A DNA stretch of 64,000 nt from a virus. The translations under genes were made by a program, and so were the position numbers. Positions 1 through 64,000 of the stretch are shown in pieces. How positions within the stretch are numbered: position 1 is the stretch's first letter; the number at the start of each line of letters is the position of its first letter. The notes beneath the pieces were generated by a model, which was given only the letters and a program-made list of their open reading frames with translations, was not told the DNA's origin and made no database searches. The DNA lies in the IMG/VR virus record IMGVR_UViG_3300048590_000360, positions 1-64,000 of that record, one strand, 5' to 3'.

Positions 1-527
1 TTTGCTTCGTTAGTTACTGTAATAACTTTGAATTTCGGGAACATAAATTCCACGTTGCCTTTTTTATCTTTTTCTGCACCGTGAATCTGTACAGCACCCT
101 TATACACGTCGTTTTTATTTGTAAATTCAAAGAAGTCAACCAATCCGGAACCAGCTAACTTTATGTTACCGATTTTATATTCAGTTCCATCTTTGTATGC
201 AATGTATATGGATTTGGCGAATTTACCACCTTTATTCATGCACTTCAGCGATTCATATACACCTTCTTCATATATCCCGTTTTTGGTGCGGACAGTGACG
301 TTTTCACCTTTTTTTCTCCATTCGGTACTCCAATAAGAACTTTTGTCTGATTCCGAATAACCCGTGATGCAATTAAGCATATCCAGAACCATAAAGGAAA
401 AAGGTAATTTCATAAATTCCTTTTCCTTGGTTTCCTTGTTGTAGGATTCGATACATCCTTTTGAACCATTCCATTCAAAATATTTTTGAACGGGGTTTGT
501 TACTTCTGTGTTGTTACTTCTACTCAT
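1..527 (-). CDS. hypothetical protein, N-terminal part only (gene runs off the left window edge)
   Basis: ATG at 527 (rc). Manual translation MSRSNNTEVTNPVQKYFEWNGSKGCIESYNKE... stays open for all 175 codons to position 1. Absent from the ORF track because no stop is reached. Same strand, 29 nt downstream of the ATPase gene. Confidence 0.5.
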   Translation of the reverse strand, partial: MSRSNNTEVTNPVQKYFEWNGSKGCIESYNKETKEKEFMKLPFSFMVLDMLNCITGYSESDKSSYWSTEWRKKGENVTVRTKNGIYEEGVYESLKCMNKGGKFAKSIYIAYKDGTEYKIGNIKLAGSGLVDFFEFTNKNDVYKGAVQIHGAEKDKKGNVEFMFPKFKVITVTNEA

Positions 528-556
528 TTTGATTTGATTTATTTATTAAAAAGTGT

Positions 557-1801
557 TTACTCTACTATAAATTCTACTTGAAGTTTTTCCTGTCCTCTGA
601 CAACTTGTTCAATGAAGATTTGCCAGTCATTATCTTTAGCAATTTTCATGATGTCCTCATATCGTTTTTGGCCTATACTTTCTCCATGTTCAATGAATAA
701 CATTCCTAATTCCGGATTCTCAGCCATCTTTAGTTTAATTCCCAATTCAATGATTTCTGACGTTGACATAGAATCAATATGCACAGGTGTCCCGTTATAC
801 ACTAATCCTTCTGTGTTAAAGAATAATCCGTTAACTGGTGTGTCCATACTCTCAATGGTGTCTTTCACTGTCACTCTTAATTCTTCTATATCTGTTGTAA
901 GAACTTCGTAAGACTTTTCATGTTCTTTGAATGTCTTTTCTAATTCTACTGCTTGATAGTAAGAATCTACTTTTCTGTTAGATTCATGAGCATTTGATAT
1001 TTCGGATTGTAATTGTGAAACGTCAATCTTGCTATGACTTTTCAACCAAGTATCAATTTTGTCAATTTCTACTTGTAATGTTTCTTTGGAAGACTTCAAT
1101 GACTTTAATCGTTCTTCTAATTCATAGATTTCTGTTTCAATGGATTTCAGCCCTTCCTTTTTCTGTGAACATGTTATTTCTCCACGGGTGTACGTTTCAT
1201 TATTTTGAACTGCTTTTGCCAACTGTTCTTCTTTGGCTTTTATGTCTATCTTTTCGGGTTTCTCACCCCCGATAAGTAGGTTGTAAGATTCGTGTTTTTT
1301 GAGACTACCCTCAAACATTTTTAGATTCCTGCCTACTTCGGTGCGTTCTTCGTACTTCTTGGCAATTTGACCTTCATAATTTGCTAATTCCCGTTGAATT
1401 TCTTCGGGCAGCATTGACTTGAAGATTTCCACTTGTTTCTTTCTCCCTGATTCAGATTCAGAAAGTTTCACGAACTCGTCTATATTTAATGACGTTGCTC
1501 CAACAATCCCAGCAATTACACCCTTCTTGCTTTCAATAATTCCTCCAGGGGCTTCCATTACAATCTTCCCCTTCTTGACGTTGAATTTTATTTCCCTCCC
1601 GTCTTTTAAGACGATCACGTACCCCTCTGCTTCGGTGCTTGGTGGGATTTTCTTCGCCCCTAAAGCTATCTGGATAAACTGTAGGAAAGATGACTTTCCC
1701 ACTCCATTATCTCCGCAAAGAATTACGTTTTTCCCTTGAACATCTACGTTCAAGTCTTTTAAGCACTTGAATTGCTTAATGTGTACTTGCTGTGTTTTCA
1801 T
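557..1801 (-). CDS. SMC/RecF/SbcC-like ABC-type ATPase with central coiled coil
   Basis: 414 aa. N-terminal Walker A GDNGVGKSS, long charged coiled-coil-like middle, C-terminal Walker B/D-loop-like MLFIEHGESIG. Architecture of Rad50/RecN-type ATPases. Confidence 0.7.
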   Translation of the reverse strand: MKTQQVHIKQFKCLKDLNVDVQGKNVILCGDNGVGKSSFLQFIQIALGAKKIPPSTEAEGYVIVLKDGREIKFNVKKGKIVMEAPGGIIESKKGVIAGIVGATSLNIDEFVKLSESESGRKKQVEIFKSMLPEEIQRELANYEGQIAKKYEERTEVGRNLKMFEGSLKKHESYNLLIGGEKPEKIDIKAKEEQLAKAVQNNETYTRGEITCSQKKEGLKSIETEIYELEERLKSLKSSKETLQVEIDKIDTWLKSHSKIDVSQLQSEISNAHESNRKVDSYYQAVELEKTFKEHEKSYEVLTTDIEELRVTVKDTIESMDTPVNGLFFNTEGLVYNGTPVHIDSMSTSEIIELGIKLKMAENPELGMLFIEHGESIGQKRYEDIMKIAKDNDWQIFIEQVVRGQEKLQVEFIVE

Positions 1802-1974
1802 TTAGATTTGATTTGATTATATTCATTTGGCAAGTACCTCATTAAAATTTGGATTAAGGTATCCTGGATTTTCTCTTTTTTTCCACTTTTTAAACGGTTG
1901 TTGCTGTTTATTACCTTCAGTTGGTAATGTAAGTCGTTGGGTATCTTCAACGACATATGTGTTATTTCACTCAT
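1798..1974 (-). CDS. small ribbon-helix-helix-like protein (58 aa, below ORF-track cutoff)
   Basis: Manual translation MSEITHMSLKIPNDLHYQLKVINSNNRLKSGKKEKIQDTLIQILMRYLPNEYNQIKSK. Beta-alpha-alpha pattern typical of RHH proteins. Its TGA overlaps the ATPase ATG (ATGA). Confidence 0.45.
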   Translation of the reverse strand: MSEITHMSLKIPNDLHYQLKVINSNNRLKSGKKEKIQDTLIQILMRYLPNEYNQIKSK

Positions 1975-2134
1975 TTGTTTTAATTAATTTTAAATATTCT
2001 TCTCCCCACAAAATTTCCTCTTTGTAATCCTGTAATGATTTTTTAAAAAGGTTTTTATTCTTGTACCTTTTTATTCTCCCTTCCGCTTCAGGAATGGATA
2101 TTGTCCTATTACGTATCTTACCGAGTAAATTCAT
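1967..2134 (-). CDS. hypothetical small protein
   Basis: ORF-track ORF 1967..2164 trimmed to ATG 2134 (MNLLGKIRNR...), because a terminator hairpin and a TACTTTTG box occupy 2137-2179. Confidence 0.4.
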   Translation of the reverse strand: MNLLGKIRNRTISIPEAEGRIKRYKNKNLFKKSLQDYKEEILWGEEYLKLIKTNE

Positions 2135-2136
2135 TT

Positions 2137-2144
2137 CAAAAGTA
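2137..2144 (-). promoter_or_regulatory. -7 promoter box (rc TACTTTTG)
   Basis: Matches TAnnTTTG. Lies 2 nt upstream of ATG 2134 and directly after terminator 2151..2179. Confidence 0.4.
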
Positions 2145-2150
2145 ATTAAA

Positions 2151-2179
2151 AAAACAAAACACACTAAAGTTTAGTGTGT
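2151..2179 (-). terminator. rho-independent terminator
   Basis: Perfect 9-bp stem acacactaa (2159-2167) / ttagtgtgt (2171-2179) with a 3-nt loop. On the minus strand it is followed by TTTTGTTTTTTT. Confidence 0.7.
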
Positions 2180-2231
2180 CTTATTACGTTTAATTTTATG
2201 TTTGGTTACGTTTCTTTGAAAAAAACTTGAA

Positions 2232-2408
2232 TTATTTTTCGAGAATACCGATTAGTGAATCTTTGGATCGGAGGAATACAAGTCCTAAAGCACACCATCC
2301 GGCTGCTGCTGTGTAGTCTTTTGTTTCGTGGTACTGCCATGCTGCGAAACCTAATACTGCTACTCCTATAATAGTAGTAACGTAATTTTTAATGAGACGT
2401 TTTTTCAT
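2232..2408 (-). CDS. small membrane protein with two predicted TM segments (58 aa, holin-like size)
   Basis: Manual translation MKKRLIKNYVTTIIGVAVLGFAAWQYHETKDYTAAAGWCALGLVFLRSKDSLIGILEK. Two hydrophobic stretches. Overlaps the end of 2389..2748. Confidence 0.45.
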   Translation of the reverse strand: MKKRLIKNYVTTIIGVAVLGFAAWQYHETKDYTAAAGWCALGLVFLRSKDSLIGILEK

Positions 2409-2748
2409 TGTTGATTAGTTTAGATATTAGACTGTCAAGTTTAGTATTGATTGCACTCAACTGTTTTTCTATTGAGTCTTTCAGTTCGTTATGCCTTTCC
2501 TTCATATCGGCTGTTTTTTCGTCACACCTCTGTTGAAGTTCGGCTTTCATTGCCGTCTTTGAGGCATGAACGTGGATTAGTTCTTCCTTCATAGTAGATT
2601 TAATTGTGTTAGTTTCCTTATCCATGTTGGCTTTATGCTCTTGGATAATCCTTTCAACTTCACCTAACTTGAATTTGATGTAGAAGTATCCTCCTGCTGC
2701 TGATACGACTATTCCCAGAAGGGCTGCAATATCTAATATCTCATTCAT
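2389..2748 (-). CDS. membrane-anchored coiled-coil protein
   Basis: 119 aa. N-terminal hydrophobic ILDIAALLGIVVSAAGGYFYI followed by a charged helical region. ATG at 2748. Confidence 0.6.
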   Translation of the reverse strand: MNEILDIAALLGIVVSAAGGYFYIKFKLGEVERIIQEHKANMDKETNTIKSTMKEELIHVHASKTAMKAELQQRCDEKTADMKERHNELKDSIEKQLSAINTKLDSLISKLINNEKTSH

Positions 2749-3092
2749 CGTTTGAATAGTTTTTTAATCCATTTCTTAATAGGACAAAGATAAGGTTTCT
2801 TTTCTATTGTTTTTTTTGTTGTTGGTGTATTGATATGTACCGTTTTACGGGAAACGTCGGTGCGTAGTGTCTGAATGTAGCTTTCAATTACCTTTGCTAC
2901 ATCAGTATCACCCCATGACCCCTCAACGTATGGCTGCGGAGGTATTTCGTGGAATATCCTTACCCCCTCCTGCCCTAAGATTACAATCTGAGGCGCAAAG
3001 GTCTGGGCTATAGGATTGTCAATAGTGCGGAATAGTTCGTACCCGTTGTACTGAATCTCTACTCCCGGATGTGTGTCAACTTGTAGTGTCAT
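2745..3092 (-). CDS. hypothetical protein
   Basis: 115-aa ORF with ATG start and a 4-nt overlap with the downstream gene. Confidence 0.6.
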   Translation of the reverse strand: MTLQVDTHPGVEIQYNGYELFRTIDNPIAQTFAPQIVILGQEGVRIFHEIPPQPYVEGSWGDTDVAKVIESYIQTLRTDVSRKTVHINTPTTKKTIEKKPYLCPIKKWIKKLFKR

Positions 3093-3133
3093 TGTTGTGT
3101 GTATTATACCCCTGCTTCAGCAAAGGTTGCGTA

Positions 3134-3790
3134 TTAGAATGATACATAGCGGATTAGAATGTATTGGTATGTTCCATTGGTCTTGGTGATATTACCAACC
3201 CCGGGAGAATAAACAATCTTTGCTAAAGTGGTGTTACTCTTTGGTGTAGTAGTTGACCACACACCATTTGTAAAACTAACATTCAAAGGGCTGTAATTGA
3301 GGGGATCGGCACTTTTGTAATCACACAATGTGCTTAACTCCGTAATGTTAGGTACATACCAATTCACCGCGTTAAAGGAATACGGTTGACCTGCCAATAC
3401 ATTCGCCCAAGTGTCGGGGCCTTTTATAATTCGATACCACACCGGAACTATACCATTAACATAATCAGCATACAGCCAATCATATACCTCATCATTGGCG
3501 TATGTTTGGCCACCTGCGGAATCTGTGAATCTATTGGTATTACCGTAGGGGTTATTGTTATTCAACACCGTGAACGAACTACCCCTGCCACGTTCCAGCG
3601 CCCCATCGTCATTCGCAACGTATGATGTCGTTTGTCCTGTCTTCGCAATGGAAGCCACATTGTACCTATTGTCGGGAACAACCCATATACCGTTATTCAA
3701 TGCGCCAGCAGTAGTGCCATCTTCGTATTCTACAAGATAACCTTTTCCCAATTTAAACATTCCACTACCGGACTTCCCGAATGCAGCCAT
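3134..3790 (-). CDS. tail-fiber-like protein, possible DUF1566/Lcl-C-like domain
   Basis: 218 aa. WYVPNITELSTLCDY ... GVWSTTT resembles the W-LP-EL / WSS pattern of DUF1566 (match by eye only). Lies in the virion gene block. Confidence 0.4.
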   Translation of the reverse strand: MAAFGKSGSGMFKLGKGYLVEYEDGTTAGALNNGIWVVPDNRYNVASIAKTGQTTSYVANDDGALERGRGSSFTVLNNNNPYGNTNRFTDSAGGQTYANDEVYDWLYADYVNGIVPVWYRIIKGPDTWANVLAGQPYSFNAVNWYVPNITELSTLCDYKSADPLNYSPLNVSFTNGVWSTTTPKSNTTLAKIVYSPGVGNITKTNGTYQYILIRYVSF

Positions 3791-4266
3791 TATGCAAAGA
3801 AGGTTACAATAATCTTTCCGTCATTAGTAGTACTATCAAGAATCAATGGTCTTGGTCTCCGCGTGGTGGAGGGTGAACTATTAACAGCATACGTTCCAGT
3901 AGCACCGTCAGGCAATAACTGTCCATCAACTGTCTCCCCACTTGTACTGTCAATCAAGTACGCAATACTTTGATAACCGATTGGAGGTGTTTTTTTCAAG
4001 GTAGAACCACTTAAAGTATTGGAAAATTCTTCATCAACGGTTAACTCAGTGGCGCTTTCGATGCTTATAATTTTTCGTATTTCGGTATTAGTAGCATCAT
4101 ACAGAAAATCTCCAGGTTGTAGTTCAGTAGTAAACAATGTACCCGAACCTATAATCCTATCTTTTCTTGACATTGTGGAACATGTTCCCGTGATACTTTC
4201 ACTTTGAGGGAACGTATCTTTCACATTGTTATACGTTGCGTGTTGGTTGTTAATAGTAACTGCCAT
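3790..4266 (-). CDS. hypothetical virion-associated protein
   Basis: 158-aa ORF. TAACTTTG box 14 nt upstream. Overlaps the downstream start by 1 nt. Confidence 0.6.
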   Translation of the reverse strand: MAVTINNQHATYNNVKDTFPQSESITGTCSTMSRKDRIIGSGTLFTTELQPGDFLYDATNTEIRKIISIESATELTVDEEFSNTLSGSTLKKTPPIGYQSIAYLIDSTSGETVDGQLLPDGATGTYAVNSSPSTTRRPRPLILDSTTNDGKIIVTFFA

Positions 4267-4280
4267 GATGAATTTTTTTA

Positions 4281-4288
4281 CAAAGTTA
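4281..4288 (-). promoter_or_regulatory. -7 promoter box (rc TAACTTTG)
   Basis: TAnnTTTG match 14 nt upstream of ATG 4266. Confidence 0.4.
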
Positions 4289-7200
4289 ACGATTTCTTTC
4301 GACCTTTCTTCTTGATGTACTTCTGGTACTTATACTTCTTGTAGTTACACTTCTTTTATACGACCTTCCCCCTCCTGATTTAGATTCTTTTTTCTTTCCC
4401 TTTCGCATAGTCTCAATGGTATAATCAGTATCTCCGTATTTTTTACTCATTACATTGTTTTGGTACCTGATTAATCCTCTAATTGCTGGTGTCCATGCTT
4501 TGCTATCTGTGATACCAAAGGAACGGGCAAGGGCATCTAATGCTATAATCCCTGCAATGCGTCTTTCTTCTTCAGTCAACTTTACCCTTTCGATAATTGC
4601 TGGTTCATTTTTATACGGGGCTTTCACAACAAAATCAGTTTCGCCAGTAATAAACTGTTCGATGTATGGCGCGGCATTGGCCACATTCTCTATTACAACT
4701 GAACCGGAACCAAAAAGGAACGCTAACTGTCCTAATGCAGTTTCATTCTCATATATAGGTAATAAGTCCTTATTCTCATAATCTTCATCTATCATCCCTG
4801 CTACAAGGTTTACACCGTGTCTTGCTTTTCCTTCTATTAATGAACCAAATCCCCCAACTGCGGTATCCAGATATGCTTGTATCAATGATTGAACTGCTTG
4901 TTCCTTAACATCTTTGTCCTTGAACATTTTCTCCAATAGTTCTTCATCTTCGTCATCAACAACGGCACGAACAAAGGATTCTGCTATAGCTTTAGACAAG
5001 GCACCTAACATGATTATCTTTATTCCAGTAAAAACTACTGCTTCAGCGAAATATCCCATCATATCTGCCATTGCTTCACCCCACTCTTTGGAATTTACAT
5101 GGTGCCTCCTTAACTTTTGAATGTTTAACATCGCTGTCCCACGGGCATTGAAACTAAACGAACTAAACGGTGCAACGGTATTCATGAACATATCTTTCCA
5201 CGCATTCTTTCCACGTTGAACTAAGAAGGAACCCTTAGTGAAATCTGATATATTCTGTGTCCTATCTATCTGTTGGTCTGCATAGGATGACGCTTCAGCA
5301 TCTGGATTCTTAGCTTGTGTATCCCAATCTATTTCGCCCAACGGGATACCCTTTTCTTCAACTAAAAATTTAGTGTAATAAGCTCCCCACGTCTTTTTGG
5401 CTATCCAATAATCTGAATTCTGTAAAGTCCATAACGCTAATTCTTTGGACTTATCAATAACCTTTCCAGCTCCTTTTGTTGCTTGATTTTTAGTAATAAA
5501 ATCAAAGAACTTCATGAATGCACTTTCAGATTGTGATGCTGTTTTTTTAATAGTTTGGTTCACAGGATCGGATTTTGTTCCTGCTTCCATGGACTTCCTT
5601 TCTAATATTGTTCCTTTGGAATAGAAACTGTCAGGCATATTTGAAGGTATCTGTCTGTAGTAGAATTGAACTTTTGGATTGAATGCTAAATTAATCGCTG
5701 CCCTAACATATACACTTGGTACCTGAACCACAAATTGTAAAACGGAACCCAATGCGTTTACAGCACCAATATCCCTTATTCTTTTTGTTACATTGGTGAA
5801 CTCTTTGATTACTTCATTACCGTCACCGGTCATCATATTTCTATGTTGTTTGATGCTATCAATGAGTTTGTTTAATAGAACATTTGATGCGTATTCTCCT
5901 GTCTTGTCAATGAATACAGAATTGTTGAATATCTTTTCTGCCCTTTGCCTTGCGCCAATAGTCTCAATGTAATACATAGAATCCATCATCTTTCTCTCCA
6001 CAACGCTGTCAAAGTCTAAGTCTAATCCGCGTCCTTTCCGCATTTTCATGAACTTCACCCTGTCAATCGTTGTCCCTGCTTGTTTCGTGTCAAGTCCTGG
6101 CTCTCCGTAACTCACATCGTCGAATGATGCTTCTTTAGTAATTGTCTTAGTAGCTGTTGGCGTGTAGTTATCCCATGCTGCTAACATCTTATTGTCATAA
6201 GCTCTCAAAGTTTTATCTAAGTTGCCTTTGAATTGTGCTGCTGTATTTATTCCTAACTGAACAATTTCCCAATTACCAGACTGTTCTGAAGATACTCTTT
6301 CTATAAATGCTTGTGAAGGGTTATCTGTAGCCAATGCCGGTTCTACATATTTTTCAAGAAACTTCTGAATTATTTCGCCTTCTTTTATTAAGGCTTTCTT
6401 TTTGCTTTCCTGTTTAGCAATAGCATCATTCATTAATACTTCTGCACGTTTCCGGAAATCTGAATTCGCATCCCCGTTGTGTTGAATGATATAAGCAATA
6501 ATACCCCTTGCAATTACATTTTCTACAGACCTTAATTCGGGATTCCCTTTGAGAATCTTGGCTAAAGGTTTAACCCATGCTGAATGAATAAATCTTCTTG
6601 ACCTTCCATATCCTGCGTGAATTTCCTGTACACCACTTAACGCTGCAAATTTAGCACCCAATGTAGTAGAATTCATTATGGCTTCCATCATCTGGGAAGT
6701 ACTGAAGTACACATTCTTAATCTTTCCTAATACTCCTTCTATTTGGTGTGTGCTTTGTTTGTCTAACCACTCAATGGTTTGTGCCGCCCTTATTGTTTCG
6801 ACTAATGCGCCAGCGTAATCTACATTCTGATTTGCCACGGCATTATTCAAAGTATTGATTAATTCAATAATATCCCTGTCACTTAACATGTCAGGGGAAC
6901 TGTTTAGAATTTCATTAATCAATGCTTTTTCACTGTCATCTAATCCGTCTAAGTCTCCGTCCTGTTCTGCTTGTTTATATTCTTCAATAACTTGCATTGC
7001 TTCATTGAGTAATGCTGTCCGCTTCTCAATATCTATTTCATCCTTTTCGTCGTCGCTGAGTGCATTTTCTTCATTGTACTTTCTAATTTTATCTTGAACT
7101 TGTTCCAATGTATCAGTAGGGTCAAATTTTATATTGTCACCGTACTTTAATATTAACATATCCCGATAATTAGCCTGTACTACTTCTTGTACTACTTTAA

Positions 7201-10200
7201 GTACTGATTCCATTTCAGCATTGGTAATCATTCCTTCTTGGCCTGCATTATCTACAAAGAATATTTCATTATCCTTGTCAAACTTTACCTTTGCGCCTTG
7301 CACCATTGTTGAAATCTTATCAATTAACGGGGCAAATACTTCATTGAATGTCTTTTCATCAAGATATTTAGGATTGATTTTTAGAATATCTCTGAGGATG
7401 GGTTTCTGTTCCGCAAATACTCTGGTTGTCTTACTTCCCATTGCCTTACGGATACCTTTCATCTTCTTCTTTACTTCATTCTTTCTGCGTTGCTTTTCTG
7501 CGGATTCCTTGTTCCTTTCTTTTGTGACTTTGGCGCGTTGGTTCACCATTTTTTTAACAGCACTATTCTTAGATAGATTGTTCCATGTTCCGGATTGAAA
7601 TACCGTCTTAAATGCTATTTTGAACAATTCGTCTGCTTCTTTTTTAGATAGTCCGTATCTATTCATTACGTCTTTTACGAATTCAGCCTTTGTGGTTTTA
7701 TCGGTGAGGATTTTCGCGCCATAATCCAACATGTCTTGGCGCGTGTTCAAATAAGTTTGGAACCCTTTAGCAGTATCCCTGAACATTTTCCCTACTTGCT
7801 TTTCTTTCCACCCACGTTCTTTAGCTATATGTTTGACGTGGCTTATTGATAATCCATTCTTCCAGAATAACTGAACGGCTTCACCTACTGTCATATCCGT
7901 ATCCATCATCCCCTGAGTAGCAATCATCTTAGCAAGTGAAGGTGTGAACCCGTAATGCAATATTAAACCTTTTACTACAGCATCATATCCATGTCCTTCT
8001 TGTAGTTTAACTTGTGCATTGATTATCGCTTGGTTATATTCCTGTGGAGTAATGGTATCTAATGTAGTGCTTGTCTTTTTGGCTTTTTGTGGGCGTACTT
8101 TAGGTTTCAGTGAATCAAGGTAACTTTGATATACTTCATTTTCGCTCATCTTGTAATGGTGTGGTAACTTACTAAGGTCTCCACCCATTTTTTTTAACCA
8201 CCATTTTCTATCAACAAACCATTCATTGGTGTATTCTCTGGCAACTTGTTCCGGTGTCTTTTCTTTCTTCTTAGCCCACTTGTGACCCTGTGCTTCCATA
8301 CGTTCACGGAACTTTTGTTCACGGACTTTCTGAACAGGGGTGTCTGTTGTAATAATTGTGCCGGATTTAAATGATTTATGAATACCTTTTATTACTGATT
8401 CTATATCATTTGCTTCGTACAGTTTTGTTGTTTTTAATTTTCCCAATAAATTATTGATAAAATCGGCAATCTTTTGTAAAATGTTCATCTTGTCAGGGAA
8501 TTTCCCTGCGACAATTCGCGCAACGCCTTCAGTAAGAAATTCTATATCCCTATCCGTATCATCATACTGTGAAGCAAAATCGTCTAACTCAGCCAATAAC
8601 TCAGGATTTGAACTTCCAAGTAATGTCCTTAATTCGGTTGCTAACTTCTTAACCTTGTCTGGGGAACTTAATACGGTATGTATTCCCTCATGTATTAGAC
8701 TTGTCAATAAATTAGGATTAGCAGCGTTCATGTTTACGTGAATCTCATCCCCATCGGCAAAGGCATATACTACTCCATCTTTTTCAATCGCTTTCCCTGC
8801 CCTTTTTTCAAACTGTTTATTGAAATTATCCGCGTCATAATGGAATGTCATAGAACTTCTTAGGGACTGAAATATTCTTGGCAACCACTTAGCCATTCTC
8901 CTTGTAGATTGTGAAGATGTTTTATCCTTCATCATACTTGCAGCAATCTGCCGAATCTCTTTTGTGTTCTTTGCTGTTACAGTTTTCGGTCGTTGGGGTA
9001 GTAATGGTAACTCAGAAAAATCTACAGATTCTTCAACCTCTGTTTCAGTAATTGGTTCGGCTTCGTTTTTTCGTTTTAATACTTCTTTCTGATAGTCTGT
9101 CTGCATAGATTCATCTTCGTAAATACCTATACTATCGTCCCATATCCTTTGTAGTTCTTTTCTCCCTTCTTCTGTACCAACCTTATCTTTAATCATATCA
9201 AGGACTTCAATGGGCGTTTCCATCCAATCACGTTCTACTGCATATTTATTTTCATCATTAATATATTCAAACAATCCTTCAAAGTCAATTACACCTGTGT
9301 TATCGTCAGTCCATTTCCTTAAAGTATTAATAACTTTATCGTCTTTTTTTGATGCTTTATCACTTGAATCTCTTGCCTTTTCTACAACTTTCTGTGCCGT
9401 TTCCCTATTTAAAGATTTCCCAGTAAGGTTTTCATACATGGTAGCAACTGCCCTTGCTTCTTTACTTACCTTTTGATATTTAGCTTTATATGGATTGGAA
9501 AGTATATAGTCAATAATATCCTGTTCTGATACATATTGTCCTGCCCTTTCGCTAATTTCTTGCGCAATAACATCAAGGGGCATCCCATCTCTACCTTTTC
9601 TTGTTAACCAAAATCTACCAATGGCTTGCCCTATAAGATTCTTATCCCCATAATGTATAAAATCTTGTCTCCTGATTGAGTATTCTCTGATTAATTCACC
9701 AATATAATCTTCACCGGAAGTGTGTTCAATGTATAATTCTGCAAGTCTCTCAGGCGTGGGTGTTTCCCCTTGACGTAATCCAGTGGCAGTATCTAATTCA
9801 TTAGGGTCAATTTCTTTTCCCGTCTCTATAAGTCTCATAGATTCGTCAAAGAAAAATTCTTTCCCTTCTTCAGTTTCAATCATAGTCAGAATATCATCCT
9901 TATCTTCTTGACTTAATTCAGTATCTGTTTCTAACCTTTCTTTCACCCAATCATAATCTACGCCGTCTAATCCCATTGAATCACGAATGAACTTCTCTTT
10001 AGGCGTAAATTCCTTTGGTTTAACTTCTTCTTCAACTTGTTCTTCTTTTTTCGGTTCACTGTCATCTTTTTTTCCTTCCGGTTTTTCTATTACACCTGAG
10101 TATTGGTTAGTACTGTAGTCCTTAAATACCTGTGCGGCACTCTTACCATTACGGAAAATATCTTCTAAGGCTTGTTGTGACTGATTTAATCGCTTCGTTA

Positions 10201-12874
10201 ATTTCTCTTTCTGTTCCGCGTCAACAATATTCGTTTCATCTAATTGTTTGATAGCGTCTTTCAATTCCTCATTGTTAGACAATAAGTGCATCATTACTGC
10301 TGCATCGGATTCACTTTTTGCACCAGCAACGGTAGCTCTTTGAAGATTCTTGTCAAGAATTTCTAACCTTGACTTCATGGCCTGAGAATCTTCCTTCGAT
10401 AACCGTCCTGAATCAACTGCCTTATCAATTCTACGAAGCATATCTGACTTGTTTACTGCCGCATCATATTCTAACAGTAATTGTGTCGGGTGTACTTTTT
10501 TCTTAGCAGTGGCAACTTCATATATCCCTCGTGGGGCACCAATAGCCCACATGCCTAATGCAGAAAATGCTGCGGTCTTAAACACTTCATCGGCACGAAT
10601 CTCATCGTCAAAAACATCTTCACCCAATAGATTATTGGAAATATGATTAGTCAGTTTCTCTACTGATAATGACGCAAGTTCTTCAGGCACTTCTTTTAAC
10701 CCTTCCCTGTATATTGAATATAATGCACTATTGATAACGTCTTTCTTCGTTAATCTTGTTAAGTCAGTAATTCCATTCGGGGTAAGTAATCGTTTTAAAG
10801 TATTGTCAGTAATTGCCCTACCCTTTCCTGTAAGAATAAATGTTGAAGGGAAAATAGATTCAGCCATTGCCAATACAGTTCCTGCCGTATTTGCATACAA
10901 TAATGAAGTGGCGTACTGTGAATCAGGATTCATGTAATCTAATTTCTCCATGGCTTCATTGTAGTAATTACCCGTTGTCATTACATAGGATGAAGTCATT
11001 ATCCCTACCCTTGATGCTGCTTTGGCTGATAACCCTGCTAATTGGCCAACCTTTGTCACTCCTGCTGCCGGAATCATAATCGTCCCAATACCTACTAATG
11101 TATTGGAGAATTCTCTTGTTAAACCATTATTCACTTCGGTCTCAACGGTCCTTTCTAACCTTGCCCGTTTTGTTTCATCACTCATTTCTCCACCCGTAAC
11201 CATATTGTACAATCCTGACATCCCATCTTTAACGGTAATCAATCCGTCATTAATTCCTGTACCAATATCATCAACACGTCTCTCTAACCATGACATATTC
11301 TGATAGTCACGTTCACTGTTTCTTTTAATCTTTTCTAATGCCCTTTGGTCTGTTTCTGCTTGTTTGTAAGCGTTCAAAGTTTCAGGAGTGTCTTTATCCT
11401 TGATTACTGCCATTTCGTACCCTGCCAATAGATGTTTAAGGTACTTGTCGGCACGGTTATGTTTGTAGGTTAATTCAGCAATAGCCTGTTCTTTCTGTTC
11501 TTCTGGTGCATCTGACATATTGATTCGCGCCATTTCTTCAGCATATTCAACTGCCATTTCATTATTGTAATACTTAAAAGCAGATTCCACAAATTCCATA
11601 TCCTTAACTTGGTCATGGGATTTAGTGAATGATGCACTGGAAAAGTCATATCCCTGCTTTTCAATCTTACCTACAGTTTGTTGGTGTCTTTGTGCGTAAC
11701 TATGAAGTACATCGGCAAACACATCCCTTGCATTACTCTCTGAAGGGGTGAACTTTTCGGGGATATCACCAAGAACACCTTTGGCAATTCCCCCCAACTG
11801 CTGCACATTCTCCGGACTTTCACCTTCCACAATATTACCGAACACGTCAACAACAACTTTCTCTCTTGCTGTTTCTTGTTCTTCCTGAGACATATCTTCT
11901 AAAGATACTTTACTTCGTTGTTTTGTCGTTGGTTGGTCGTAAACGTAAAAGTTCACACCTTCATCTGGCATTGTGGTAATTGCCCTATCTATCACGTTTA
12001 TCTTCCCGTCAACGGCTTGCTTTGGTGCGGATATTCTTTGATTTAAGTCTTGTTGGTTAGAAACTACAGGCAAACCTTCCATTGGTTCTACTTTCACTTC
12101 ATCAGATGAAACAGTAAGTTTTGGAATTAACCTTTTATCAATAGTAGTCTTTGGCCTATCTTGTTCCTGTACTTCTGTAACGTCAAAGGTGGGTTTGTAT
12201 TTCTTGATATGCTTATCAGCCTTGTTTAAAATCTGTTGCTGTTTCTCATTAATCAATTCAGAATCCAAAAGATTGTATTTCTCTTTGACAAATCTGTTTA
12301 ACAGTCTTTCTTTCTCTTGTGGGTTGTTCTGAATTACTTCGGTACGTACACCATATACCTTTGCCGCTTCGTTCAAGTGGTCATTGTATTCTTCTTCGGT
12401 GAATCCTTTAATTATTTCACTGGTTTTACTTTCGGAGTATGTGTCTATCTCTTTAACTGATAACGGTCTTACTGCTTGTTCTTTAACTATACTTGGTGAA
12501 ACCAATGATTTAACCGCATCCATCTTGGGACGGACAGCGTTATTCGGCTCTTGAACAATTCTCTGAGCAGGTGTTTTACTTGTAGTAGAAGGGGAAACGG
12601 AAGGTGATACTGATGGGACTTCGGAACTTGATTCTTTTTTTTTTTCTGTAAGCTGTTCAACGGAGAATAATTCGGGGTACTTAGAATCTAATTCATTCCA
12701 ATCAGCATACTTTCCTGATGCTGCTGTGGTAGCGTATGAATGTAGAATTTTCTTATCATAAGATGATAATTCGGGATACTTGGCATCTAACTCATTCCAT
12801 GTTGCGTATTTTCCTGATGCTGCTGTGGCCGCATAAGAACGCAGTATTTTTTTATTGTCAGTGTCTTTTTCCAT
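4286..12874 (-). CDS. giant multidomain virion (internal/ejection-type) protein, 2862 aa
   Basis: Single uninterrupted ORF. N-terminal 2 x 33-aa tandem repeat, HEGIH (HExxH) at nt 8678-8692, DLDFD at nt 6008-6022, basic Ser/Arg-rich C-terminus. Follows two smaller proteins in the way T7 gp14-15-16 are arranged. Confidence 0.8.
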   Translation of the reverse strand: MEKDTDNKKILRSYAATAASGKYATWNELDAKYPELSSYDKKILHSYATTAASGKYADWNELDSKYPELFSVEQLTEKKKESSSEVPSVSPSVSPSTTSKTPAQRIVQEPNNAVRPKMDAVKSLVSPSIVKEQAVRPLSVKEIDTYSESKTSEIIKGFTEEEYNDHLNEAAKVYGVRTEVIQNNPQEKERLLNRFVKEKYNLLDSELINEKQQQILNKADKHIKKYKPTFDVTEVQEQDRPKTTIDKRLIPKLTVSSDEVKVEPMEGLPVVSNQQDLNQRISAPKQAVDGKINVIDRAITTMPDEGVNFYVYDQPTTKQRSKVSLEDMSQEEQETAREKVVVDVFGNIVEGESPENVQQLGGIAKGVLGDIPEKFTPSESNARDVFADVLHSYAQRHQQTVGKIEKQGYDFSSASFTKSHDQVKDMEFVESAFKYYNNEMAVEYAEEMARINMSDAPEEQKEQAIAELTYKHNRADKYLKHLLAGYEMAVIKDKDTPETLNAYKQAETDQRALEKIKRNSERDYQNMSWLERRVDDIGTGINDGLITVKDGMSGLYNMVTGGEMSDETKRARLERTVETEVNNGLTREFSNTLVGIGTIMIPAAGVTKVGQLAGLSAKAASRVGIMTSSYVMTTGNYYNEAMEKLDYMNPDSQYATSLLYANTAGTVLAMAESIFPSTFILTGKGRAITDNTLKRLLTPNGITDLTRLTKKDVINSALYSIYREGLKEVPEELASLSVEKLTNHISNNLLGEDVFDDEIRADEVFKTAAFSALGMWAIGAPRGIYEVATAKKKVHPTQLLLEYDAAVNKSDMLRRIDKAVDSGRLSKEDSQAMKSRLEILDKNLQRATVAGAKSESDAAVMMHLLSNNEELKDAIKQLDETNIVDAEQKEKLTKRLNQSQQALEDIFRNGKSAAQVFKDYSTNQYSGVIEKPEGKKDDSEPKKEEQVEEEVKPKEFTPKEKFIRDSMGLDGVDYDWVKERLETDTELSQEDKDDILTMIETEEGKEFFFDESMRLIETGKEIDPNELDTATGLRQGETPTPERLAELYIEHTSGEDYIGELIREYSIRRQDFIHYGDKNLIGQAIGRFWLTRKGRDGMPLDVIAQEISERAGQYVSEQDIIDYILSNPYKAKYQKVSKEARAVATMYENLTGKSLNRETAQKVVEKARDSSDKASKKDDKVINTLRKWTDDNTGVIDFEGLFEYINDENKYAVERDWMETPIEVLDMIKDKVGTEEGRKELQRIWDDSIGIYEDESMQTDYQKEVLKRKNEAEPITETEVEESVDFSELPLLPQRPKTVTAKNTKEIRQIAASMMKDKTSSQSTRRMAKWLPRIFQSLRSSMTFHYDADNFNKQFEKRAGKAIEKDGVVYAFADGDEIHVNMNAANPNLLTSLIHEGIHTVLSSPDKVKKLATELRTLLGSSNPELLAELDDFASQYDDTDRDIEFLTEGVARIVAGKFPDKMNILQKIADFINNLLGKLKTTKLYEANDIESVIKGIHKSFKSGTIITTDTPVQKVREQKFRERMEAQGHKWAKKKEKTPEQVAREYTNEWFVDRKWWLKKMGGDLSKLPHHYKMSENEVYQSYLDSLKPKVRPQKAKKTSTTLDTITPQEYNQAIINAQVKLQEGHGYDAVVKGLILHYGFTPSLAKMIATQGMMDTDMTVGEAVQLFWKNGLSISHVKHIAKERGWKEKQVGKMFRDTAKGFQTYLNTRQDMLDYGAKILTDKTTKAEFVKDVMNRYGLSKKEADELFKIAFKTVFQSGTWNNLSKNSAVKKMVNQRAKVTKERNKESAEKQRRKNEVKKKMKGIRKAMGSKTTRVFAEQKPILRDILKINPKYLDEKTFNEVFAPLIDKISTMVQGAKVKFDKDNEIFFVDNAGQEGMITNAEMESVLKVVQEVVQANYRDMLILKYGDNIKFDPTDTLEQVQDKIRKYNEENALSDDEKDEIDIEKRTALLNEAMQVIEEYKQAEQDGDLDGLDDSEKALINEILNSSPDMLSDRDIIELINTLNNAVANQNVDYAGALVETIRAAQTIEWLDKQSTHQIEGVLGKIKNVYFSTSQMMEAIMNSTTLGAKFAALSGVQEIHAGYGRSRRFIHSAWVKPLAKILKGNPELRSVENVIARGIIAYIIQHNGDANSDFRKRAEVLMNDAIAKQESKKKALIKEGEIIQKFLEKYVEPALATDNPSQAFIERVSSEQSGNWEIVQLGINTAAQFKGNLDKTLRAYDNKMLAAWDNYTPTATKTITKEASFDDVSYGEPGLDTKQAGTTIDRVKFMKMRKGRGLDLDFDSVVERKMMDSMYYIETIGARQRAEKIFNNSVFIDKTGEYASNVLLNKLIDSIKQHRNMMTGDGNEVIKEFTNVTKRIRDIGAVNALGSVLQFVVQVPSVYVRAAINLAFNPKVQFYYRQIPSNMPDSFYSKGTILERKSMEAGTKSDPVNQTIKKTASQSESAFMKFFDFITKNQATKGAGKVIDKSKELALWTLQNSDYWIAKKTWGAYYTKFLVEEKGIPLGEIDWDTQAKNPDAEASSYADQQIDRTQNISDFTKGSFLVQRGKNAWKDMFMNTVAPFSSFSFNARGTAMLNIQKLRRHHVNSKEWGEAMADMMGYFAEAVVFTGIKIIMLGALSKAIAESFVRAVVDDEDEELLEKMFKDKDVKEQAVQSLIQAYLDTAVGGFGSLIEGKARHGVNLVAGMIDEDYENKDLLPIYENETALGQLAFLFGSGSVVIENVANAAPYIEQFITGETDFVVKAPYKNEPAIIERVKLTEEERRIAGIIALDALARSFGITDSKAWTPAIRGLIRYQNNVMSKKYGDTDYTIETMRKGKKKESKSGGGRSYKRSVTTRSISTRSTSRRKVERNR
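12656..12853 (-). repeat. 2 x 99-bp imperfect in-frame tandem repeat at the 5' end of the giant gene
   Basis: Encodes KKILRSYAATAASGKYATWNELDAKYPELSSYD followed by KKILHSYATTAASGKYADWNELDSKYPELFSVE. Confidence 0.85.
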
Positions 12875-12875
12875 A

Positions 12876-14243
12876 TTATCTCATTTCTATATTATCATCA
12901 CCAGATGGTAAAGATGCAGATTTCGGTATCTTCCCTCCCCCAGTTAAGTATTTTTCCATATCATTAACATAGTTAATCCCATAATTTTGTATCAACACGT
13001 CTTTCACTTCGTTATAAGGTCTTATGATAGTGGCATTATCTTTAACAACTTTTTCTGTGTTATCATCTGTGTATGATTCACTTGTTACACCAATAGCATA
13101 CAGACCTTTCTTTCCGTTATAATCACCATAAACTATCTGAGAATAACTTGTCTTCGGATTTACTTTCAATGAAGGAGACTTACCAGTGTCATAACTTAGG
13201 TTCCTTGTGTCTGAAGTAAATGGAATAGCCATATCAATAGTAGCCGGTAATTGTACACCTGTAGGGAATGATAATACTTCGTTTTTTTCACTTATCTTTT
13301 CTGTTCCAGTCCATGGTACGCGTTTAGTCATGACCTTAGTGACAGGGAAGTTATATTCCAAAGTAGTTTGTTCTTCAGGTTTGAATACTATCTTGCCACC
13401 TCTACCTGACAAGTCTCTTACACTTGATTCTACTTGCTGTGTGCTATACTGTAGAAGTACATCATTGGAATAAGATTCCATATCTACTTCACCGTTATCA
13501 TCCACGTATCCGGCTTTCTTTGCCGATTCAATCATTACAGGGTCTGTTTTCCCGTAAGTAACCAAGGCATTCTTATACGCTGCTTGGTCAAGTTGGGTAG
13601 ATGAACCACTAATGTTTTTACCGTCTTTATCAACGGAATATCCTGATGCTTTGAGATGTTTCGCAAATGGTATCTTCTCAATAGCATAGTCAATGGCATT
13701 CGGAAGGTTCTGTTGAGGTTTCCTTGCCTCATTGTACTGTTCTAAGAACTTGTCAGGATTAGCAAGATATTCCGGATTCGTATATAAATCTTCTAATATT
13801 CCTCTTTGTTCTATAGTAAACAATCTTTGATCTTCAGGTTTTGAAGCATCTTGGTCATGCAATGTCTGTAAAAGTTTCAGATATTCTTTCTGTTCTTCGG
13901 ATTGGTCAAGCAACATGTTCATATTCCTTAACTCATCGTAATATTCTTTTTGCATGGTTGGGTCAGTGGCAACTTGTTCCCATCTCCCAGCGAACTTATC
14001 GTCAATAGTATTCCACATTTCCATGATAGACTTACTATCTCTTGTGTAGAATCCGCGTTTATCTTTAAGGTCAAGATATTTGCCTTTGAGTTCATCTGCC
14101 GCTTTTTGTGCTGCTGCTTTTTGTTTTACAGCCCTATCCCTTTCTGATTGGTCAAGGGCGATAGCAAGGTCTATTGGAGCTGACGTATCAAACACCTGTG
14201 CAGCACCATGTCCAATACCTTTAGAAACAGGATTATTCGCCAT
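12876..14243 (-). CDS. putative internal virion protein (455 aa)
   Basis: The ORF-track start 14288 is TTG. ATG 14243 (MANNPVSKG...) gives an 11-nt overlap with the upstream gene. The stop lies 1 nt before the giant-gene ATG. Confidence 0.7.
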   Translation of the reverse strand: MANNPVSKGIGHGAAQVFDTSAPIDLAIALDQSERDRAVKQKAAAQKAADELKGKYLDLKDKRGFYTRDSKSIMEMWNTIDDKFAGRWEQVATDPTMQKEYYDELRNMNMLLDQSEEQKEYLKLLQTLHDQDASKPEDQRLFTIEQRGILEDLYTNPEYLANPDKFLEQYNEARKPQQNLPNAIDYAIEKIPFAKHLKASGYSVDKDGKNISGSSTQLDQAAYKNALVTYGKTDPVMIESAKKAGYVDDNGEVDMESYSNDVLLQYSTQQVESSVRDLSGRGGKIVFKPEEQTTLEYNFPVTKVMTKRVPWTGTEKISEKNEVLSFPTGVQLPATIDMAIPFTSDTRNLSYDTGKSPSLKVNPKTSYSQIVYGDYNGKKGLYAIGVTSESYTDDNTEKVVKDNATIIRPYNEVKDVLIQNYGINYVNDMEKYLTGGGKIPKSASLPSGDDNIEMR

Positions 14244-14856
14244 CTTGGTTTTCTTCGTAATTATCGGTTTCTTCAAATGCAGGGACAATAGGTTTCTTTT
14301 GTTTAAAAGAATATCCTTTATTGATTGCAGCCGTTCCTGCTTTAGCTAAATTAGTCATTCCCCCCATGACATTCTGCATACCGGCTCCAATAAGGGCTTG
14401 TGAACTTTCTAACTTCTGTGTGTATGGGTCTAATTTGTTAATCATAAACTCCTTTTCCTTCTCCGCAGCAATATCAGACTTAGCTTTCATAACGTCTTGT
14501 CTTGCCTGTCTGCGTATTTCAGCATCCATAGAAGTCATACGAAGAAAGTTTTGATTTTGGCTATCCATTAATCCCCCTAATCCCATAAACCCTGCACCAC
14601 GTTCTGAACCCTGAGTTAATGCCGTCTGAGTTTGCCTTTCAACGCCTTGGCGCATTAGATTCTCAGAAGCAGCGTCTAACCCTTCGGTAGCAGCGATTTG
14701 GGCTAACCTTAGATTGTCCTCAAATTCTTTGGACATGGTGTATTCCGGCCTATCTAACTTCTTGATTTGCCTTTTTCCTGCAAATGATTGGCCTATACCC
14801 ACCCCAGCCTGAATCACTGAAGGTATTGCCGAAATCGCTAAACTTATTGGATCCAT
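14233..14856 (-). CDS. putative internal virion protein (207 aa)
   Basis: Trimmed from 14931 to ATG 14856 (MDPISLAISAIP...), because a TATCTTTG box lies 4 nt upstream. Gly/Ala/Gln-rich with a hydrophobic N-terminus. Confidence 0.7.
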   Translation of the reverse strand: MDPISLAISAIPSVIQAGVGIGQSFAGKRQIKKLDRPEYTMSKEFEDNLRLAQIAATEGLDAASENLMRQGVERQTQTALTQGSERGAGFMGLGGLMDSQNQNFLRMTSMDAEIRRQARQDVMKAKSDIAAEKEKEFMINKLDPYTQKLESSQALIGAGMQNVMGGMTNLAKAGTAAINKGYSFKQKKPIVPAFEETDNYEENQDGE

Positions 14857-14860
14857 AGTA

Positions 14861-14868
14861 CAAAGATA
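14861..14868 (-). promoter_or_regulatory. -7 promoter box (rc TATCTTTG), 4 nt from ATG
   Basis: rc context AAAAAAAATTATCTTTGTACTATGG. Divergent from the plus-strand box at 14897. Confidence 0.55.
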
Positions 14869-14896
14869 ATTTTTTTTGTTGGATAAAAAAAAGCTA

Positions 14897-14904
14897 TATA
14901 TTTG
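14897..14904 (+). promoter_or_regulatory. -7 promoter box TATATTTG
   Basis: TAnnTTTG match 7 nt upstream of ATG 14912. Confidence 0.5.
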
Positions 14905-14911
14905 TATTCTG

Positions 14912-15607
14912 ATGCACAAGCCACGTAGCAAGTATTTCTATTCAGATAAAAGTTTTGAAATTTTCGGCAAACTCAATAAGAGTAAGAAGATAAAATACTA
15001 CGTGTTCCTATGTTCCGCTAAAAAGAAGTTTGTCGGATTAGGTTCCTATACTTTTGCTCATTTATGTAGTATAGGATATAGTAAGGAAACCGTCCGAAAG
15101 TATCTTCAGGAAATGATTAAAATCGGTTGGGCTACAAAGGTAAGCGCAACGAAGTACGTTCTTAAATCTTATTATAAGATATGTGAAGAAAATGGAGTAA
15201 GTATATATCCAGGAAGAATGGTCTTTAAATGTGAAGACCTTTCCGAGATAAAAACCCGTGTCGCCTATTGCATTGTCGAACGGAATTGTAACCAACAGGT
15301 TTATATCACATGTAACAAAACTGGGACGCCTAAGAAAAGGCACGCGCTCCGCAGTAACCGTTACGATGTAACTTATGGAACAAACCGTTTGAGTGGTGTT
15401 ATGGGATACCGAAGCAAGATGTCTGGGACAAATCTATTCAGAAAAATGAAGGAGTTACAGTTATGTTACCGTGTGCAACAATCACGCATCTTAGGTGACA
15501 TACAAACTTTGACTCATCATGTTTTTGATTACAGACATTCTGCTTACCTTTCATACGATGGTCGAACAGTAATTGAAAAGCTACCATGTTTAATAAGATT
15601 CTACTGA
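14912..15607 (+). CDS. putative winged-helix DNA-binding protein
   Basis: The ORF-track start 14876 is TTG. ATG 14912 follows the promoter box. The segment FAHLCSIGYSKETVRKYLQEMIKIGWATKV looks HTH/wHTH-like by eye. Confidence 0.5.
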   Translation: MHKPRSKYFYSDKSFEIFGKLNKSKKIKYYVFLCSAKKKFVGLGSYTFAHLCSIGYSKETVRKYLQEMIKIGWATKVSATKYVLKSYYKICEENGVSIYPGRMVFKCEDLSEIKTRVAYCIVERNCNQQVYITCNKTGTPKKRHALRSNRYDVTYGTNRLSGVMGYRSKMSGTNLFRKMKELQLCYRVQQSRILGDIQTLTHHVFDYRHSAYLSYDGRTVIEKLPCLIRFY

Positions 15608-15635
15608 GAAAAACCATTTGGGATTACTTTGTACG

Positions 15636-15658
15636 GTATAGTCAGGCACTGACTATAC
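15636..15658 (+). terminator. perfect 10-bp hairpin after 14912..15607 (terminator or operator)
   Basis: gtatagtcag (15636-15645) gca ctgactatac (15649-15658). Only a weak T tract follows. Confidence 0.4.
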
Positions 15659-15772
15659 TTACGCATGCGTGTTACACGTATGTGCGTTACACGTATGCCT
15701 GCGCGTATATGTAATAATATTCTTAATTACTACTGTTTTATTAAAAAATTGAATTGTTAAAATTTGAACAAA

Positions 15773-16375
15773 ATGATTGAAACTGAAAAGAAAAAAAACA
15801 TTACTGATTTAATTTTAACCGAATACGAAAAAAAGTGTTCTGAAATTAGTGATATTAACGAATTACTTCCTACTTTGTTACAATTCTCACGAGATTGTAA
15901 GATTATTACTGAAATGGGTGTTCGTACAGTGGTATCTACATGGGCTTTTTTAGCGTCATTTCCAGAGAAGTTGGTATGTTACGATTTATGTCGACACCCA
16001 AATATCGGCTTAGTAGAGTCTTACGCTAATAATGTTGGCGTGGATTTTCATTTCACTGAAAGTGATGTGTTGAAAGTTGAAATTGAAGAAACTGATATGT
16101 TGTTCATAGATACTTTTCACAGTGCTGAACAATTACGAAGGGAATTGTTCCTTCATTCCGGAAAAGTCCGTAAATACCTTGCGTTTCATGACACAACTAC
16201 TTTCTGGGAACATGCTGAACCTTCATACGGAATTGCTGGATTGAATCAAGTTAATTGTGGGGAAGGGTTGCGTTACGCTATTGAACCTTTTCTTGTTTCA
16301 CATCCCGAATGGGAAGTTGCCTGTAAATTAGAAAACAACAATGGGTTAATGATTTTACGGAAAGTGTCACGGTAA
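15773..16375 (+). CDS. class I SAM-dependent methyltransferase (Methyltransf_24 / CmcI-like)
   Basis: Motifs IITEMGVRTVVST (SAM-binding loop-like) and MLFIDTFHS. The ORF-track start 15764 is TTG, so I used ATG 15773. Confidence 0.6.
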   Translation: MIETEKKKNITDLILTEYEKKCSEISDINELLPTLLQFSRDCKIITEMGVRTVVSTWAFLASFPEKLVCYDLCRHPNIGLVESYANNVGVDFHFTESDVLKVEIEETDMLFIDTFHSAEQLRRELFLHSGKVRKYLAFHDTTTFWEHAEPSYGIAGLNQVNCGEGLRYAIEPFLVSHPEWEVACKLENNNGLMILRKVSR

Positions 16376-16437
16376 ATTCAGCAGAAACTTAATTAGTGTT
16401 GATGCAACAAAAGGGGAACTACACTACTGAAGACTTG

Positions 16438-19400
16438 TTACGTATTCATCTCTGATGGTTCATATCTAATAGCAGCAGCGAAAAGTTTTTGTTCACCTTC
16501 TGTTGTGCTTTGTAACGTCACTGTAATAGAGTGACACCTTATATCGTCTCCGTTAATTAGGGGTAAGTCTATGTTTGGTGTATTTGCGTCTTGGAGTAAA
16601 GATGCTTTGTGGACACCCTCAAAGGTTTCAAAATCTTCACCAATTAGAGAACTACTTTGACCGAATTGATTTTCAATAAGTGGACATTCCCATACTTCAG
16701 ACGATTCTACCAATATATTCTTAAAGAATTTAATGATTGTAGGATTGTCATTGAACACTACTGTAATAGAAGATGGGGTAAATTGTCCCCTGAATGTATT
16801 AGGTAAGCCCACTCCATGCTTGTATAGTCTCCCGTTCCAGAATGAAATATAAGTTGAAGGTATGTTTTGTAATTGTTCACTATCATAAGAATATGATGTA
16901 GTCCACCGGTTTTTAGATTCACTGAATGTTATTGTAATACCGTCAATATCTTTAATTGCATTTGATAACGATACGTTTACTTGTGACGGACGAACACCTT
17001 CTGGACGTGTACTATTGTCAGTGGTAATTTGTATCTGTTTGTATATAGGTTCAAAGGATAGAATATATTCCTTCCTTTCACTAACGTATACGCCATGCAC
17101 ATAGAATTTCCTTCCAGAAGATACCCTGTCATTGAATACCTTGTTAAATAATGCTGACATAAGGTAACTATTCTGTACAGCATCATGGTTAGAATCTATT
17201 CTTTCTATCCCAGAATTAAAGTTCATTCTTAGCACGGCACCCCTATTGGCATCTGTGAAGTATATATTTGCACCGTACTGCGCGAATGATTCAGGGTTGG
17301 TGCTGATACCGTATTCTAATCCATAGTAATTCATTTTAGAAATCACTGTAAGTTCTGAACTTATATCTCCTACTACGCCCCCAGAAGCAGAAAATAAAAC
17401 ATCCTTATTCACCAATGCAAAGCCAACCTTATTTTCTTGGAATATTACTACACGTTCCCCTTGTGAGTATGCTTTCTGAATGTGGCCATAAGCATGATTG
17501 AAAGTCTTAGTACTTTCTGGGAAGAAGTTACTAAGTCCATCAATTTGTGTTTCTGGAATGTATAGTTCGCTCCAATATACAGTTACGGGTCTATGGATTT
17601 TTCTTAATAATTTATCTACATTATTTCCACGTCCTTTACTCCATACGTTTGAAGTATAAAAGTCTGATTGGGAAAAATCTTCGACAAGGTAGTCCAATGG
17701 GTCTGTGAACCCGATTGCCAAATAATTATATCTTCTTGGCCTAATCCATATATCACCGTCATAGATATCAATAATTGCCGGTTGTAATGCAGTCTGATTC
17801 TGTAATGAACCTTTGTGTAATCCGTTTTCAATTTTATATGTGTTTCCTATTTCGTAATATAGTTGGTTTTCTGATACCTTTTTTGGCGTGTAAATTTCAA
17901 CCATGTTTCCAATAGTAATCTTCATGGTATTTGTTTCGTCTGCTGCCACGGTAATTTCTGAAGTACTTTCATCGAAAGAAAGTATTTCATATTCATAGAA
18001 TGATGAATACACTTGTCCTGTAGAAGATGTCGGATTAAACCATACAGATCGAATCTTATCACCTTTAGTATATGTGTAGGATAATAGTGGCCGGGAATCA
18101 TAAGCATCATTAAACTGTTGCAAGGTGCCTATGAATATTTTGTATCTATTATTGGCCTGTGCTGTAACTGTACCAACTCTCGTCCATACAAACCTTGCTG
18201 TTTGATTGTTCCCTGCATATACTGGCGCGTAATGTGTCGCCCATTCTGGAGGTGAATGGTGAAGTTCCATACGAATGAAGTTCCTTCCGATGGTACCTAT
18301 TTCTGTCGGGAATGGGGCATATGGCATAAAACTACGGTTGGTCTGTACCTTCCCATATCTTCCTGCATAATCGTAATACACTAATCCTACAGGGTGCGTG
18401 GAACCTGACTTAAAGGAAGGGGATACTCTTACCCGTGACGATGTGTTGTTGACGTTTACCTGGGTAACTATTGATTCGGTGTAATTAAGTGGGTATATAG
18501 ATGTAACAGGGTCTGATGTATTGATTATCGTTTTAATGATTATTCCATATCCTGAAGTAAACGGTACAGCTTGGCAAGAAATTACAGATGAGGTACCAAA
18601 CACGGAACCAGTTAGTATTTTAGGCAGTAATGTAGAATCCGTATTTAGTTTGTTGATGATGTTACTGATTAACAATCCTAAGTTTGGGAATGTTTCTTCG
18701 GATGAAGTAACAATGTGCGTATATTTAACTGTTATGTCTTTTGTTTTGTAAACATTCGCTGCACTTGGAGTCTCAATGTTTAGATACTTAATTTCTAACT
18801 TAAATTGAATATCAATAAGGTCGTTTTCAAAGAATGTTCCAGAGAAGTAAATATCTAAGTCTGAAATTTTTTGACCGTTAAGTCCTGAAGGTATGCCTCC
18901 TATTACATCTATTGTCGTAGAATCGGTGTTCTTTGTGTATAATGGTGTGTCCCCTGATACTTGGTCTATGTTACTTATTCGTTCACCGGAACCGTATATT
19001 CTACCTTGTTCAATATTGAACTGTTGGTCGTCAAGTGATATAATACTTGCGAAGGAACTTCCTAAGTCAATATTATCAAAACCTTCAGTAATATTAAAGT
19101 AACCTAACCTTTGCCCGTCTAACAGGCATTGTTCCTTTGCAAGTAACGGTACAAAGTCATAGGGTTTATTTACCTCTGTTTGGGAAAGTAAAGTTAAAGT
19201 CCGGTCATTGTAGAAGGGATATGTGTATGTTGAAAAATCTATTGGGGCAATACCGTCAACCCATGTAGAAGAATCATCTTTATTAATGGTATCCACCAGG
19301 TAAAAGTCTCCAGAGTTACCATACCTAACACACACATTTATCTTTCTTATCGCTGAGTCACCTGTTTCAAAGGTAATGTTCAATACATTGTTCTGATAGT

Positions 19401-20082
19401 TGTTATATGTGGCGTTGATTCTGTCATAGGAATCTGTTAGCGGTGGCGCGGATACTTTAGATATAGTAGAATATGCAGACCTTTTATTGTCCCAATCGAC
19501 GAATTGTGTCCTGAATTGAAATACATTACCTTTTAAGTTGTTGAATTTCTTTGACGAATCCGAATCATAGTTAAGTGATGGGGGTAATACCGGTTGTGGG
19601 ACAATATTGTTTATGTATCTTTCGGTAAGTAATGAGGGATACATCCCTGACTTGGCTCGTTGAATATTAATACATCTTGGATGCCCGTTCCCATCAGTGA
19701 AATATAATAGACCATTAAGAACAAAAGGTGTAACAATAAGGTAGTCAAGATTAAAGTTTAGAACTTTAGATTCAATGAGTATTGTAATGTCATTAAGCAC
19801 AACGTCATATTCAAATATTGAATGTTTGGCGTTTGAATTGTAAAGGAAGTAGTAAACTTTGTTGTTTATATCATCAAGGCATGAGCCGATAACCTTATTA
19901 GCTCCAGATGGTAGTACGGTATCAATTAATAGGTCGCCATTAACATGTTGGACTGTTCCAACAGCTTTGTCCTGATTACCTGAGTTTTCAATATTGACTG
20001 CGAACCTATAGTCACCTTGTTTTACGGTTCTATCATCTGAATCGGAGTCCATTCCTCCAAAGAATATCCTTTTCTCTAACAT
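16438..20082 (-). CDS. large virion structural protein (tail/baseplate/fibre-like), 1214 aa
   Basis: Long ORF. The ORF-track start 20115 is GTG inside a terminator hairpin. ATG 20082 (MLEKRIFFGG...) lies 4 nt after a TATCTTTG box. Confidence 0.75.
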   Translation of the reverse strand: MLEKRIFFGGMDSDSDDRTVKQGDYRFAVNIENSGNQDKAVGTVQHVNGDLLIDTVLPSGANKVIGSCLDDINNKVYYFLYNSNAKHSIFEYDVVLNDITILIESKVLNFNLDYLIVTPFVLNGLLYFTDGNGHPRCINIQRAKSGMYPSLLTERYINNIVPQPVLPPSLNYDSDSSKKFNNLKGNVFQFRTQFVDWDNKRSAYSTISKVSAPPLTDSYDRINATYNNYQNNVLNITFETGDSAIRKINVCVRYGNSGDFYLVDTINKDDSSTWVDGIAPIDFSTYTYPFYNDRTLTLLSQTEVNKPYDFVPLLAKEQCLLDGQRLGYFNITEGFDNIDLGSSFASIISLDDQQFNIEQGRIYGSGERISNIDQVSGDTPLYTKNTDSTTIDVIGGIPSGLNGQKISDLDIYFSGTFFENDLIDIQFKLEIKYLNIETPSAANVYKTKDITVKYTHIVTSSEETFPNLGLLISNIINKLNTDSTLLPKILTGSVFGTSSVISCQAVPFTSGYGIIIKTIINTSDPVTSIYPLNYTESIVTQVNVNNTSSRVRVSPSFKSGSTHPVGLVYYDYAGRYGKVQTNRSFMPYAPFPTEIGTIGRNFIRMELHHSPPEWATHYAPVYAGNNQTARFVWTRVGTVTAQANNRYKIFIGTLQQFNDAYDSRPLLSYTYTKGDKIRSVWFNPTSSTGQVYSSFYEYEILSFDESTSEITVAADETNTMKITIGNMVEIYTPKKVSENQLYYEIGNTYKIENGLHKGSLQNQTALQPAIIDIYDGDIWIRPRRYNYLAIGFTDPLDYLVEDFSQSDFYTSNVWSKGRGNNVDKLLRKIHRPVTVYWSELYIPETQIDGLSNFFPESTKTFNHAYGHIQKAYSQGERVVIFQENKVGFALVNKDVLFSASGGVVGDISSELTVISKMNYYGLEYGISTNPESFAQYGANIYFTDANRGAVLRMNFNSGIERIDSNHDAVQNSYLMSALFNKVFNDRVSSGRKFYVHGVYVSERKEYILSFEPIYKQIQITTDNSTRPEGVRPSQVNVSLSNAIKDIDGITITFSESKNRWTTSYSYDSEQLQNIPSTYISFWNGRLYKHGVGLPNTFRGQFTPSSITVVFNDNPTIIKFFKNILVESSEVWECPLIENQFGQSSSLIGEDFETFEGVHKASLLQDANTPNIDLPLINGDDIRCHSITVTLQSTTEGEQKLFAAAIRYEPSEMNT

Positions 20083-20086
20083 GAAA

Positions 20087-20094
20087 CAAAGATA
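20087..20094 (-). promoter_or_regulatory. -7 promoter box (rc TATCTTTG), 4 nt from ATG
   Basis: rc context TTTTTGTATCTTTGTTTCATG. Lies immediately downstream of terminator 20096..20122. Confidence 0.55.
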
Positions 20095-20095
20095 C

Positions 20096-20122
20096 AAAAA
20101 AAGGGTGGGAACCACCCCACCC
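20096..20122 (-). terminator. rho-independent terminator
   Basis: Stem gggtggg (20103-20109) / cccaccc (20116-20122). The minus-strand RNA is followed by U7. Confidence 0.7.
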
Positions 20123-20149
20123 TAATTTAAACCAAGGAAACCATAGAAA

Positions 20150-20368
20150 TTACACATAGGTACGTGTGGAGAAACACAAAAGTTTCGACGGATTGGAAAA
20201 ATCTTTGAATATTTTTTCTGCTTCAGTGTAGTTGTCTGCATAACAAGTGAATAATACCTGTTGAATTTTGAGATTGTTTTTGGCAGCGTATTCTTTACAT
20301 AGACTTAATTCAGATGCGTCTTTTACCTGTGTGCCAGACTTAATTAGGAAAGTAAATTTCTCAGCCAT
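20150..20368 (-). CDS. hypothetical protein (72 aa)
   Basis: The ORF-track TTG start 20383 was trimmed to ATG 20368 (MAEKFTFLIK...), 4 nt after a TATCTTTG box. Confidence 0.55.
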   Translation of the reverse strand: MAEKFTFLIKSGTQVKDASELSLCKEYAAKNNLKIQQVLFTCYADNYTEAEKIFKDFSNPSKLLCFSTRTYV

Positions 20369-20657
20369 GGAGCAAAGATACAAAGATTAATATTTGGCGA
20401 ACTTCTCTTTTTGTGAAGTGAATCTTTGATTCACCAGACTTGTCGGAAATTGTCATTGATCCGTTTTTGAAAGTGATATTCCCATTATCTAACGTCATGT
20501 GGTGTGTTTTTGTGGGTATTTCAGGAAAATGGTGAAGCATCTTTATTGCTGATTCAATTCCCATGGTTATGTCTTTAGGGTTTGGTTGTGGTATTTTTGC
20601 CCCTGTGCGCCATTTGTTGTAAGTCATCAATGTTAGTAAGGTTTCTTTCTTATTCAT
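20361..20657 (-). CDS. hypothetical protein
   Basis: 98-aa ORF with ATG start. Operon-like overlaps with both neighbours. Confidence 0.55.
   Translation of the reverse strand: MNKKETLLTLMTYNKWRTGAKIPQPNPKDITMGIESAIKMLHHFPEIPTKTHHMTLDNGNITFKNGSMTISDKSGESKIHFTKREVRQILIFVSLLHG
20373..20380 (-). promoter_or_regulatory. -7 promoter box (rc TATCTTTG), 4 nt from ATG
   Basis: rc context TTTGTATCTTTGCTCCATGG. Confidence 0.5.
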
Positions 20658-21267
20658 TATTTAGGTCAGTTAAGTTCATCCATGATATAATACCTGTATC
20701 AGATTTTCCCGTTTTAACATCGTCTAACGGATTCTTCTGTAGTCTCTGTAGTCTTGCTACTTCTTTTTTCTTTTTCTTGGCATATAGTGCTTCTAATTTC
20801 TTTTGCGCATCGGCTTTTTTTGCTAAGAATGTCTTTTGTGTTTGAATATTCCAATAGTACTGTTTGTAGGATTGCCATTCGGGTCTTGAATTGATATACC
20901 GGATAGCCCAATATGCCAATTCTTCAATCGAAATATTCAATTCAAATTGTAGTAATTTCTGAATCTGTTTAGCTACGTCAGGTTCAATCATAATCTCAAT
21001 CTTGTGAGTTCTTTTCTGGTTTATGCCTTGGTTCCATTTTTTCTGTGGACGGGGCATGAACATCCCTGTGAACTTTACTACTTTAGTGTAGTCAGTGTAT
21101 TCGTCCATTCCTTCAGGCAACCATTCGTAGTATGCTTTATTACTTTCGGGGAGTTGGGTATTGGTGAATTCTTCTAACATATCAGCACGTTTTCTCAGTG
21201 CGTCAACAACGTCCAACACATCATCCCTGAAAATAGGGACCTTAGACGGTTTTATTTTACGTCTCAT
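20650..21267 (-). CDS. hypothetical protein
   Basis: 205-aa ORF with ATG start and 4-nt overlaps on both sides. Confidence 0.65.
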   Translation of the reverse strand: MRRKIKPSKVPIFRDDVLDVVDALRKRADMLEEFTNTQLPESNKAYYEWLPEGMDEYTDYTKVVKFTGMFMPRPQKKWNQGINQKRTHKIEIMIEPDVAKQIQKLLQFELNISIEELAYWAIRYINSRPEWQSYKQYYWNIQTQKTFLAKKADAQKKLEALYAKKKKKEVARLQRLQKNPLDDVKTGKSDTGIISWMNLTDLNNE

Positions 21268-21455
21268 TTGGCGAAGTTATGGTTAATTATCTTCCGGATA
21301 TACGTAGTGAATGTTTCTTCAGTTATGTTTGACTTCACCATTAATGATATTATTTTGAAATTTTTCTGGATGAATTCCTTTGCACGGGAAGGATTTGTGA
21401 TAGTAATTTCCCTTGTTGCAAGTCTGATGGCTTCTTTGAATGTGATTGGTTCCAT
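21264..21455 (-). CDS. hypothetical protein
   Basis: 63-aa ORF with ATG start, coupled to the downstream gene. Confidence 0.45.
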   Translation of the reverse strand: MEPITFKEAIRLATREITITNPSRAKEFIQKNFKIISLMVKSNITEETFTTYIRKIINHNFAK

Positions 21456-21477
21456 AGTTTATTGATTTAGTTATTGA

Positions 21478-21744
21478 TTACGGTAATTTACTTTTTAAGG
21501 TTTCAGTTTTATAGACTAATTCATACGGTGTTGTTGCCATTGGTTTACCTAGTATTGAATCACAACCTAAAGGTACGAAGGTTAATTGGTATGCAGAATC
21601 CGGACAGCATTGGCATGGTGTGATTGTCTGGGATGTTATTGGCGCGTGGGTAACTGTACATTCTTCCGTTGTATGGCGCGTATTAATCCAAATATGGCCT
21701 AATACTATAACAATAAGGAATAAGACTGCTGAAGTAGTTTTCAT
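21478..21744 (-). CDS. small secreted or membrane Cys-containing protein
   Basis: 88 aa. N-terminal signal-like MKTTSAVLFLIVIVLGHIW. Confidence 0.5.
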   Translation of the reverse strand: MKTTSAVLFLIVIVLGHIWINTRHTTEECTVTHAPITSQTITPCQCCPDSAYQLTFVPLGCDSILGKPMATTPYELVYKTETLKSKLP

Positions 21745-21974
21745 GATAATGGTAAGTTAGGTAACGGCATCCAATGAGTCACTCTATAATCATCATCAAC
21801 GTAGGCATCCCCGTCAAGTCCATCGTATGACTGCCCCCACAACCAATCTGATATATGATTATCTGGGACGTAACACCTTGCCATGATACGGATCTTATTA
21901 TCCACCACAGCTAATACATTAGTATTACCTTTGGGAAGGGAATGTTCTACGGGAATCCATTGATTATTTATCAT
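21741..21974 (-). CDS. DUF551-like protein
   Basis: WIPVEHSLPKG ... VLAV ... THWMPLPNLP matches the DUF551 pattern (match by eye only). Confidence 0.55.
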   Translation of the reverse strand: MINNQWIPVEHSLPKGNTNVLAVVDNKIRIMARCYVPDNHISDWLWGQSYDGLDGDAYVDDDYRVTHWMPLPNLPLS

Positions 21975-21975
21975 T

Positions 21976-22263
21976 TCACTTCTGATTTACATTTGGCCTG
22001 CGCCCAACCACGGCCCCATCTTCTGGGGTGTAGAAGGTAGTCATCACCCATTCAGGGTTGTCGAAACCTACTTGTACCGGTGGACGTTCACTCCACCTAA
22101 TGGATGGGTCTTGCTGCTTCGCTGCGTAGTACTTCGTGAGTAGCTTAGAAGCCCTTAGTGTATTCGTGCCGCAGATTTCCGCTAACCGCTTTTGGCTTAA
22201 ATCCGGGCAGTCGGTGTGCAACCTCACCAGTTGCTTCGTTAGAATTATCGCTGATTCGCTCAT
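21976..22263 (-). CDS. hypothetical protein, possible HTH
   Basis: The ORF-track start 22302 is TTG, so I used ATG 22263 (MSESAIILTKQLV...). The segment SQKRLAEICGTNTLRASKLL is HTH-like. Confidence 0.45.
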   Translation of the reverse strand: MSESAIILTKQLVRLHTDCPDLSQKRLAEICGTNTLRASKLLTKYYAAKQQDPSIRWSERPPVQVGFDNPEWVMTTFYTPEDGAVVGRRPNVNQK

Positions 22264-22304
22264 TTTGATTGGTATTAAAAGGCCGCATCCCGTTATAAGC
22301 AATG

Positions 22305-22496
22305 TTAAAGGTGGTCAACCTCAAGTTTTTGCCAAGTTTTACCATCGGTAGTAAACTCATTCTTGCACAAATCATAAACTACCATTCCGACATCAGGATT
22401 AAAATGATTCTCAGTGTCAAACCAAGCTGTTAGGAATGGCAACTTTACTTTGGTTGTAATTAAGTATCTCATAATCAAAAACACTGCTGCCAACAT
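22305..22496 (-). CDS. hypothetical protein
   Basis: 63-aa ORF with ATG start. Confidence 0.45.
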   Translation of the reverse strand: MLAAVFLIMRYLITTKVKLPFLTAWFDTENHFNPDVGMVVYDLCKNEFTTDGKTWQKLEVDHL

Positions 22497-22547
22497 TCGT
22501 TTACCGCAAGTGGGGGTGACAGCGTTAAACCCACTTGCAGTTTTTCA

Positions 22548-22595
22548 ATTTAACTTTCGGTTCGGCAACTTCGCCAAGCTGCAAAACGTTTAGCC
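22548..22595. repeat. attC-like structured repeat (outlier copy)
   Basis: Ends atttAAC ... GTTTAGCC. rc reads GCATTGGCTAAACGTTTTGC..., homologous to the 50663 element end GCATTACGCCTAACGTTTTGC. The distal end shares AGTTAAATTGAAAAACT with the 26806-26822 and 49226-49240 regions. Confidence 0.4.
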
Positions 22596-22612
22596 AATGC
22601 CTCCGGCACGGT

Positions 22613-22849
22613 TCATTGGTTCACGTTCAACCCTATCTCTGCAAGGTTAAGCATCTTATCCATAGCTCGCAGGCTCATCAACTGCATCGCTGCACGGTGT
22701 TCTTTTATGGCCACGTATAGAGTGTACAGTACCTCCCTTTCCACTGATGCCGTTCCATCGGCTAACTCCTTGCGAATAGCGACGTGCCATTCATTGAAGC
22801 TCACCTGCTCCGGCGGGTGAACTGTGGACTGGATTTTTAGTTTGCTCAT
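22613..22849 (-). CDS. hypothetical protein
   Basis: 78-aa ORF, the first gene after a long intergenic region. TAACTTTG box 26 nt upstream. Confidence 0.55.
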   Translation of the reverse strand: MSKLKIQSTVHPPEQVSFNEWHVAIRKELADGTASVEREVLYTLYVAIKEHRAAMQLMSLRAMDKMLNLAEIGLNVNQ

Positions 22850-22875
22850 AAAATGGTTTTGGCAGTGATACGCAC

Positions 22876-22883
22876 CAAAGTTA
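22876..22883 (-). promoter_or_regulatory. -7 promoter box (rc TAACTTTG) with upstream TTTG
   Basis: rc context TTTTTTTTGAAACTTTTTGAAACCTTTATAACTTTG. A TTTG lies about 21 nt upstream of the TA, which fits the Bacteroidota -33/-7 layout. Confidence 0.5.
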
Positions 22884-23277
22884 TAAAGGTTTCAAAAAGT
22901 TTCAAAAAAAATTAAAAAAAGTTCTTTTTTGAAATATCTTTTGGCGCGGATGAATTCAGGAACCAATTTTTCCCTTCGTCCTTTCTATGTACATCCATAG
23001 TGAAAACCCGACAAAAAACTGTGGATATATCTCAAAAAACGGTTTCTATATACCGGAACCATAGTAAGACGCGGATACTTTAACCAAACACACATAAAGC
23101 ATTGGTTTAAACATAACTTATACATCATCACTTAAAGTAATACTCAAACCAATACAACCCTTCGTCCTCTCCCATAGCACCTTTCACTATCACCTTTCAA
23201 CGTCCCCTGTTCATCAGTTATCGTTTAACGGTTGTGTGTGTATTATTTGTATGTGTATCTTTCATAAGATAAGGCAC

Positions 23278-23305
23278 AAAAAAAAGGCTCCCCTTTCTGG
23301 GAACC
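23278..23305 (-). terminator. rho-independent terminator after radC-like gene
   Basis: Minus-strand RNA GGUUCCC AGAAAG GGGAGCC (one G-U pair) followed by U8. Confidence 0.65.
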
Positions 23306-23329
23306 TTGGCGCGGGGAATATGACGCGTG

Positions 23330-23776
23330 TTATAACACTCCGTGATCAGCGAATGAGTAATAAGCCTCTGCCGTTAATATACAATGGTCAATAACTTGCA
23401 CATCAAACAGATTTAGTGCATCTTTTATCTTTCTGGTTATTTGAATGTCCTGTTCCGACGGTTTCAAATTGCCAGATGGATGGTTATGCGCAATAATAAC
23501 GGCAGCGGCCAAGGAATCTAATGAGAATTTAGCAATTAGTTTGATGTCGACAACGGTTCCATAGCATCCTCCTTGTGAAATTTTAACATAACCGGTGACG
23601 TTGTTGGCGCGGTTTAAAGTAATTAAAAAGAAACTTTCATACACGTCTATATCACAGCCCCAAAACTGGCGCATAAATTCGACACTATCCAAAGACCTGG
23701 TAATTTTTACTGAATTCATGTCCGTGGTTACTTTTTGAAGTTTGAATTCTGAAATGGTTTTTTTAAATGGTTTCAT
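23330..23776 (-). CDS. radC: RadC-like JAB/MPN domain protein
   Basis: 148 aa with the signature AAVIIAHNHPSGNLKPSEQDIQITRKI (the HNHPSG...PS..D motif of the RadC/JAMM family). Confidence 0.85.
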   Translation of the reverse strand: MKPFKKTISEFKLQKVTTDMNSVKITRSLDSVEFMRQFWGCDIDVYESFFLITLNRANNVTGYVKISQGGCYGTVVDIKLIAKFSLDSLAAAVIIAHNHPSGNLKPSEQDIQITRKIKDALNLFDVQVIDHCILTAEAYYSFADHGVL

Positions 23777-23886
23777 GGTTTCTAATTTTTAAAGTTTGTT
23801 TATTAAAACTGCGATTCCTAAGAAAAGGAGCCCAAAGCATGTAAGAATAGCGCAGAGCACCAGGAATGAAATTAATCGGCGCATGG

Positions 23887-24537
23887 CTAACAAACAAATT
23901 GATTTGATGCACCAGACATTCCAACATTTTTAGCAAATGGCGCATTATTCCATTTATCAAAATCAAACTGGGATATTCTTTCGGCATCTGCAATAGATAC
24001 GTGAATATTAAATCTATTGCAGCTCAAGTCCGGATGAAAGAGCTCATATACATTCCCATCTTCGGATTTAGCGAATACATAACATTTACCGGTAGCATAT
24101 AGCAGTTTTGCGTCTTCGATAGATATTTTTAATGTATTTGCCAGTGTTTCAGGGGAAAATTCTTCTCCTTCAGGGATTTCAACGTGGTTTTCGTGGATTG
24201 AATAAACTCCTAATTTTTTAGCAGCCTTTAACCGTATGGCGCGTGCTTTGTTATTCCTTTTTATTTCCCTTCTATTTTTTAAGGACTCCTTCTTCCGGAC
24301 CGCAAGTTCTTTTAATTTTTCCTTAAGCATAGCAGGAGTAACGGTAATCTCTATCATTTCGTGCCGGATGGAACTATTATATTTGGTTCCCCTACCTTGG
24401 TACCATTGCCTGTCATCGAAGAAGAAAATACTCCCGTCAGGCATTAAAATGCGTTGGGTACCTTTCATTTTTAGCGTGTAAGTTTTTTTAAAGTTCTCTT
24501 CAACAAATTGTCTGGTTATTTCTGTTCTATTTTTCAT
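23887..24537 (-). CDS. hypothetical protein
   Basis: 216-aa ORF with ATG start in the conserved context AGAAACCATGAAA. Confidence 0.65.
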   Translation of the reverse strand: MKNRTEITRQFVEENFKKTYTLKMKGTQRILMPDGSIFFFDDRQWYQGRGTKYNSSIRHEMIEITVTPAMLKEKLKELAVRKKESLKNRREIKRNNKARAIRLKAAKKLGVYSIHENHVEIPEGEEFSPETLANTLKISIEDAKLLYATGKCYVFAKSEDGNVYELFHPDLSCNRFNIHVSIADAERISQFDFDKWNNAPFAKNVGMSGASNQFVC

Positions 24538-24859
24538 GGTTTCTTGGTTTTTAAAGGTTAATTAAATTTATAAACATAACATTTCATCTCCATCGCCAGC
24601 ATCCAGCGGACACCGTAAATCTTTTTTGGTTTCATGGTTTCTATTTTTTAGTTTTGGTTTATAGTACATATACGCCATCATCTCATAAATAGTTTCAAAA
24701 AAAATAAAAAAAACTTAAAAAACTTTCAGGTATCTAAAACTCAAGCGCAAAAACTTGGCGCGTGAACAACAAATAACATTACACACCAGGTAAAAAACAA
24801 AACAGTAAGACAAAACACATATAAATATATCTTTCCTTCAGTTCCTTTCACCAGGTCAT

Positions 24860-24940
24860 TTCCTTCGGTGTCCTTCCTTCGGTGTCCTTCCTTCGGTGTC
24901 CTTCCTTCGGTGTCCTTCCTTCGGTGTCCTTCCTTCGGTG
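24860..24940. repeat. 14-bp tandem repeat, 5.8 copies (ttccttcggtgtcc), iteron-like
   Basis: Exact units at 24860, 24874, 24888, 24902 and 24916, plus a partial unit at 24930. Degenerate copies lie just upstream (24831-24859). Confidence 0.9.
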
Positions 24941-25948
24941 CATCAGCGCATTAGCTAATATTACAACAAAGTAGAACGAGTCCGCGGAACGTAGATCGTA
25001 ACGGGGTTAAACCTTTTGTTGTTATCTTTGTACCTGGCACCGGCTAAATGAATCCTTCAACGTGCTGACACTAAAGTACTCATAACATGCATTATGTTAA
25101 ATAGGGATTTTTGTAACCGATTAAAAACTAACGTGTTATATTATTGTCTATACAAGAGTTGTTTTATAACGGGTGAAAAGAAAATATAAAACATTGATTT
25201 TCAAGGATGAACAAAGCAGTGTTATTTTGTCGTGAAAATTCGTTAAAAGGTGGTGTAAAACGGGGAAAGGTGCGGACGGCTGCAATACGTTAAATGTACT
25301 GCGTTATCGTTGCGCGGTTGGTGTCGGGATATAGGTTGAATGGTTTGGCTGTGTTAAAACCGATTTAAATCATATTTTAACGTATCCTTGCTGCGGTGTA
25401 TCTTCTCGGAATGTACCCCATGCCCCTCTGAATCCCGTTTCCTTTTTCGCACATCCCCCCTTCAATGCCATATAACCCCTTGACTGGACCGTTACGTATG
25501 AGATTCAATGGGGTTATTGAGGGATACTGCAGGATGGTGTTTGAAGGAATTGGTATTGGTGAAAGGGGCTGTGTGGAATTGTGATTTGCTTGATGGGTAT
25601 GTGGGGTGTCACTGTATTATTGAATTATTTGTTTAAGTGACATTGCATAACTATGTAATTTTCTGGGGTGTTATGTGTTATTACTTAAAGTAATTGTTTA
25701 ATAGTTGTGTGTGTTGATTGGTTGTTTGGTGGTAGGCTTCCAACGGTTTGTTGGTGTTTTATTGGGGGCTGATTGACACTAAGTATGTGATTTTGAGGTA
25801 TGGTTATTTTTTGTGATTTGGTGATAGGATTCCAATAATGACGTGGTATTGAATATTTTTTTTGTTTAATATATACTATGGTGAGTTCTGCTACAAGCTA
25901 CGACACATTTCATTAGTGGGTTCATTCGTAAGCTGTTGTTGATTATAA

Positions 25949-25990
25949 TAGATATTTCAGTTTTTGTACAACGATTTTGTAAATGTCCAT
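25949..25990 (-). pseudogene. truncated copy of the first 14 codons of the tyrosine recombinase gene
   Basis: rc ATGGACATTTACAAAATCGTTGTACAAAAACTGAAATATCTA (MDIYKIVVQKLKYL), then it diverges and stops after one more codon. Confidence 0.7.
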
Positions 25991-26035
25991 GCTGTAACCC
26001 CTTATTTTATTGGTATTGTTGTTATATGGTAGTTA
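25949..26035. repeat. 87-bp exact direct repeat, copy 1 (junction plus recombinase 5' end)
   Basis: Identical to 48213..48299. Ends in ggtaGTTA, followed by a different cassette. Confidence 0.9.
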
Positions 26036-26044
26036 TCGGCAACC

Positions 26045-26407
26045 CTAAGCGGACACCACAAACAATTCAGTTCCATATAGAGAATAGAAAATATTTTGTA
26101 GTTCGTGGACATATTGTAAGTCTGTTAAAACTAATTGACAAACAAAATTGCCTTGAATAAATCTAAATTTATCATCAGCAGTTGATATACCTACATTGTT
26201 GTCTTTGTTGTAAAATTTATCTTGTATTTTGCTGTTTGTAAATCCAAAATCGGTGAGCCATTTATCAGTTAGTTTTACAGGATAAAATGGTTTGTCTAAT
26301 TCATTTTGTAAGTACATTGCGAATAAAGAGCCATCCAACTTTATAATATCTTCGTTAAAAGAAACATAGTTTCCTACTCTTATTTGTGTTGCGTTTAAAT
26401 ATTTCAT
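26045..26407 (-). CDS. hypothetical cassette protein
   Basis: 120-aa ORF with ATG start. The stop lies 7 nt from the GTTATCG junction core. Confidence 0.6.
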   Translation of the reverse strand: MKYLNATQIRVGNYVSFNEDIIKLDGSLFAMYLQNELDKPFYPVKLTDKWLTDFGFTNSKIQDKFYNKDNNVGISTADDKFRFIQGNFVCQLVLTDLQYVHELQNIFYSLYGTELFVVSA

Positions 26408-26454
26408 TTTTTATTTGTTTAAATTGTTAATAATCATTCCGAAAGAAGGGCAGC

Positions 26455-26541
26455 CGATAACAGCGTATAAAGTAAACCGCCAATCCCCACCCACGTAGCC
26501 AACGCAATTGTCGGCTTCCCTTATACGCAAAAGCGTTAGCG
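26455..26541. repeat. attC-like structured repeat
   Basis: Ends CGATAAC-AGC ... GCAAAAGC-GTTAGCG. Stem gcgtataa (26463-26470) / ttatacgc (26521-26528). Confidence 0.55.
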
Positions 26542-26550
26542 GAAATGATT

Positions 26551-26793
26551 TTACCCACCCATATCTACAATAGTAGGTTTAATCGGTTCACCGCCAACCG
26601 AAGCGAATAGAGATAGTTTTTTACTTGGTTTACCATCTTCAACCATCCAAGCAATTGAACCGCAACAAGGCGTTGAACCTGTCCAGTTTTTTAATTGAGT
26701 TTTACATACGTTACATTCCACCCAAAAATCACTATCCGCTAACACATTATTTGCGTCAGTGGGGGTGTTGTTTTTCAAATCGTCGTTTTGCAT
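26551..26793 (-). CDS. small zinc-ribbon-like cassette protein
   Basis: 80 aa with CNVC ... CCGS. The first ~17 codons lie inside repeat 26737..26870. Confidence 0.55.
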   Translation of the reverse strand: MQNDDLKNNTPTDANNVLADSDFWVECNVCKTQLKNWTGSTPCCGSIAWMVEDGKPSKKLSLFASVGGEPIKPTIVDMGG

Positions 26794-26870
26794 ATTATTA
26801 AAATTTAGTTTTTCAAATTAACTGTGGTGGTGTAATGCCCCACCGAACGCAAATAATCGGCACGTTAGCA
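26737..26870. repeat. attC-like structured repeat, long subfamily (134 bp, downstream ATG in loop)
   Basis: Ends CGCTAAC ... GTTAGCA. Arms attatttgcgt (26746-26756) / acgcaaataat (26847-26857) and gtgggg (26759-26764) / ccccac (26838-26843). The stop of 26865..27107 lies inside gTTAgca. Confidence 0.55.
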
Positions 26871-27107
26871 GTCAGTTTGCCCCAAATCACCGTAAGGCTT
26901 TTGAAGTGCTTTACTACTAATAGCTATTTCTCCGTTAGGAAGTTCATTGCAATGGCAAACCGAACTGCTAACAGGCGGTTGGCGCAATACTTGTTTCATC
27001 GCTTCGATTAAAGTGTGGTACATTTCAGCATCGCTTACTTTGTCATTCTCGCTTTTCGGGTATCTATTGTCTATTACCCATTGTGCTATTTCTTGTATCG
27101 TTTTCAT
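26865..27107 (-). CDS. hypothetical cassette protein
   Basis: 80-aa ORF with ATG start. Confidence 0.55.
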   Translation of the reverse strand: MKTIQEIAQWVIDNRYPKSENDKVSDAEMYHTLIEAMKQVLRQPPVSSSVCHCNELPNGEIAISSKALQKPYGDLGQTDC

Positions 27108-27171
27108 ATCAAAATTTTGTTTTAATTATTCGTACTGCGCCAACCGCCAAACCGTTATAACCAATAGGGGT

Positions 27172-27369
27172 TCAGTCCTTCGATTTAACATTTCGGTTGG
27201 CGGTTTTCTTATTTTTTTGCACACGCTCTTTGGTTTTTTCAAAACCATTAGATTTTGATTCTCGTTCCAAAATATCCTGTGCCAAGTTTTTAAAATCCGT
27301 GTTCTCATCAATGGCTCTCTTGCTCAATGATTTTACACATTCATCTGATAAATCAAGTAGTTTTTTCAT
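27172..27369 (-). CDS. ribbon-helix-helix-like small protein
   Basis: MKKLLDLSDECVKSLSKRAIDENTDFKNLAQDILERE shows a beta-alpha-alpha pattern. It is the last gene of a three-gene unit. Confidence 0.5.
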   Translation of the reverse strand: MKKLLDLSDECVKSLSKRAIDENTDFKNLAQDILERESKSNGFEKTKERVQKNKKTANRNVKSKD

Positions 27370-27805
27370 ATCCTTTATTTAGTATTTTTCTACAACTTTC
27401 CGCGTCCTTTCCGTTTGGTTGGTGTTTTAGTTTCCACAAAGAACTACTTGCGTAATGTTTTGCCAAACTTTCGCACTTTTCAAATGGAACAATAGTATAG
27501 ATATACGAAGTAATCTCTATACTGCTTTCGGTATTACCGCCAAACATAGCTTCGCTTTCTTCAACACAACAAGATAAAACTGGTTCACTTTCATTATCTT
27601 CAAATTTTATCACTGAAAGTTCTTTAATTACATCACTTATTGTAGTAGATTTTAATTGTACATTCTTTTCTTTTTTATCAAACCAATGAATGTAATTACG
27701 ATGTAGTGTAGTAAAATCACGTTTTTTCAAAAGCTCAATAGCTTCATTCCTACTTTTAGTAGTTGATTTTAGGTAATGCTGATATACTATTTCTTCTTGT
27801 GTCAT
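27353..27805 (-). CDS. hypothetical cassette protein
   Basis: 150-aa ORF that overlaps the downstream RHH-like gene by 17 nt. Confidence 0.6.
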   Translation of the reverse strand: MTQEEIVYQHYLKSTTKSRNEAIELLKKRDFTTLHRNYIHWFDKKEKNVQLKSTTISDVIKELSVIKFEDNESEPVLSCCVEESEAMFGGNTESSIEITSYIYTIVPFEKCESLAKHYASSSLWKLKHQPNGKDAESCRKILNKGYEKTT

Positions 27806-27816
27806 AATCGTTATTT

Positions 27817-28107
27817 TTAAAGGGTTTTAAAGTAGTTAAGTAATTGATTAAAATACTTCCCGTAATACTCAATAGCATAGCCATTCATATAAGCAGGTTT
27901 TACACTTTCTCTTTGTGAGGCAACCACATTAATTCCTAAAGTTTTTGCTGCAAAATCAACAAAGTTTTCAAGTTTGGTGTCGAGCCATTTAATATCACAA
28001 TCCCTAAATTCTCCTTTATTTAATTGGTTTATTATTTTAGTAATCGGGTCTATTAAAGAAACTTCGATAATAAACTGGTCAATTGCTGTGTTGTTTGTTG
28101 CTTTCAT
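27817..28107 (-). CDS. hypothetical cassette protein
   Basis: 96-aa ORF. TATATTTG box 24 nt upstream. Confidence 0.6.
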   Translation of the reverse strand: MKATNNTAIDQFIIEVSLIDPITKIINQLNKGEFRDCDIKWLDTKLENFVDFAAKTLGINVVASQRESVKPAYMNGYAIEYYGKYFNQLLNYFKTL

Positions 28108-28131
28108 TTTGTTTCGTTTTTAATTCTGATA

Positions 28132-28139
28132 CAAATATA
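28132..28139 (-). promoter_or_regulatory. -7 promoter box (rc TATATTTG)
   Basis: Overlaps the first unit of the 3 x 9-bp repeat at 28135..28161. Confidence 0.5.
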
Positions 28140-28161
28140 TACCATATATACGATATATACA
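28135..28161. repeat. 3 x 9-bp tandem repeat (ATATATAC-N), operator-like
   Basis: atatatac at 28135, 28144 and 28153, with an exact 9-bp period. Confidence 0.8.
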
Positions 28162-28291
28162 AGTAAAAGTTTCAAATATTTTAAAACTAACTGATTTTCA
28201 AAGAGAATAATTTTTAAATCCCTCCCTAAAAAAATAAGAAAACTGCTGTTTCTGCTCCGAATTTGGCTTTGTGCTAAACAATCCCTACTGG

Positions 28292-28346
28292 TTATAACAG
28301 CACATTGGCGGCATTAAAACGACCGCCAATCTGCATCACGTTGTAT
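28292..28346. repeat. attC-like structured repeat (55 bp)
   Basis: Ends TTATAAC-AGC ... GCATCAC-GTTGTAT. Stem attggcgg (28304-28311) / ccgccaat (28323-28330). Confidence 0.55.
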
Positions 28347-28494
28347 GCAATTATGGCGCAAAAGACCAGGTAAATAGCCAAATATTTTTAGTAAATAGTG
28401 AGTTTAGGATTAGAAAATGACTTAATTTTTGTCAAGCCTTGCAAAGTAGATTTGCTGAAAAGTATTTTCAAAGCGAATTACGCTAAAAGGCTTG

Positions 28495-28502
28495 CAAAGG
28501 TA
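28495..28502 (-). promoter_or_regulatory. -7 promoter box (rc TACCTTTG) with TTTG 20 nt upstream, inside an ORF-free cassette
   Basis: rc TTTGACTTTGTCTTTTTTTTCTAATACCTTTG. No ORF of 20 aa or more lies downstream before repeat 28292..28346. Confidence 0.4.
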
Positions 28503-28688
28503 TTAGAAAAAAAAGACAAAGTCAAATTTTTATTCTAATACGATCATAAACTGCTATTTATTAAAGAGATGGCTTGGTTTGTAAAAGACTAATCTTATCC
28601 CTTTGGGGCATAAGACCAATATTTTTCAATCATTTAACTAGGTTTTTTGCGGCATAACTGGGACTGTTTTCATAACTTAGCCGAGTTA

Positions 28689-28772
28689 GAATAACAGCAC
28701 ACAACAACAGGTTTGTTCAATGCCTGCCGCCGGCGCAACACAGGCACTGCACAAACCTGCTATACGTTAGGT
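28689..28772. repeat. attC-like structured repeat
   Basis: Ends GAATAAC-AGC ... GCTATAC-GTTAGGT. Stem caggtttgt (28708-28716) / acaaacctg (28751-28759) plus an inner tgcctg/caggca pair. Confidence 0.6.
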
Positions 28773-28813
28773 GCAATAAAAAATAAATTTCCCACCGCAC
28801 CAAACTAACAACA

Positions 28814-29080
28814 TTAATCCTTCTTTTTAGAGTATTGAAAAACCAATTGGTTGGCAATGTGGTTAAACTCTAAATTGTTTTTGTCATCGCCTGTAATCTT
28901 ATTGAAAAGATGCGTAGGCATAATGTTTGCCAACGCGTGGAAAAAATGCGTAAGGTTATCGCCTTCTTGTAATTCTTGTTGGTCAATGTGAAAATCACTT
29001 TCGCTATCTTCATCAAAGAGTTCCGCAATTTTTCCACTTAACATTGCCGCATAATGTAAATGTTTTTCGGTCTGTGCCAT
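28814..29080 (-). CDS. hypothetical cassette protein
   Basis: 88-aa ORF with ATG start. Confidence 0.55.
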   Translation of the reverse strand: MAQTEKHLHYAAMLSGKIAELFDEDSESDFHIDQQELQEGDNLTHFFHALANIMPTHLFNKITGDDKNNLEFNHIANQLVFQYSKKKD

Positions 29081-29128
29081 AATTGAAATTTGTTTTAAAA
29101 GCCCACGCTAAATTTATTTTTTACAGAC

Positions 29129-29227
29129 ACCTAACAGCAGGTAGGCAAAATGCCGCTATGAGCCTGAGTGCTTTGATATTTACATTTGTGGTAAGCGTCA
29201 CTATCGCCTACCTGCAAACCGTTAGCG
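29129..29227. repeat. attC-like structured repeat
   Basis: Ends ACCTAAC-AGC ... GCAAAC-C-GTTAGCG. Perfect 10-bp stem gcaggtaggc (29137-29146) / gcctacctgc (29206-29215). Confidence 0.6.
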
Positions 29228-29234
29228 GAAAATG

Positions 29235-29570
29235 CTACATCCACTCATCCAACGGAACATTTTTAGTTTTAAATTTTTTGCCTTGAACTGTTAGCACGTA
29301 GTCAAAATTTGCTCTTTGCCAATTACTTTGGTGTATCAACCCCATTCTAACCAATCGAAACAAAATAGACGAATTAAATGTGAACTCACCTTTTGCAGAA
29401 CAACAAGTAACTGTTGATGTACAAGATTGTGTTATCAATTGCCATCCATTTTGAAGACAAAAAACAATCATATTTTGTTTTGGAGTTAGTTTTAATTTAA
29501 CCGCATCATCCGCTAACACGTGTTTTGCGTCAGGCGGGGTTTCGTGGTTAATTGCAGTTTGTGTTTTCAT
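29235..29570 (-). CDS. hypothetical cassette protein
   Basis: 111-aa ORF. The N-terminal ...PPDAKHVLADD is encoded inside repeat 29511..29643. Confidence 0.55.
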   Translation of the reverse strand: MKTQTAINHETPPDAKHVLADDAVKLKLTPKQNMIVFCLQNGWQLITQSCTSTVTCCSAKGEFTFNSSILFRLVRMGLIHQSNWQRANFDYVLTVQGKKFKTKNVPLDEWM

Positions 29571-29643
29571 AATTTAATTTTGTTTAAGTTGAAAGTTTGC
29601 GGTTTTCAAACCCGCCCGAACGCAAAGCACCTTAACGTTGTAG
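29511..29643. repeat. attC-like structured repeat, long subfamily (133 bp, downstream ATG in loop)
   Basis: Ends CGCTAAC ... AAC-GTTGTAG. Arms gtgttttgcg (29520-29529) / cgcaaagcac (29621-29630) and ggcggg (29533-29538) / cccgcc (29611-29616). Confidence 0.5.
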
Positions 29644-29655
29644 GCAATTGCCTTG

Positions 29656-29889
29656 CTATAAAAGCGTATTGCCACATTTTCCGCAAAAGTCTTGAACTTT
29701 ACTGTTTACCCTGTTATTTTCGCAATCGCAAGGCAACTGTTCGCTTCGCCCTACAACAGGGGCTATATGTAATACTTGGATCATTGCTTCGTAAATAACT
29801 TCAAGTTGATTTGAGTTAAATTCTTGCTCAACGCTTGTAAAGTTTCCAAATGTATTTAATGCTTCTAATAATATTTTTTCTTTATCCAT
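29656..29889 (-). CDS. small cassette protein with C-terminal CxC...CxxC
   Basis: 77 aa ending ...LPCDCENNRVNSKVQDFCGKCGNTLL. Confidence 0.5.
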   Translation of the reverse strand: MDKEKILLEALNTFGNFTSVEQEFNSNQLEVIYEAMIQVLHIAPVVGRSEQLPCDCENNRVNSKVQDFCGKCGNTLL

Positions 29890-29940
29890 TTCTATTAAGT
29901 TTTATCGTTAATAAATCGTACTACATATAGCCCCAAACCG

Positions 29941-30204
29941 TTAGCTGCAAGCTGGCAGACTAATCCACGCAATAACGCTTCCGTTTGTATGTTGTGGTCG
30001 CATATCATTAACCCAAACAATTACCCGATTATCTTCAAGCCTTAAATGACATACATCCATTTTACCATAGTCGGTTAATATTAGCACTGGTTTACCAAAT
30101 TCGGGTAATTGTTTTTCTACTGGAATCCAGCCAGCAGCTAACACAGTATTGCCGACAATTGCGGGTTCTGTGGTAGGTTCAACTTTTTGTTTTTTATTGT
30201 TCAT
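29941..30204 (-). CDS. DUF551-like cassette protein
   Basis: GWIPVEKQLPEFGKPVLILTD ... VIAWISLP resembles DUF551 (match by eye only). The stop lies inside gTTAgct. Confidence 0.5.
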   Translation of the reverse strand: MNNKKQKVEPTTEPAIVGNTVLAAGWIPVEKQLPEFGKPVLILTDYGKMDVCHLRLEDNRVIVWVNDMRPQHTNGSVIAWISLPACS

Positions 30205-30269
30205 TTGTGCAAATTTTGAAGTTTTTTAATTCTAATTCCGCAACTGCGGCAATACTCGGAACGTTAGCA
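30136..30269. repeat. attC-like structured repeat, long subfamily (134 bp, downstream ATG in loop)
   Basis: Ends AGCTAAC ... GTTAGCA. Arms agtattgccg (30145-30154) / cggcaatact (30247-30256). Confidence 0.5.
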
Positions 30270-30275
30270 CCAATA

Positions 30276-30509
30276 CTACGAGTGTGCTGCAAAAACCTGA
30301 TTATCCCTTAATCGTATTTGTTCTCTTATCTTTTCGGCTAATTGTTCTACTTCGTCAGAATAAGAACATATAACAGTTCCGTCCTCTTTTTTTAAGGCTA
30401 TAGGCATTGCGTTTGCGTATAAGTCAAATAGTGCCTTAAATAGTTCTTTTCTGTGGCTATCATTCAAAATAGCTTCTCTTTGTTTTTGGTAATATTTTTG
30501 GTCTTTCAT
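30276..30509 (-). CDS. hypothetical cassette protein
   Basis: 77-aa ORF. The conserved leader AGTACGGATTATTAAC lies upstream. Confidence 0.5.
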   Translation of the reverse strand: MKDQKYYQKQREAILNDSHRKELFKALFDLYANAMPIALKKEDGTVICSYSDEVEQLAEKIREQIRLRDNQVFAAHS

Positions 30510-30543
30510 TCTATTTATATTTTGTTGTTAATAATCCGTACTG

Positions 30544-30608
30544 GTGCTAACAGCAAATAAGCAAAACTCCGCTATCGCTACGCTTCGCCTATTTGCAAAC
30601 CGTTAGCG
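30544..30608. repeat. attC-like structured repeat (65 bp)
   Basis: Ends GTGCTAAC-AGC ... GCAAAC-C-GTTAGCG. Stem gcaaataagc (30553-30562) / gcctatttgc (30587-30596), with one A-C (G-T on the minus strand). The stop of 30603..30920 lies inside gTTAgcg. Confidence 0.6.
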
Positions 30609-30920
30609 GTCATTGCCGCCAAGCCCAAGTCCCTTAATTATCCTTTCCATAAAGTCGCCACTTTTTTTCACATCGCAAGTTTCGTTAAACCATTTTTCGT
30701 CCTCTTCATTTTCAGGAAAAACAATGTTGCACCTCATAGCAGTTTCCCTTAGAAGCGGCAACGAACCGCTAACATCGGGTTGGGCTAAATTTTTATTGGC
30801 TACGAGTTGCGCGTATTCGGAAAGGATAATTGATACTTTCCCTTTCGTGTAGAACTCTTCCCCTTCATCATTAGTATAGTCTGGTGTCCACATTTTCAAA
30901 ACTTCCATTTCTCTTGTCAT
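30603..30920 (-). CDS. hypothetical cassette protein
   Basis: 105-aa ORF with ATG start. Confidence 0.55.
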   Translation of the reverse strand: MTREMEVLKMWTPDYTNDEGEEFYTKGKVSIILSEYAQLVANKNLAQPDVSGSLPLLRETAMRCNIVFPENEEDEKWFNETCDVKKSGDFMERIIKGLGLGGNDR

Positions 30921-31022
30921 GCTATTTATATTTAGTCGTTAATAATCCGCCAATAAAAACTTCGCCAACCCGTCCACCGTTATAGCACATTAAAACGATG
31001 CTATAACAGCGCATAAGAGAAG

Positions 31023-31286
31023 TTAAGGCTTAGATAGTGCTTCGAGCAAAGATTCTGCATGAAGAACAGCCAACTCACTAATACCACTTGGTGAGAATGT
31101 CATACTTCCTCCTTGTGTCATTCCTCCGTTACAATTTGCTAATAATCCTTGCATCGCTAATCCTGCAAAATACTCCTTCTTAGTTAAACCATATTGGGTA
31201 AAACTTCCATTAGGATCAAGCATAGAATCTATGTATTCTTTACCTTTAATTCTAGCATTCGTTTGCTGTTCTGTTTCCTTTTCCAT
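31023..31286 (-). CDS. hypothetical cassette protein
   Basis: 87-aa ORF. The stop lies inside gTTAagg. Confidence 0.55.
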   Translation of the reverse strand: MEKETEQQTNARIKGKEYIDSMLDPNGSFTQYGLTKKEYFAGLAMQGLLANCNGGMTQGGSMTFSPSGISELAVLHAESLLEALSKP

Positions 31287-31397
31287 AATCTAATTTTTTT
31301 AATTTGTTTCGCCTTAACTTCTCCTATGCGCCTACCGTTAGCGGCAAGCGTAGGACACCACTCCGAATAAACAGCATCCTACACAAACCGAAAAAGG

Positions 31398-31772
31398 CTA
31401 CACAATTTCTCTCAAGTGCCGTAAATTGCTTTCTGCCTTTTCATTTAGGTCATTCAAACTGTAAAGCAAACGAATGATTTCTTCCGTTACGCTTTCGGGC
31501 TGTTTTTCTTCCATAGCTTCTTTAAGCGTTGAAGGTTCGTCATACCTTTTAATCGTTTGCAATTTGCTTTTAGTTTCGCATACAATACCATCGTAGCGAT
31601 TTACGGCACTTTGTAACCTTTCGATAATCACATTCAATTCAGGTTGATGAACCGAAGTAGGCATATCTTCTGTTAATACTTCTGGCGCAATTTGAATTAC
31701 TTTTTCATAATGCACTTCTCCACCCTGAGTTACTTTCAGAATGTCACCGATTTTCAATTTACTTTTGTCCAT
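31398..31772 (-). CDS. hypothetical protein
   Basis: 124-aa ORF with ATG start. Confidence 0.6.
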   Translation of the reverse strand: MDKSKLKIGDILKVTQGGEVHYEKVIQIAPEVLTEDMPTSVHQPELNVIIERLQSAVNRYDGIVCETKSKLQTIKRYDEPSTLKEAMEEKQPESVTEEIIRLLYSLNDLNEKAESNLRHLREIV

Positions 31773-31842
31773 ATTTTTTTAATTAAAATTGTTATCAAAA
31801 ACTGCCACCAGCTGTATAAACCGCAGGTACCGGATAGAATAC

Positions 31843-32052
31843 TCATTGTATCTCCCTCCATTCCTCTGGTGGCGTATCATTCACCATGGTTTCAATCTCA
31901 GCAGCAGGGGGGATGATAACCTCAGTGTCCCCTTGCCGGATGTCAACTGACCCATTACTACCGATGTAGTGTTGTTCTGTTATTCGTACCAGTACCGGTA
32001 CAGGTACAACAACGGTGTACCATTTGGTTACTATAAAGTTATTCTTCGTCAT
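31843..32052 (-). CDS. hypothetical protein
   Basis: 69-aa ORF with ATG start. Overlaps the upstream gene end by 14 nt. Confidence 0.45.
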   Translation of the reverse strand: MTKNNFIVTKWYTVVVPVPVLVRITEQHYIGSNGSVDIRQGDTEVIIPPAAEIETMVNDTPPEEWREIQ

Positions 32053-32539
32053 GTGGTTTATGTTGTAGGTGTTGGAATAAGAATTTTTGTGCAGGGTTTC
32101 TTCCCCATATGAAGGGATAGAATTTTACGTTATGCTTTTTGATGGTCTGATTGTATTCTATTGCAGAAGTGACTAACGACTGAAGCATTTTACCGTATTC
32201 TGTATTCCATGGATTGGGTTTCTTTGCATTAATCCAAGATATAGGATGTAGTAGTGACGTATAGATGACTACGTTGCGTTTGTGTGTTTTGGCGAAGTTT
32301 ATCGCCCATATACAGGCAAGATACTCATAGATTTTTAGTCCACCGGTATATAATCGTGGGGAATGGTATAGTATCTTTTTATTGGTAGTAACAATAAACC
32401 ACCCTGTTTTATACTTAGTGTGGAATGTAGCATCTACATAGATGGCATTTTTAACAGGTTCCATGCCGTATCTGTGTAGTTGTGTTGCTACTTGTCTTTC
32501 TGTGAGTGGTATTCTATCGTGTCTTATTCGTTTAGTCAC
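32039..32539 (-). CDS. hypothetical protein, weak RNase H-like resemblance
   Basis: 166 aa with a GTG start in a GTGA overlap with the upstream gene. AIYVDA ... YEYLACIWAINFA ... VVIYTS loosely recalls RNase HI D-E-D spacing, but the third acidic residue is not obvious. Confidence 0.35.
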   Translation of the reverse strand: MTKRIRHDRIPLTERQVATQLHRYGMEPVKNAIYVDATFHTKYKTGWFIVTTNKKILYHSPRLYTGGLKIYEYLACIWAINFAKTHKRNVVIYTSLLHPISWINAKKPNPWNTEYGKMLQSLVTSAIEYNQTIKKHNVKFYPFIWGRNPAQKFLFQHLQHKPHDEE

Positions 32540-32808
32540 AATGTCCAGTATTTTAGTTCGTAGAATTTATCTTGTTTCTTTGGATTAAAGGGTGTAAAGG
32601 TTGGAGGTTTAAACCATTCAACTTTGACTTGTGGTACAAAGTCTCTAAACGCCTTTTCCAAGCTTTTTCGTTTGATATAGCTTCGGTATGTTTGTATATT
32701 GATTCCTTCAATTTTTCTTCTAATTGATTCGTTTCGTTGTTCAATTTGTTGTATTGAATTACGATATCGTTCAATTCTTTCTCTAATTGATTGCTCATGC
32801 GCTGTCAT
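32536..32808 (-). CDS. hypothetical protein
   Basis: 90-aa ORF with ATG start, coupled to the downstream gene. A second long frame (32553..32798) overlaps it. Confidence 0.45.
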   Translation of the reverse strand: MTAHEQSIRERIERYRNSIQQIEQRNESIRRKIEGINIQTYRSYIKRKSLEKAFRDFVPQVKVEWFKPPTFTPFNPKKQDKFYELKYWTL

Positions 32809-32828
32809 ACGTTATGTATTCTGAAAGG

Positions 32829-33422
32829 TTACATTTTTTTCACCAGGAGGCATATATCTTTTGTCCTGATACAGTACATGAGTTTGTTTTCGATGTAAAT
32901 GGCGTACATTCTGTTTGGTTTAAATACTACCGTGTCGTATTGTTCTACGCCTTGCGCCATCATAGATTCATCTATGTGGATAATCGTGCCAAACATATCC
33001 TTTCTATCGTCTTTATGCACCAATGTAAGCCCTTTGTGTTCGGTGTCCTTTTTTATTTCTTGAACCAAGTTCCATCCCTGTTGCATGTGTATGAATCCTG
33101 ATCGTACTTTGCAATAGATATTTTCATAGATTACTTTGTACGTTCCGTCGTCTTGTTTTTTGTCTATAGTAGTGTGGTTTACATATACTATATCGCCAAT
33201 TTCTATATCAATTTTCCGTTCAAAAGCACCTTCAGGGCATGTCATCCTTGGCAGAGACATTACAACTGCTTTCTGGACACAGTTTTCTTCAGCGTATGGT
33301 CTGAAGGAAGTGTCTTTGAAGATTGAGATGTTACCGAGTTGAATAGTTTCGTTTTGGGTTTTCTCCATTTTAACGCCTACATAGTTATATAGGGGTTGGA
33401 TTTTTGGGATATTAGATTCCAT
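32829..33422 (-). CDS. hypothetical protein (start 33422 or 33368)
   Basis: 197-aa ORF. ATG 33422 overlaps the upstream gene by 46 nt. The alternative ATG 33368 avoids the overlap. Confidence 0.6.
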   Translation of the reverse strand: MESNIPKIQPLYNYVGVKMEKTQNETIQLGNISIFKDTSFRPYAEENCVQKAVVMSLPRMTCPEGAFERKIDIEIGDIVYVNHTTIDKKQDDGTYKVIYENIYCKVRSGFIHMQQGWNLVQEIKKDTEHKGLTLVHKDDRKDMFGTIIHIDESMMAQGVEQYDTVVFKPNRMYAIYIENKLMYCIRTKDICLLVKKM

Positions 33423-34063
33423 TGTATTTTATCTTGTTCAATTATTTCCGGCGCTTCAGTGACTCTTGATACGTTTTGAGATATATAGTGGTGTGCATAT
33501 AGACCTTTTACAAGGCATTGTTGGTATCCGAGTTGTCTTGCAAGGTCGAATATCCAATTATCCCCGAACCATATTTTTAACGTCTCAGGAATAGGGAACA
33601 CGAATTCTAATAGCGTTTGGTCAAGGACTAAGAATACTCCTGGTATTCCCCCATCTACATTTATGAGTTGGATGTTCTTTGTATCCGCTTCGTTGAACTT
33701 TTCTACATGGCACCACGTGGGGCATGGGACGGTCATAGGGTTTTCTTTTTCTACTTTATTCAATACTTTAAGCCAATCGGGATGAAGTACTAAGTCTGAA
33801 TTCATTATGCAACATCTTTCGTATTTATTTACCAATGCGAAATCCATTATTTGGTTCCATGCTGGGTTAACGTATATGTTTTGTGGGTTAATGATAAGGT
33901 GTACGTTGTCTCTTTCACTGTAATCCATAAGCATAGATAACATGTCATGTTCGCACCCGTTACTTATTAGTAATAAGTCTGCACCGGCAGATAGGACGCT
34001 TTCTATCGCTTCACGGGTATGTTTTAAACCGTATAAACAGGGTATGCCGACTATAGTGTTCAA
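33377..34063 (-). CDS. glycosyltransferase family 2-like protein
   Basis: 228 aa. N-terminal NTIVGIPCLYGLKHTREAIESV (GT-A beta1-alpha1 pattern) and CCIMNSDLVLHPDW. TTG start directly after the upstream stop. Confidence 0.55.
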   Translation of the reverse strand: MNTIVGIPCLYGLKHTREAIESVLSAGADLLLISNGCEHDMLSMLMDYSERDNVHLIINPQNIYVNPAWNQIMDFALVNKYERCCIMNSDLVLHPDWLKVLNKVEKENPMTVPCPTWCHVEKFNEADTKNIQLINVDGGIPGVFLVLDQTLLEFVFPIPETLKIWFGDNWIFDLARQLGYQQCLVKGLYAHHYISQNVSRVTEAPEIIEQDKIQWNLISQKSNPYITM

Positions 34064-34774
34064 TTAAGGATACACTTCAATGATGAAAGTAGTATTTAAT
34101 AATACTCCGTTTTGCAAACTAAACGCTATTTCTCCATATTTATACGTTTCTATATTAATATGTGTAGCAGTCATCCCATGTGTAACTAATCCTGTGGATA
34201 CGCCTCCACCAATGGTTACAATCGTTTTTGTTACGTCAAAAGTACCTAAGTATCGGTATTGGCCTACACTACCATACGTATAAGAACGGCTACCTTCTAA
34301 TGTATCTTCTAACACTTCTGCTGTAGGGGCATTTGTGCCTGATTGAGTAATTAATGCTTTATATCTTCTTACCACGCCAACTGCCGAAAGTACTGCATCA
34401 AGGTCAATGGCGTAAATGTATTCTTTACCGTTAATATCTTGTACTACTGACCTTGTGGCATCCCTGTAATCTTCTGTTACAGAAACAATGTCTTTCGTGT
34501 CTATTCTGTAGTTAGTGTCCTTACCGATTAAGTCACTACCAATGCCTACAATAGTGCCTGAGAGTGTTTTGTCCCATTCCGGACGGTACAGTACGTCTAA
34601 TCCCGTTCCGCTTAATGTCAGCGTCCGTGATTCATTCGCAAAGGCATACACTATATCGGTATTAGTGGCACCTTCAGTTACGTTAAGGATTCGCGCCTTG
34701 TTAAGCAGAATACGTGTAGAATCTATCGTTTGATTCCCTACTGCCAGTAATGTTGCATCAAGTAAATTTGCCAT
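34064..34774 (-). CDS. hypothetical virion structural protein
   Basis: 236-aa Thr/Gly/Val-rich ORF in the structural block. Confidence 0.6.
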   Translation of the reverse strand: MANLLDATLLAVGNQTIDSTRILLNKARILNVTEGATNTDIVYAFANESRTLTLSGTGLDVLYRPEWDKTLSGTIVGIGSDLIGKDTNYRIDTKDIVSVTEDYRDATRSVVQDINGKEYIYAIDLDAVLSAVGVVRRYKALITQSGTNAPTAEVLEDTLEGSRSYTYGSVGQYRYLGTFDVTKTIVTIGGGVSTGLVTHGMTATHINIETYKYGEIAFSLQNGVLLNTTFIIEVYP

Positions 34775-34776
34775 GA

Positions 34777-35052
34777 TTATAGTTTTATAAAGTCTTTAGT
34801 GCTGTTGAAAGTTAATTCTAAACCGTCGGTTCCTTCGTTAATTGATTTGTAAAGGTAGTCTTGTTCTCCAATTTTCACCCATATAACATAGCGAAGAATA
34901 CCGAATTCCTTGTGGTGGTCAATATCTGTAGTAATCGCTGATACAATGGCGCGGCCATGTCCCCCTAAATTCACTAACCCACCAACCTTGTAATTGGCAG
35001 ATTCACCCCATTTGATACGGATAATACTATTGGAAACTACTTCACTTTTCAT
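34777..35052 (-). CDS. hypothetical protein
   Basis: 91-aa ORF with ATG start. Confidence 0.55.
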   Translation of the reverse strand: MKSEVVSNSIIRIKWGESANYKVGGLVNLGGHGRAIVSAITTDIDHHKEFGILRYVIWVKIGEQDYLYKSINEGTDGLELTFNSTKDFIKL

Positions 35053-35954
35053 TTCTTTAACTTCTTTTTACGTAGATCATTGTCCTTCGGTGAGGACTTA
35101 TCTAATGCACCAACCTTATCTTTGAAATTACGAATTTTATAGTTTCCACCAATTCCAGAAATATCCTCAGCACGCCAATATCCACCAACACCACCAGATG
35201 TATCACCTTTACTCCTATATGTATCCCCACGGTATTGTCCTGTTTTATCCGTACCTGAGATGTTTTTCTTTCCTGAACCTTTTTCGTACAGTTGCCCCCC
35301 TGTATCTATACGACGGGTTGAATTTAGATTAGATAGACCATTACCTGAATTAATTTTAAATTTACTCTTAGACTTTGTGAAACCCCCTTGTCCATCAGGA
35401 CGAAAAGATGCTACTTTGATTTTTTTAAGTCCCCCTCGTTTGTTTTTAATCAAAGTCACTCTGTTATATCCCTTCCTATCCCTTACTTTAGTCCCTTCTT
35501 CTCCACCTTTGGCCTTACCTCCCGTGTCTAATGTCTCATCCTCTTTGGCCTTAACTGTGGTCGTTCGTCTTTTAAAGACTTTATTGAGAATGTTTCTTTT
35601 TCCATAATATGCTGTCGTTTTATGGGATGTACCCGTTTCTCCTGTAGTGGATGAACCTGACTTATCCCCTTTGGGTTGTTCGTCCTTCATGTTTCGGATA
35701 ATATTTGCAGTCCCCGTCGTGAAACCGTATTTCCCAGCAGTTTCCTTTTCAAGTGTTTCAGACTGGTCTTTCTTTAATCCCCCAGCGTATGTCTCACTAC
35801 CTTTATGTTTACTTGAACCATCTTTCTGGCCTATAATAACATTTACGTTCAGGTCTTTCTCTTGTTTACCTTCTCCTTGTGCAGTACTTTTAACACTACT
35901 TTCTACATATCCGTATGTAGTTCTGCGCTTATTCCTTTTTCTCAGCCTGTCCAT
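35049..35954 (-). CDS. highly basic Gly/Lys/Thr-rich protein (possible internal or DNA-associated virion protein)
   Basis: 301-aa low-complexity K/R/G-rich ORF. TATCTTTG box 15 nt upstream. Confidence 0.6.
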   Translation of the reverse strand: MDRLRKRNKRRTTYGYVESSVKSTAQGEGKQEKDLNVNVIIGQKDGSSKHKGSETYAGGLKKDQSETLEKETAGKYGFTTGTANIIRNMKDEQPKGDKSGSSTTGETGTSHKTTAYYGKRNILNKVFKRRTTTVKAKEDETLDTGGKAKGGEEGTKVRDRKGYNRVTLIKNKRGGLKKIKVASFRPDGQGGFTKSKSKFKINSGNGLSNLNSTRRIDTGGQLYEKGSGKKNISGTDKTGQYRGDTYRSKGDTSGGVGGYWRAEDISGIGGNYKIRNFKDKVGALDKSSPKDNDLRKKKLKK

Positions 35955-35969
35955 AAATGATAATTTTTA

Positions 35970-35977
35970 CAAAGATA
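35970..35977 (-). promoter_or_regulatory. -7 promoter box (rc TATCTTTG)
   Basis: 15 nt upstream of ATG 35954, in the 35-nt gap after the terminase stop. Confidence 0.45.
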
Positions 35978-35989
35978 ACATTTTTTGTT

Positions 35990-38080
35990 TCACCTTATTC
36001 TTCGTTTAGTGAATAATGGTTTGGGTTTTGTTCCTTCCTTCATTGATTGTGAAATCTTTTTTCTGGTAAAGTCTTTGGCACCAATATAGGCTAACATAGA
36101 TGCTACCGTTAAGTCATACTTAGTCCAATCTCCAGGTTCAAATTTTAACCAATCATGTAGTAAATCTTCCAAACTACAAGTTCCGTTAAGACTGCGTACT
36201 ATATCTACTTCAGGGATACCTAATTTAGTTAATTGTGTTTCTATAGTTATTTCTCCAATAAAATCATGGATATACCCATGTAGTCTATCCATCAATGTCT
36301 CTCTGACAAACTCTCCTGCTGTACTAATCCCTTCAACGGGTTTTGATGCTTTGTCTCTATTGAGTATTGATTGTTTTGTTTTTTTTATAAATCCCCCGTG
36401 TCCGGATTCCCGAAGGTAATTAATAAGTCCTGGCTTTTGGTTTTCTATGAGTAAGTCCCAAGAATAGAACATTGCTACTTTCAACGCATCATCCCAAAAA
36501 AGTTTCGGGGTTTCTCTCCTGTAACAGTATGAGAACACGAAACAGTTACTTTTGAATATATCCATTGGTTCATAAGCTCTAAACCCTACAATCGCAGCGT
36601 TAGACCTTCTTGTATCTACAGTGGTTTTATGGTCGAATGGGTCAACACCTATACATCCTGATTCTGTAAATTTAGGTTTCCTTCCTGTCATATCCTGTGT
36701 GAAACAGTTTCTGTCTTGTGGTAATGGCATCCACCCCACTTTGAATAATCCTTCAGAATCGTCCACAAATCTTACTACAGTTCTTTCGTCATTTTCAAAT
36801 AGAAAATTTCCTACTCTATAAGGAACCGATACAACTGAGGCATTGTGTTCCAACTGTTCGTATATCTTATCAGCAGGAAACCCCTCACCTTTACTGTCAA
36901 GGATAAATGCTTCCATGACGTTTGTAGGGTATTTTCTCTTTTCCTCATTGAGTTTTGTACCTGTTAGTTTAGTTCTTTTGCTTTTAAGATAGTCCAAGGC
37001 ACCAATGGTTTCCGTTTCTCCTTCATTGTTAGTGAATGGTTTTAATGGTGTTTCAATTACTGAATATCCATATTCATCAATGAATCCACTTAGTCCGTGT
37101 TGCGCTGGTTTGAAGTATCTGTATAATCCTGAAATAGTCCTTCCATCGTCTTTCCTATTGTTTGCGTCTGAATCCCTCCATAGATTTGCAACAGGTTCAC
37201 CCCCTGCCCTGTTTGTTTCTTCTACAGTAGATGAAAGGTATGCTTTACCTACAATGGTTTTTCCAACTTCTAAGCATGGTTTCAAAATGTACCACCGTGA
37301 TTCTGGGTTTGCATTTGATGGTTTTCCTATCTCATCCTGATAGTTCCTGAATTGTCGTGTTCCATCGTATGCTTCTTCTTTAGATGATTCATAATCAATG
37401 AAACTATTAAGTACGTTTTTGTAGGTTTTCTTTTCGCCTTTTGTGCTTCTGCGTGCGGGTTCTTCAAACTTTAATGCTTTTTGTGGTGAAGTCTGCCCTG
37501 AGTCAATAGGTTTCCAAAAGTCAGGTAATTTCTTCCAACTTTTTACCATCTTCAGGAAGATACGTAAAGCATCAATGTCTGTCTTAGATTGAATCCCTGA
37601 TTGCTCATCCTTCACTAAGGACGTTGCTTCATATAGGATACATGAACCTTTATATGTTTTTCCTGAACGTCTATCGGAAATGAATAATAATCCGTAACAG
37701 TTTTTATCTTTAACACATAAGTCCCAAACGTAAAAGAAGTCTCTGTCAGATTCGCGCCATTCCGGAAGGTCTTTGCCAATGTACCAATATGTGAGGTAAA
37801 AATAATGTAACCCTGTTATGTATTCTATCTTCCCATTATTATAAAAGAAGATACCGTTTTTTCTTCTGTCAAGTTCCCTAATGTATAACTGTTCTTGTTC
37901 TTGTACTGATAAGGCATTCCAACGGAGATGGTCTTTCGGTGCTTTCCACTTGTGATTGTACTTTTGGTTAGAATTAAGGATTTGAGAAACTTCTGGTGGT
38001 TCTGGTAGGTGTATTTTGTATTTATACCCTGTCCCATCGTCAATCTCCCTGATTTTTTTAAAATCCTTAACCGATTCCAT
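35990..38080 (-). CDS. terL: terminase large subunit
   Basis: 696 aa. Walker A-like SDRRSGKT, Walker B-like NYQDEIG, and nuclease-domain motif CIGVDPFDH. Confidence 0.85.
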   Translation of the reverse strand: MESVKDFKKIREIDDGTGYKYKIHLPEPPEVSQILNSNQKYNHKWKAPKDHLRWNALSVQEQEQLYIRELDRRKNGIFFYNNGKIEYITGLHYFYLTYWYIGKDLPEWRESDRDFFYVWDLCVKDKNCYGLLFISDRRSGKTYKGSCILYEATSLVKDEQSGIQSKTDIDALRIFLKMVKSWKKLPDFWKPIDSGQTSPQKALKFEEPARRSTKGEKKTYKNVLNSFIDYESSKEEAYDGTRQFRNYQDEIGKPSNANPESRWYILKPCLEVGKTIVGKAYLSSTVEETNRAGGEPVANLWRDSDANNRKDDGRTISGLYRYFKPAQHGLSGFIDEYGYSVIETPLKPFTNNEGETETIGALDYLKSKRTKLTGTKLNEEKRKYPTNVMEAFILDSKGEGFPADKIYEQLEHNASVVSVPYRVGNFLFENDERTVVRFVDDSEGLFKVGWMPLPQDRNCFTQDMTGRKPKFTESGCIGVDPFDHKTTVDTRRSNAAIVGFRAYEPMDIFKSNCFVFSYCYRRETPKLFWDDALKVAMFYSWDLLIENQKPGLINYLRESGHGGFIKKTKQSILNRDKASKPVEGISTAGEFVRETLMDRLHGYIHDFIGEITIETQLTKLGIPEVDIVRSLNGTCSLEDLLHDWLKFEPGDWTKYDLTVASMLAYIGAKDFTRKKISQSMKEGTKPKPLFTKRRIR

Positions 38081-38463
38081 TAGACGTATTTTTCAAGGAA
38101 TGTCCCTGCATCGTTGTTTTGATTCCCTAATTGTGCTGAAGTATCTGGTGTGAGTTCCTTTTCAAGTAACTTCATTGTTTCAATCATCTTAGGCATCTTA
38201 TCAATGAGAATCATCACTCTGTCGAATGCTTTATCTGAACTTTTAGTTAAGGATGTATATGACAATAAATCAACTTCTTGTTCTTCCCCTTCATTGGATA
38301 TTGTTACAGGGTTATTAAGTAGTTCTCCTAATGCGTCTAATTGTTTTCTGAGTCCGTTGTATAACGAACCCATTGAACTTATCGCTGATAGGTTTCTAAT
38401 GTGTAGAATCAGGATGTCAATATATTCCTGATCTGAACATTTTGGTGGCCGTTTAATGTTCAT
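38080..38463 (-). CDS. hypothetical protein (small terminase subunit by position only)
   Basis: 127-aa ORF whose stop overlaps the terL ATG. Confidence 0.35.
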   Translation of the reverse strand: MNIKRPPKCSDQEYIDILILHIRNLSAISSMGSLYNGLRKQLDALGELLNNPVTISNEGEEQEVDLLSYTSLTKSSDKAFDRVMILIDKMPKMIETMKLLEKELTPDTSAQLGNQNNDAGTFLEKYV

Positions 38464-38767
38464 CTTCTGTAATGATTACACCATAAGCGTCTATCTGCCG
38501 GATTAGTTTAAAATCTTTGGTCCCGTCACCTAAGTCCAATGCAATATTGTATGTGTTGTTTTTGTTGTACGCCAATATTTCACCGTCATTAACTTGTCTG
38601 GTGTATTGTCCGTACCCTTCACCGGCACTGAGTACTTTTCCCACACTGGGATATATTGTTTCCTCTGCTGTTTCAGGGATAATAATGCCTGAACGTGTTT
38701 TTCTTTCGTTTACTACAGGGTCTATCAGAATGTAGTCGTTAAGTGCTTTGAATGATTTGATTCTCAT
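38453..38767 (-). CDS. GroES-like co-chaperonin
   Basis: 104 aa. KALNDYILIDPVVNERKTRSGIIIPETAEE...GKVLSAGEG parallels the GroES pattern (PL-DRVLV...KT-GGI-LP...G-V-AVG-G). Confidence 0.65.
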   Translation of the reverse strand: MRIKSFKALNDYILIDPVVNERKTRSGIIIPETAEETIYPSVGKVLSAGEGYGQYTRQVNDGEILAYNKNNTYNIALDLGDGTKDFKLIRQIDAYGVIITEDEH

Positions 38768-40173
38768 TTTTGTGAATTATAGTGGTAAAAATATACCGGT
38801 TTATTTATGTGTACTGCTGTTTTAATTAACTTGGAATTCTTTAAATTTAGTAACTGTTGAACGTCGCTACCGTTATCTGCTCTTTGTTTCCTGCCCCCAC
38901 CATTACCCCAAATAACAGGAAAAGGTACCTGAAGCATGTATTTTCTTTTGATAGCGCACAGATGACCGGGACTCTTTTTCATTATCTTTAATCCCGTATT
39001 GCAGTCCTCATTCTCATAAAACTGTCCTCTGTCAGTGGAAGGGTCATGCTGATAGATGATGTGTGAATATAGTTTATCATCAATGAATGTTTTTGCTTCA
39101 ATAGTAACACAATCAACGTCTGGGTTTGCCTCTATCTTTTCAATGATTTGAGTTAAATAATCATTAGTAATAATATCGTCATCATCAATAGATATAACGT
39201 ATTCAGCGTTAGACCGAATGGTACACTTGTTTCTTTTTCCTCCGATTGGTATTAATCCCCCGTCCCTTTCAATAATTAGTTGAACTTTATCCGCTAATCC
39301 GTTACGGGCAATTTGTGTATTAAGTATTGATATTAATGTGGAAAATTCTTTTACTCTGGATTGTATTGTAGCAATACACACAGCTAACATGTATTTATGT
39401 TCTAATTCTTTACAAGCCAATGACTGCATGATAGTTTTCATGGTGTTATGGTCATATTCAGCCCGTATTGATTCCATCATATCTTCAGAAGATTTGTTCT
39501 TTAAAGACTCCTTCGGGAATTTTCGTTCACCGGTTTCCTGAATGTATGTTGGATTGATTAATTTGTATGGTTTAGGTACCACTGTTTTTTCATTACTAAC
39601 ATAGTTTCTAATATTGCTTTTATGGACGTGGTATGATTTGATAGAACACGAAGGGTTTTCTACTTTGTATCCTACTGATTCTATTTCATAGGCTATACGG
39701 TTATCGCATCCTGGCATTCCGAAGTGAAAGTCTCCTTTAACATCCCTTATTACACCCCTGAATATCCAACAATCCTGACTATCCCAAGAAGCATGATGTT
39801 TGATTTCATTACCGTTTACGTCCCAACGGGATAAAGCAAAACATCTATCTTTCGTTAGGTATGCGTTAATCAATTTTAAATCTTCGTCTTTGAAGTAAAT
39901 ATCTGCATTAGCAATTATTGTTATTGTGTTTGCATCAGGCATGGTGTCACAGGCTACACGGAATGCGTCGTTATATGTTGGCCTTGAATCTAATTTTTTG
40001 ATTCTAATTTTCGGGGATGAAACATTAGTCACGTCTTCGTCAACAATCAATACTATTAAGTCAATAAGTTCTGTCGCTGAATTTTCTGCAAGAACTTTCA
40101 GAATCTCATAATTTCGTTCTTTGTTTGAGTCTTTATAAAAGGGGACAATGAGTTGTATTGTGCTATTAATCAT
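38764..40173 (-). CDS. two-domain glycosyltransferase-like protein (C-terminal GT2)
   Basis: 469 aa. The second half has AVCIATIQSRVKEFSTLISIL ... YVISIDDDDII (GT-A DxD). The N-terminal half has a similar IVPFYKD...LIVDED layout. Confidence 0.6.
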   Translation of the reverse strand: MINSTIQLIVPFYKDSNKERNYEILKVLAENSATELIDLIVLIVDEDVTNVSSPKIRIKKLDSRPTYNDAFRVACDTMPDANTITIIANADIYFKDEDLKLINAYLTKDRCFALSRWDVNGNEIKHHASWDSQDCWIFRGVIRDVKGDFHFGMPGCDNRIAYEIESVGYKVENPSCSIKSYHVHKSNIRNYVSNEKTVVPKPYKLINPTYIQETGERKFPKESLKNKSSEDMMESIRAEYDHNTMKTIMQSLACKELEHKYMLAVCIATIQSRVKEFSTLISILNTQIARNGLADKVQLIIERDGGLIPIGGKRNKCTIRSNAEYVISIDDDDIITNDYLTQIIEKIEANPDVDCVTIEAKTFIDDKLYSHIIYQHDPSTDRGQFYENEDCNTGLKIMKKSPGHLCAIKRKYMLQVPFPVIWGNGGGRKQRADNGSDVQQLLNLKNSKLIKTAVHINKPVYFYHYNSQK

Positions 40174-40795
40174 ATTGAGTAAGTATTGATTTGACTATTT
40201 CTTCACTATGGTATTTGTCTATGGCATGGTATCCAAGTGAACCGTAATATCTAATAGATTCTACTGAGAATTCGCTGCATACGTCTCTGGGTGCTAATTT
40301 CATTCCTATTTCTAAAAGTTTATTAGAAAAGAATACATCTTCGTTTCCATGAACTACTTCATTGTATCCGTCTAATTCGTCGTGGATACATATTAGCATG
40401 GCAAGAGGGCATCTTAGACTTAACCCCCCGTTACCTCCGTGTTGTTGAAATGGCCATGGCGCACCTACATAATCCCATTTAAAGAATTCTTCAATACCTT
40501 CCCTGAGAAGTCCTGAATCGTGTTGAAAAATGAGTACACGATCATAACCTGTAAATTTTTCCCAGAAGTATTCTGAAGTAAGGAGGTTGTTATAATCTGA
40601 TATAGAAAATTGTTTCTTTTGAATTTTTGGGTCTAATTCAAATTCGATGTTAAGTTTTTCTGCGATATGTTTGTTTTCTTTGGAACCGTATAGAAAAATG
40701 TCGGTATCCGGTGGTAAGAATTTTCTATGACAATCTATAGTGATATGTAAGTCATTCAACGGTCTTGTTTCTATGATAATGGCTGCTAAACTCAT
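40166..40795 (-). CDS. DUF5672-like protein (glycosyltransferase-associated)
   Basis: 209 aa. YNNLLTSEYFWEKFTGYDRVLIFQHDSGLL ... YVGAPW resembles DUF5672 (match by eye only). Confidence 0.45.
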   Translation of the reverse strand: MSLAAIIIETRPLNDLHITIDCHRKFLPPDTDIFLYGSKENKHIAEKLNIEFELDPKIQKKQFSISDYNNLLTSEYFWEKFTGYDRVLIFQHDSGLLREGIEEFFKWDYVGAPWPFQQHGGNGGLSLRCPLAMLICIHDELDGYNEVVHGNEDVFFSNKLLEIGMKLAPRDVCSEFSVESIRYYGSLGYHAIDKYHSEEIVKSILTQYD

Positions 40796-41544
40796 ATTAG
40801 TACCTTATTGTAGTTAATGTGATTTTGCATGAATTTCGGCATTATTGTCTTATCGAATGGAACTGCTTGTTTCCATATATCTCTTGATGCAGGATGGTAA
40901 CAGTCCTCAGTATTGGTTTCTGGATTCCAGTCCATTACTTTTTGCAAGTATGATTCTATGGAACCGTGTAAAGATAGTATTTCAGATTTATGTCCATGTA
41001 TATCCAATTTATATTTTATAACTTCTTTTGACTGACTATATCCCATGTGTAAGTAAGGACATTCGATTACAAGCATTCCATTTCCTGTCCCTTTTGAGAA
41101 TCTTACAGGGGTGAACCAATCTATCATCTGCCAGTTGAAAGACCTCCATAGGTCTATTTTACCACTTACGCCAAAAGTTTTATGTATTTTATCATCATAG
41201 ACAGTTTTAATTGAAGATTCTAATTTCTCAGGGAACCATACTTCGTCTGCATCTGAAGTAAATACAATGTCGTTGTTATAGGCAAGTCTTTGACCATATC
41301 CACGGTGTTCCCCTTCATTTCCAGCAACGATATCTGTCCAAAATAATTTGTTTTTAGCTGTATCTGTTGCAATCTGATATAATTCTTCTTTTGAATCAGG
41401 ATTATAGAGGTTAGTCATGAATCCGTATGAAGGTCTTTGTGAATATAATACATGGATTTCGTCAACAAGATTAACGTAACTTAGTATGCTTACTTCTAAG
41501 TATTCTTTTCCGTAATGTAGAGGGATGTATGCTGCAATTTTCAT
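40792..41544 (-). CDS. glycosyltransferase-like protein (GT-A type)
   Basis: 250 aa. N-terminal MKIAAYIPLHYGKEYLEVSILS and FTSDADEVW (DxD-like). Confidence 0.45.
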   Translation of the reverse strand: MKIAAYIPLHYGKEYLEVSILSYVNLVDEIHVLYSQRPSYGFMTNLYNPDSKEELYQIATDTAKNKLFWTDIVAGNEGEHRGYGQRLAYNNDIVFTSDADEVWFPEKLESSIKTVYDDKIHKTFGVSGKIDLWRSFNWQMIDWFTPVRFSKGTGNGMLVIECPYLHMGYSQSKEVIKYKLDIHGHKSEILSLHGSIESYLQKVMDWNPETNTEDCYHPASRDIWKQAVPFDKTIMPKFMQNHINYNKVLI

Positions 41545-42455
41545 ACTGTATGTAGTTTCAGTATATTAGTTGCCATCATGTAGAAAGTATAGTCATTCAT
41601 ACATCTTTTGGCCGCTTGTTTTCCAATCTTTTCCGCTAAAAATGGATTCTCTAAGTAGTATCGTGTTTTGTCAATCAAGTCCTTTGTATCATGGAATACG
41701 ACAACTTCATTGTTTATATCCCAATCTTTTTCAATATCCGGATAATGATGGGTAATTATCAGCATACCACAGGCTGCCATGCGTATCATCCTATCAGAGA
41801 AATACCGTTCATACGCAAAGTGACTGATGTTTATTCCTATTTTAGCCCCTCTGTAAATGGATGCTTCTAATGGTTGGCTGTCGTTACATTCTGCTTCTAC
41901 AGTTTTATGCCCCACGCCCCATACATGGAATGATTCCCCAAATTCAGATTTCAGATTATTTACTGCTTCTAATCTGAATTTGCTCAAAGGGAACATATTT
42001 CCGTAATTATTCCCCATGAAGATTACTGGTGCAGTTTTAATCTTTAATCCATGGGTGTTGTATATTGTTGCGTCAATGCCTATCTGAAGGTATTCTGCGT
42101 TGTATCCTTTTGCCCTAAATTCCCTTACGTTAGTCATATTGCTAAACGCAGTGGTAACGAACGGTGCCACATCAACGTACCATTGTGGTATTGGACTTCT
42201 AACGTCCCCAGTCCAATTAATAACATGTGATATTCCGCTTAATGCTTCAAAGGTTTCTTTGAGAAGTATATTTTCTCTTTGTACTTGAATGAAGATAATG
42301 TCAGGGTTCAACCTTGTTGCTATATCTACGGCAACGGCATTAAGGTCTGGTGTAGATGTTGGTAGTTCGGTAAGTTCACAGATATCGGCAAGTGCCTGAC
42401 TTAATCCGGAAGAATGGTTAGGTTTAACCATTAACCCGATATGTAATACTTTCAT
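41541..42455 (-). CDS. CgeB/GT1-like glycosyltransferase
   Basis: 304 aa. The C-terminal RMAACGMLIITHHYPDIEKDW...VVVFHDTKDLIDKTRYYLENPFLAEKIGKQAAKR resembles Glyco_trans_1_2/CgeB family ends. Confidence 0.5.
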   Translation of the reverse strand: MKVLHIGLMVKPNHSSGLSQALADICELTELPTSTPDLNAVAVDIATRLNPDIIFIQVQRENILLKETFEALSGISHVINWTGDVRSPIPQWYVDVAPFVTTAFSNMTNVREFRAKGYNAEYLQIGIDATIYNTHGLKIKTAPVIFMGNNYGNMFPLSKFRLEAVNNLKSEFGESFHVWGVGHKTVEAECNDSQPLEASIYRGAKIGINISHFAYERYFSDRMIRMAACGMLIITHHYPDIEKDWDINNEVVVFHDTKDLIDKTRYYLENPFLAEKIGKQAAKRCMNDYTFYMMATNILKLHTV

Positions 42456-42476
42456 TTAAATTCAATTTAAGTATCG

Positions 42477-42484
42477 CAAATGTA
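42477..42484 (-). promoter_or_regulatory. -7 promoter box (rc TACATTTG)
   Basis: 21 nt upstream of ATG 42455 and directly after terminator 42486..42523. Confidence 0.45.
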
Positions 42485-42485
42485 T

Positions 42486-42523
42486 AAAAAAAAACGCTCC
42501 AACAAAAAAAATGTTGAAGCGTT
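42486..42523 (-). terminator. rho-independent terminator
   Basis: 12-bp stem aacgctccaaca (42493-42504) / tgttgaagcgtt (42512-42523) with one G-U on the minus RNA, followed by U7-9. Confidence 0.75.
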
Positions 42524-42541
42524 TTTATGTTAGATTTCAGC

Positions 42542-43162
42542 TTATACTAACAGGTATCCTGTTTCTGATGTTCCGGTTGGGATATTTGTCGAGAAAGTGA
42601 TTGTTGTCACATCTGTAGTGGCATTGTAACTTGAACTTGAAACAACAAGTATTCTGTCGTTATTTGTACCGAGCATAGATACCACAACTCCATTGGTGAA
42701 GATAGATGTCTTATCGCTTTCAAAACTTGCCAATGATATAGTATCATTTGTAGCGTTTACCACGTCGAATTCATAGGCTGTGGAACCTGCTTTTTGGAAT
42801 TGGCGTACAGTAATGGCTGATTCTGTTTCACTGGTGTCAAGTTTTTCCAATCCGGCACCTTGGTTGTCGTATAGAATAACAGCATAGTTATCTGAAGGGT
42901 CTGTATCAATATGGCGTATTCTATTAATGTTTACGTATATGGTAAGACTGTTTGATAACAATACACTAATCAGGGTATCTGAGTAGGTGGCTATGCTTGA
43001 CGGGGAATCAGTAACAACCACGGATTTTCTGATTCCGTCGGCTTGTTCAAAGTAGTACACTGCTGCACCTAATGTATCTGTGGCTATTTTGGTAATATCA
43101 GTATCCAATACTTGGAAACTTCCAGAACCGTCTGCTAAATTAAGAATGATAGTTTTTGCCAT
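42542..43162 (-). CDS. hypothetical virion structural protein
   Basis: 206-aa Ser/Thr/Val-rich ORF. TATCTTTG box 21 nt upstream and a strong terminator downstream. Confidence 0.6.
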   Translation of the reverse strand: MAKTIILNLADGSGSFQVLDTDITKIATDTLGAAVYYFEQADGIRKSVVVTDSPSSIATYSDTLISVLLSNSLTIYVNINRIRHIDTDPSDNYAVILYDNQGAGLEKLDTSETESAITVRQFQKAGSTAYEFDVVNATNDTISLASFESDKTSIFTNGVVVSMLGTNNDRILVVSSSSYNATTDVTTITFSTNIPTGTSETGYLLV

Positions 43163-43183
43163 TTCAATAGTTTTTTGATGCTA

Positions 43184-43191
43184 CAAAGATA
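43184..43191 (-). promoter_or_regulatory. -7 promoter box (rc TATCTTTG)
   Basis: 21 nt upstream of ATG 43162. Confidence 0.45.
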
Positions 43192-43206
43192 TGTATTCTT
43201 TTTGAA

Positions 43207-43494
43207 TCATTTTTTACGGTTTGCATCCTTTCTATTTTTGACCATATTCCCCATTCTTAGTTTACCGTCTTGTCCTCTGACAAGTTCTTTTCCTGTACCG
43301 GCACGTTTACCATACACTCCGAGTTCTCTTGCTTTCTTATTGTGTTCGGATCGGTATTCTACTTTCCCTTTTTGGTACTTTTTATCATAGGCAAGTTTTT
43401 TAGCTCTTGCCAGTTTGTTTTTCCTGTAGTACTTCGTTGTGGGTGAAGCTGCACCATCAGTGACTAACTTTGTCCCTGCTATCTTATTTCGCAT
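43207..43494 (-). CDS. small highly basic protein
   Basis: 95-aa Lys/Arg-rich ORF. TATCTTTG box 4 nt upstream of the ATG. Confidence 0.55.
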   Translation of the reverse strand: MRNKIAGTKLVTDGAASPTTKYYRKNKLARAKKLAYDKKYQKGKVEYRSEHNKKARELGVYGKRAGTGKELVRGQDGKLRMGNMVKNRKDANRKK

Positions 43495-43498
43495 GAGA

Positions 43499-43506
43499 CA
43501 AAGATA
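43499..43506 (-). promoter_or_regulatory. -7 promoter box (rc TATCTTTG), 4 nt from ATG
   Basis: rc context CAGTATCTTTGTCTCATGCG. Confidence 0.5.
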
Positions 43507-43512
43507 CTGATA

Positions 43513-44007
43513 TTATGCTTCAGGATATCTACATATTCCGTAAGGATGATTATTTCTGTTGAAAATATATGTAAAGAACTCGTTTATCTGTTCAAGACGG
43601 TTTCCCCAATTTTCCCAAGAAAGTTTATTTTTGTCAATAAATATTACAGCGGAATTGTCAGTTCTACTGGATTGATGTATAGAGTAATAATACTTTACAC
43701 CTTTAACTTTAATTTCCCCGTAACCATATATGTGTTTAGTTAGTTTACCCACTGTTAGTATTTTTAGTGTACTTATTTCTGGGAACACATATCCTCTTGC
43801 ATAGATATACGTCTGACCTGGAATGGTATCTGTTTCAGCAAGTTTTTCATAATTATTCAATAGACTGTCAAGTGATATTACTTTAAGTTCATGTTTACGG
43901 GCTTCGTTTTTTTTGTAGTATTTGTATGCGTTTTTCCACACAATGGCATCTGCATTGGTAATACAAAGGAACAATACTGCTGTAAGAATTACTTTTAGAG
44001 TTTTCAT
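43513..44007 (-). CDS. secreted protein with signal peptide
   Basis: Trimmed to ATG 44007 (MKTLKVILTAVLFLCITNADA...), which sits in the conserved context AGAAACCATGAAA. Confidence 0.6.
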   Translation of the reverse strand: MKTLKVILTAVLFLCITNADAIVWKNAYKYYKKNEARKHELKVISLDSLLNNYEKLAETDTIPGQTYIYARGYVFPEISTLKILTVGKLTKHIYGYGEIKVKGVKYYYSIHQSSRTDNSAVIFIDKNKLSWENWGNRLEQINEFFTYIFNRNNHPYGICRYPEA

Positions 44008-44074
44008 GGTTTCTGATTTTTGGTTAAACATAGTAGGTTTAACGATGGTGTCTGACTAAAGGTTACAAAAAAAA

Positions 44075-44821
44075 TCAGATTTTTGGTGCGCTCATGAATC
44101 CAGACTTATACGCTGCGACTATTTCAGTAATAGTCATAGCGTTATGTTTCTTTAAAGCCCTTGTTTTTTCTCTTTGGTATGTCTGTCGTGCTAAGATTTT
44201 TTCATTAGCTGGCACCATTTTATTGAAACGTATATCGCAAAGGTATAACCAATGTTTTATTGGTTCGATGTCATACGGGTGAACATAGAAGTTTCCGTCT
44301 GAAGTATCAAAATCTGCGACATATTCTAAGAAGATAGAATCAAAGGATTCTCCCTGTTGAATAGCAATGTATCCTTCGTTTGGGAATATCTTATAGTATC
44401 CCCAGTAATTTCTACCGGAACCCACGCCATAGTCTGTAGGGAATGTATTTTGGAACTCAGTATAAGTCAGGAAAGGATATAACCCGTTATGGTCTGTAAA
44501 TTGTGGCGTTGTCCTCACTCCACAGTCATTCGGTTGTGGCATTGGCATATTACTATTAAGTCCTAATGCAAGCTTTTGTCCGTTTTTAGAAAGGTAAATC
44601 TTTCTGTAATCTACATAATCTGACGGAAGGATGACAATATCATTATCTTCGATATCTACCTCTACTTCTTTAATGATTTGGTTCATCCCAAAGGACTGAT
44701 ATATATCCCTGAGTCCGTTTAATCCGTTTTGTAAAAATCTTCCGTAAGACCTATCTATTTGGTCTTTTCCTAATTCGATATAGTATTCACGGATTATTTC
44801 GTCAAGGGTGTATTTCTTCAT
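44075..44821 (-). CDS. hypothetical virion-module protein
   Basis: 248-aa ORF with a 4-nt overlap with the upstream gene. Confidence 0.65.
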   Translation of the reverse strand: MKKYTLDEIIREYYIELGKDQIDRSYGRFLQNGLNGLRDIYQSFGMNQIIKEVEVDIEDNDIVILPSDYVDYRKIYLSKNGQKLALGLNSNMPMPQPNDCGVRTTPQFTDHNGLYPFLTYTEFQNTFPTDYGVGSGRNYWGYYKIFPNEGYIAIQQGESFDSIFLEYVADFDTSDGNFYVHPYDIEPIKHWLYLCDIRFNKMVPANEKILARQTYQREKTRALKKHNAMTITEIVAAYKSGFMSAPKI

Positions 44822-45438
44822 GGTTGGTCAACATTATCGTTTACTATATCCTGTGGTGGCTCTGGCGCGAACATTTGTACTACACTCTGAATAACTATTA
44901 GTTCCATATCAGGGGGAATAGATAATTCGTCATTAACACCCAATGAAGATATTCCGAGAATCAGTTTTACGTTCATGTAGTCAGGTTTTTGACTTTTATC
45001 CATATTTGGAAATATGATTCTATTACCCTCTCTGTAGAACGGTGTTCTGTTGTGCAAAGCTCTGGCATGAAGATTTTCAAACAATTCATTAAAACCAGGA
45101 ACTACTTCAGTGTATCCTGTCGCCTTTGGTTCCTTTGATGGGGCAATATGTCTGATACCTATACCATGGGGTAGGTCAATAACTTTGGCCGGTAAATCAA
45201 GGTATGACGTACATAAGTCTGAATCCCATGAAACGGGGACGTTTTTAAACACATTTGTAAGTGTTCCGTCAATAGATTGTTCGCTGTCGGTACGTGATTC
45301 AAAGTATCGAACTCTCACCACGTTTGCCAGTACTTGTTCAACGGAGAGTATAAGTTCCCTAATATCTATTTTACTGTCTGCAGATCTATGTCCCAATAAC
45401 AGGAGGCATTGTTCCGCTAAACTTTTCTTGGTTGCCAT
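44818..45438 (-). CDS. hypothetical virion-module protein
   Basis: Trimmed from the upstream ORF-track start at 45453 to ATG 45438 (MATKKSLAEQ...), 4 nt after a TACCTTTG box. Confidence 0.65.
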   Translation of the reverse strand: MATKKSLAEQCLLLLGHRSADSKIDIRELILSVEQVLANVVRVRYFESRTDSEQSIDGTLTNVFKNVPVSWDSDLCTSYLDLPAKVIDLPHGIGIRHIAPSKEPKATGYTEVVPGFNELFENLHARALHNRTPFYREGNRIIFPNMDKSQKPDYMNVKLILGISSLGVNDELSIPPDMELIVIQSVVQMFAPEPPQDIVNDNVDQP

Positions 45439-45442
45439 ATAA

Positions 45443-45450
45443 CAAAGGTA
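45443..45450 (-). promoter_or_regulatory. -7 promoter box (rc TACCTTTG), 4 nt from ATG
   Basis: rc context TTTGTACCTTTGTTATATGG. Confidence 0.5.
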
Positions 45451-45462
45451 CAAAAAACAAAG

Positions 45463-46041
45463 TTACCCAATATAGGCACGTTGCTTAATGTAATTTTCAT
45501 TTAATAGATTCAATCCTGAGAAGTATTCTGATAGGACTCTTTCCATGTCTTTTTTACTACCGTTGTACGTGAGTACTACTTTGAGAAGATTGTTCCATGA
45601 ATCTTCAAAAGGTTTTTCATTCTTTGGCACGATGTCAATGACAATCCCCCCTCTAAGGATAATTTCATTTATTCTTGTAAAGTCGTTGCAGTCTAAGATA
45701 AGGATGATGTCTGATTTCACGTTGTTGAGGTTGTGGAATAATGACTTTTCAAGGAATCTTTTTCCCATTATTCGTCCTATTCCCCTGAATTGGTCGCAAA
45801 GTCCTTGGACGGTCTCTTGATGGGCTGAAATGTATTTTTCTTTAGCTTCTGGCGAATAATATCTCAGGGGTGCAATGTACCGGCCAAAGTCAACAACGTC
45901 TCTTTTCACGCTGGTGTTTACTTCTACTAATGATTCAATCTGACTTAGGAAAGTGGTGCCATATATATCACCTTTCATCATGTATGATAACATTCGTCCT
46001 ACTTCGTAATACTCTTTGCACCTTATCCCAAAGATTTGCAT
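45463..46041 (-). CDS. hypothetical protein
   Basis: 192-aa ORF with ATG start, 1 nt after the upstream stop. Confidence 0.65.
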   Translation of the reverse strand: MQIFGIRCKEYYEVGRMLSYMMKGDIYGTTFLSQIESLVEVNTSVKRDVVDFGRYIAPLRYYSPEAKEKYISAHQETVQGLCDQFRGIGRIMGKRFLEKSLFHNLNNVKSDIILILDCNDFTRINEIILRGGIVIDIVPKNEKPFEDSWNNLLKVVLTYNGSKKDMERVLSEYFSGLNLLNENYIKQRAYIG

Positions 46042-46042
46042 G

Positions 46043-46255
46043 TTACGAATGTACGAATGTTTTTCTTGTCCTAATTACATCTGTGATATTATTCCTTGGA
46101 AATGTGATTGGTTCTTCAGTTCCGTATTTTAGTATAGATAGTAGTGTGTCGTCAATTTGACAATCTACAGATAATTTATTGAACGAAGTAACCTTCCCTG
46201 TGAAGGTGATTTTCCTTGCCCTATCAATAACATATATCTTGTCACCTACTTTCAT
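46043..46255 (-). CDS. hypothetical small protein
   Basis: 70-aa ORF. TATATTTG box 5 nt upstream. Confidence 0.5.
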   Translation of the reverse strand: MKVGDKIYVIDRARKITFTGKVTSFNKLSVDCQIDDTLLSILKYGTEEPITFPRNNITDVIRTRKTFVHS

Positions 46256-46260
46256 AGATG

Positions 46261-46268
46261 CAAATATA
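46261..46268 (-). promoter_or_regulatory. -7 promoter box (rc TATATTTG), 5 nt from ATG
   Basis: rc TGTTTAAAAAATAACTTTTATATTTGCATCTATG. A near-duplicate block TGTTTAAAAAATTACTTTTG lies about 30 nt further upstream. Confidence 0.45.
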
Positions 46269-46314
46269 AAAGTTATTTTTTAAACAAAAAACATCAAAAG
46301 TAATTTTTTAAACA

Positions 46315-46785
46315 TTATATTCTTTGAACAACGAATTGATTCATATATTCTTCAGGCGTTTGGAATGTTATGTTCAGGGAAGTTTCTCCGAATTTCATAC
46401 AGTTTGTGGTGAATTCATTGAATGTGTTGTGGTCTGCCCCTTCTAATTTGTGAGGGACTTTAATAATTTCACCGGTTTCAGGATCTGGGATTTCGTCATA
46501 CCCTAAGAATCTAAGTTTAAGCCAATGGTAAGTATTATCTTCGTCCATGTCGAATCCTTGTTCATTGAGTGCGTCTGTAATCCTTGGGACTATTTCGGCA
46601 AAGAAGTATCCGTTTTGTGATTTGCTTTTTGGTCTGATACCTTTGGAAAATTTTACGTCAAGGATAATATGGTCTGAAGTTCCGAATTTATAGACTATTT
46701 GGCGCAATAACGAATCCTTATCCATTAAGGACATTTGCCATTTGTCATTTTCTTTTCGGAGGATTAATCTACCTTTGATTGTCAT
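46315..46785 (-). CDS. hypothetical protein (faint NinB/Orf-like motif)
   Basis: 156 aa. KSKSQNGYFFAEIVPRI loosely recalls the RS-xQN-xxW motif of lambda NinB. Weak, by eye only. Confidence 0.3.
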   Translation of the reverse strand: MTIKGRLILRKENDKWQMSLMDKDSLLRQIVYKFGTSDHIILDVKFSKGIRPKSKSQNGYFFAEIVPRITDALNEQGFDMDEDNTYHWLKLRFLGYDEIPDPETGEIIKVPHKLEGADHNTFNEFTTNCMKFGETSLNITFQTPEEYMNQFVVQRI

Positions 46786-47228
46786 TTGATGATGATAACT
46801 GTAATTATTCCGGCACCGATAATTGATGATAGGAATGTAATTATTTTCCCTCTTTTTTTCACTTTCTCCTGAAGTGTTATGTTTTGTTGGATGATGTTTT
46901 CTTCTTGAAGTTTATACTTTGTGATGATGTCTCTGGCAATTACCTGTTCGTGGGTTAGCAGTTCGTTTTCTATGATGTATGAATCTTTCAAGTTATTGAG
47001 TATTCTAATACGTTCTTCTGTTGTTGCAAGCATACTGTCACATTCCTGAAGGTTTACTTTTGTTGTAGCGAATGTTTTAATTTTCGCCAAACTGAAACAT
47101 CCCAGAGTATCGTTGTTTTGGATTTTCCAACCGTCAATATATTTCTGAGAGGATGCTGTCAATGTCATTCCATTTGCTACTATCAATAGCATTACGAATG
47201 GGGATGTAAATGTATTTGATTTCTTCAT
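46782..47228 (-). CDS. membrane protein (hydrophobic N-terminus, coiled coil, C-terminal TM)
   Basis: 148 aa. FVMLLIVANGMTLTA at the N-terminus and IITFLSSIIGAGIITVIIIK at the C-terminus. Overlaps the upstream gene by up to 95 nt. Confidence 0.5.
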   Translation of the reverse strand: MKKSNTFTSPFVMLLIVANGMTLTASSQKYIDGWKIQNNDTLGCFSLAKIKTFATTKVNLQECDSMLATTEERIRILNNLKDSYIIENELLTHEQVIARDIITKYKLQEENIIQQNITLQEKVKKRGKIITFLSSIIGAGIITVIIIK

Positions 47229-47439
47229 TGGTAGGTAGTTTTGCTAATGAGTCGTAAATTTGTTTTCTTTGGGAATGTAGTTCTGTGATTAGGCTATCAT
47301 TTATTTTGATTACATATTGGTACTTTGAGTCGTCTATTATTTGTATTTGTGGCGTTGGATGTTCCGGTTTAGTCAAAAGATATGTTATGACAACCATATA
47401 GATTGCAAATAATACTGCTAATATTTTAGTGGGGTTCAT
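47134..47439 (-). CDS. membrane protein with N-terminal TM
   Basis: 101 aa starting MNPTKILAVLFAIYMVVITYLLTK. Confidence 0.5.
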   Translation of the reverse strand: MNPTKILAVLFAIYMVVITYLLTKPEHPTPQIQIIDDSKYQYVIKINDSLITELHSQRKQIYDSLAKLPTNEEIKYIYIPIRNAIDSSKWNDIDSILSEIY

Positions 47440-47462
47440 TCCTGCGAATTTATGAATTTATT

Positions 47463-48254
47463 TTAGATTGGTAAATTCACTTTTGAAAGCAACTGATTTG
47501 AAACGTGCGTGTATATTTCCGTGGTTTTTATATTTGAGTGTCCTGCAATCTTTTGAATAATCCTTGTGTCTGTACCTGATTCAAGCATAGCGGTAAATGA
47601 TGAATGCCTGAGAAGGTGGAAATGATAATCCTTGCCGATGTATTTTTTGACAATTTGGTTGCAACTTGCAGATGAATATTGATTACTGAATTGCCCGTTA
47701 AAAAGGTATTCTGTTGGTTTATATTCTTTGTAGTATTCTCTTAGCGTGGTGAGTATTGTTTGGCTTAGTGGCACGATTCTATCCTTTCTACCTTTGGCGT
47801 TTTTGATGTAAATTATCATTCTACTGGAATCAATGTCGGTTATCTTTAGGTTGATTATTTCTGAAACTCTAAGTCCTACACTAAATGCCAATGATATAAT
47901 TGCTTTATGCTTTAAGTTTTCGATGTTATTGATAGACTTAATAAGGTGTTCTCTATCAATTACTCTTGGTAGTTTCTTTTCGGAACGGGGTCTGTTAAAA
48001 TGAACCTTGTCGTATTTTTTGTTTAATCCGTATTTGTATAAGAATCTTATTGCGTTAATAATTTGATTCTGTTGTGATACTGATTTGAACGGATAATTGT
48101 CTAAATACTGCTGAAACTCTTTTGCGGAAACTCTTGATATATGTACTTTACTTTTTGATAGGTATTCGTCAATATAATATAAGTAAACTTTTTGTGTGTT
48201 TTCTGAATAATTTAGATATTTCAGTTTTTGTACAACGATTTTGTAAATGTCCAT
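47463..48254 (-). CDS. tyrosine recombinase/integrase, short XerC/D-like (263 aa)
   Basis: Catalytic signature GLRVSE (Arg I), KGRKDRIVPL, HLLRHS (His-x-x-Arg), GHSNIKTTEIYTHV (His ... Tyr). No obvious extra insertion of the IntI type. Confidence 0.9.
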   Translation of the reverse strand: MDIYKIVVQKLKYLNYSENTQKVYLYYIDEYLSKSKVHISRVSAKEFQQYLDNYPFKSVSQQNQIINAIRFLYKYGLNKKYDKVHFNRPRSEKKLPRVIDREHLIKSINNIENLKHKAIISLAFSVGLRVSEIINLKITDIDSSRMIIYIKNAKGRKDRIVPLSQTILTTLREYYKEYKPTEYLFNGQFSNQYSSASCNQIVKKYIGKDYHFHLLRHSSFTAMLESGTDTRIIQKIAGHSNIKTTEIYTHVSNQLLSKVNLPI

Positions 48255-48299
48255 GCTGTAACCCCTTATTTTATTGGTATTGTTGTTATATGGTAGTTA
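48213..48299. repeat. 87-bp exact direct repeat, copy 2 (recombinase codons 1-14 plus 45-nt upstream junction)
   Basis: Identical to 25949..26035. Ends in ggtaGTTA of the GTTAGGT core (48296-48302). Confidence 0.9.
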
Positions 48300-48308
48300 G
48301 GTGCAATG

Positions 48309-48485
48309 CTAAACGACATACACCAACTCAATCTGAAATTTACCATTTTCTCGGTCAATAAATCTTTCTGCATCTTCAACTGTATCAAAGTAGTCAGCAA
48401 GGTATGCTTCTTTACTCCATCCGTAGGCTTCACCACAATAATAAGTTTGAGCCTCAAAATCTTTTACTACATATTTCTTTTCCAT
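48309..48485 (-). CDS. hypothetical cassette protein (58 aa)
   Basis: The ORF-track GTG start 48515 lies inside repeat 48514..48597, so I trimmed to ATG 48485 (MEKKYVVKDFE...). Confidence 0.45.
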   Translation of the reverse strand: MEKKYVVKDFEAQTYYCGEAYGWSKEAYLADYFDTVEDAERFIDRENGKFQIELVYVV

Positions 48486-48513
48486 TTTTATTTGAATTTG
48501 TGAAAAGCACTGC

Positions 48514-48597
48514 ACCTAACAGCGGTTTTGTGCAAGTTGCCCAACCGGCTCAATGCCCACGCTCCGCAGCCTGACACAAAGCCGCAAAACGTTGGCA
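48514..48597. repeat. attC-like structured repeat
   Basis: Ends ACCTAAC-AGC ... GCAAAAC-GTTGGCA. Stem gcggttttgtg (48522-48532) / cacaaagccgc (48575-48585), with one T-G. Confidence 0.6.
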
Positions 48598-48603
48598 GTA
48601 ATG

Positions 48604-49203
48604 CTACGAGAACACCGACCAACTACCATCTTTCTTATTTATTTTCATTACGCCTTTCTTTGACAAATCTTTATCGTATGGATTTTCAAGAAACAAAAAC
48701 TCTGTACTTTCCATTGATTTTAAAGAGTTACAATAAAATTCGCCTGTTTCAATGTTGTAGTAATTGCTATCAACTGAATAAATGCAACTACCCTTTTTTA
48801 TGTAAGGGCTTTTAAATTGGTCAAATTCTTTTTTCTCAACTCCGTTTTTATCAATTATGCACCAGCGACCTTCTAAATGTTTTCTTTGTAATTCAAGTTC
48901 TTTTCGACTTTTATTTGGATAGCATTTTTTAATAAAATCATAATCATAAATTGCTTCTACATATTTAAGAAGCATAAAATAATCTTGTTTTATATCACCC
49001 CCAAATCCACCAACACGATAAAGCGATTTGCTTATTAATTCACCATTTTTTGTAAGGCAAACAAAATCATTACTATTATTATTCCACTCATTCAAATAAT
49101 CTTGATTAACCTGAATAGGGGATAACTGCAAAGCACTACTGCCAACATCTGCTTTATGCAAGTGGGGCTGAACTGCTAAATTGAACATTTGTAATTCTAT
49201 CAT
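48604..49203 (-). CDS. hypothetical cassette protein
   Basis: 199-aa ORF with ATG start. The stop lies 6 nt from the repeat end. Confidence 0.65.
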   Translation of the reverse strand: MIELQMFNLAVQPHLHKADVGSSALQLSPIQVNQDYLNEWNNNSNDFVCLTKNGELISKSLYRVGGFGGDIKQDYFMLLKYVEAIYDYDFIKKCYPNKSRKELELQRKHLEGRWCIIDKNGVEKKEFDQFKSPYIKKGSCIYSVDSNYYNIETGEFYCNSLKSMESTEFLFLENPYDKDLSKKGVMKINKKDGSWSVFS

Positions 49204-49265
49204 CTTTTGTACTTTATTTAAACATTAGTTTTTCAAATTCCCCACCTGACATAAAGCAGTGGGCG

Positions 49266-49472
49266 TTATGCTCCATTGCTACGGAAGTACTCAGAATTAG
49301 CATTTGAGATAACATTTTTATTCTTTTCTTCCTTCGCTTTGAAATAAGAAACAAGAATACTTTCAACCGTGTTATTAAAACTTGGTCTGTTTGTTTCTTC
49401 CCGTTCTTTTTCTATTGCTTCAACTAACCAATCGTTTTTGTCAGTTAGTTTTAATGATATTCTCTTACTCAT
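49266..49472 (-). CDS. ribbon-helix-helix-like protein, paralog a
   Basis: MSKRISLKLTDKNDWLVEAIEKEREETNRPSFNNTVESILVSYF. About 90 percent nt identity to 51266..51451. The stop lies inside gTTAtgc. Confidence 0.6.
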   Translation of the reverse strand: MSKRISLKLTDKNDWLVEAIEKEREETNRPSFNNTVESILVSYFKAKEEKNKNVISNANSEYFRSNGA

Positions 49473-49473
49473 A

Positions 49474-49773
49474 TTACCACCAAATTCTTAATCCAATACA
49501 CCAATTTTCTTCTGCATCCTTATATGAATACATATTAGATAACAAACCAAGTTCTTCTATTTTAACTTGTGCTTTTTCTAAAGAACGCCTCAATAAACCA
49601 TCCATATTTGGTGCGTTACCAATATGCAATTCATTTTTACCTTCTTTAGCAGCATCAACCAATCTTTTCTCTAAATTAATTAATTTGCTGTTAGCCATTT
49701 CTTCAATAGCTTGTTCAACAGTCTGCTTTGTGTTTTTCGCAGTAATTTCTTTAAGTTTATCTGTTGTAATCAT
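49474..49773 (-). CDS. hypothetical cassette protein
   Basis: 99-aa ORF. Its stop lies 1 nt before the RHH-like gene ATG. TACCTTTG box 28 nt upstream. Confidence 0.6.
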   Translation of the reverse strand: MITTDKLKEITAKNTKQTVEQAIEEMANSKLINLEKRLVDAAKEGKNELHIGNAPNMDGLLRRSLEKAQVKIEELGLLSNMYSYKDAEENWCIGLRIWW

Positions 49774-49801
49774 AATTATCTTGTTTTATTAATTTATACG
49801 T

Positions 49802-49809
49802 CAAAGGTA
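49802..49809 (-). promoter_or_regulatory. -7 promoter box (rc TACCTTTG)
   Basis: rc TTATTTGAAACAAAAGTATTACCTTTGACG, 28 nt upstream of ATG 49773. Confidence 0.45.
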
Positions 49810-49942
49810 ATACTTTTGTTTCAAATAACCTAATCTTTTTTCAATTATTTTTTAAAGCGTTGATAATCAGCCACCACACAAAAGAATAAAAATGTTTGTA
49901 GTGCTTCGATTGAAAGAATGTACTAAATTGACCGCAACGAGA

Positions 49943-50038
49943 GCATAACACGTGCTATAAGCAAGTTTGCCAATAACATTTGTGCTAAATTTGAACATTT
50001 CTGCAAGGCAAACCTGCTCATAGCACCATACGTTGTGC
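49943..50038. repeat. attC-like structured repeat
   Basis: Ends GCATAAC-ACG ... CCATAC-GTTGTGC. 20-bp stem gtgctataagcaagtttgcc (49952-49971) / ggcaaacctgctcatagcac (50007-50026) with two A-C (G-T on the minus strand). Confidence 0.6.
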
Positions 50039-50042
50039 GTAA

Positions 50043-50258
50043 TTAAAGTATCTCTACCAATTTACCACTTTCCAATATTTTGGTTAGGCAATTGCCACAC
50101 CTATTTTGTACTGCCGATTCTCCAATAACTTGAAACCTAATCAAGTCATTTAATTTATGATATTCGCCACATCCTAAGCAATTATAACTACGCACAACAT
50201 TATGTATAGCACATTGCTTTTCTACCTTTTTGCTAAATAATTTCTTAATCCAGTTCAT
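50043..50258 (-). CDS. small zinc-ribbon-like cassette protein
   Basis: 71 aa with CAIH...CLGC...CGNC. Confidence 0.5.
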   Translation of the reverse strand: MNWIKKLFSKKVEKQCAIHNVVRSYNCLGCGEYHKLNDLIRFQVIGESAVQNRCGNCLTKILESGKLVEIL

Positions 50259-50322
50259 ATTGTTTTTAATTTAGGTTAGTTGTGGCAACGTGCCATACAC
50301 TCGTCCGTTAGCCGTAATGCCG

Positions 50323-50565
50323 TTAGACATCATCATCACCTTTGACAAGTTCCAACTGACCGACATAGAAATCGCCACAATCTTTTTTATATGCAATGTT
50401 TTTTTGCTTAAATGTTTCTTCTAAATCAGCTTGACATAAGCAATAATCAAGTTCAAGCGTATTGTAATAGTCCTCTTTTATTGGCAAAAAACCAAAGTGA
50501 GTTTCAAATTCTCGTGGCGTTCCTATTTCTACTTCGCCTCTATTTATTACTACGATATGGCACAT
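50323..50565 (-). CDS. hypothetical cassette protein (80 aa)
   Basis: The ORF-track start 50649 would read through repeat 50568..50663, so I trimmed to ATG 50565 (MCHIVVINRGE...). The stop lies inside gTTAgac. Confidence 0.5.
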   Translation of the reverse strand: MCHIVVINRGEVEIGTPREFETHFGFLPIKEDYYNTLELDYCLCQADLEETFKQKNIAYKKDCGDFYVGQLELVKGDDDV

Positions 50566-50567
50566 AC

Positions 50568-50663
50568 GGCTAACAGCGTGTTTATGCAAGCGGGCGGACA
50601 GCTTGCGGTTAATATTTAAGTTCGTGCTATGCCCGCCTGACATAAACACGCAAAACGTTAGGC
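50568..50663. repeat. attC-like structured repeat
   Basis: Ends GGCTAAC-AGC ... GCAAAAC-GTTAGGC (the canonical integron core). Stems gcgtgtttatg (50576-50586) / cataaacacgc (50641-50651) and gcgggc (50590-50595) / gcccgc (50631-50636). Confidence 0.65.
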
Positions 50664-50669
50664 GTAATG

Positions 50670-50891
50670 CTAATCAACCGAAATTAATTTAGCATAGACC
50701 ATTTTTGTATCGAAATGTTCCTCCAAAACTTTAGTTATTTCTTCTATTGAAATATCATCAGCATTTTTAGGGTTAAATCCATATTCCCATTTACAATATT
50801 CATCATCTATTGTAATGATAAAAGCACTACGCCTAACAGCACCTAAATCGCTATTGGCTGTTTTGTGGTTAATTGATTTTTCGTGTTCCAT
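50670..50891 (-). CDS. hypothetical cassette protein
   Basis: 73-aa ORF with ATG start. Confidence 0.5.
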   Translation of the reverse strand: MEHEKSINHKTANSDLGAVRRSAFIITIDDEYCKWEYGFNPKNADDISIEEITKVLEEHFDTKMVYAKLISVD

Positions 50892-50972
50892 TGTTACTTT
50901 ATTTTAAGTTGATAATTCTTTGTTTTAAATCGCCAACAGCGTTTAGCTGCGGAACCGTTATAAAACAGTTTG

Positions 50973-51194
50973 CTATTCAAATTTATCACTCCAACATTTC
51001 ATACTGCAACACGGGGCATACTTGCTATTCATCGGCTTACCGCAATCGCAAACCGATTTTATAACATGGGCTAAACCCAATGCTTGCATTATCGTTTCAT
51101 AATAAAATCCCAAATTACATTCTTCATTTTGTACTCCTTTTTCATATACTTTAAACAGTAGTTTCTCTATTTGCTTTCTTTTTTGCTTTGCCAT
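50973..51194 (-). CDS. small Cys-rich cassette protein
   Basis: 73 aa ending CDCGKPMNSKYAPCCSMKCWSDKFE. Confidence 0.5.
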   Translation of the reverse strand: MAKQKRKQIEKLLFKVYEKGVQNEECNLGFYYETIMQALGLAHVIKSVCDCGKPMNSKYAPCCSMKCWSDKFE

Positions 51195-51265
51195 TTCAAT
51201 TAAATTTTGTTGTTAATAGTCGCACTGTGTTTAGCCCCGTTCCGTTATGCTCCATTGCTACGGAA

Positions 51266-51451
51266 CTACTCCGAATTAGCATTTGTGGTAACATTTTTAT
51301 TCTTTTCTTCCTTCGCTTTAAAATAAGAAACAAGAATACTTTCAACAGTATTGTTAAAACTCGGTCTATTGGTTTGCTCCTGTTCTTTATTTATCGCTTC
51401 AACTAACCAATCGTTTTTGTCGGTTAGTTTTAATGATATTCTTTTACTCAT
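51266..51451 (-). CDS. ribbon-helix-helix-like protein, paralog b
   Basis: MSKRISLKLTDKNDWLVEAINKEQEQTNRPSFNNTVESILVSYF. Shorter C-terminus than paralog a. Confidence 0.6.
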   Translation of the reverse strand: MSKRISLKLTDKNDWLVEAINKEQEQTNRPSFNNTVESILVSYFKAKEEKNKNVTTNANSE

Positions 51452-51650
51452 TTGTTTTCACCTTAATTTCCCACCATTCGTAAAAATCCATTCCTGATTT
51501 ACCTAAACTTTCACCAACAATTGCTGGTTCATCTGTCATTCCTTCCATGTAACCATCATTATATGCTTCATCAGCAATATTTTTAATGAAATCAGTAGCA
51601 TGTTGTTCGCTCAAACCGAGTTTTACAAGTAATTCAATTCTATTTTTCAT
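51444..51650 (-). CDS. hypothetical cassette protein
   Basis: 68-aa ORF overlapping the RHH-like gene start. A 7-bp inverted repeat atcttta/taaagat lies immediately upstream (51651-51678). Confidence 0.55.
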   Translation of the reverse strand: MKNRIELLVKLGLSEQHATDFIKNIADEAYNDGYMEGMTDEPAIVGESLGKSGMDFYEWWEIKVKTNE

Positions 51651-51715
51651 ATCTTTAAATGTTGCTTATCATAAAGATTGAAACGCAATGAAAATACAAA
51701 AGGTTACAACCAAAA

Positions 51716-52504
51716 TCAGATTCCTTTAATTTTATTCATTTCAGCATACTGAATGAGTTGTTCTTCCCTGATAGATATACCAAGTAATGCAAGAACACCC
51801 ATTGCTATTTTATTGAAAGATTCTTCTGGTGCGTCAATATCAATAGATGATGATGAATCATACACCGGTCTTTCATTAGATATGATATACCCCCATACAG
51901 GGGTTTGCGGCTCCCGTAAATAAGTCAAAAACACATCCTGAATACCTTTCTTCGGATATATCTGAATGTATTCGCCAAACAATGTACATATCGGAAATTC
52001 CACTGTAGGCATTCTTATAGAGGAATCAAGATACGTAGCAACCTCATCATCTCTTACAAGGTTCACGTTTTTTTCGTAAGTTATGACGGGTCTTGTTTCT
52101 GTATTATTTGGACTATACCCACATATATTTGAATCTTTATCACCAGAATAAACTTTATATACAACCCTTAACGATGAAAAATGGAGGTACTTCCCTAACT
52201 TTGTTCCTGTTTTATCTTTGGTAGTTCCATCCGGAACGGTTATTTTACCTTCAGAGTTAGGGGATAATGGTGCGGTAACTTTCAAATGTCTGAGATTATC
52301 AATAATCTTAGTAGTCATCTCGTAAGCATATCGTGGAACGGGTCTGCCTGGTTGGTATTCTTCTTCGTTACCATACTGCTTAGAAGTCCATTCCCATAAT
52401 GCCTGTCTTACAATACTATTGAACCTTACAGGGGGTATAGTGCCTTTCCCGTTTTTATTTGAAACGGTGTCAACAAATTGTTTGAAGTTATTAATATTTA
52501 TCAT
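51716..52504 (-). CDS. hypothetical virion structural protein
   Basis: 262-aa ORF, the last gene of the structural operon before array A. Confidence 0.65.
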   Translation of the reverse strand: MININNFKQFVDTVSNKNGKGTIPPVRFNSIVRQALWEWTSKQYGNEEEYQPGRPVPRYAYEMTTKIIDNLRHLKVTAPLSPNSEGKITVPDGTTKDKTGTKLGKYLHFSSLRVVYKVYSGDKDSNICGYSPNNTETRPVITYEKNVNLVRDDEVATYLDSSIRMPTVEFPICTLFGEYIQIYPKKGIQDVFLTYLREPQTPVWGYIISNERPVYDSSSSIDIDAPEESFNKIAMGVLALLGISIREEQLIQYAEMNKIKGI

Positions 52505-52506
52505 AG

Positions 52507-53946
52507 TTATCTTATTTCACTCCATTTAAAGGAAGCTAATACTGAAGCATCTGTTCCGGATGTTCTTATTGCTGCAATCGTTAATATTCCACTTTCGTCA
52601 CCTTGTCTATCCCAAAGTACATTTCGGCCTAATATCCCCGATTGATCTTCTAAGCTATTTTTAGACGTTGCAACGTATTCTGAGTGGACAATATGCCCAT
52701 TGGTGTATGCTGTAGCTGCTATATCGTATTCCATTCCAGACTGTGTAGTATCAACATTATTCCATGAAGCATTAGTTAATAGACAGTCATGTATTACAAT
52801 AAGTTTTATCGGGTTATCTGTTTGAATTGTGAAACTTAAAGGAATGTATATACCTAAGTTTGGTATTGAATTAAATGTGCTTCTTGGCCTGATAGAAATC
52901 AATGGCACTAAAGAGGTACTGATAGTTTTGGTTGTAGTTCCTCTATCTGCAACTCTGTTAAACGCTGGGATATCGAATAAATCATTTCCTCCTTCACTTT
53001 TCACTGTGGCACAGATTCCAGTCATAGTGGCTGAAGCATTTATAGGAATACGATAACAGAACCCTATACCGTTGCTTTCATTACCATATCCTATTTCCAT
53101 GTAGGTATATGTAGCATCATTGTAGATTCTGTAACAGACAGGAAGATTCGGTGTTTGCCAATATCCTGTATTTCTCCTGTTGTCGTTTTTTATCTCATGG
53201 AGACAAGTTATTATCCCATCTCTATTAATCATGTATCTTATTCTACCAACTTTTAACGATTGGAAGTCTAATTCAAAGATTTGGCTTTTATCCCAACTGA
53301 TATCTGTATTAGGATAATCCCATTCGGATTGTGGTACTAATGTAGTAACCGCTGTTCCTGACACGGATGAACGTAGAAAAATGAATGCAGTTCCACCACT
53401 GATAGATGCATAATTTAAGACTCCTGTAATAGATATAAACTGAGAACATCCCGGTGTATAAGGGATAGGGTAACTTGATAATACAGCACCGTCTCCGGTT
53501 CCAGTTGCCACGACTGATAATAGTGCGTGCCTTTTATCAGCGTCGTGTGTTATTGTGCCATTCCCGTTTTCAATCTTATCGAATAACTCTTCCTGAAGGT
53601 CGTAATTAAATTCAGCATCGAATCTGTCACCGTTCTCAGATACTCTTAACCGGCCAAAGGAATCTAAGTTCACGGAATCAGCGAACTTTGTTAAGACTGT
53701 TTCGTATGTTGGGATTATTTCAGGGGCTTCATATTCATCAATCCAAGATTGTATTTCCACTACATATTCTTCCAATGTTTCAAAGTCAGGGACTGTTATT
53801 TCTTGGAAAGGGATTGTTACTTCACCAACAATTAATTGGCCATTCTCTGCATATACTGATAAATCTGCTTTTGAATAAAAGCGAATATCCTTATCATTAT
53901 TATTGATACGGATACGGTCATCGTCATAATTATACAGTTTATACAT
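52507..53946 (-). CDS. virion structural protein (tail/fibre-like)
   Basis: 479-aa ORF in the structural operon. The N-terminus resembles the 78-aa upstream product. Confidence 0.65.
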   Translation of the reverse strand: MYKLYNYDDDRIRINNNDKDIRFYSKADLSVYAENGQLIVGEVTIPFQEITVPDFETLEEYVVEIQSWIDEYEAPEIIPTYETVLTKFADSVNLDSFGRLRVSENGDRFDAEFNYDLQEELFDKIENGNGTITHDADKRHALLSVVATGTGDGAVLSSYPIPYTPGCSQFISITGVLNYASISGGTAFIFLRSSVSGTAVTTLVPQSEWDYPNTDISWDKSQIFELDFQSLKVGRIRYMINRDGIITCLHEIKNDNRRNTGYWQTPNLPVCYRIYNDATYTYMEIGYGNESNGIGFCYRIPINASATMTGICATVKSEGGNDLFDIPAFNRVADRGTTTKTISTSLVPLISIRPRSTFNSIPNLGIYIPLSFTIQTDNPIKLIVIHDCLLTNASWNNVDTTQSGMEYDIAATAYTNGHIVHSEYVATSKNSLEDQSGILGRNVLWDRQGDESGILTIAAIRTSGTDASVLASFKWSEIR

Positions 53947-54175
53947 TATCTATTAATTCCCTAATTTGAATAATAAGTTCGTCAGTGGTATTCCCGTTTG
54001 GAGTAGTAATACTTGAAGGTGTTAAGGATACAACTCTTGTTTCATCACCGATATATATTAATCCATTTTGGGCGTACACATAAGCAGAATCTTTTTGTAT
54101 GATGAAGATATTGTCATTATCAACAACGACTCTTAATAATCCCAATGTGCTATTTTGGTTTACAACTTTAGCCAT
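53939..54175 (-). CDS. hypothetical small structural-module protein
   Basis: 78-aa ORF, coupled on both sides. Confidence 0.5.
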   Translation of the reverse strand: MAKVVNQNSTLGLLRVVVDNDNIFIIQKDSAYVYAQNGLIYIGDETRVVSLTPSSITTPNGNTTDELIIQIRELIDNV

Positions 54176-55905
54176 TATGACCTTGTTAGTTTAACTGTTG
54201 CAATTCCTTTCCCCCCTTTGGTTGTTTTCGCAGTGGTAAGTGTCATAACATCATCTGCCGCAAAAGTATTGTTAGACGAAGGTGTTAAGGTAAATGCTGT
54301 ACCGATTGTACTACTTGCAGTCAGTGTTATGGTACCCATACTTGCTGCTGAGTTATCTTTACAGACTACTGTGGCGTCATCTGTTGCAGCAATATTCTTA
54401 GAAACGGCAACGTACACATGGCTTACTGTACAAGCAAAAGGTATTTTAATCTTCATGTCGCCTACTTCATCTGTCTCAAAACTTACGGGTACTGTTATCA
54501 TTTCATAATTCAGTCTTGGGGCTAATTTTGCGACGGTAACTGCCGCATCATAGATATCAACGGTTGCAATACGGTACCCTGCATCTGGGGACACTAAAAT
54601 ATCTACAGCCCATGTGGTTCCATTATACCAACATTCTATAATCAATCCTCCAACAAGGGCTTCGTGCGCTGTTAATGCCTTGCCTCCGATTGTCACTGAA
54701 TAACTTCCTACAGTTACGTTCCCATTGTAACGTATATAGAAATGGTCGCCTTTAATTGCATCTGTTGTACTTAGTGATATAGCATAGTTTCCTGAAGATA
54801 AAGAAACGGCACCAGACACATCAATAAACCGTTCATCGGTATTTGCAGTAAGTGTTATTGTTGTGTTGTTGGCTACAGTAAGACTTCTTGTAGCATATAA
54901 GGTTGGTGAAATAAGCGGCTGTAATGCTGTACGTATTACTGACACTGTAGGCATTGCATTTCCGGTGCGGAATAATTCGTAATATGTTGCCCCTGCAACG
55001 TCCCACATTAAAGCAATTTTATCGGCTTTATTCCCTAAAACTGCGCTATTAGTACCTGATAATACTATATTCCCTTGCCCTGACCTTACTGTGATTGTCT
55101 TTGCAGTGTTTGGTTCTAAAATAAGTATATCCCCATCAACTTGTCCAGCGAATAGTATTGAATCTAAATTAGTACTTGAACCACTTGTGTCAATTGTGAT
55201 AATTTCAATAGCAGATTGGCGCATCCCATTATTGGTACGGATTAATGTCCCAGCAGAGTTCACTGAATACTCAAACCTTTTTATATTTCCTTGTAGTCCC
55301 TGTGGGATTATGTCTGAGGATATTTCAATAGCGTTGGTCAAACTTGTCGAACTTGCTGCTGTACCACATGAACATCCGGTGGAATCAAAATCCGCATTGA
55401 TAAAGAATCTATAACCGTACACTCCGTCATATAACGTATTTCCGTCACTTCCCCCATCCAAGGTTAATGTTGACGTGAAAGTAGCGTCCCCTGTATTTGT
55501 GATTACTATTGCATATCCGTTTTCCGCGGCACCCCCTGTTTTAGTGAAAATTGCAATATTTCTGTTACTTCTATATGCTGAATAGGTACCGTAATCATTA
55601 ATAGCGTCAACGATATCGTTTGCAATATCTATAACAGCGTCTCCGTTAAGATATGATATGGTACTCATTATAGCGGAACCGTTAATATCTATATCTACGT
55701 TTCCCCCACTTGTAGGTACTGTTGCACCAATCGTAATAAGGTTGTATGCGTTACGTGGCGCGTTACTCCATACCGTTGCTCCGGCAGCCTTTAACCTTCT
55801 GGCACCATCTTCATTGTTCGTGAATGAACTTACTATCGTTGTCCCGTCGGTAGCAACAATATAAACCTTCCCTGTTCCGTTACCAAGATATTGTATTGCA
55901 CTCAT
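54175..55905 (-). CDS. virion structural protein (Thr/Ser/Gly-rich, fibre/decoration-like)
   Basis: 576-aa ORF with a 1-nt overlap with the upstream gene. Confidence 0.65.
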   Translation of the reverse strand: MSAIQYLGNGTGKVYIVATDGTTIVSSFTNNEDGARRLKAAGATVWSNAPRNAYNLITIGATVPTSGGNVDIDINGSAIMSTISYLNGDAVIDIANDIVDAINDYGTYSAYRSNRNIAIFTKTGGAAENGYAIVITNTGDATFTSTLTLDGGSDGNTLYDGVYGYRFFINADFDSTGCSCGTAASSTSLTNAIEISSDIIPQGLQGNIKRFEYSVNSAGTLIRTNNGMRQSAIEIITIDTSGSSTNLDSILFAGQVDGDILILEPNTAKTITVRSGQGNIVLSGTNSAVLGNKADKIALMWDVAGATYYELFRTGNAMPTVSVIRTALQPLISPTLYATRSLTVANNTTITLTANTDERFIDVSGAVSLSSGNYAISLSTTDAIKGDHFYIRYNGNVTVGSYSVTIGGKALTAHEALVGGLIIECWYNGTTWAVDILVSPDAGYRIATVDIYDAAVTVAKLAPRLNYEMITVPVSFETDEVGDMKIKIPFACTVSHVYVAVSKNIAATDDATVVCKDNSAASMGTITLTASSTIGTAFTLTPSSNNTFAADDVMTLTTAKTTKGGKGIATVKLTRS

Positions 55906-57479
55906 TATGCGTCAAGTTTAATGATTATAGTATGTGAAGTGATATTATCGTCTAAGAATACTGCTTTGCCGTATGTCGCCCATCCTGGATTTGCTCTTTC
56001 AATCAAACTGAATGTTACTGAATCCGTTCCATAAGAAGTTATAGTAACATCGAATTCTATTCCGCTTACCACTTGTACATAAGGGTAAATTGGCGTGGTA
56101 TCTCCTGATGTAGCCTTAAAGGATGAAAGTGTAAAACTATTCGGTGATGTCTCCCATATCGTATATGTAGAAGCATTATTATTAACGATACTCACACCCG
56201 AAGTAGTAAACACTGAACCATATTTCTTACTCTTAACTGCTGTAAGTGTAGGCACTAATCCTGCTGTTTTATTTGAAACAATTTGTAACTCATAAAAGAA
56301 TGAATCTGGATTGTCTGTTGTGGCTGAATTGGTAATTGTATAAGTAACTGTACCGTCGGCTGCTGTGGATGAAGATATAGTTATTCCTGTTCCAGCAGCA
56401 AAGTCCAACACTGACATGTTATTCAGTTTATTGTACAGTGCAGTCTGTAATGAAACAGTATAGGTTGTTTGTCCACCAGATTCTACTTCAGTAACGGTCA
56501 CTCCATTTCCTGCCTCTACAATGATATTTGCGACAATTCCTGCAAGACCGGTAAGTAATACGGGAGTTCCTTCAGAGCAACCACAATCATCATTGAAGTC
56601 TCCTAATGCACGGATATCGGCAAGGTAAGCACTAACATGTGTTTGTTTGCCGCATTCAATGGCTTGTTTAGCCAATGACATAATACTAATAGCTTTTTGT
56701 AATTTCGTTAAAGCATCATTTCCGTATGTAGTTCCTTTTGCATTTGTCCAAGTATTCCAAAGTTTCCAAAGTCCGCAATATACATCGCAAAGGTTCGGGT
56801 CACATTGAACGTCTAATTTATGGGTGCAAGTAAGTAAGTCCTTAATATAGATTCCACTTCCCATTGAATAAGTTAAGGTAGAACTTAGTGTAAGGTTATA
56901 TACCAGAATACTATTCTTAACAACGTACACTGAAGTAGTACTAATTGTACTTGTTGTGCCTGTTACGTCTGAAGTATTGGCTACGGCAGGATATACGATT
57001 CTGAAGTCACGTAATACTGTTGGAGCAACTCCCCCTGTAGTATATGAAGTATTATCTGTACCGGTAATTCGTGGAATATTACAATCAACTGTGCCGCCTA
57101 TAGATAATGATACGGGGCTATAATTAAGTGTGTATGTTTTTGTTTTTGTAACGTCATAAGCAACGTCAATACTTGCGCCAGAGATTCTAACCTGATATGT
57201 TACACTGTAGGCTCCTTGTTGAACAGATCCGTCACCCATTAATGGAAGTGAAATGGAATTATTAATGAGTGAAACGTCAGCATCAATATCAGGTTCGGTA
57301 TGGTCTGAATTGGCGTAAATCGTTGTTCCGTCTGGGGCTGTTATGTTGGTAATACATCCTGTGGCTACTGTTGTAGATACGGAAGCTCCTGCATAATCTG
57401 AAGTATCTTGAAGAATGAATACCTTTGGGCTGGAACTATAATCGAATGTTAAATTAAAATCTGCTGATGAAAGTGCCAT
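55905..57479 (-). CDS. virion structural protein (Thr/Ser-rich)
   Basis: 524-aa ORF. TATCTTTG box 17 nt upstream. Confidence 0.65.
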   Translation of the reverse strand: MALSSADFNLTFDYSSSPKVFILQDTSDYAGASVSTTVATGCITNITAPDGTTIYANSDHTEPDIDADVSLINNSISLPLMGDGSVQQGAYSVTYQVRISGASIDVAYDVTKTKTYTLNYSPVSLSIGGTVDCNIPRITGTDNTSYTTGGVAPTVLRDFRIVYPAVANTSDVTGTTSTISTTSVYVVKNSILVYNLTLSSTLTYSMGSGIYIKDLLTCTHKLDVQCDPNLCDVYCGLWKLWNTWTNAKGTTYGNDALTKLQKAISIMSLAKQAIECGKQTHVSAYLADIRALGDFNDDCGCSEGTPVLLTGLAGIVANIIVEAGNGVTVTEVESGGQTTYTVSLQTALYNKLNNMSVLDFAAGTGITISSSTAADGTVTYTITNSATTDNPDSFFYELQIVSNKTAGLVPTLTAVKSKKYGSVFTTSGVSIVNNNASTYTIWETSPNSFTLSSFKATSGDTTPIYPYVQVVSGIEFDVTITSYGTDSVTFSLIERANPGWATYGKAVFLDDNITSHTIIIKLDA

Positions 57480-57496
57480 ATTTATAATATTTGCAA

Positions 57497-57504
57497 CAAA
57501 GATA
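57497..57504 (-). promoter_or_regulatory. -7 promoter box (rc TATCTTTG)
   Basis: 17 nt upstream of ATG 57479. Confidence 0.45.
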
Positions 57505-57550
57505 CATAAAACAATGTAACCTTTATTTTAGGCTTTCGTATATTGCCGAT

Positions 57551-57802
57551 ATGACTGAAAAAGAATTTAGCAAATCCCGTGCAATAAAAAGTGTACTCAG
57601 GTATCTTTCTGTGATACCTGTGGAGTTATCTTATGCAAGTCGTGTAACAACTGCGCGTGATTGTGCGTATGAAGAAGCAAAAATGTTAACGTCAATGGCA
57701 CACACACAGAAAGATATAAGGGTATTAACCTATATTAAGAAATATTTGGCAAACGTGAAATACAAAGATTTAAGGGAGGATTTGTGTAATGCAATGGATT
57801 AA
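57551..57802 (+). CDS. hypothetical protein (opposite-strand island)
   Basis: The ORF-track start 57491 is TTG, so I used ATG 57551 (MTEKEFSKSRAIK...). 83 aa. Confidence 0.5.
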   Translation: MTEKEFSKSRAIKSVLRYLSVIPVELSYASRVTTARDCAYEEAKMLTSMAHTQKDIRVLTYIKKYLANVKYKDLREDLCNAMD

Positions 57803-58040
57803 AATTAAAGAAGATTACGGGTGTGAATTAGCCTGTATCTATCTATTAGATTACCTTAACACTGTTTATGACAGGGTAAGAATAGAAACGTCAAAAAAAA
57901 GGGTTCTTATTACTGGTATTTCCGGTGTTGACGAAGAAGTTTATACTCATAGGTCGTATAGGTCAGAGAAACCTGTCCCTGAGAAATTATTCGATGCCTT
58001 ATACGCTTTTACGTTTAAGGATGCACCACATTTGAATTAA
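57789..58040 (+). CDS. hypothetical protein (opposite-strand island)
   Basis: 83-aa ORF whose ATG overlaps the upstream gene end by 14 nt. Confidence 0.5.
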   Translation: MQWIKIKEDYGCELACIYLLDYLNTVYDRVRIETSKKRVLITGISGVDEEVYTHRSYRSEKPVPEKLFDALYAFTFKDAPHLN

Positions 58041-58055
58041 GGAAAGTTTATGTGA

Positions 58056-58092
58056 AGAAAAAGGGGTGTAGTCGGATACACCCCTTCCCTTT
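58056..58092. terminator. bidirectional rho-independent terminator between convergent genes
   Basis: Perfect 8-bp stem ggggtgta (58063-58070) / tacacccc (58077-58084). The A-rich 5' flank and T-rich 3' flank give U tracts on both strands. Confidence 0.75.
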
Positions 58093-58113
58093 GTTCTCTA
58101 ATCACCATTGGTG

Positions 58114-59553
58114 TTAAGAACGCTTAATGTACAGACAAGTGTTGGCTGCCATAAGTTCAAAGCCCATTACTGAATAATAACGAATCTCATAAACTGCTTT
58201 AGCATCATCACCTTCTTTCATTTTGTCGTGGAATACAACACGCTTACGGTTATCCTCACCTCTTGCAGATTCAAGGTAACGTAAACGAAGTGTTGGTACC
58301 ATTTGTCCGAATTCTTCTCCACCGGCTACTTTCGCTTGCTTAGTAGGGATTAAGAATCCTTCGTATGGGTATCCATAACCAGAAGCACCAAGAGATTGAA
58401 CGTCATTAAACGCTTCCATTCTCCTTTTTAGGAACCGGTGTCCATTAACAGAAAACTCCTGAAAACGTAGGTTAGCAGATTTCTCAGCATCAGCAGAGAA
58501 TGTACCATAAGAGATAGCACCATTCTTCAGGATGTCACGGAACTCACGGTCAATTTGTCCGTCAAGACGGATACCATTGAACATCATGTGTTCGTCACCG
58601 GCTTTTTCAGCATTCAAAGTGATAACCATGTCCTCAATATCAGATACCGTCAAACCAGTTGCACCGGTGTAGTTCTGAATGTTGGCACGGCTAATCATCT
58701 CAGGAATCAAACCATTTGAGCGTAACACCGGAGTTTCAGCAGTATGGAACACTTGTGCAAGGGTAGTGTTGCTGATTTGTTCACCAACAAGTAATCCCAA
58801 GTCAATTTTATTACAAAATACTGCGTAAGCCTGTTGTTCACCTTTAATTGTGAATTTAGGTGCGCCACGGTCAGCACCGTCTGGTTCGTACCATAACACC
58901 ACGTCATTACCAATATATGAAACAGTGTGTTTCATAGTGGTAGTACCCATGTAGTTTGAATACTTAGTGGCTTTAAATGAATAACCTTCAGGAAATGCTT
59001 CACCTTCACCTGTAGCTTGTCCTACAATAGAGATTTCATCTGCTGTAGCAATCGCAGGGATAGCTTTAGTAGAATTTACAGGGTAAGCAACGAATGTCCC
59101 AGCTGATTTGTTAACAGATGTTACGATTGCCTGAATGTAGTTACCACTTGAAGCGGTAGTACCTGAAGCTGGTTTAATCTGAATGATGTCACCTTTAACA
59201 ACTGAGTTGCCATTTTTAGTACCGGTAACACTTGTGTCATACGGAGACGCTGAACCTATTGAAGTAGTAGATGAACTATCCAAAATAAATGTAGCGGCTG
59301 CACCGGCACTTGCACCAGTAGTAGTAGCTTTGATTTTCGGATAAATTCTATCTTCTTCCCAATGGTCGTATTGGATGTCTGTTGCACCTTTTTCTGCTCC
59401 GAACATTTGGAACAAATAAGATAGGTTTAACAGTTCTTTGCCATAGCGTGAAGTCAATAGACGTTCTACGTCAGGTCTGATAGCACTGTATGTGCTGTAG
59501 AAATTGTGGTCGGTGGGTGTGTATGTTTGTCCACCTTTTGTGTAAGTTGCCAT
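58114..59553 (-). CDS. major capsid protein (candidate)
   Basis: 479 aa. Lies directly downstream of the portal-size and scaffold-like genes and is followed by a strong terminator. Assignment by gene order and size, not by a verified fold. Confidence 0.6.
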   Translation of the reverse strand: MATYTKGGQTYTPTDHNFYSTYSAIRPDVERLLTSRYGKELLNLSYLFQMFGAEKGATDIQYDHWEEDRIYPKIKATTTGASAGAAATFILDSSSTTSIGSASPYDTSVTGTKNGNSVVKGDIIQIKPASGTTASSGNYIQAIVTSVNKSAGTFVAYPVNSTKAIPAIATADEISIVGQATGEGEAFPEGYSFKATKYSNYMGTTTMKHTVSYIGNDVVLWYEPDGADRGAPKFTIKGEQQAYAVFCNKIDLGLLVGEQISNTTLAQVFHTAETPVLRSNGLIPEMISRANIQNYTGATGLTVSDIEDMVITLNAEKAGDEHMMFNGIRLDGQIDREFRDILKNGAISYGTFSADAEKSANLRFQEFSVNGHRFLKRRMEAFNDVQSLGASGYGYPYEGFLIPTKQAKVAGGEEFGQMVPTLRLRYLESARGEDNRKRVVFHDKMKEGDDAKAVYEIRYYSVMGFELMAANTCLYIKRS

Positions 59554-59588
59554 TTTTGTTTTAAAAATTAAGTTTGTAAATTAACACT

Positions 59589-60692
59589 TTAGCCAAGTAT
59601 TGAGTTACGTGCCTTATCTTCTGCTGTGAGTGGTTTAGTCGGTTCAGTAACGCTATTGTTACCTCTCTTAAAATCAATATTATCAATCTTCTCTACTGTT
59701 GATTTCGATCCTATCGAAACTCCTTCATTAAAGATTGTTCTACTGATATCTTCAAACCTATCCAGCGTAAGAATATCTCTACGCATTTTGTTATAGTCAA
59801 CGGATACTTGACCTTCTTTGTCCGTTAACCACCTTTGCCATATCATGTTTGAATTGCCAGTCATTGTGTTAATAACTCCACTTTTCGCTTCGTCGTTAAC
59901 ATCGAAATTGACTTCAGCCACAACTTCACCTTTCGCATTTGTAATTTTAAATGTTTCTTTGGCGTAATTTTTAAGGTTGTCACTGAGGGCATTTTTCAAC
60001 ACAATCATTTGTTCCTCTATCTTAGCTGGTGCGTTTTGCTGTTCTGCCTTTTTAACCATGTACTTTATCTCACTAAGATTCGGTAGTTTAGATTTAATTT
60101 CATTAATTTTCTTAATGGCATTTCTTTCTTCTCTTGCAAATTTAGCTGATAACAAGTCTAAAAAATCTGGAGTAATTTTACCTTCATCAATAAGGTTTTG
60201 AATATCCTCATCTGAAAATTTATCTTCATCCAAATACTTGTATTCCTGTAGTGCAGCTTCAATTTCAATATCTGATATTTCCGGGTCGTCTAATAACATT
60301 GCTGCTTTTAGAATTTCCACAGAATCCATTTGTTCCGGATCCATTGATTGGATTACCTTAATATCTTCTGTGGTGTACCCGTATTGTTCAACTAAGGAAT
60401 TGTCAATCCTTTCATATATATCTAAGATTGAATCATCTTCACTGATGAATGGTTTTTCCTCTTTCTGTGTTTCTATTGGTACCTGTTCTTCTGTCTTAGT
60501 CTCTACAGATGTAGTAACGGGTGTTTGTTCTTCAGATTTTGTCTCCGCAGGAGGTGTTGCCGGTGCCTGTTCTTCAGATTTTGTCTCCGCAGGAGGTGTT
60601 GCCGGTGCCTGTTCTTCAGGTTTTGCGTTTTCTTCATTCAAAGAACTATCTACCCTTTTCATTCCGGGTACTTCATCAAAAATTCCATTCAT
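59589..60692 (-). CDS. scaffolding-like acidic protein with tandem repeats
   Basis: 367 aa, Glu/Asp-rich and helical, with the N-terminal repeat KSEEQAPATPPAET. Sits between the portal and capsid candidates. Confidence 0.5.
   Translation of the reverse strand: MNGIFDEVPGMKRVDSSLNEENAKPEEQAPATPPAETKSEEQAPATPPAETKSEEQTPVTTSVETKTEEQVPIETQKEEKPFISEDDSILDIYERIDNSLVEQYGYTTEDIKVIQSMDPEQMDSVEILKAAMLLDDPEISDIEIEAALQEYKYLDEDKFSDEDIQNLIDEGKITPDFLDLLSAKFAREERNAIKKINEIKSKLPNLSEIKYMVKKAEQQNAPAKIEEQMIVLKNALSDNLKNYAKETFKITNAKGEVVAEVNFDVNDEAKSGVINTMTGNSNMIWQRWLTDKEGQVSVDYNKMRRDILTLDRFEDISRTIFNEGVSIGSKSTVEKIDNIDFKRGNNSVTEPTKPLTAEDKARNSILG
60527..60620. repeat. 42-bp in-frame tandem repeat, 2.2 copies
   Basis: Units at 60527-60568 and 60569-60610 are identical, and a partial third follows. 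They encode (K)SEEQAPATPPAET. Confidence 0.9.
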
Positions 60693-60757
60693 TTTTATTT
60701 GATTTAATTGTTACAAAAGTAATAAAAATTTATTTCATTACACAAGTATGTGTTTTT

Positions 60758-63160
60758 TCACACGTCTAATGCTGATTTAATTGGATTGAATTGTGTCTGT
60801 GGGTCACGGACTCCTGGAACTAAGTCTGTTCCAGGTTTACTACCTATATCTGCTGTAGGTGAATTTTGGTCAGACAACTCCGCAGCAACTTGAATCTTTT
60901 CAATTTCACTATCACCTCTAATATGGGCTACTGCTCTATCACCGTTTATTTCAGTTTCTTTAAGTCTAATCTTCCATGTATATTCTGCTTCAATCTCAGC
61001 TAAACGGGCTTCTGTTTTTGCTTTAATAATTTGCAGTTCTTTCTCAGTGCTTGCCACGACAGACATTTTTTCTCTTTCAGCAATTAACATTTCTTGTTCT
61101 GCACGTTGTTTGCTAACTTCCTCATTCCTTTTCTTCATGATGTACGATAACATCCTTTCACCTTTCTTGGTATTAAGTGTCCTGCGGATATTAGTAGCAT
61201 CATCCAATGTAATAGATTTTTCCTGAAGGGCAATTTGGATATCGTTCTCAAGCTTAGCAATTTCCTCTTTCCCTGGTAGTGCTTCAGTTTTAATACCTAA
61301 TTCAATAGATTCAACGTCACCTAATGCTTCCATTGATACGATACCCATTTGGCCGATTACAGATTCATAAGCATCTCTGCAAGATGGGTCGTGTACCAAT
61401 CTTATCTGAATCATTCGGCTTAATGTTTCTCCAGTGGGTTCATAGATTCCTTTGACATAGGTTTGGTAAATTTCCCTAAGTGCGTTATTAGAATTTATTA
61501 GTTGTAATTTTTGAATACCTATTGCTGTATCTTTGTCCGGTTTAAATGTATCCATTGCAGATATACCGGTTATCTCTCTTATTTTCTCCAATTCAAATCT
61601 GATAATCTCCATGAATGGAGCAATCTGTCCCACGATGCCGTTTGGCAATGGGATAATTGGTGGCCTGTTCATATATTCTCCGTCAACAGTTGAATCTGAA
61701 TGCACCAATATACCCTTTTGGACATATAGTTTAATTAATTCCGTTGGGTCTGAGACTTTAACAGAATCAAGCATTACACCTGTTAATGAATCTATACTTA
61801 TGGATACCCCTGGAGGGATAGCTTGTGCAATGAACTGACGCATCTTCAATGATGCTATCTGTATATTGTCAAGGTGTGATTTACTTCTATCAATAAGACT
61901 ACGGCTTTCATTGTATCTGTAGTTAATTGAATACATTATAAATTTCCGGTAACAGCGTGAACTTAGTTTACCTGATTTCTTTGGGCGTAGTGAATTCTTT
62001 GCTCTCCCCCACGATGCCATCTTATCAATAGAGATTACATATATTCCTTCATATTCTCTTTCAATGCTTTTGGCAAATTTCTTATCTTCATCAATCTCTG
62101 TGTTAAAACCTTTGTTGTTGAAGTAATGGTTGCCGTATTTATTTTCTTTCCATTCCCAATTTAACAAATCCTCACTATACAGTATAAAATCAAGTATTTG
62201 AATCCTATATTCATCATACGTTTCTTCTTCTCTTGTTCTTTGAGTGCTGTAGTTTTGGTAGCTTTCCCCGAAACTCCAAATGGGATTGCCATTGGAATTT
62301 GCTGCTTTTTTTGCTGCTTGGAAAAGTTCTTCTTCTGAAAGGTGTTGGTTAAGTTTGCGAAGTTCTCTTACTGTTATGAATTTCAGTTCTCCCATGTATT
62401 CTACATCCTTCAAGTCAGGTCTGTCTGTTTGAGAATGGATTATAAATTCTATGTCAGAATATCTGATTCTGGGTTTATTGTTTTCGTCGAAGTACAACCT
62501 TATTGCTGCTCTGCTATTTTCCAGTAAGTCACGTTTTACTCTCTTGCTGATTTCCTGCCAATCATTATTGTAAAATTCAAAATTTGTAAGTTCCTCAAAG
62601 GCAATTTCAATATCCTGTTTAAATGTCAAGTCCATGTGCATATCTATTTCGTCAATAGACTTGAATACCATTTTAGGTATCTTCATTAAAGGGATACCGG
62701 TTTGCTTTTCTAATTCAAGTGCCGTTTTATATTTGACATAATCACCGATGAACTTATCCCTTGCATTATCCCTTAGTGATTTACTTTTTGGGTCAATAGC
62801 ATTGAATTGAATGTTATATTCCTGATTCAGCATATCCCCTAATACGGAGTCAATTAATACAGGCATAGGGCTAACAATGTCCCACGATATATTAAGGTAT
62901 GATTCACCTGTGCTATCAATCTCTTGGTCTAGTACAGGCATGTATTGACGTATATCCTGATTTCCGTCTGAATAGAGTCTGTTGTTGCGTATTTTTTGCC
63001 GTCTCCTTGTAAGATATTCATCGTACAGTGCTTTACTGTAGATGTGTTTAGCAACACGTTTCCCCCATTTAGGGGTTTGTTTTATTGCTGGGTCTATATC
63101 TGAATTGGGGAAAGGTGATTCAGACATTATTTTTTCATAATCTTCTTTGGATCTGGCCAT
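60758..63160 (-). CDS. portal protein (candidate)
   Basis: 800-aa ORF upstream of the scaffold-like and capsid candidates, with a C-terminal charged coiled coil. Assignment by size and order. Confidence 0.55.
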   Translation of the reverse strand: MARSKEDYEKIMSESPFPNSDIDPAIKQTPKWGKRVAKHIYSKALYDEYLTRRRQKIRNNRLYSDGNQDIRQYMPVLDQEIDSTGESYLNISWDIVSPMPVLIDSVLGDMLNQEYNIQFNAIDPKSKSLRDNARDKFIGDYVKYKTALELEKQTGIPLMKIPKMVFKSIDEIDMHMDLTFKQDIEIAFEELTNFEFYNNDWQEISKRVKRDLLENSRAAIRLYFDENNKPRIRYSDIEFIIHSQTDRPDLKDVEYMGELKFITVRELRKLNQHLSEEELFQAAKKAANSNGNPIWSFGESYQNYSTQRTREEETYDEYRIQILDFILYSEDLLNWEWKENKYGNHYFNNKGFNTEIDEDKKFAKSIEREYEGIYVISIDKMASWGRAKNSLRPKKSGKLSSRCYRKFIMYSINYRYNESRSLIDRSKSHLDNIQIASLKMRQFIAQAIPPGVSISIDSLTGVMLDSVKVSDPTELIKLYVQKGILVHSDSTVDGEYMNRPPIIPLPNGIVGQIAPFMEIIRFELEKIREITGISAMDTFKPDKDTAIGIQKLQLINSNNALREIYQTYVKGIYEPTGETLSRMIQIRLVHDPSCRDAYESVIGQMGIVSMEALGDVESIELGIKTEALPGKEEIAKLENDIQIALQEKSITLDDATNIRRTLNTKKGERMLSYIMKKRNEEVSKQRAEQEMLIAEREKMSVVASTEKELQIIKAKTEARLAEIEAEYTWKIRLKETEINGDRAVAHIRGDSEIEKIQVAAELSDQNSPTADIGSKPGTDLVPGVRDPQTQFNPIKSALDV

Positions 63161-63182
63161 AACTTTTTATCTAAAAGTGTTC

Positions 63183-63190
63183 CAAAGATA
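63183..63190 (-). promoter_or_regulatory. -7 promoter box (rc TATCTTTG)
   Basis: 22 nt upstream of ATG 63160 and directly after terminator 63195..63220. Confidence 0.45.
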
Positions 63191-63194
63191 CAAT

Positions 63195-63220
63195 AAAAAA
63201 AGGGAGTGTAATACCCCCTT
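63195..63220 (-). terminator. rho-independent terminator
   Basis: Minus RNA AAGGGGG UAUUACA CUCCCUU (one G-U) followed by U-rich UUUUUAUUG. Confidence 0.6.
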
Positions 63221-63241
63221 CTTTTATTATTGTTGTTCTAT

Positions 63242-64000
63242 TCATTCTGCCGGAGCATCATTGACTTCTTTATTCGCCAAAAGTAGGCTTGTTAATCTAC
63301 TTGTGTCAACCATTAATTCTTCTTCCAATTCTGAGATAGAACCGTATTTCTTTGCTCTTTTTGACCCGTGGTACCTGACAAAAACACCTTCAGGCGTTTC
63401 TTCTATTACCTGAAGTTCTTTTGATTCATTAATAATTTTACTGATTAAAGAAAAGTCTTTTGCAACGCCACGCTTAACGTCGAATTCTTCATCTGCTTTC
63501 AATGTTGGTTCCACAAGCATAATGATATCCTTCAGTGACTGCATGAATTCAGGTTTCTTGTCGCACATTTCACAGAAGTAGTCAAACACAGGCATATTGT
63601 GACTTTGAGCAATTAATAAACCGTTTTTGAATGACAATTTATTCGCGCCTCTATCTTCTACAATGTGGCCGTCCATGATTGCCCTACTCATCCAATATTT
63701 TACCTTCATAACCGGATTGCTAATTGCATTCATGATTAATTCAGGTGAATTGGTTGCCTTGGCATATAATGCCTGTCTTAGTTCACTGATAGGGTGTTTA
63801 ACTAAAGATGAAACGGGTTCTAAACCATTGCTCATTGCAAAGGATATTGCCATAACTTCATTAGGAGACATAGACCTGATTGCAGATTGAGCTTCAATAA
63901 CCTTTTCAACCTTAGAATTATATTCCTGAGATTTTTGGTCAATATCGAACTGCTTAAAAAGTACGGCATGTTGGTCAAACCTGTAGATAGAATTTTCATT
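63242..64000 (-). CDS. hypothetical protein, C-terminal part (frame stays open to the right window edge)
   Basis: The ORF track starts at Met 63871, but the same frame has no stop from 64000 down (NENSIYRFDQHAVLFKQFDIDQKSQEYNSKVEKVIEAQSAIRS-MSPNEV...). Confidence 0.6.
   Translation of the reverse strand, partial: NENSIYRFDQHAVLFKQFDIDQKSQEYNSKVEKVIEAQSAIRSMSPNEVMAISFAMSNGLEPVSSLVKHPISELRQALYAKATNSPELIMNAISNPVMKVKYWMSRAIMDGHIVEDRGANKLSFKNGLLIAQSHNMPVFDYFCEMCDKKPEFMQSLKDIIMLVEPTLKADEEFDVKRGVAKDFSLISKIINESKELQVIEETPEGVFVRYHGSKRAKKYGSISELEEELMVDTSRLTSLLLANKEVNDAPAE

Follow-up and report, generated by a model that had tools for sequence, protein, structure and literature searches.

The presence of two arrays of small gene cassettes in a single phage window, one of which (array A) adjoins the gene of a short, Xer-like tyrosine recombinase, raises the question of whether phages carry a cassette platform that works like an integron. 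The window is the whole stretch of DNA analyzed here, that is, positions 1 to 64,000 of the IMG/VR record IMGVR_UViG_3300048590_000360. An earlier note on this DNA had read array A as a recombinase gene, an attI-like junction, and cassettes with attC-like sites, and this geometry is borne out by covariation within the elements, complementarity between cassettes, and a duplicate of the junction, as well as by the conservation of the junction, polymorphism at its AAC, and a near-constant association of strand and position in 80 independent loci. The integron-like reading of the phage arrays is strongly supported, and the platform is very probably a functional analogue of the integron, in which the recombinase would join the attI-like junction and the hairpin sites of the cassettes. 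The same arrangement is found in many phages and bacteria of the Bacteroidota, a phylum thought to be free of integrons, and no published account of this cassette system was found in the literature searched.

The recombinase (263 aa, minus strand, 47463..48254) was identified as Xer/IntI-like from its open reading frame (ORF) and its Pfam, NCBIfam, and PDB matches. It contains the Pfam domains Phage_integrase and SAM_4, and the catalytic residues R129, K154/K157, H213, R216, H239, and Y248 are invariant in 54 homologues. In the profile comparison that the earlier note had proposed, all of the scores lie below the respective cutoffs, at 169 bits for XerA_Arch (cutoff 220), 150 bits, split into two stretches, for the integron integrase TIGR02249 (cutoff 265), 134 for XerC (335), and 133 for XerD (330), which places the enzyme outside the XerA, XerC, and XerD equivalog families. 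The nearest solved folds are those of VchIntIA and XerA. The PDB alignment is contiguous with XerA (4a8e) and split with IntI4 (2a3v), where 27 residues stand in place of 75, and 2a3v and 5hxy share the top rank in Foldseek. The structure prediction, which had also been proposed, yielded an AF2 model (pLDDT 87) with a short loop, and no helix, at residues 179-194. The claim that the enzyme has no IntI-specific insertion is upheld by this model and by the 27 residues, against 75 in VchIntIA. The same evidence, together with the TIGR02249 score, excludes an integrase of the IntI clade with the I2 helix (intI_Cterm), which is treated as essential for the recombination of attC by IntI (PMC8138268). 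The phage system is not a classical integron, because its recombinase lacks this insertion.

Upstream of this gene, 41 nt (48255-48295) separate the ORF from the sequence GTTAGGT. The attI-like junction of array A (48255..48299, plus strand) is delimited by its identity with a copy in array B, by a conserved motif, and by the point at which the arrays diverge. On the sense strand of the recombinase it reads ACCTAAC/TACCATATAACAACAATA, and the crossover is inferred, from these comparisons, to fall within the GTT at 48296-48298. The earlier reading of GTTAGGT as a perfect GTTRRRY core is correct in that the motif is present at 48296-48302, but is partly a matter of coincidence, given that, of the 21 window sites, just 3 have GTTRRRY, and conservation is limited to C-GTT-R, followed by CAAT some 8 nt on. 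The junction, which forms no hairpin, is conserved beside homologous recombinases, with TAAC/TAnnATATAT being kept in 31 sequences, and a looser form in the phages Freya and Ingeline, although the conserved TAnnATATAT could be the promoter of the recombinase, rather than a binding site. Array B opens with a perfect 88-nt repeat (D3) of 48213-48300, in which the junction (25949..26035, plus strand) is fused to what is left of the recombinase gene, its first 15 codons (MDIYKIVVQKLKYLL, followed by a stop). The two copies part immediately past GGTAGTTA, or past GTTA. The comparative evidence suggests that the candidate junction is, like an attI, the site adjoining the integrase gene at which the cassettes enter.

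A scanner for the architecture shared by the cassette sites returned 22 matches in the window, 19 of them on the plus strand and 17 inside the two arrays, against 2.5 per window, both strands together, in composition-matched shuffles. With two further elements recognized by eye, all 19 elements of the arrays share one orientation, as do 124 elements at other loci, which excludes a shufflon or a tyrosine invertase switch with inverted sites. In the stems, 92.7% of the cells are paired, compared with 26-37% when the pairing is slid, compensatory changes are found in 8 of the 11 stem pairs, and the covariation score was reached by none of 500 shuffles. As judged by this pairing, the elements are conserved in structure, rather than in sequence. 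Once circularized, the cassette site has an R stem of approximately 14 bp, in which x-YTAAC is paired with GTTAR-x' and an A.C mismatch is conserved, an asymmetric loop of 1-2 nt opposite 5-6 nt (1/5 or 2/6 in 10 of 13 elements), and an L stem of 10-20 bp. The distal part ranges from 5 to approximately 300 nt, and may hold a promoter region, a start codon, or a whole ORF.

Array A is formed by seven hairpin elements and eight cassettes or units, with ten minus-strand ORFs within 48309-51650. The positions proposed earlier for the recombinase ORF, the 41-nt junction, GTTAGGT, the ten ORFs, and three hairpin elements all proved correct on re-checking. These three elements are short (48517-48594, 49946-50035, and 50571-50660), while the four that had been described as short or degenerate represent just the 3' arms, each of a long element (49143-49268, 50196-50310, 50834-50960, and 51062-51247); the 5' arms and R'' boxes of these elements are contained in the cassette ORFs, which start in the loop.

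The cassettes are given here on the plus strand, with their ORFs on the minus strand, and, except for A4 and A8, were delimited by the scanner. Cassette A1 (48297..48591) combines the ORF 48309..48515 with the element 48517-48594; its R'' extension agrees with TTAGGTGCAAT, which follows the attI, in 9 of 10 positions, and its reconstituted circular site has a folding z of -3.1. In A2 (48592..49265), the ATG of the ORF (48604..49203) lies in the loop of the element 49143-49268, and R'' agrees with the preceding R' in 9 of 10 positions. Cassette A3 (49266..50032), with an agreement of 7 of 10, contains two ORFs (49266..49472 and 49474..49773) and the element 49946-50035, and a paralogue at 51243-51451 begins at the same CGTTA (repeat D1). 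Cassette A4 (50033..50307) was recognized by eye, as its element (50196-50310) was missed by the strict scanner. The ORF (50043..50258) starts in the loop, the spacers are 4/7, the stem is TGTATAGCAC/GTGCCATACA, and the R'' CTACGCACAAC agrees with the preceding R' GTTGTGCGTA. In A5 (50308..50657; ORF 50323..50565), the element 50571-50660 has an 11-bp stem, the R'' ACGGCTAAC agrees with GTTAGCCGT at 50307, and the reconstituted site has a folding z of -5.6. Cassettes A6 (50658..50957; ORF 50670..50891, element 50834-50960) and A7 (50958..51244; ORF 50973..51194, element 51062-51247) agree with the preceding R' in 9 and 7 of 10 positions, respectively. The distal unit, A8 (51245..51715; ORFs 51266..51451 and 51444..51650), begins at the R' of A7, and its far end has no recognizable element, with GTTATGCTCC lacking an R'' partner up to the phage gene at 51716.

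The array described in the earlier note is real, but the feature is larger, with a second array at 26.0-31.3 kb. Array B (26033..31340, plus strand) has 12 cassettes. Eleven of its elements were recovered by the scanner (26458-26538, 26740-26867, 26969-27157, 28295-28343, 28702-28769, 29132-29224, 29514-29640, 29754-29943, 30139-30266, 30548-30605, and 31004-31340), and one (30770-30982) by eye. The last of the elements (31004-31340, 337 nt) has a whole ORF (31023..31286) enclosed by a 20-bp stem. Here too, the complementarity between cassettes holds and the stems covary.

This complementarity is found between the bases 5' of the AAC of an element and those 3' of the GTT of the previous element. 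The R'' extensions have 121 identities in 180 positions with the 10 nt past the previous element's GTT, compared with 64 for the element's own GTT, and none of 20,000 permutations reached 121 (mean 63.8, sd 6.8, maximum 92). The four reconstituted circular-cassette sites all fold to one shared architecture. The outer half of R' is thus located at the opposite end of the cassette, which would be the signature of a circular intermediate.

Outside the window, a covariance model recovered 124 elements in other phage contigs (IMG/VR, n = 80), a lower bound, as are the counts at other loci in general, because the model, which was built from this window alone, misses long elements. All 124 run antisense to the recombinase gene, with 123 of them upstream from it. 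In the phage loci L003-L009, the same elements are found upstream of a homologous recombinase, in antisense, and the cassette ORFs are directed at the recombinase, as they are in the window. In metagenomic contigs, the arrays differ even where the recombinase and flanks are identical, with the identity starting exactly at TAAC, and one cassette, with AAC at both ends, is common to two arrays, in which it differs in rank. Over the 6.8 kb downstream, ten isolates of the Polaribacter phage Freya share 100% identity, but between TTTACAAC and ACCCCTATAAC, precisely at the AAC of the junction, they carry inserts that range from 0 to 4.94 kb (12 ORFs); elements of this architecture could not be delimited within the Freya and Ingeline arrays. 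These alignments demonstrate that cassettes are gained, lost, and reshuffled at the junction. A Lar restriction-alleviation cassette adjoins the junction in one relative, and the cassette cargo probably consists of accessory or anti-defence genes.

The position of the elements, just upstream of, or around, the ORF starts, would also suit hairpins with a regulatory or structural role (terminators, RNA-stability or processing sites, or promoters). In this case, the variability of the arrays would arise from homologous or illegitimate recombination, with an integrase for lysogeny and the junction as its attP. The integrases of Freya and Ingeline were, in fact, read by their describers as a sign of a temperate lifestyle (PMC8776804), and temperate phages often have variable accessory genes beside int and attP. 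This explanation is very unlikely, given that it leaves the pairing of the outside bases with the far end of the cassette unexplained, the mRNA strand has no U-run past the stems, the array breakpoints fall exactly on AAC, and a junction copy with a mere 15-codon remnant of the recombinase heads a 12-cassette array. The integrases of lysogeny are marked by an N-terminal domain for arm binding and by an attP that contains arm sites, and their attB is frequently a tRNA gene. By Pfam, the 263-aa enzyme has only SAM-like core-binding and catalytic domains, with no arm-binding N-terminal domain; it does not group with the arm-type prophage integrases, and there is no tRNA in the 64-kb window.

Phages are already known to carry clusters of attC-type sites. 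Seventeen phage CALINs with at least two attC sites each were reported by Qi et al. 2023 (PMC9892861), some of which have sites that work with IntI1, although neither a partner recombinase encoded by the phage nor an attI is put forward there, and the word "Xer" is absent from the paper. Like the present arrays, these CALINs occur, with no IntI, in phages that are virulent or uncharacterised, among them a Polaribacter phage. The arrays might then be integron debris from the hosts, moved in trans by a host IntI, with the phage recombinase being an unrelated lysogeny or dimer-resolving Xer enzyme. The window elements do share palindromic form, covariation, and AAC...GTT ends with attC, but they have full 7-mer cores in only 3 of 21 sites, and their 14-bp R stem and 1/5-nt asymmetric loop are unlike its internal architecture. 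The position and orientation of the array relative to the recombinase are constant in all 80 phage loci with matches, the arrays diverge at the conserved junction, directly next to the recombinase gene, and the relatives of the enzyme are almost confined to the Bacteroidota, which are essentially without IntI (PMC9024848; bioRxiv 2024.07.02.601686). An origin as debris is very unlikely. The CALINs also differ from the present arrays, which comprise 8 and 12 cassettes, have a recombinase and junction of their own, and recur in at least 80 IMG/VR contigs.

On the reading preferred here, the 263-aa recombinase, which we infer to be the catalyst of cassette recombination, would act on two kinds of site, a double-stranded attI-like site beside its own gene, and the imperfect palindrome of the cassette. 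The former would be TAAC/TAnnATATAT on the sense strand of the gene, with crossover inside the conserved GTT/AAC triplet, and a cassette would run, on the plus strand, from the TTA past the G of one element to the G of the next. The cassette site would react as a folded hairpin or cruciform, since structure, rather than sequence, is conserved, and R boxes 45-335 bp apart are incompatible with an ordinary duplex core, and the asymmetric loop and A.C mismatch would replace the extrahelical bases of attC as marks of polarity. No function was assigned to the cassette ORFs, nor was a promoter identified for them; because they are co-directional with all of the phage genes, read-through, or the sequence upstream of each ORF, may drive their expression in place of a Pc promoter.

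The same platform might also work on duplex DNA, with the recombinase acting like Xer at dif, the R boxes as conventional core sites, and the hairpin being either incidental or for synapsis. The enzyme is equally near XerA and IntI, and has no helix to read the extrahelical bases of a folded attC, and the attI-like site is hairpin-free. This variant is rather unlikely, although far from negligible, because inverted R boxes at such distances would be unworkable as a duplex core site and the size of the asymmetric loop is conserved, while the L stem pairing is kept by compensatory changes, and selection on the intramolecular fold is therefore implied.

A close parallel is the classical integron (class 1, or chromosomal in Vibrio), which also has a tyrosine recombinase gene beside a hairpin-less attI and small, mostly single-ORF cassettes in one orientation, with some lacking an ORF. 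Its sites are likewise imperfect palindromes kept in structure, not sequence, with ends ...AAC and GTT..., crossover in GTT, and the outer half of the R box at the other end of the integrated cassette, and most of the cargo has no known function. Apart from the I2 helix, the differences include the 14-bp R stem, the A.C mismatch, and a one-sided excess of 4 nt, in contrast with the unpaired central spacer and extrahelical bases of attC, with the extra bases presumably on the opposite arm relative to the ORF-sense strand. The phage elements may also reach 337 nt and enclose an ORF. As previously claimed, the phage ORFs point to the recombinase and have their site at the 5' end, whereas the promoterless ORFs of classical integrons point away from intI and are driven by Pc. 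The hosts, phages and Bacteroidota, differ as well. The enzymes XerA and XerC/D, which act at dif, share the two-domain layout and similar size of the phage recombinase, and XerA (4a8e, 5hxy; NF040815) is its best sequence match, tied with 2a3v for the top fold rank. In contrast with Xer, the phage enzyme scores under the NCBIfam cutoffs, has no chromosome-segregation context, and is tied to cassette arrays, in which the features that recur and resemble substrates are the junction and hairpin elements.

Chromosomal arrays of Chryseobacterium and other Bacteroidota (e.g., C. aahli, L085) have a homologous recombinase (37-38% identity), with a split TIGR02249 match that implies the absence of the insertion, the same element architecture and orientation relative to the recombinase gene, and a similar junction (CTGCTAAC/ATCC...). 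Their recombinase, unlike that of the phage, passes the NF040815 cutoff (224.5 vs. 220 bits), and their ORFs diverge from it, with an element after each ORF, as in C. aahli, where the same elements and junction accompany five cassettes in the divergent geometry of the classical integron.

The window is a fragment of an AT-rich phage genome (GC about 0.37), in which almost every gene lies on the minus strand. The large terminase (35990..38080; PHROGs, 4e-96), the portal protein (60758..63160; PHROGs, 6e-81), and further virion proteins were identified by PHROGs, and the window yielded no tRNA genes in the tRNA scan and no Rfam families at the gathering threshold. When 24 kb of the window was searched against the deposited phage records, no megablast match was returned, that is, no close DNA relative is found there. 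Within this fragment, the recombinase ORF (47463..48254, minus strand, 263 aa), the 41-nt junction, and the GTTAGGT at 48296-48302 lie exactly where the earlier note had placed them, and the ten minus-strand ORFs that extend up to 51650, with their interspersed hairpin elements, are also present as first stated.

All the good elements share a common architecture on the plus strand, composed of YTAAC, 1-2 nt, an arm of 10-12 nt, a variable centre, the complementary arm, 5-6 nt with a final C, and GTTR. A scanner for this architecture recovered 22 matches in the window, 19 of them on the plus strand and 17 of these 19 inside two clusters, array A (48297-51715), beside the recombinase gene, and array B (26.0-31.3 kb), against 2.5 matches per window, both strands summed, in composition-matched shuffles. 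The elements previously regarded as short or degenerate proved to be the 3' arms of long elements, which were located by the scanner at 49143-49268, 50834-50960, and 51062-51247, and by eye at 50196-50310, so that array A comprises seven elements and eight units. In these long elements, the 5' arm and the R'' box (the outer box on the AAC side) lie inside the cassette ORF, and the start of the ORF is found in the loop. No element was found at the distal end of array A. Array B contains 12 further elements in uniform orientation (26.4-31.3 kb), one of which, at 31004-31340, has a 20-bp stem around an entire 87-aa ORF. The elements of the window were taken from this scanner rather than from the covariance model (R1), which was built from arm-only constructs, performs well on short elements, and misses loops of 100-300 nt. 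Outside the arrays, left of the array-B junction, are two more plus-strand matches (22440-22527 and 25083-25312) with stems of 9-10 bp; chance would account for as many (2.5 expected per window), but they are oriented like the array elements.

Each unit of this scheme consists of a cassette body and the element to its right, as had been drawn earlier, and this delimitation is upheld by three facts of polarity. Several ORFs start inside the loop of the right-hand element and read leftwards out of it, the stop codon of the ORF is the TTA of GTTA in at least four cassettes, and both arrays are headed on the left by a junction. Under the opposite reading, the elements would lie 3' of the minus-strand ORFs and the attI would be found at 51.7 kb. 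This was rejected, given the ORF starts in the loops of the right-hand elements, the hairpin-less junction at the left of both arrays, and the far ends, which have no junction.

The structural statistics were obtained for an 11-bp stem from the arms of ten elements (alignment A3), in which 92.7% of the cells are paired, a value that falls to 26-37% if the partner arm is shifted by 1-3 columns. Compensatory double changes were found in eight of the 11 pairs, and the observed covariation score was reached by none of 500 shuffles. Of 13 elements, 10 have spacers of 1/5 or 2/6 nt, with a steady one-sided excess of about 4 nt. To judge from these alignments, it is the structure of the elements, rather than their sequence, that is conserved.

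If the units are cassettes that circularise through recombination within GTT, the bases located 5' of the AAC should pair with those that follow the previous GTT, because both would belong to the same circular cassette, and not with those behind the element's own GTT. In 18 elements with a 10-nt extension, 121 of the 180 positions match the previous site, and 64 of 180 match the element's own site. Random reassignment gave 63.8 ± 6.8 matches, with a maximum of 92, and 121 was reached in none of 20,000 permutations; the statistic includes three mis-set sites, which makes it conservative, and these sites, once corrected, also match, as judged by eye. Four sites rebuilt as they would be in circular cassettes adopt one common fold (z-scores of -2.3 to -6.5), formed by 4-5 bp, a 1x1 mismatch, a 10-bp R stem, a 1/5-nt loop, and an L stem of 11-13 bp. 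The A.C mismatch (CAAT opposite ACTG) is conserved, recurring 8 nt from the core. The cassette site would presumably react as a folded strand or cruciform, with the bulge and the mismatch acting as polarity marks, and the cassettes may be expressed through read-through. The position of the bulge can be compared with that of the extrahelical bases of classical sites, a comparison that leans on the general anatomy of attC.

At the left edge of array B, the 88 nt of 25949-26036 repeat 48213-48300 without a mismatch; the repeated stretch covers the junction and the first 15 codons of the recombinase, and the identity between the copies stops directly after GGTAGTTA. Both arrays are headed by a hairpin-less junction with a GTTA end, which is what a putative attI site would be expected to look like. 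The junction motif, TAAC followed by TAnnATATAT across the boundary, is conserved in 31 sequences, and can still be discerned in Freya and Ingeline, cultured flavobacterial phages with enzymes that share 39-41% identity with that of the window. The remnant of the junction at array B adjoins a 1.4-kb region (24540-25948) with a strongly positive GC skew (+0.28) and no coding-strand ORF of at least 45 aa; the region contains A-rich repeats as well as a 14-nt unit repeated six times in tandem (TTCCTTCGGTGTCC, 24846-24954). This region could be a replication origin or the terminus of the genome.

The 263-aa recombinase, which would catalyse the reaction, contains only the SAM-like core-binding and catalytic domains in Pfam, and its NCBIfam matches are all below the cutoffs (XerA_Arch, 169 bits; TIGR02249, 150 bits, in two stretches; XerC/XerD, about 133 bits). 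Among 54 homologues, there is no variation at the catalytic residues (R, K, H, R, H, and Y). The structure of Pyrococcus abyssi XerA aligns contiguously with the recombinase (3.8e-37), whereas that of VchIntIA aligns in two pieces, between which 27 residues of the recombinase stand against 75 in IntI. Prediction of the structure, a check proposed in the earlier note, was carried out with an alignment-based AlphaFold model (pLDDT 87), in which residues 179-194 form a short loop and the additional helix of IntI is absent; a single-sequence model (pLDDT 38) was discarded. The best Foldseek matches were a tie between VchIntIA (2a3v, 2e-13) and XerA (5hxy, 2.6e-13). As judged from the alignments and the predicted structure, the protein is an IntI/Xer-like recombinase without the feature that defines IntI, which bears out the claim that it has no IntI-specific insertion.

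At about 70% identity, the family falls into over 100 clusters; IMG/VR contains 235 relatives, whose contigs measure 4-362 kb. In freshwater phage contigs with identical recombinases, runs of small co-directional ORFs are always found ahead of the gene, and all the scanner elements are antisense to the recombinase gene and upstream of it. For loci L010 to L172, the element counts are those of the covariance model, which was trained only on the elements of the window (matches at E ≤ 0.01) and misses long elements. In the 80 IMG/VR loci, all 124 model matches are on the strand opposite to the recombinase gene, none on its sense strand, and 123 of the 124 lie upstream. One AT-rich element, roughly 48 nt long and very frequent, is present in several copies per array in these loci (for example in L132, L134, and L135). 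In many contigs, the recombinase gene lies within a few hundred bases of the contig end on its upstream side, as expected if variation of the arrays at the population level breaks the assemblies.

Natural variants reveal the turnover of cassettes at the junction. In the related phage loci L006 and L007, an identity of 99.7% sets in exactly at TAAC and extends across the recombinase and further, but the arrays differ; a single shared cassette, with AAC at both ends, occupies a different rank in each array, the homology jumping at its end to another position in the other array. In L003 and L004, both flanks are common and the interior is different. Ten cultured isolates of the Polaribacter phage Freya are 100% identical across 6.8 kb downstream; Freya_1 passes from TTGTTTACAAC across the boundary into ACCCCTATAAC and the integrase, and Freya_10 has an insertion of 4.94 kb with 12 ORFs, between a boundary directly after TTTACAAC and one that separates GCTAAC from ACCCC, the remaining isolates being intermediate. 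As no convincing window-type elements were recovered in Freya, by a crude palindrome scan of Freya_10 and a reading of the array by eye, the evidence from this phage is confined to the insertion boundary. The cassettes common to Freya and the phage Danklef were also considered as evidence of transfer, and were rejected, as the core genomes of these phages are also 97% identical.

In bacteria, a scan of one genome per species recovered 164 relatives with 35-61% identity, nearly all from Bacteroidota, and the model matches in genomes of Chryseobacterium and others again lie upstream of the gene, on the antisense strand. In Chryseobacterium aahli, for example, five ORFs diverge from the recombinase gene, each followed by an element, and the GTTAGCAG of the first cassette is complementary to the CTGCTAAC that borders the junction. 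This array has the classical geometry of the integrons, and the orientation of its elements relative to the recombinase gene is the same as in the phage, which differs solely in that its ORFs are flipped to run with phage transcription. The C. aahli recombinase reaches the NF040815 cutoff, and matches TIGR02249 again in two stretches. The rule of orientation has a single exception: in two bacterial loci (L025, 11506-11595; L070, 15096-15160), strong model matches lie downstream of the recombinase gene and on its sense strand, and may reflect a second platform located close by in inverted orientation.

Integrons are seen as a device of bacteria whose hallmark is IntI with its extra helix; Bacteroidota are considered to lack them almost entirely, and those in phages are considered to be few or fragmentary. 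IntegronFinder 2.0 recovered one complete integron in Bacteroidetes (PMC9024848), and a 2024 preprint places Bacteroidota among the clades without integrons (bioRxiv 2024.07.02.601686). Qi et al. (2023) reported phage CALINs (attC clusters without IntI) with no phage recombinase partner (PMC9892861), and Smyshlyaev et al. found the insertion to be incompletely conserved in an "integron-like" subgroup (PMC8138268). In the paper on Freya and Ingeline, the integrase is taken to indicate that the phages are temperate, and integrons are not mentioned (PMC8776804). No published description of the cassette and recombinase system was found in the literature searched.

The comparison of sequences establishes the architecture of the sites, the topology of the cassettes, and the association with the recombinase, and shows that cassettes are naturally gained and lost at the junction. 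The proposal of an integron-like platform with a non-IntI enzyme is upheld by the test of topology, the junction copy, and the recombinase association. The logic of the system works like that of an integron, but the defining test, for the IntI-specific domain, had a negative outcome, and the architecture of the sites is unlike that of attC; for these reasons, we class the system as a variant that is integron-like rather than an integron proper. We lean slightly towards the view that it represents a distinct integron lineage, possibly ancestral or convergent, in which Xer-like recombinases without the I2 helix (the IntI-specific insertion) act on folded hairpin sites of a new architecture, and which is widespread in the chromosomes of Bacteroidota, with classical geometry, and in their phages, virulent and jumbo-sized phages among them, with the ORFs flipped to follow phage transcription. 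If so, viruses would gain a reservoir of accessory or anti-defence genes that edits itself, and could exchange cassettes directly with host arrays.

If the system is active, the IntI insertion would not be needed for the capture of cassettes via folded DNA sites, and a major phylum and its viruses would own integron-type platforms unseen by the current tools. The "integrases" behind the temperate calls of many flavobacterial and freshwater phages may then be cassette recombinases, and phages would be able to reshuffle accessory and anti-defence genes site-specifically, a process that would account for the hypervariable regions at which metagenomic assemblies break. The compact 263-aa recombinase, with its short structured sites, is also a possible genetic tool.

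No function was obtained from Pfam or PHROGs for 20 cassette ORFs. In L003, the cassette nearest the junction (9707-9940) encodes a Lar restriction-alleviation domain (PF14354), a domain match that hints at anti-defence cargo. Two paralogous ORFs, at 49264-49472 and 51243-51451, which are 91% identical (beginning MSKRISLKLTDKNDW) and are possibly ribbon-helix-helix proteins, begin two different cassettes, and each is overlapped by a different upstream partner ORF, an arrangement that looks like two-gene modules in which one gene has been swapped. One array-B cassette of 426 bp (28341-28766), between the elements at 28295-28343 and 28702-28769, contains no minus-strand ORF of at least 45 aa, and may be an ORF-less cassette, as in integrons, or hold a small RNA or a promoter.

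Elsewhere in the window, a giant ORF of 2862 aa (4286-12874), which has no PHROG match, contains a 90-nt direct repeat close to its 5' end (12667-12855). The motif TTTGTATCTTTGTTTCATG, in the minus-strand reading, is repeated at 20071-20098, 20357-20384, 43483-43510, and 57481-57508, and includes a TAnnTTTG-like box a few bases ahead of ATG starts, which we take to resemble the sigma-A -7 promoter consensus of Bacteroidota, and which would fit a Bacteroidota host.

Follow-up and report, generated by a model that had tools for sequence, protein, structure and literature searches.

In integrons, the attC sites carry extrahelical bases on the 3' arm of the recombinogenic bottom strand, and cleavage by tyrosine recombinases takes place where the spacer begins on its 5' side, adjoining the arm that is bound. 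According to PMC7790495, integron integrases are thought to have gained the ability to recombine single-stranded hairpins by acquiring the I2 helix. Clusters of attC sites lacking an integron integrase (CALINs) have been described in phages, including Polaribacter phage P12002L, and IntI1 can recombine one of the P12002L sites (Qi et al. 2023, PMC9892861). For the Polaribacter phages Freya, Bartlau et al. 2021 (PMC8776804) take the integrase to indicate that the phages may be temperate and make no mention of cassettes. A search of the full-text literature revealed the phage CALINs and no description of a recombinase-linked, I2-less phage system, an absence that is not proof of novelty.

The DNA analysed here, referred to as the window, is a stretch of 64,000 nucleotides (positions 1 to 64,000 of IMG/VR record IMGVR_UViG_3300048590_000360). 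It is a phage genome with terminase, portal protein and virion proteins (identified with PHROGs), has a GC content of ~36% and carries nearly all of its genes on the minus strand; Rfam and tRNA scans of the window returned nothing. One small gene is present in two copies, and the reading that we favour, with a probability of about 80%, is that this gene ends two cassettes of a phage-encoded, integron-like array that is shuffled by an adjacent recombinase at the sequence AAC.

Alignment of the two copies on the minus strand, copy A (49264..49472) and copy B (51243..51451), was performed with MAFFT, a repeat finder (family D1) and blastn (E = 2e-79) and gave 91% identity over 209 nt with no gaps, close to the ~90% over ~208 bp claimed in an earlier note on this DNA, and fixed the boundaries at these positions. 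The flanks of the two copies show no relation to each other. In gene (minus) sense both copies end in ...GTAGCAATGGAGCATAACG and split right after it, into GCCCACTGC... (shared G included) versus GGAACGGGGC..., so that the divergence directly past AAC proposed in the earlier note is seen in both, with no gradual decay. The other boundary of the identity is situated 1 base past the ATG (49472 and 51451). In copy A (ORF 49266-49472, 68 aa) the 5' half-site GCATAAC contains the stop codon TAA and the C of AAC is found at 49265 (a G on the plus strand), while copy B (ORF 51266-51451, 61 aa, junction at 51244) has an earlier stop, its last ~20 nt being untranslated yet conserved. The genes located 5' of the copies, also on the minus strand, encode partner proteins of 99 aa (copy A, 49474..49773, its stop 1 nt ahead of the small gene's start) and 68 aa (copy B, 51444..51650, an 8-nt overlap with the start of the small gene), which are unrelated as had been suggested (BLASTP E = 15); apart from weak matches to PHROG families whose function is unknown, partner A resembles no protein family. 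Between the copies, at a distance of 1979 bp from each other, there are five cassettes or small genes that are not related, which contradicts the tandem duplication that had been raised as an alternative.

The duplicated gene belongs to a region, array 2 (48296-51250), of small minus-strand ORFs with imperfect hairpins of 84-192 nt between them, and 5' of each array gene the layout is 5'-ATTGCnnATAAC|G...stem-loop...TGTTAnnGCAGT-3'. The hairpins were detected with a duplex-energy scan, an ungapped arm-matching scan having missed them; the motif CCTGACAYAAA picks up one hairpin subfamily only. Cassette A opens with a hairpin at 49943..50038 (5' GCACAAC|G ... GTTATGC 3'). In the hairpin downstream of copy A (49140..49271) the half-site GCATAAC is part of the small gene's cassette and the body is part of the next one, and the hairpin downstream of copy B (51059..51250), with a 9-bp stem (GGGCTAAAC/GTTTAGCCC) and a long loop containing an ATG at 51194, is the weakest of the set. 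The site scan further identified hairpins at 48514..48597 and 50831..50963, the best-folding one at 50568..50663 (z = -4.8) and one at 50192..50313 that is 76% similar to Polaribacter phage P12002S and in which the 5' half is certain and the 3' arm was placed by means of the related locus L001 (3352-3473); all of these are on the minus strand. Cassette B has no recognisable upstream hairpin and only a half-site-like TTTGGTTGTAAC|C within 51651-51715, between partner gene B and a gene for a virion structural protein (51716-52504). This cassette may represent the array's oldest end, now decayed, or else belong to the phage backbone.

In four cassette ORFs the start codon is found within a hairpin loop (49203, 50258, 50891 and 51194), which makes the 3' arms of those four hairpins coding sequence, and a public gene call on the same genome accepts such in-loop starts for at least the ORFs of 199 aa and 71 aa. 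This public assembly of the same phage (L090, JGI contig Ga0498929_0005927) is interrupted within array 2, immediately ahead of copy B, which is what one would expect if assembly is disturbed by the gene duplication or by heterogeneous cassettes. An exact-protein search with the recombinase returned only a fragment of this same genome, interrupted within the array.

Adjoining array 2 is a minus-strand gene (47463..48254) for an Xer/IntI-like tyrosine recombinase of 263 aa, which matches Pfam Phage_integrase and SAM_4 and contains the RHR and Y motifs. In NCBIfam the best matches are XerA_Arch, with 169 bits, and TIGR02249 (integrase_gron), with 150 bits split over two stretches; both fall below their cutoffs, which for TIGR02249 is 265. 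The protein is collinear, end to end, with Pyrococcus XerA (4A8E), and when compared with Vibrio IntI4/VchIntIA (2A3V) it has 26 aa where the latter has 74, showing that the IntI-specific insert, the I2 alpha-helix region, is absent. More than 5,500 matches at E <= 1e-20 make up the family; the best 120 of these are 263-287 aa long and are named 'XerD' where the source gives a name. Between the array and the recombinase gene lies a simple attI-like site (48255..48298, minus strand) reading ...CACCTAAC|TACCATATAACAACAATACCAATAAAATAAGGGGTTACAGC and then the recombinase ATG; two arms were not resolved in it.

The only other recombinase sequence in the window is a remnant of 14 codons at the end of a second, larger array with the same hairpin type (array 1, 26455..30785, minus strand, at least nine sites). 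This array is closed by a duplicate of the attI-like site together with the first 14 recombinase codons (25949..26051, minus strand, 94% identity), where near-perfect identity starts at TAAC|TACCATATAAC, joined to a different last cassette, and where the 14 codons (MDIYKIVVQKLKYL) are followed by a stop. Array 1 and the remnant look like a duplicated platform from which the recombinase gene has been lost. Directly downstream of the remnant, ~1.4 kb (24538-25948) contains no ORF that reaches 90 aa. A 35-nt mini-hairpin (30976-31010, GCGCTGTTATAGCATCGTTTTAATGTGCTATAACGG in gene sense) marks the upstream end of array 1 and is 100% identical to two copies in the viral contig L005 (4124-4158 and 7610-7644).

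To describe the hairpins, consensus logos were built from 123 of them, taken from the window and related loci. In gene sense the 5' half reads A-T(95%)-T-G-C-n-n-A-T-A-A-C | G(92%)-n-T-T-n and the 3' half T(90%)-G-T-T-A-n-n-G-C-A-G-T, with a stem of 17-22 bp and a loop between the halves. Pairing of ATTGC with GCAGT in the outer segments, which includes a conserved T.G wobble, gives a 12-bp outer arm, which is followed by an asymmetric spacer of ~5 nt on the 5' side versus 1-2 nt on the 3' side. No extrahelical bases were found on the 3' arm of the surveyed hairpins; bulges, where present, are on the 5' arm, as the single T in the ATG-T-CAGG subfamily. There is a clear strand bias, the gene-sense strand giving the better fold in 113 of the 123 hairpins (mean -33.9 versus -27.2 kcal/mol for the complement). 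RNAalifold analysis of 22 hairpins revealed compensatory double changes at 12 out of 18 pairs and three positions with conserved G.T (G.U-type) pairs, which are possible on the gene-sense strand only.

When examining recombinase homologues in viral contigs, at 30% to 70% identity, almost every one was found to be preceded, on its own strand, by a hairpin array of this type that ends a few tens of nt before the recombinase start codon, and the last junction before the gene takes the form xxTAAC|(T/A)nnnAT-ATA.... Homologues in bacterial genomes, of Bacteroidota and others and at most 53% identical, showed no such arrays. Among cultured phages, homologues are encoded by Polaribacter and Cellulophaga phages, including Polaribacter phages Freya_1-10, where the protein (39% identity) is annotated as 'integrase'. 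A comparison of the few kb around this gene in seven of the ten Freya isolates (1, 2, 5, 6, 8, 9 and 10; L091-L104) revealed aligned flanks of at least 98.2% identity, 100% in several comparisons, and within these few kb all differences between the isolates are whole cassettes in the DNA immediately preceding the integrase. Freya_1, 2, 5, 9 and 10 form a nested series, Freya_8 is without one internal block and Freya_6 has an extra cassette. At each breakpoint ...AAC| is joined either to the attI-like ACCCCTATAACAACAAT...ATG of the integrase or to the next hairpin, and the microhomology around the junctions is 3-7 nt only, which points to site-specific rather than homologous recombination. The seven isolates differ from each other by 0 to ~4.9 kb of small-gene cassettes, inserted exactly at the attI-like site, which covers most or all of the published range of Freya genome sizes (44.0-48.9 kb).

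These observations bear on an alternative that we consider unlikely, namely that the hairpins are ordinary attC sites (a CALIN), acquired by the phage and serviced by the integron integrase of a host, the neighbouring recombinase being a lysogeny integrase or a dimer resolvase. Against it stand the order of array, attI-like site and recombinase, conserved across homologues of 30-70% identity, and the insertion of cassettes at precisely the site that adjoins the start of the recombinase gene. That Bartlau et al. take the Freya integrase as a temperate sign (PMC8776804), that CALINs are reported in phages including P12002L, and that IntI1 recombined a P12002L hairpin of the same type (PMC9892861), speak for the alternative and suggest that host integrases could also act on these sites; however, the present hairpins lack the 3'-arm extrahelical bases and have an extended 12-bp arm, and all genes are inverted compared with canonical cassettes. 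Phage P12002S has the same hairpin type on the gene-sense strand and no integrase annotated in the 18 kb inspected, as the CALIN explanation would have it, but the nearest bacterial homologues of the recombinase, in Bacteroidota and other genomes, are without arrays.

The position of the junction was further addressed by gathering homologues of the small gene from viral contigs and metagenomes, the search in other contexts that the earlier note had proposed. Covering both subfamilies of the gene and ~40 metagenomic loci, it revealed at least 26 different following sequences, all splitting after AAC: the tail ...GCAATGGAGCATAAC is found in ~27 loci, followed by at least 17 different sequences that each split immediately past AAC, and the tail of the second subfamily, ...GCATTTGCCGATAAC, is followed by at least nine, again splitting at the same place. 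The base after AAC is G before hairpins and T before an attI-like sequence (L051 and L053). The same ~70-nt tail terminates an unrelated gene in L010, and it is conserved while untranslated in copy B and in L001. Two closely related contigs have a 100% identical multi-cassette block of 2305 nt with AAC at both ends (L001:3623-5927 and L062:1623-3927), and a single cassette of 331 nt, likewise AAC-bounded and 100% identical, occupies different array positions in L059 (4703-5033) and L062 (5121-5451). From these blocks the unit of exchange is deduced to be a hairpin body with its downstream gene or genes, from AAC to AAC. In another case L021:3992-4165 and L026:1-174 are 100% identical up to their end ...GTATAAC|, after which L021 continues with the attI-like site and recombinase and L026 with a hairpin. 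Since AAC is present in all partner sites, the crossover can be placed only within or just after these 3 nt. The many-context tails, the AAC-bounded identical blocks and the Freya cassettes bear out the earlier suggestion, made from the paralog pair, of a recombination junction at the AAC|G end, and judging from these comparisons of sequence the AAC end is a true one.

A junction of this kind could also arise if the hairpins were small mobile palindromic elements (of MITE, REP or IS200 type) that insert at a preferred target after gene ends, with AAC as the point of insertion. Hairpin families are common to unrelated genes, and hairpin-only homology with sharp limits at AAC and GTTA does occur between otherwise unrelated contexts, but what near-identical genomes exchange is hairpin plus gene or genes, AAC to AAC, and not lone hairpins; a junction to the non-hairpin attI-like site at the same AAC, and the lack of any HUH or other transposase among the array ORFs and other window ORFs scanned, make this explanation very improbable. 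If a conserved gene had simply been duplicated, or had undergone homologous recombination, with limits set by coding selection, both limits would fall near ORF ends as seen, but this is hardly credible given that the break falls on the same nucleotide in dozens of contexts, that the final ~20 nt are conserved without being translated in copy B and L001 and the same tail is present on the unrelated L010 gene, that the copies are not in tandem and that the Freya junctions have 3-7 nt of microhomology only.

In some of the older cassette pairs (87-88% identity) homology is lost within the hairpin that precedes the cassette or at its 3' box. A second junction at the 3' box as the main route, suggested by HSPs starting at TGTTAT..., was considered and rejected, as the pairs in question are those of 87-88% identity, while pairs of 94-100% identity start at the AAC of the 5' box, and as the hairpins of the window and L001 are homologous with compensatory changes. 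We read the loss of homology within the upstream hairpin as fast, compensated divergence of the hairpin, and an exchange at the 3' box may take place occasionally.

The boundary at the ATG is of another kind. The earlier note had claimed sharp ends at both AAC|G and ATG; the former holds as a junction, and the latter holds as a limit of homology and not as a site-specific junction, as a variable partner gene is situated between a conserved promoter and the conserved small gene. The 5' UTR or promoter region of cassette A (49774..49942, minus strand) is ~90% identical to its L001 equivalent, and a promoter part at 49753-49852 is common to L002-L004 despite different partner genes. When cassette A is compared with L001 as a whole, the hairpins are homologous but diverged, with compensatory changes, the partner genes are unrelated and the small genes are 88% identical up to the AAC. 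In the metagenomic loci the small gene's ATG is found behind at least 15 sequences that are unrelated to each other. With conserved promoter and small gene bracketing differing partner genes, the alignments indicate that the ATG boundary is modular and not a recombinase site, and the simplest idea would be that partners are swapped by homologous exchange within the conserved flanks. A perfect inverted repeat of 17 nt was also found in this cassette, between its 5' UTR (49880-49896, gene-sense AACATTTTTATTCTTTT) and coding sequence towards the 3' end of the small gene (49311-49327 and, in copy B, 51290-51306; AAAAGAATAAAAATGTT). L001, L088 and L089 also have the UTR element, and the repeat could be a long-range RNA pairing or an operator.

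Searches with the small protein in Pfam, NCBIfam, PHROG and PDB sequences, including a profile search of the latter, gave no match. An AlphaFold (AF2) model built from 30 homologues has moderate confidence (pLDDT 68) and shows an extended N-terminus followed by helices 11-26 and 32-65, a predicted shape that fits a ribbon-helix-helix monomer. Foldseek with this model returned nothing significant (best E-value 1.3), with a few RHH-type proteins among the weak matches, and the label 'RHH-like' is therefore plausible but unproven. The small gene and its partners are coupled or overlapping and have the conserved promoter in common, and one may speculate that the small protein autoregulates this promoter or is an antitoxin-like partner; the partner genes, unrelated to each other, match no toxin family in Pfam or PHROG. 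Comparison of the cassette proteins with PHROG and Pfam gave no informative functions.

According to the integron-like reading, each cassette would in gene sense consist of a hairpin body, a 5' UTR, one or two genes and a conserved half-site (ATTGCnnATAAC), the last of which would pair with the far side of the hairpin of the next cassette. When single-stranded, the gene-sense strand would fold so that the base of the hairpin mimics a recombinase core site, made up of the 12-bp outer arm, the asymmetric unpaired spacer and the inner stem. The 263-aa Xer-like recombinase would be the catalyst on this single-stranded substrate, cutting the 5' arm within or just after AAC, and the cut strand would be exchanged either with a second hairpin or with the attI-like site that immediately precedes the recombinase start codon; by analogy with integrons, the product is presumed to be resolved by replication. 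Cassettes would in this way be excised, reordered and inserted beside the recombinase gene, with new ones entering at the downstream end of the transcription unit. The homology of copies A and B would then stop at AAC because a different cassette begins beyond it, and at the ATG because the partner gene, enclosed by the conserved promoter and the small gene, can be exchanged freely.

Read on the plus strand the window shows the layout of a classical integron: the recombinase gene is directed leftward and followed by the attI-like site ending in G|TT and then by the cassettes, each of which ends in a hairpin R''...R' G|TT. The minus strand folds best, has the AAC cut on the 5' arm and corresponds to the 'bottom' strand of integrons. 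Such a cut on the 5' arm agrees with the chemistry of tyrosine recombinases.

Extending this to other genomes, it seems rather probable that phages of Bacteroidota, and probably others, carry an integron analogue of their own, with an I2-less Xer-like recombinase, folded hairpins and cargo on the folding strand. If so, recombination of cassettes through single-stranded hairpins would not need the IntI-specific domain, the system would either be sister to the integrons or have arisen independently of them, and it could be a major driver of accessory-gene turnover in phage genomes. A widespread Xer-type phage system lacking I2 would bear on the proposed origin of hairpin recombination in integron integrases, would explain the CALINs reported from phages as well as the presence of so-called integrases in flavobacterial phages that are apparently lytic, and would give a mechanism for the rapid gain and loss of small accessory genes, possibly for anti-defence or host takeover. 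The Freya isolates would offer a testable laboratory model.

When comparing the locus with integrons, the features in common are a cassette array with imperfect hairpins bearing invariant AAC...GTT boxes and a crossover at AAC/GTT, a simple attI-like site beside a tyrosine recombinase gene that points away from the 'top strand' direction of the array, entry of new cassettes at attI, one strand that folds better, hairpin families spread across unrelated genes and recurring two-gene modules with their own promoter, reminiscent of toxin-antitoxin cassettes. Taking integrons in the sense of IntegronFinder, the attC-type hairpins with AAC/GTT boxes are present and their structure is more conserved than their sequence (logos, n = 123; 12 of 18 pairs covary), and an attI beside the integrase with insertion there and crossover at AA|C (G|TT) is found at the resolution of the 3 nt of AAC (Freya, L021/L026, the window site and its duplicate). 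In contrast to an IntI with its I2 domain, the phage recombinase is a protein of 263 aa that lacks the I2 helix region, and in place of extrahelical bases on the 3' (double-prime) arm the asymmetry resides in the spacer (~5 versus 1-2 nt), accompanied by conserved G.T pairs and the 12-bp outer arm. Instead of an ORF followed by its own attC on the coding strand, with Pc near attI, every gene of the phage array is on the folding ('bottom') strand and co-directional with the recombinase, so that the hairpin precedes its gene. A further difference is that the system is borne by phages, probably those of Bacteroidota.

With Xer/dif systems, and with pdif modules and IMEX, the locus has in common a recombinase most similar to XerA, XerC and XerD. 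The outer arm TGCnnATAA resembles the XerC arm of dif, cut at the boundary between arm and spacer. The dif and pdif sites are double-stranded cores of 28 bp with two conserved 11-bp arms and a spacer of 6-8 bp, whereas the phage site has one conserved arm only, the second being supplied by a variable, covarying stem, and would thus exist only when folded. Unlike these modules, those of the phage are ordered arrays next to the recombinase gene.

In hairpin type the locus resembles the phage CALINs, as the same kind of hairpin is found in Polaribacter phages P12002L and P12002S (PMC9892861). Formally the arrays qualify as CALINs themselves, having two or more attC-type sites with no IntI nearby, but this is because the neighbouring recombinase is not an IntI, and the label hides the linked recombinase. 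In the published description the phage CALINs are not linked to a dedicated phage recombinase, to an attI-like site or to inverted genes, whereas the array described here has its own adjacent recombinase.
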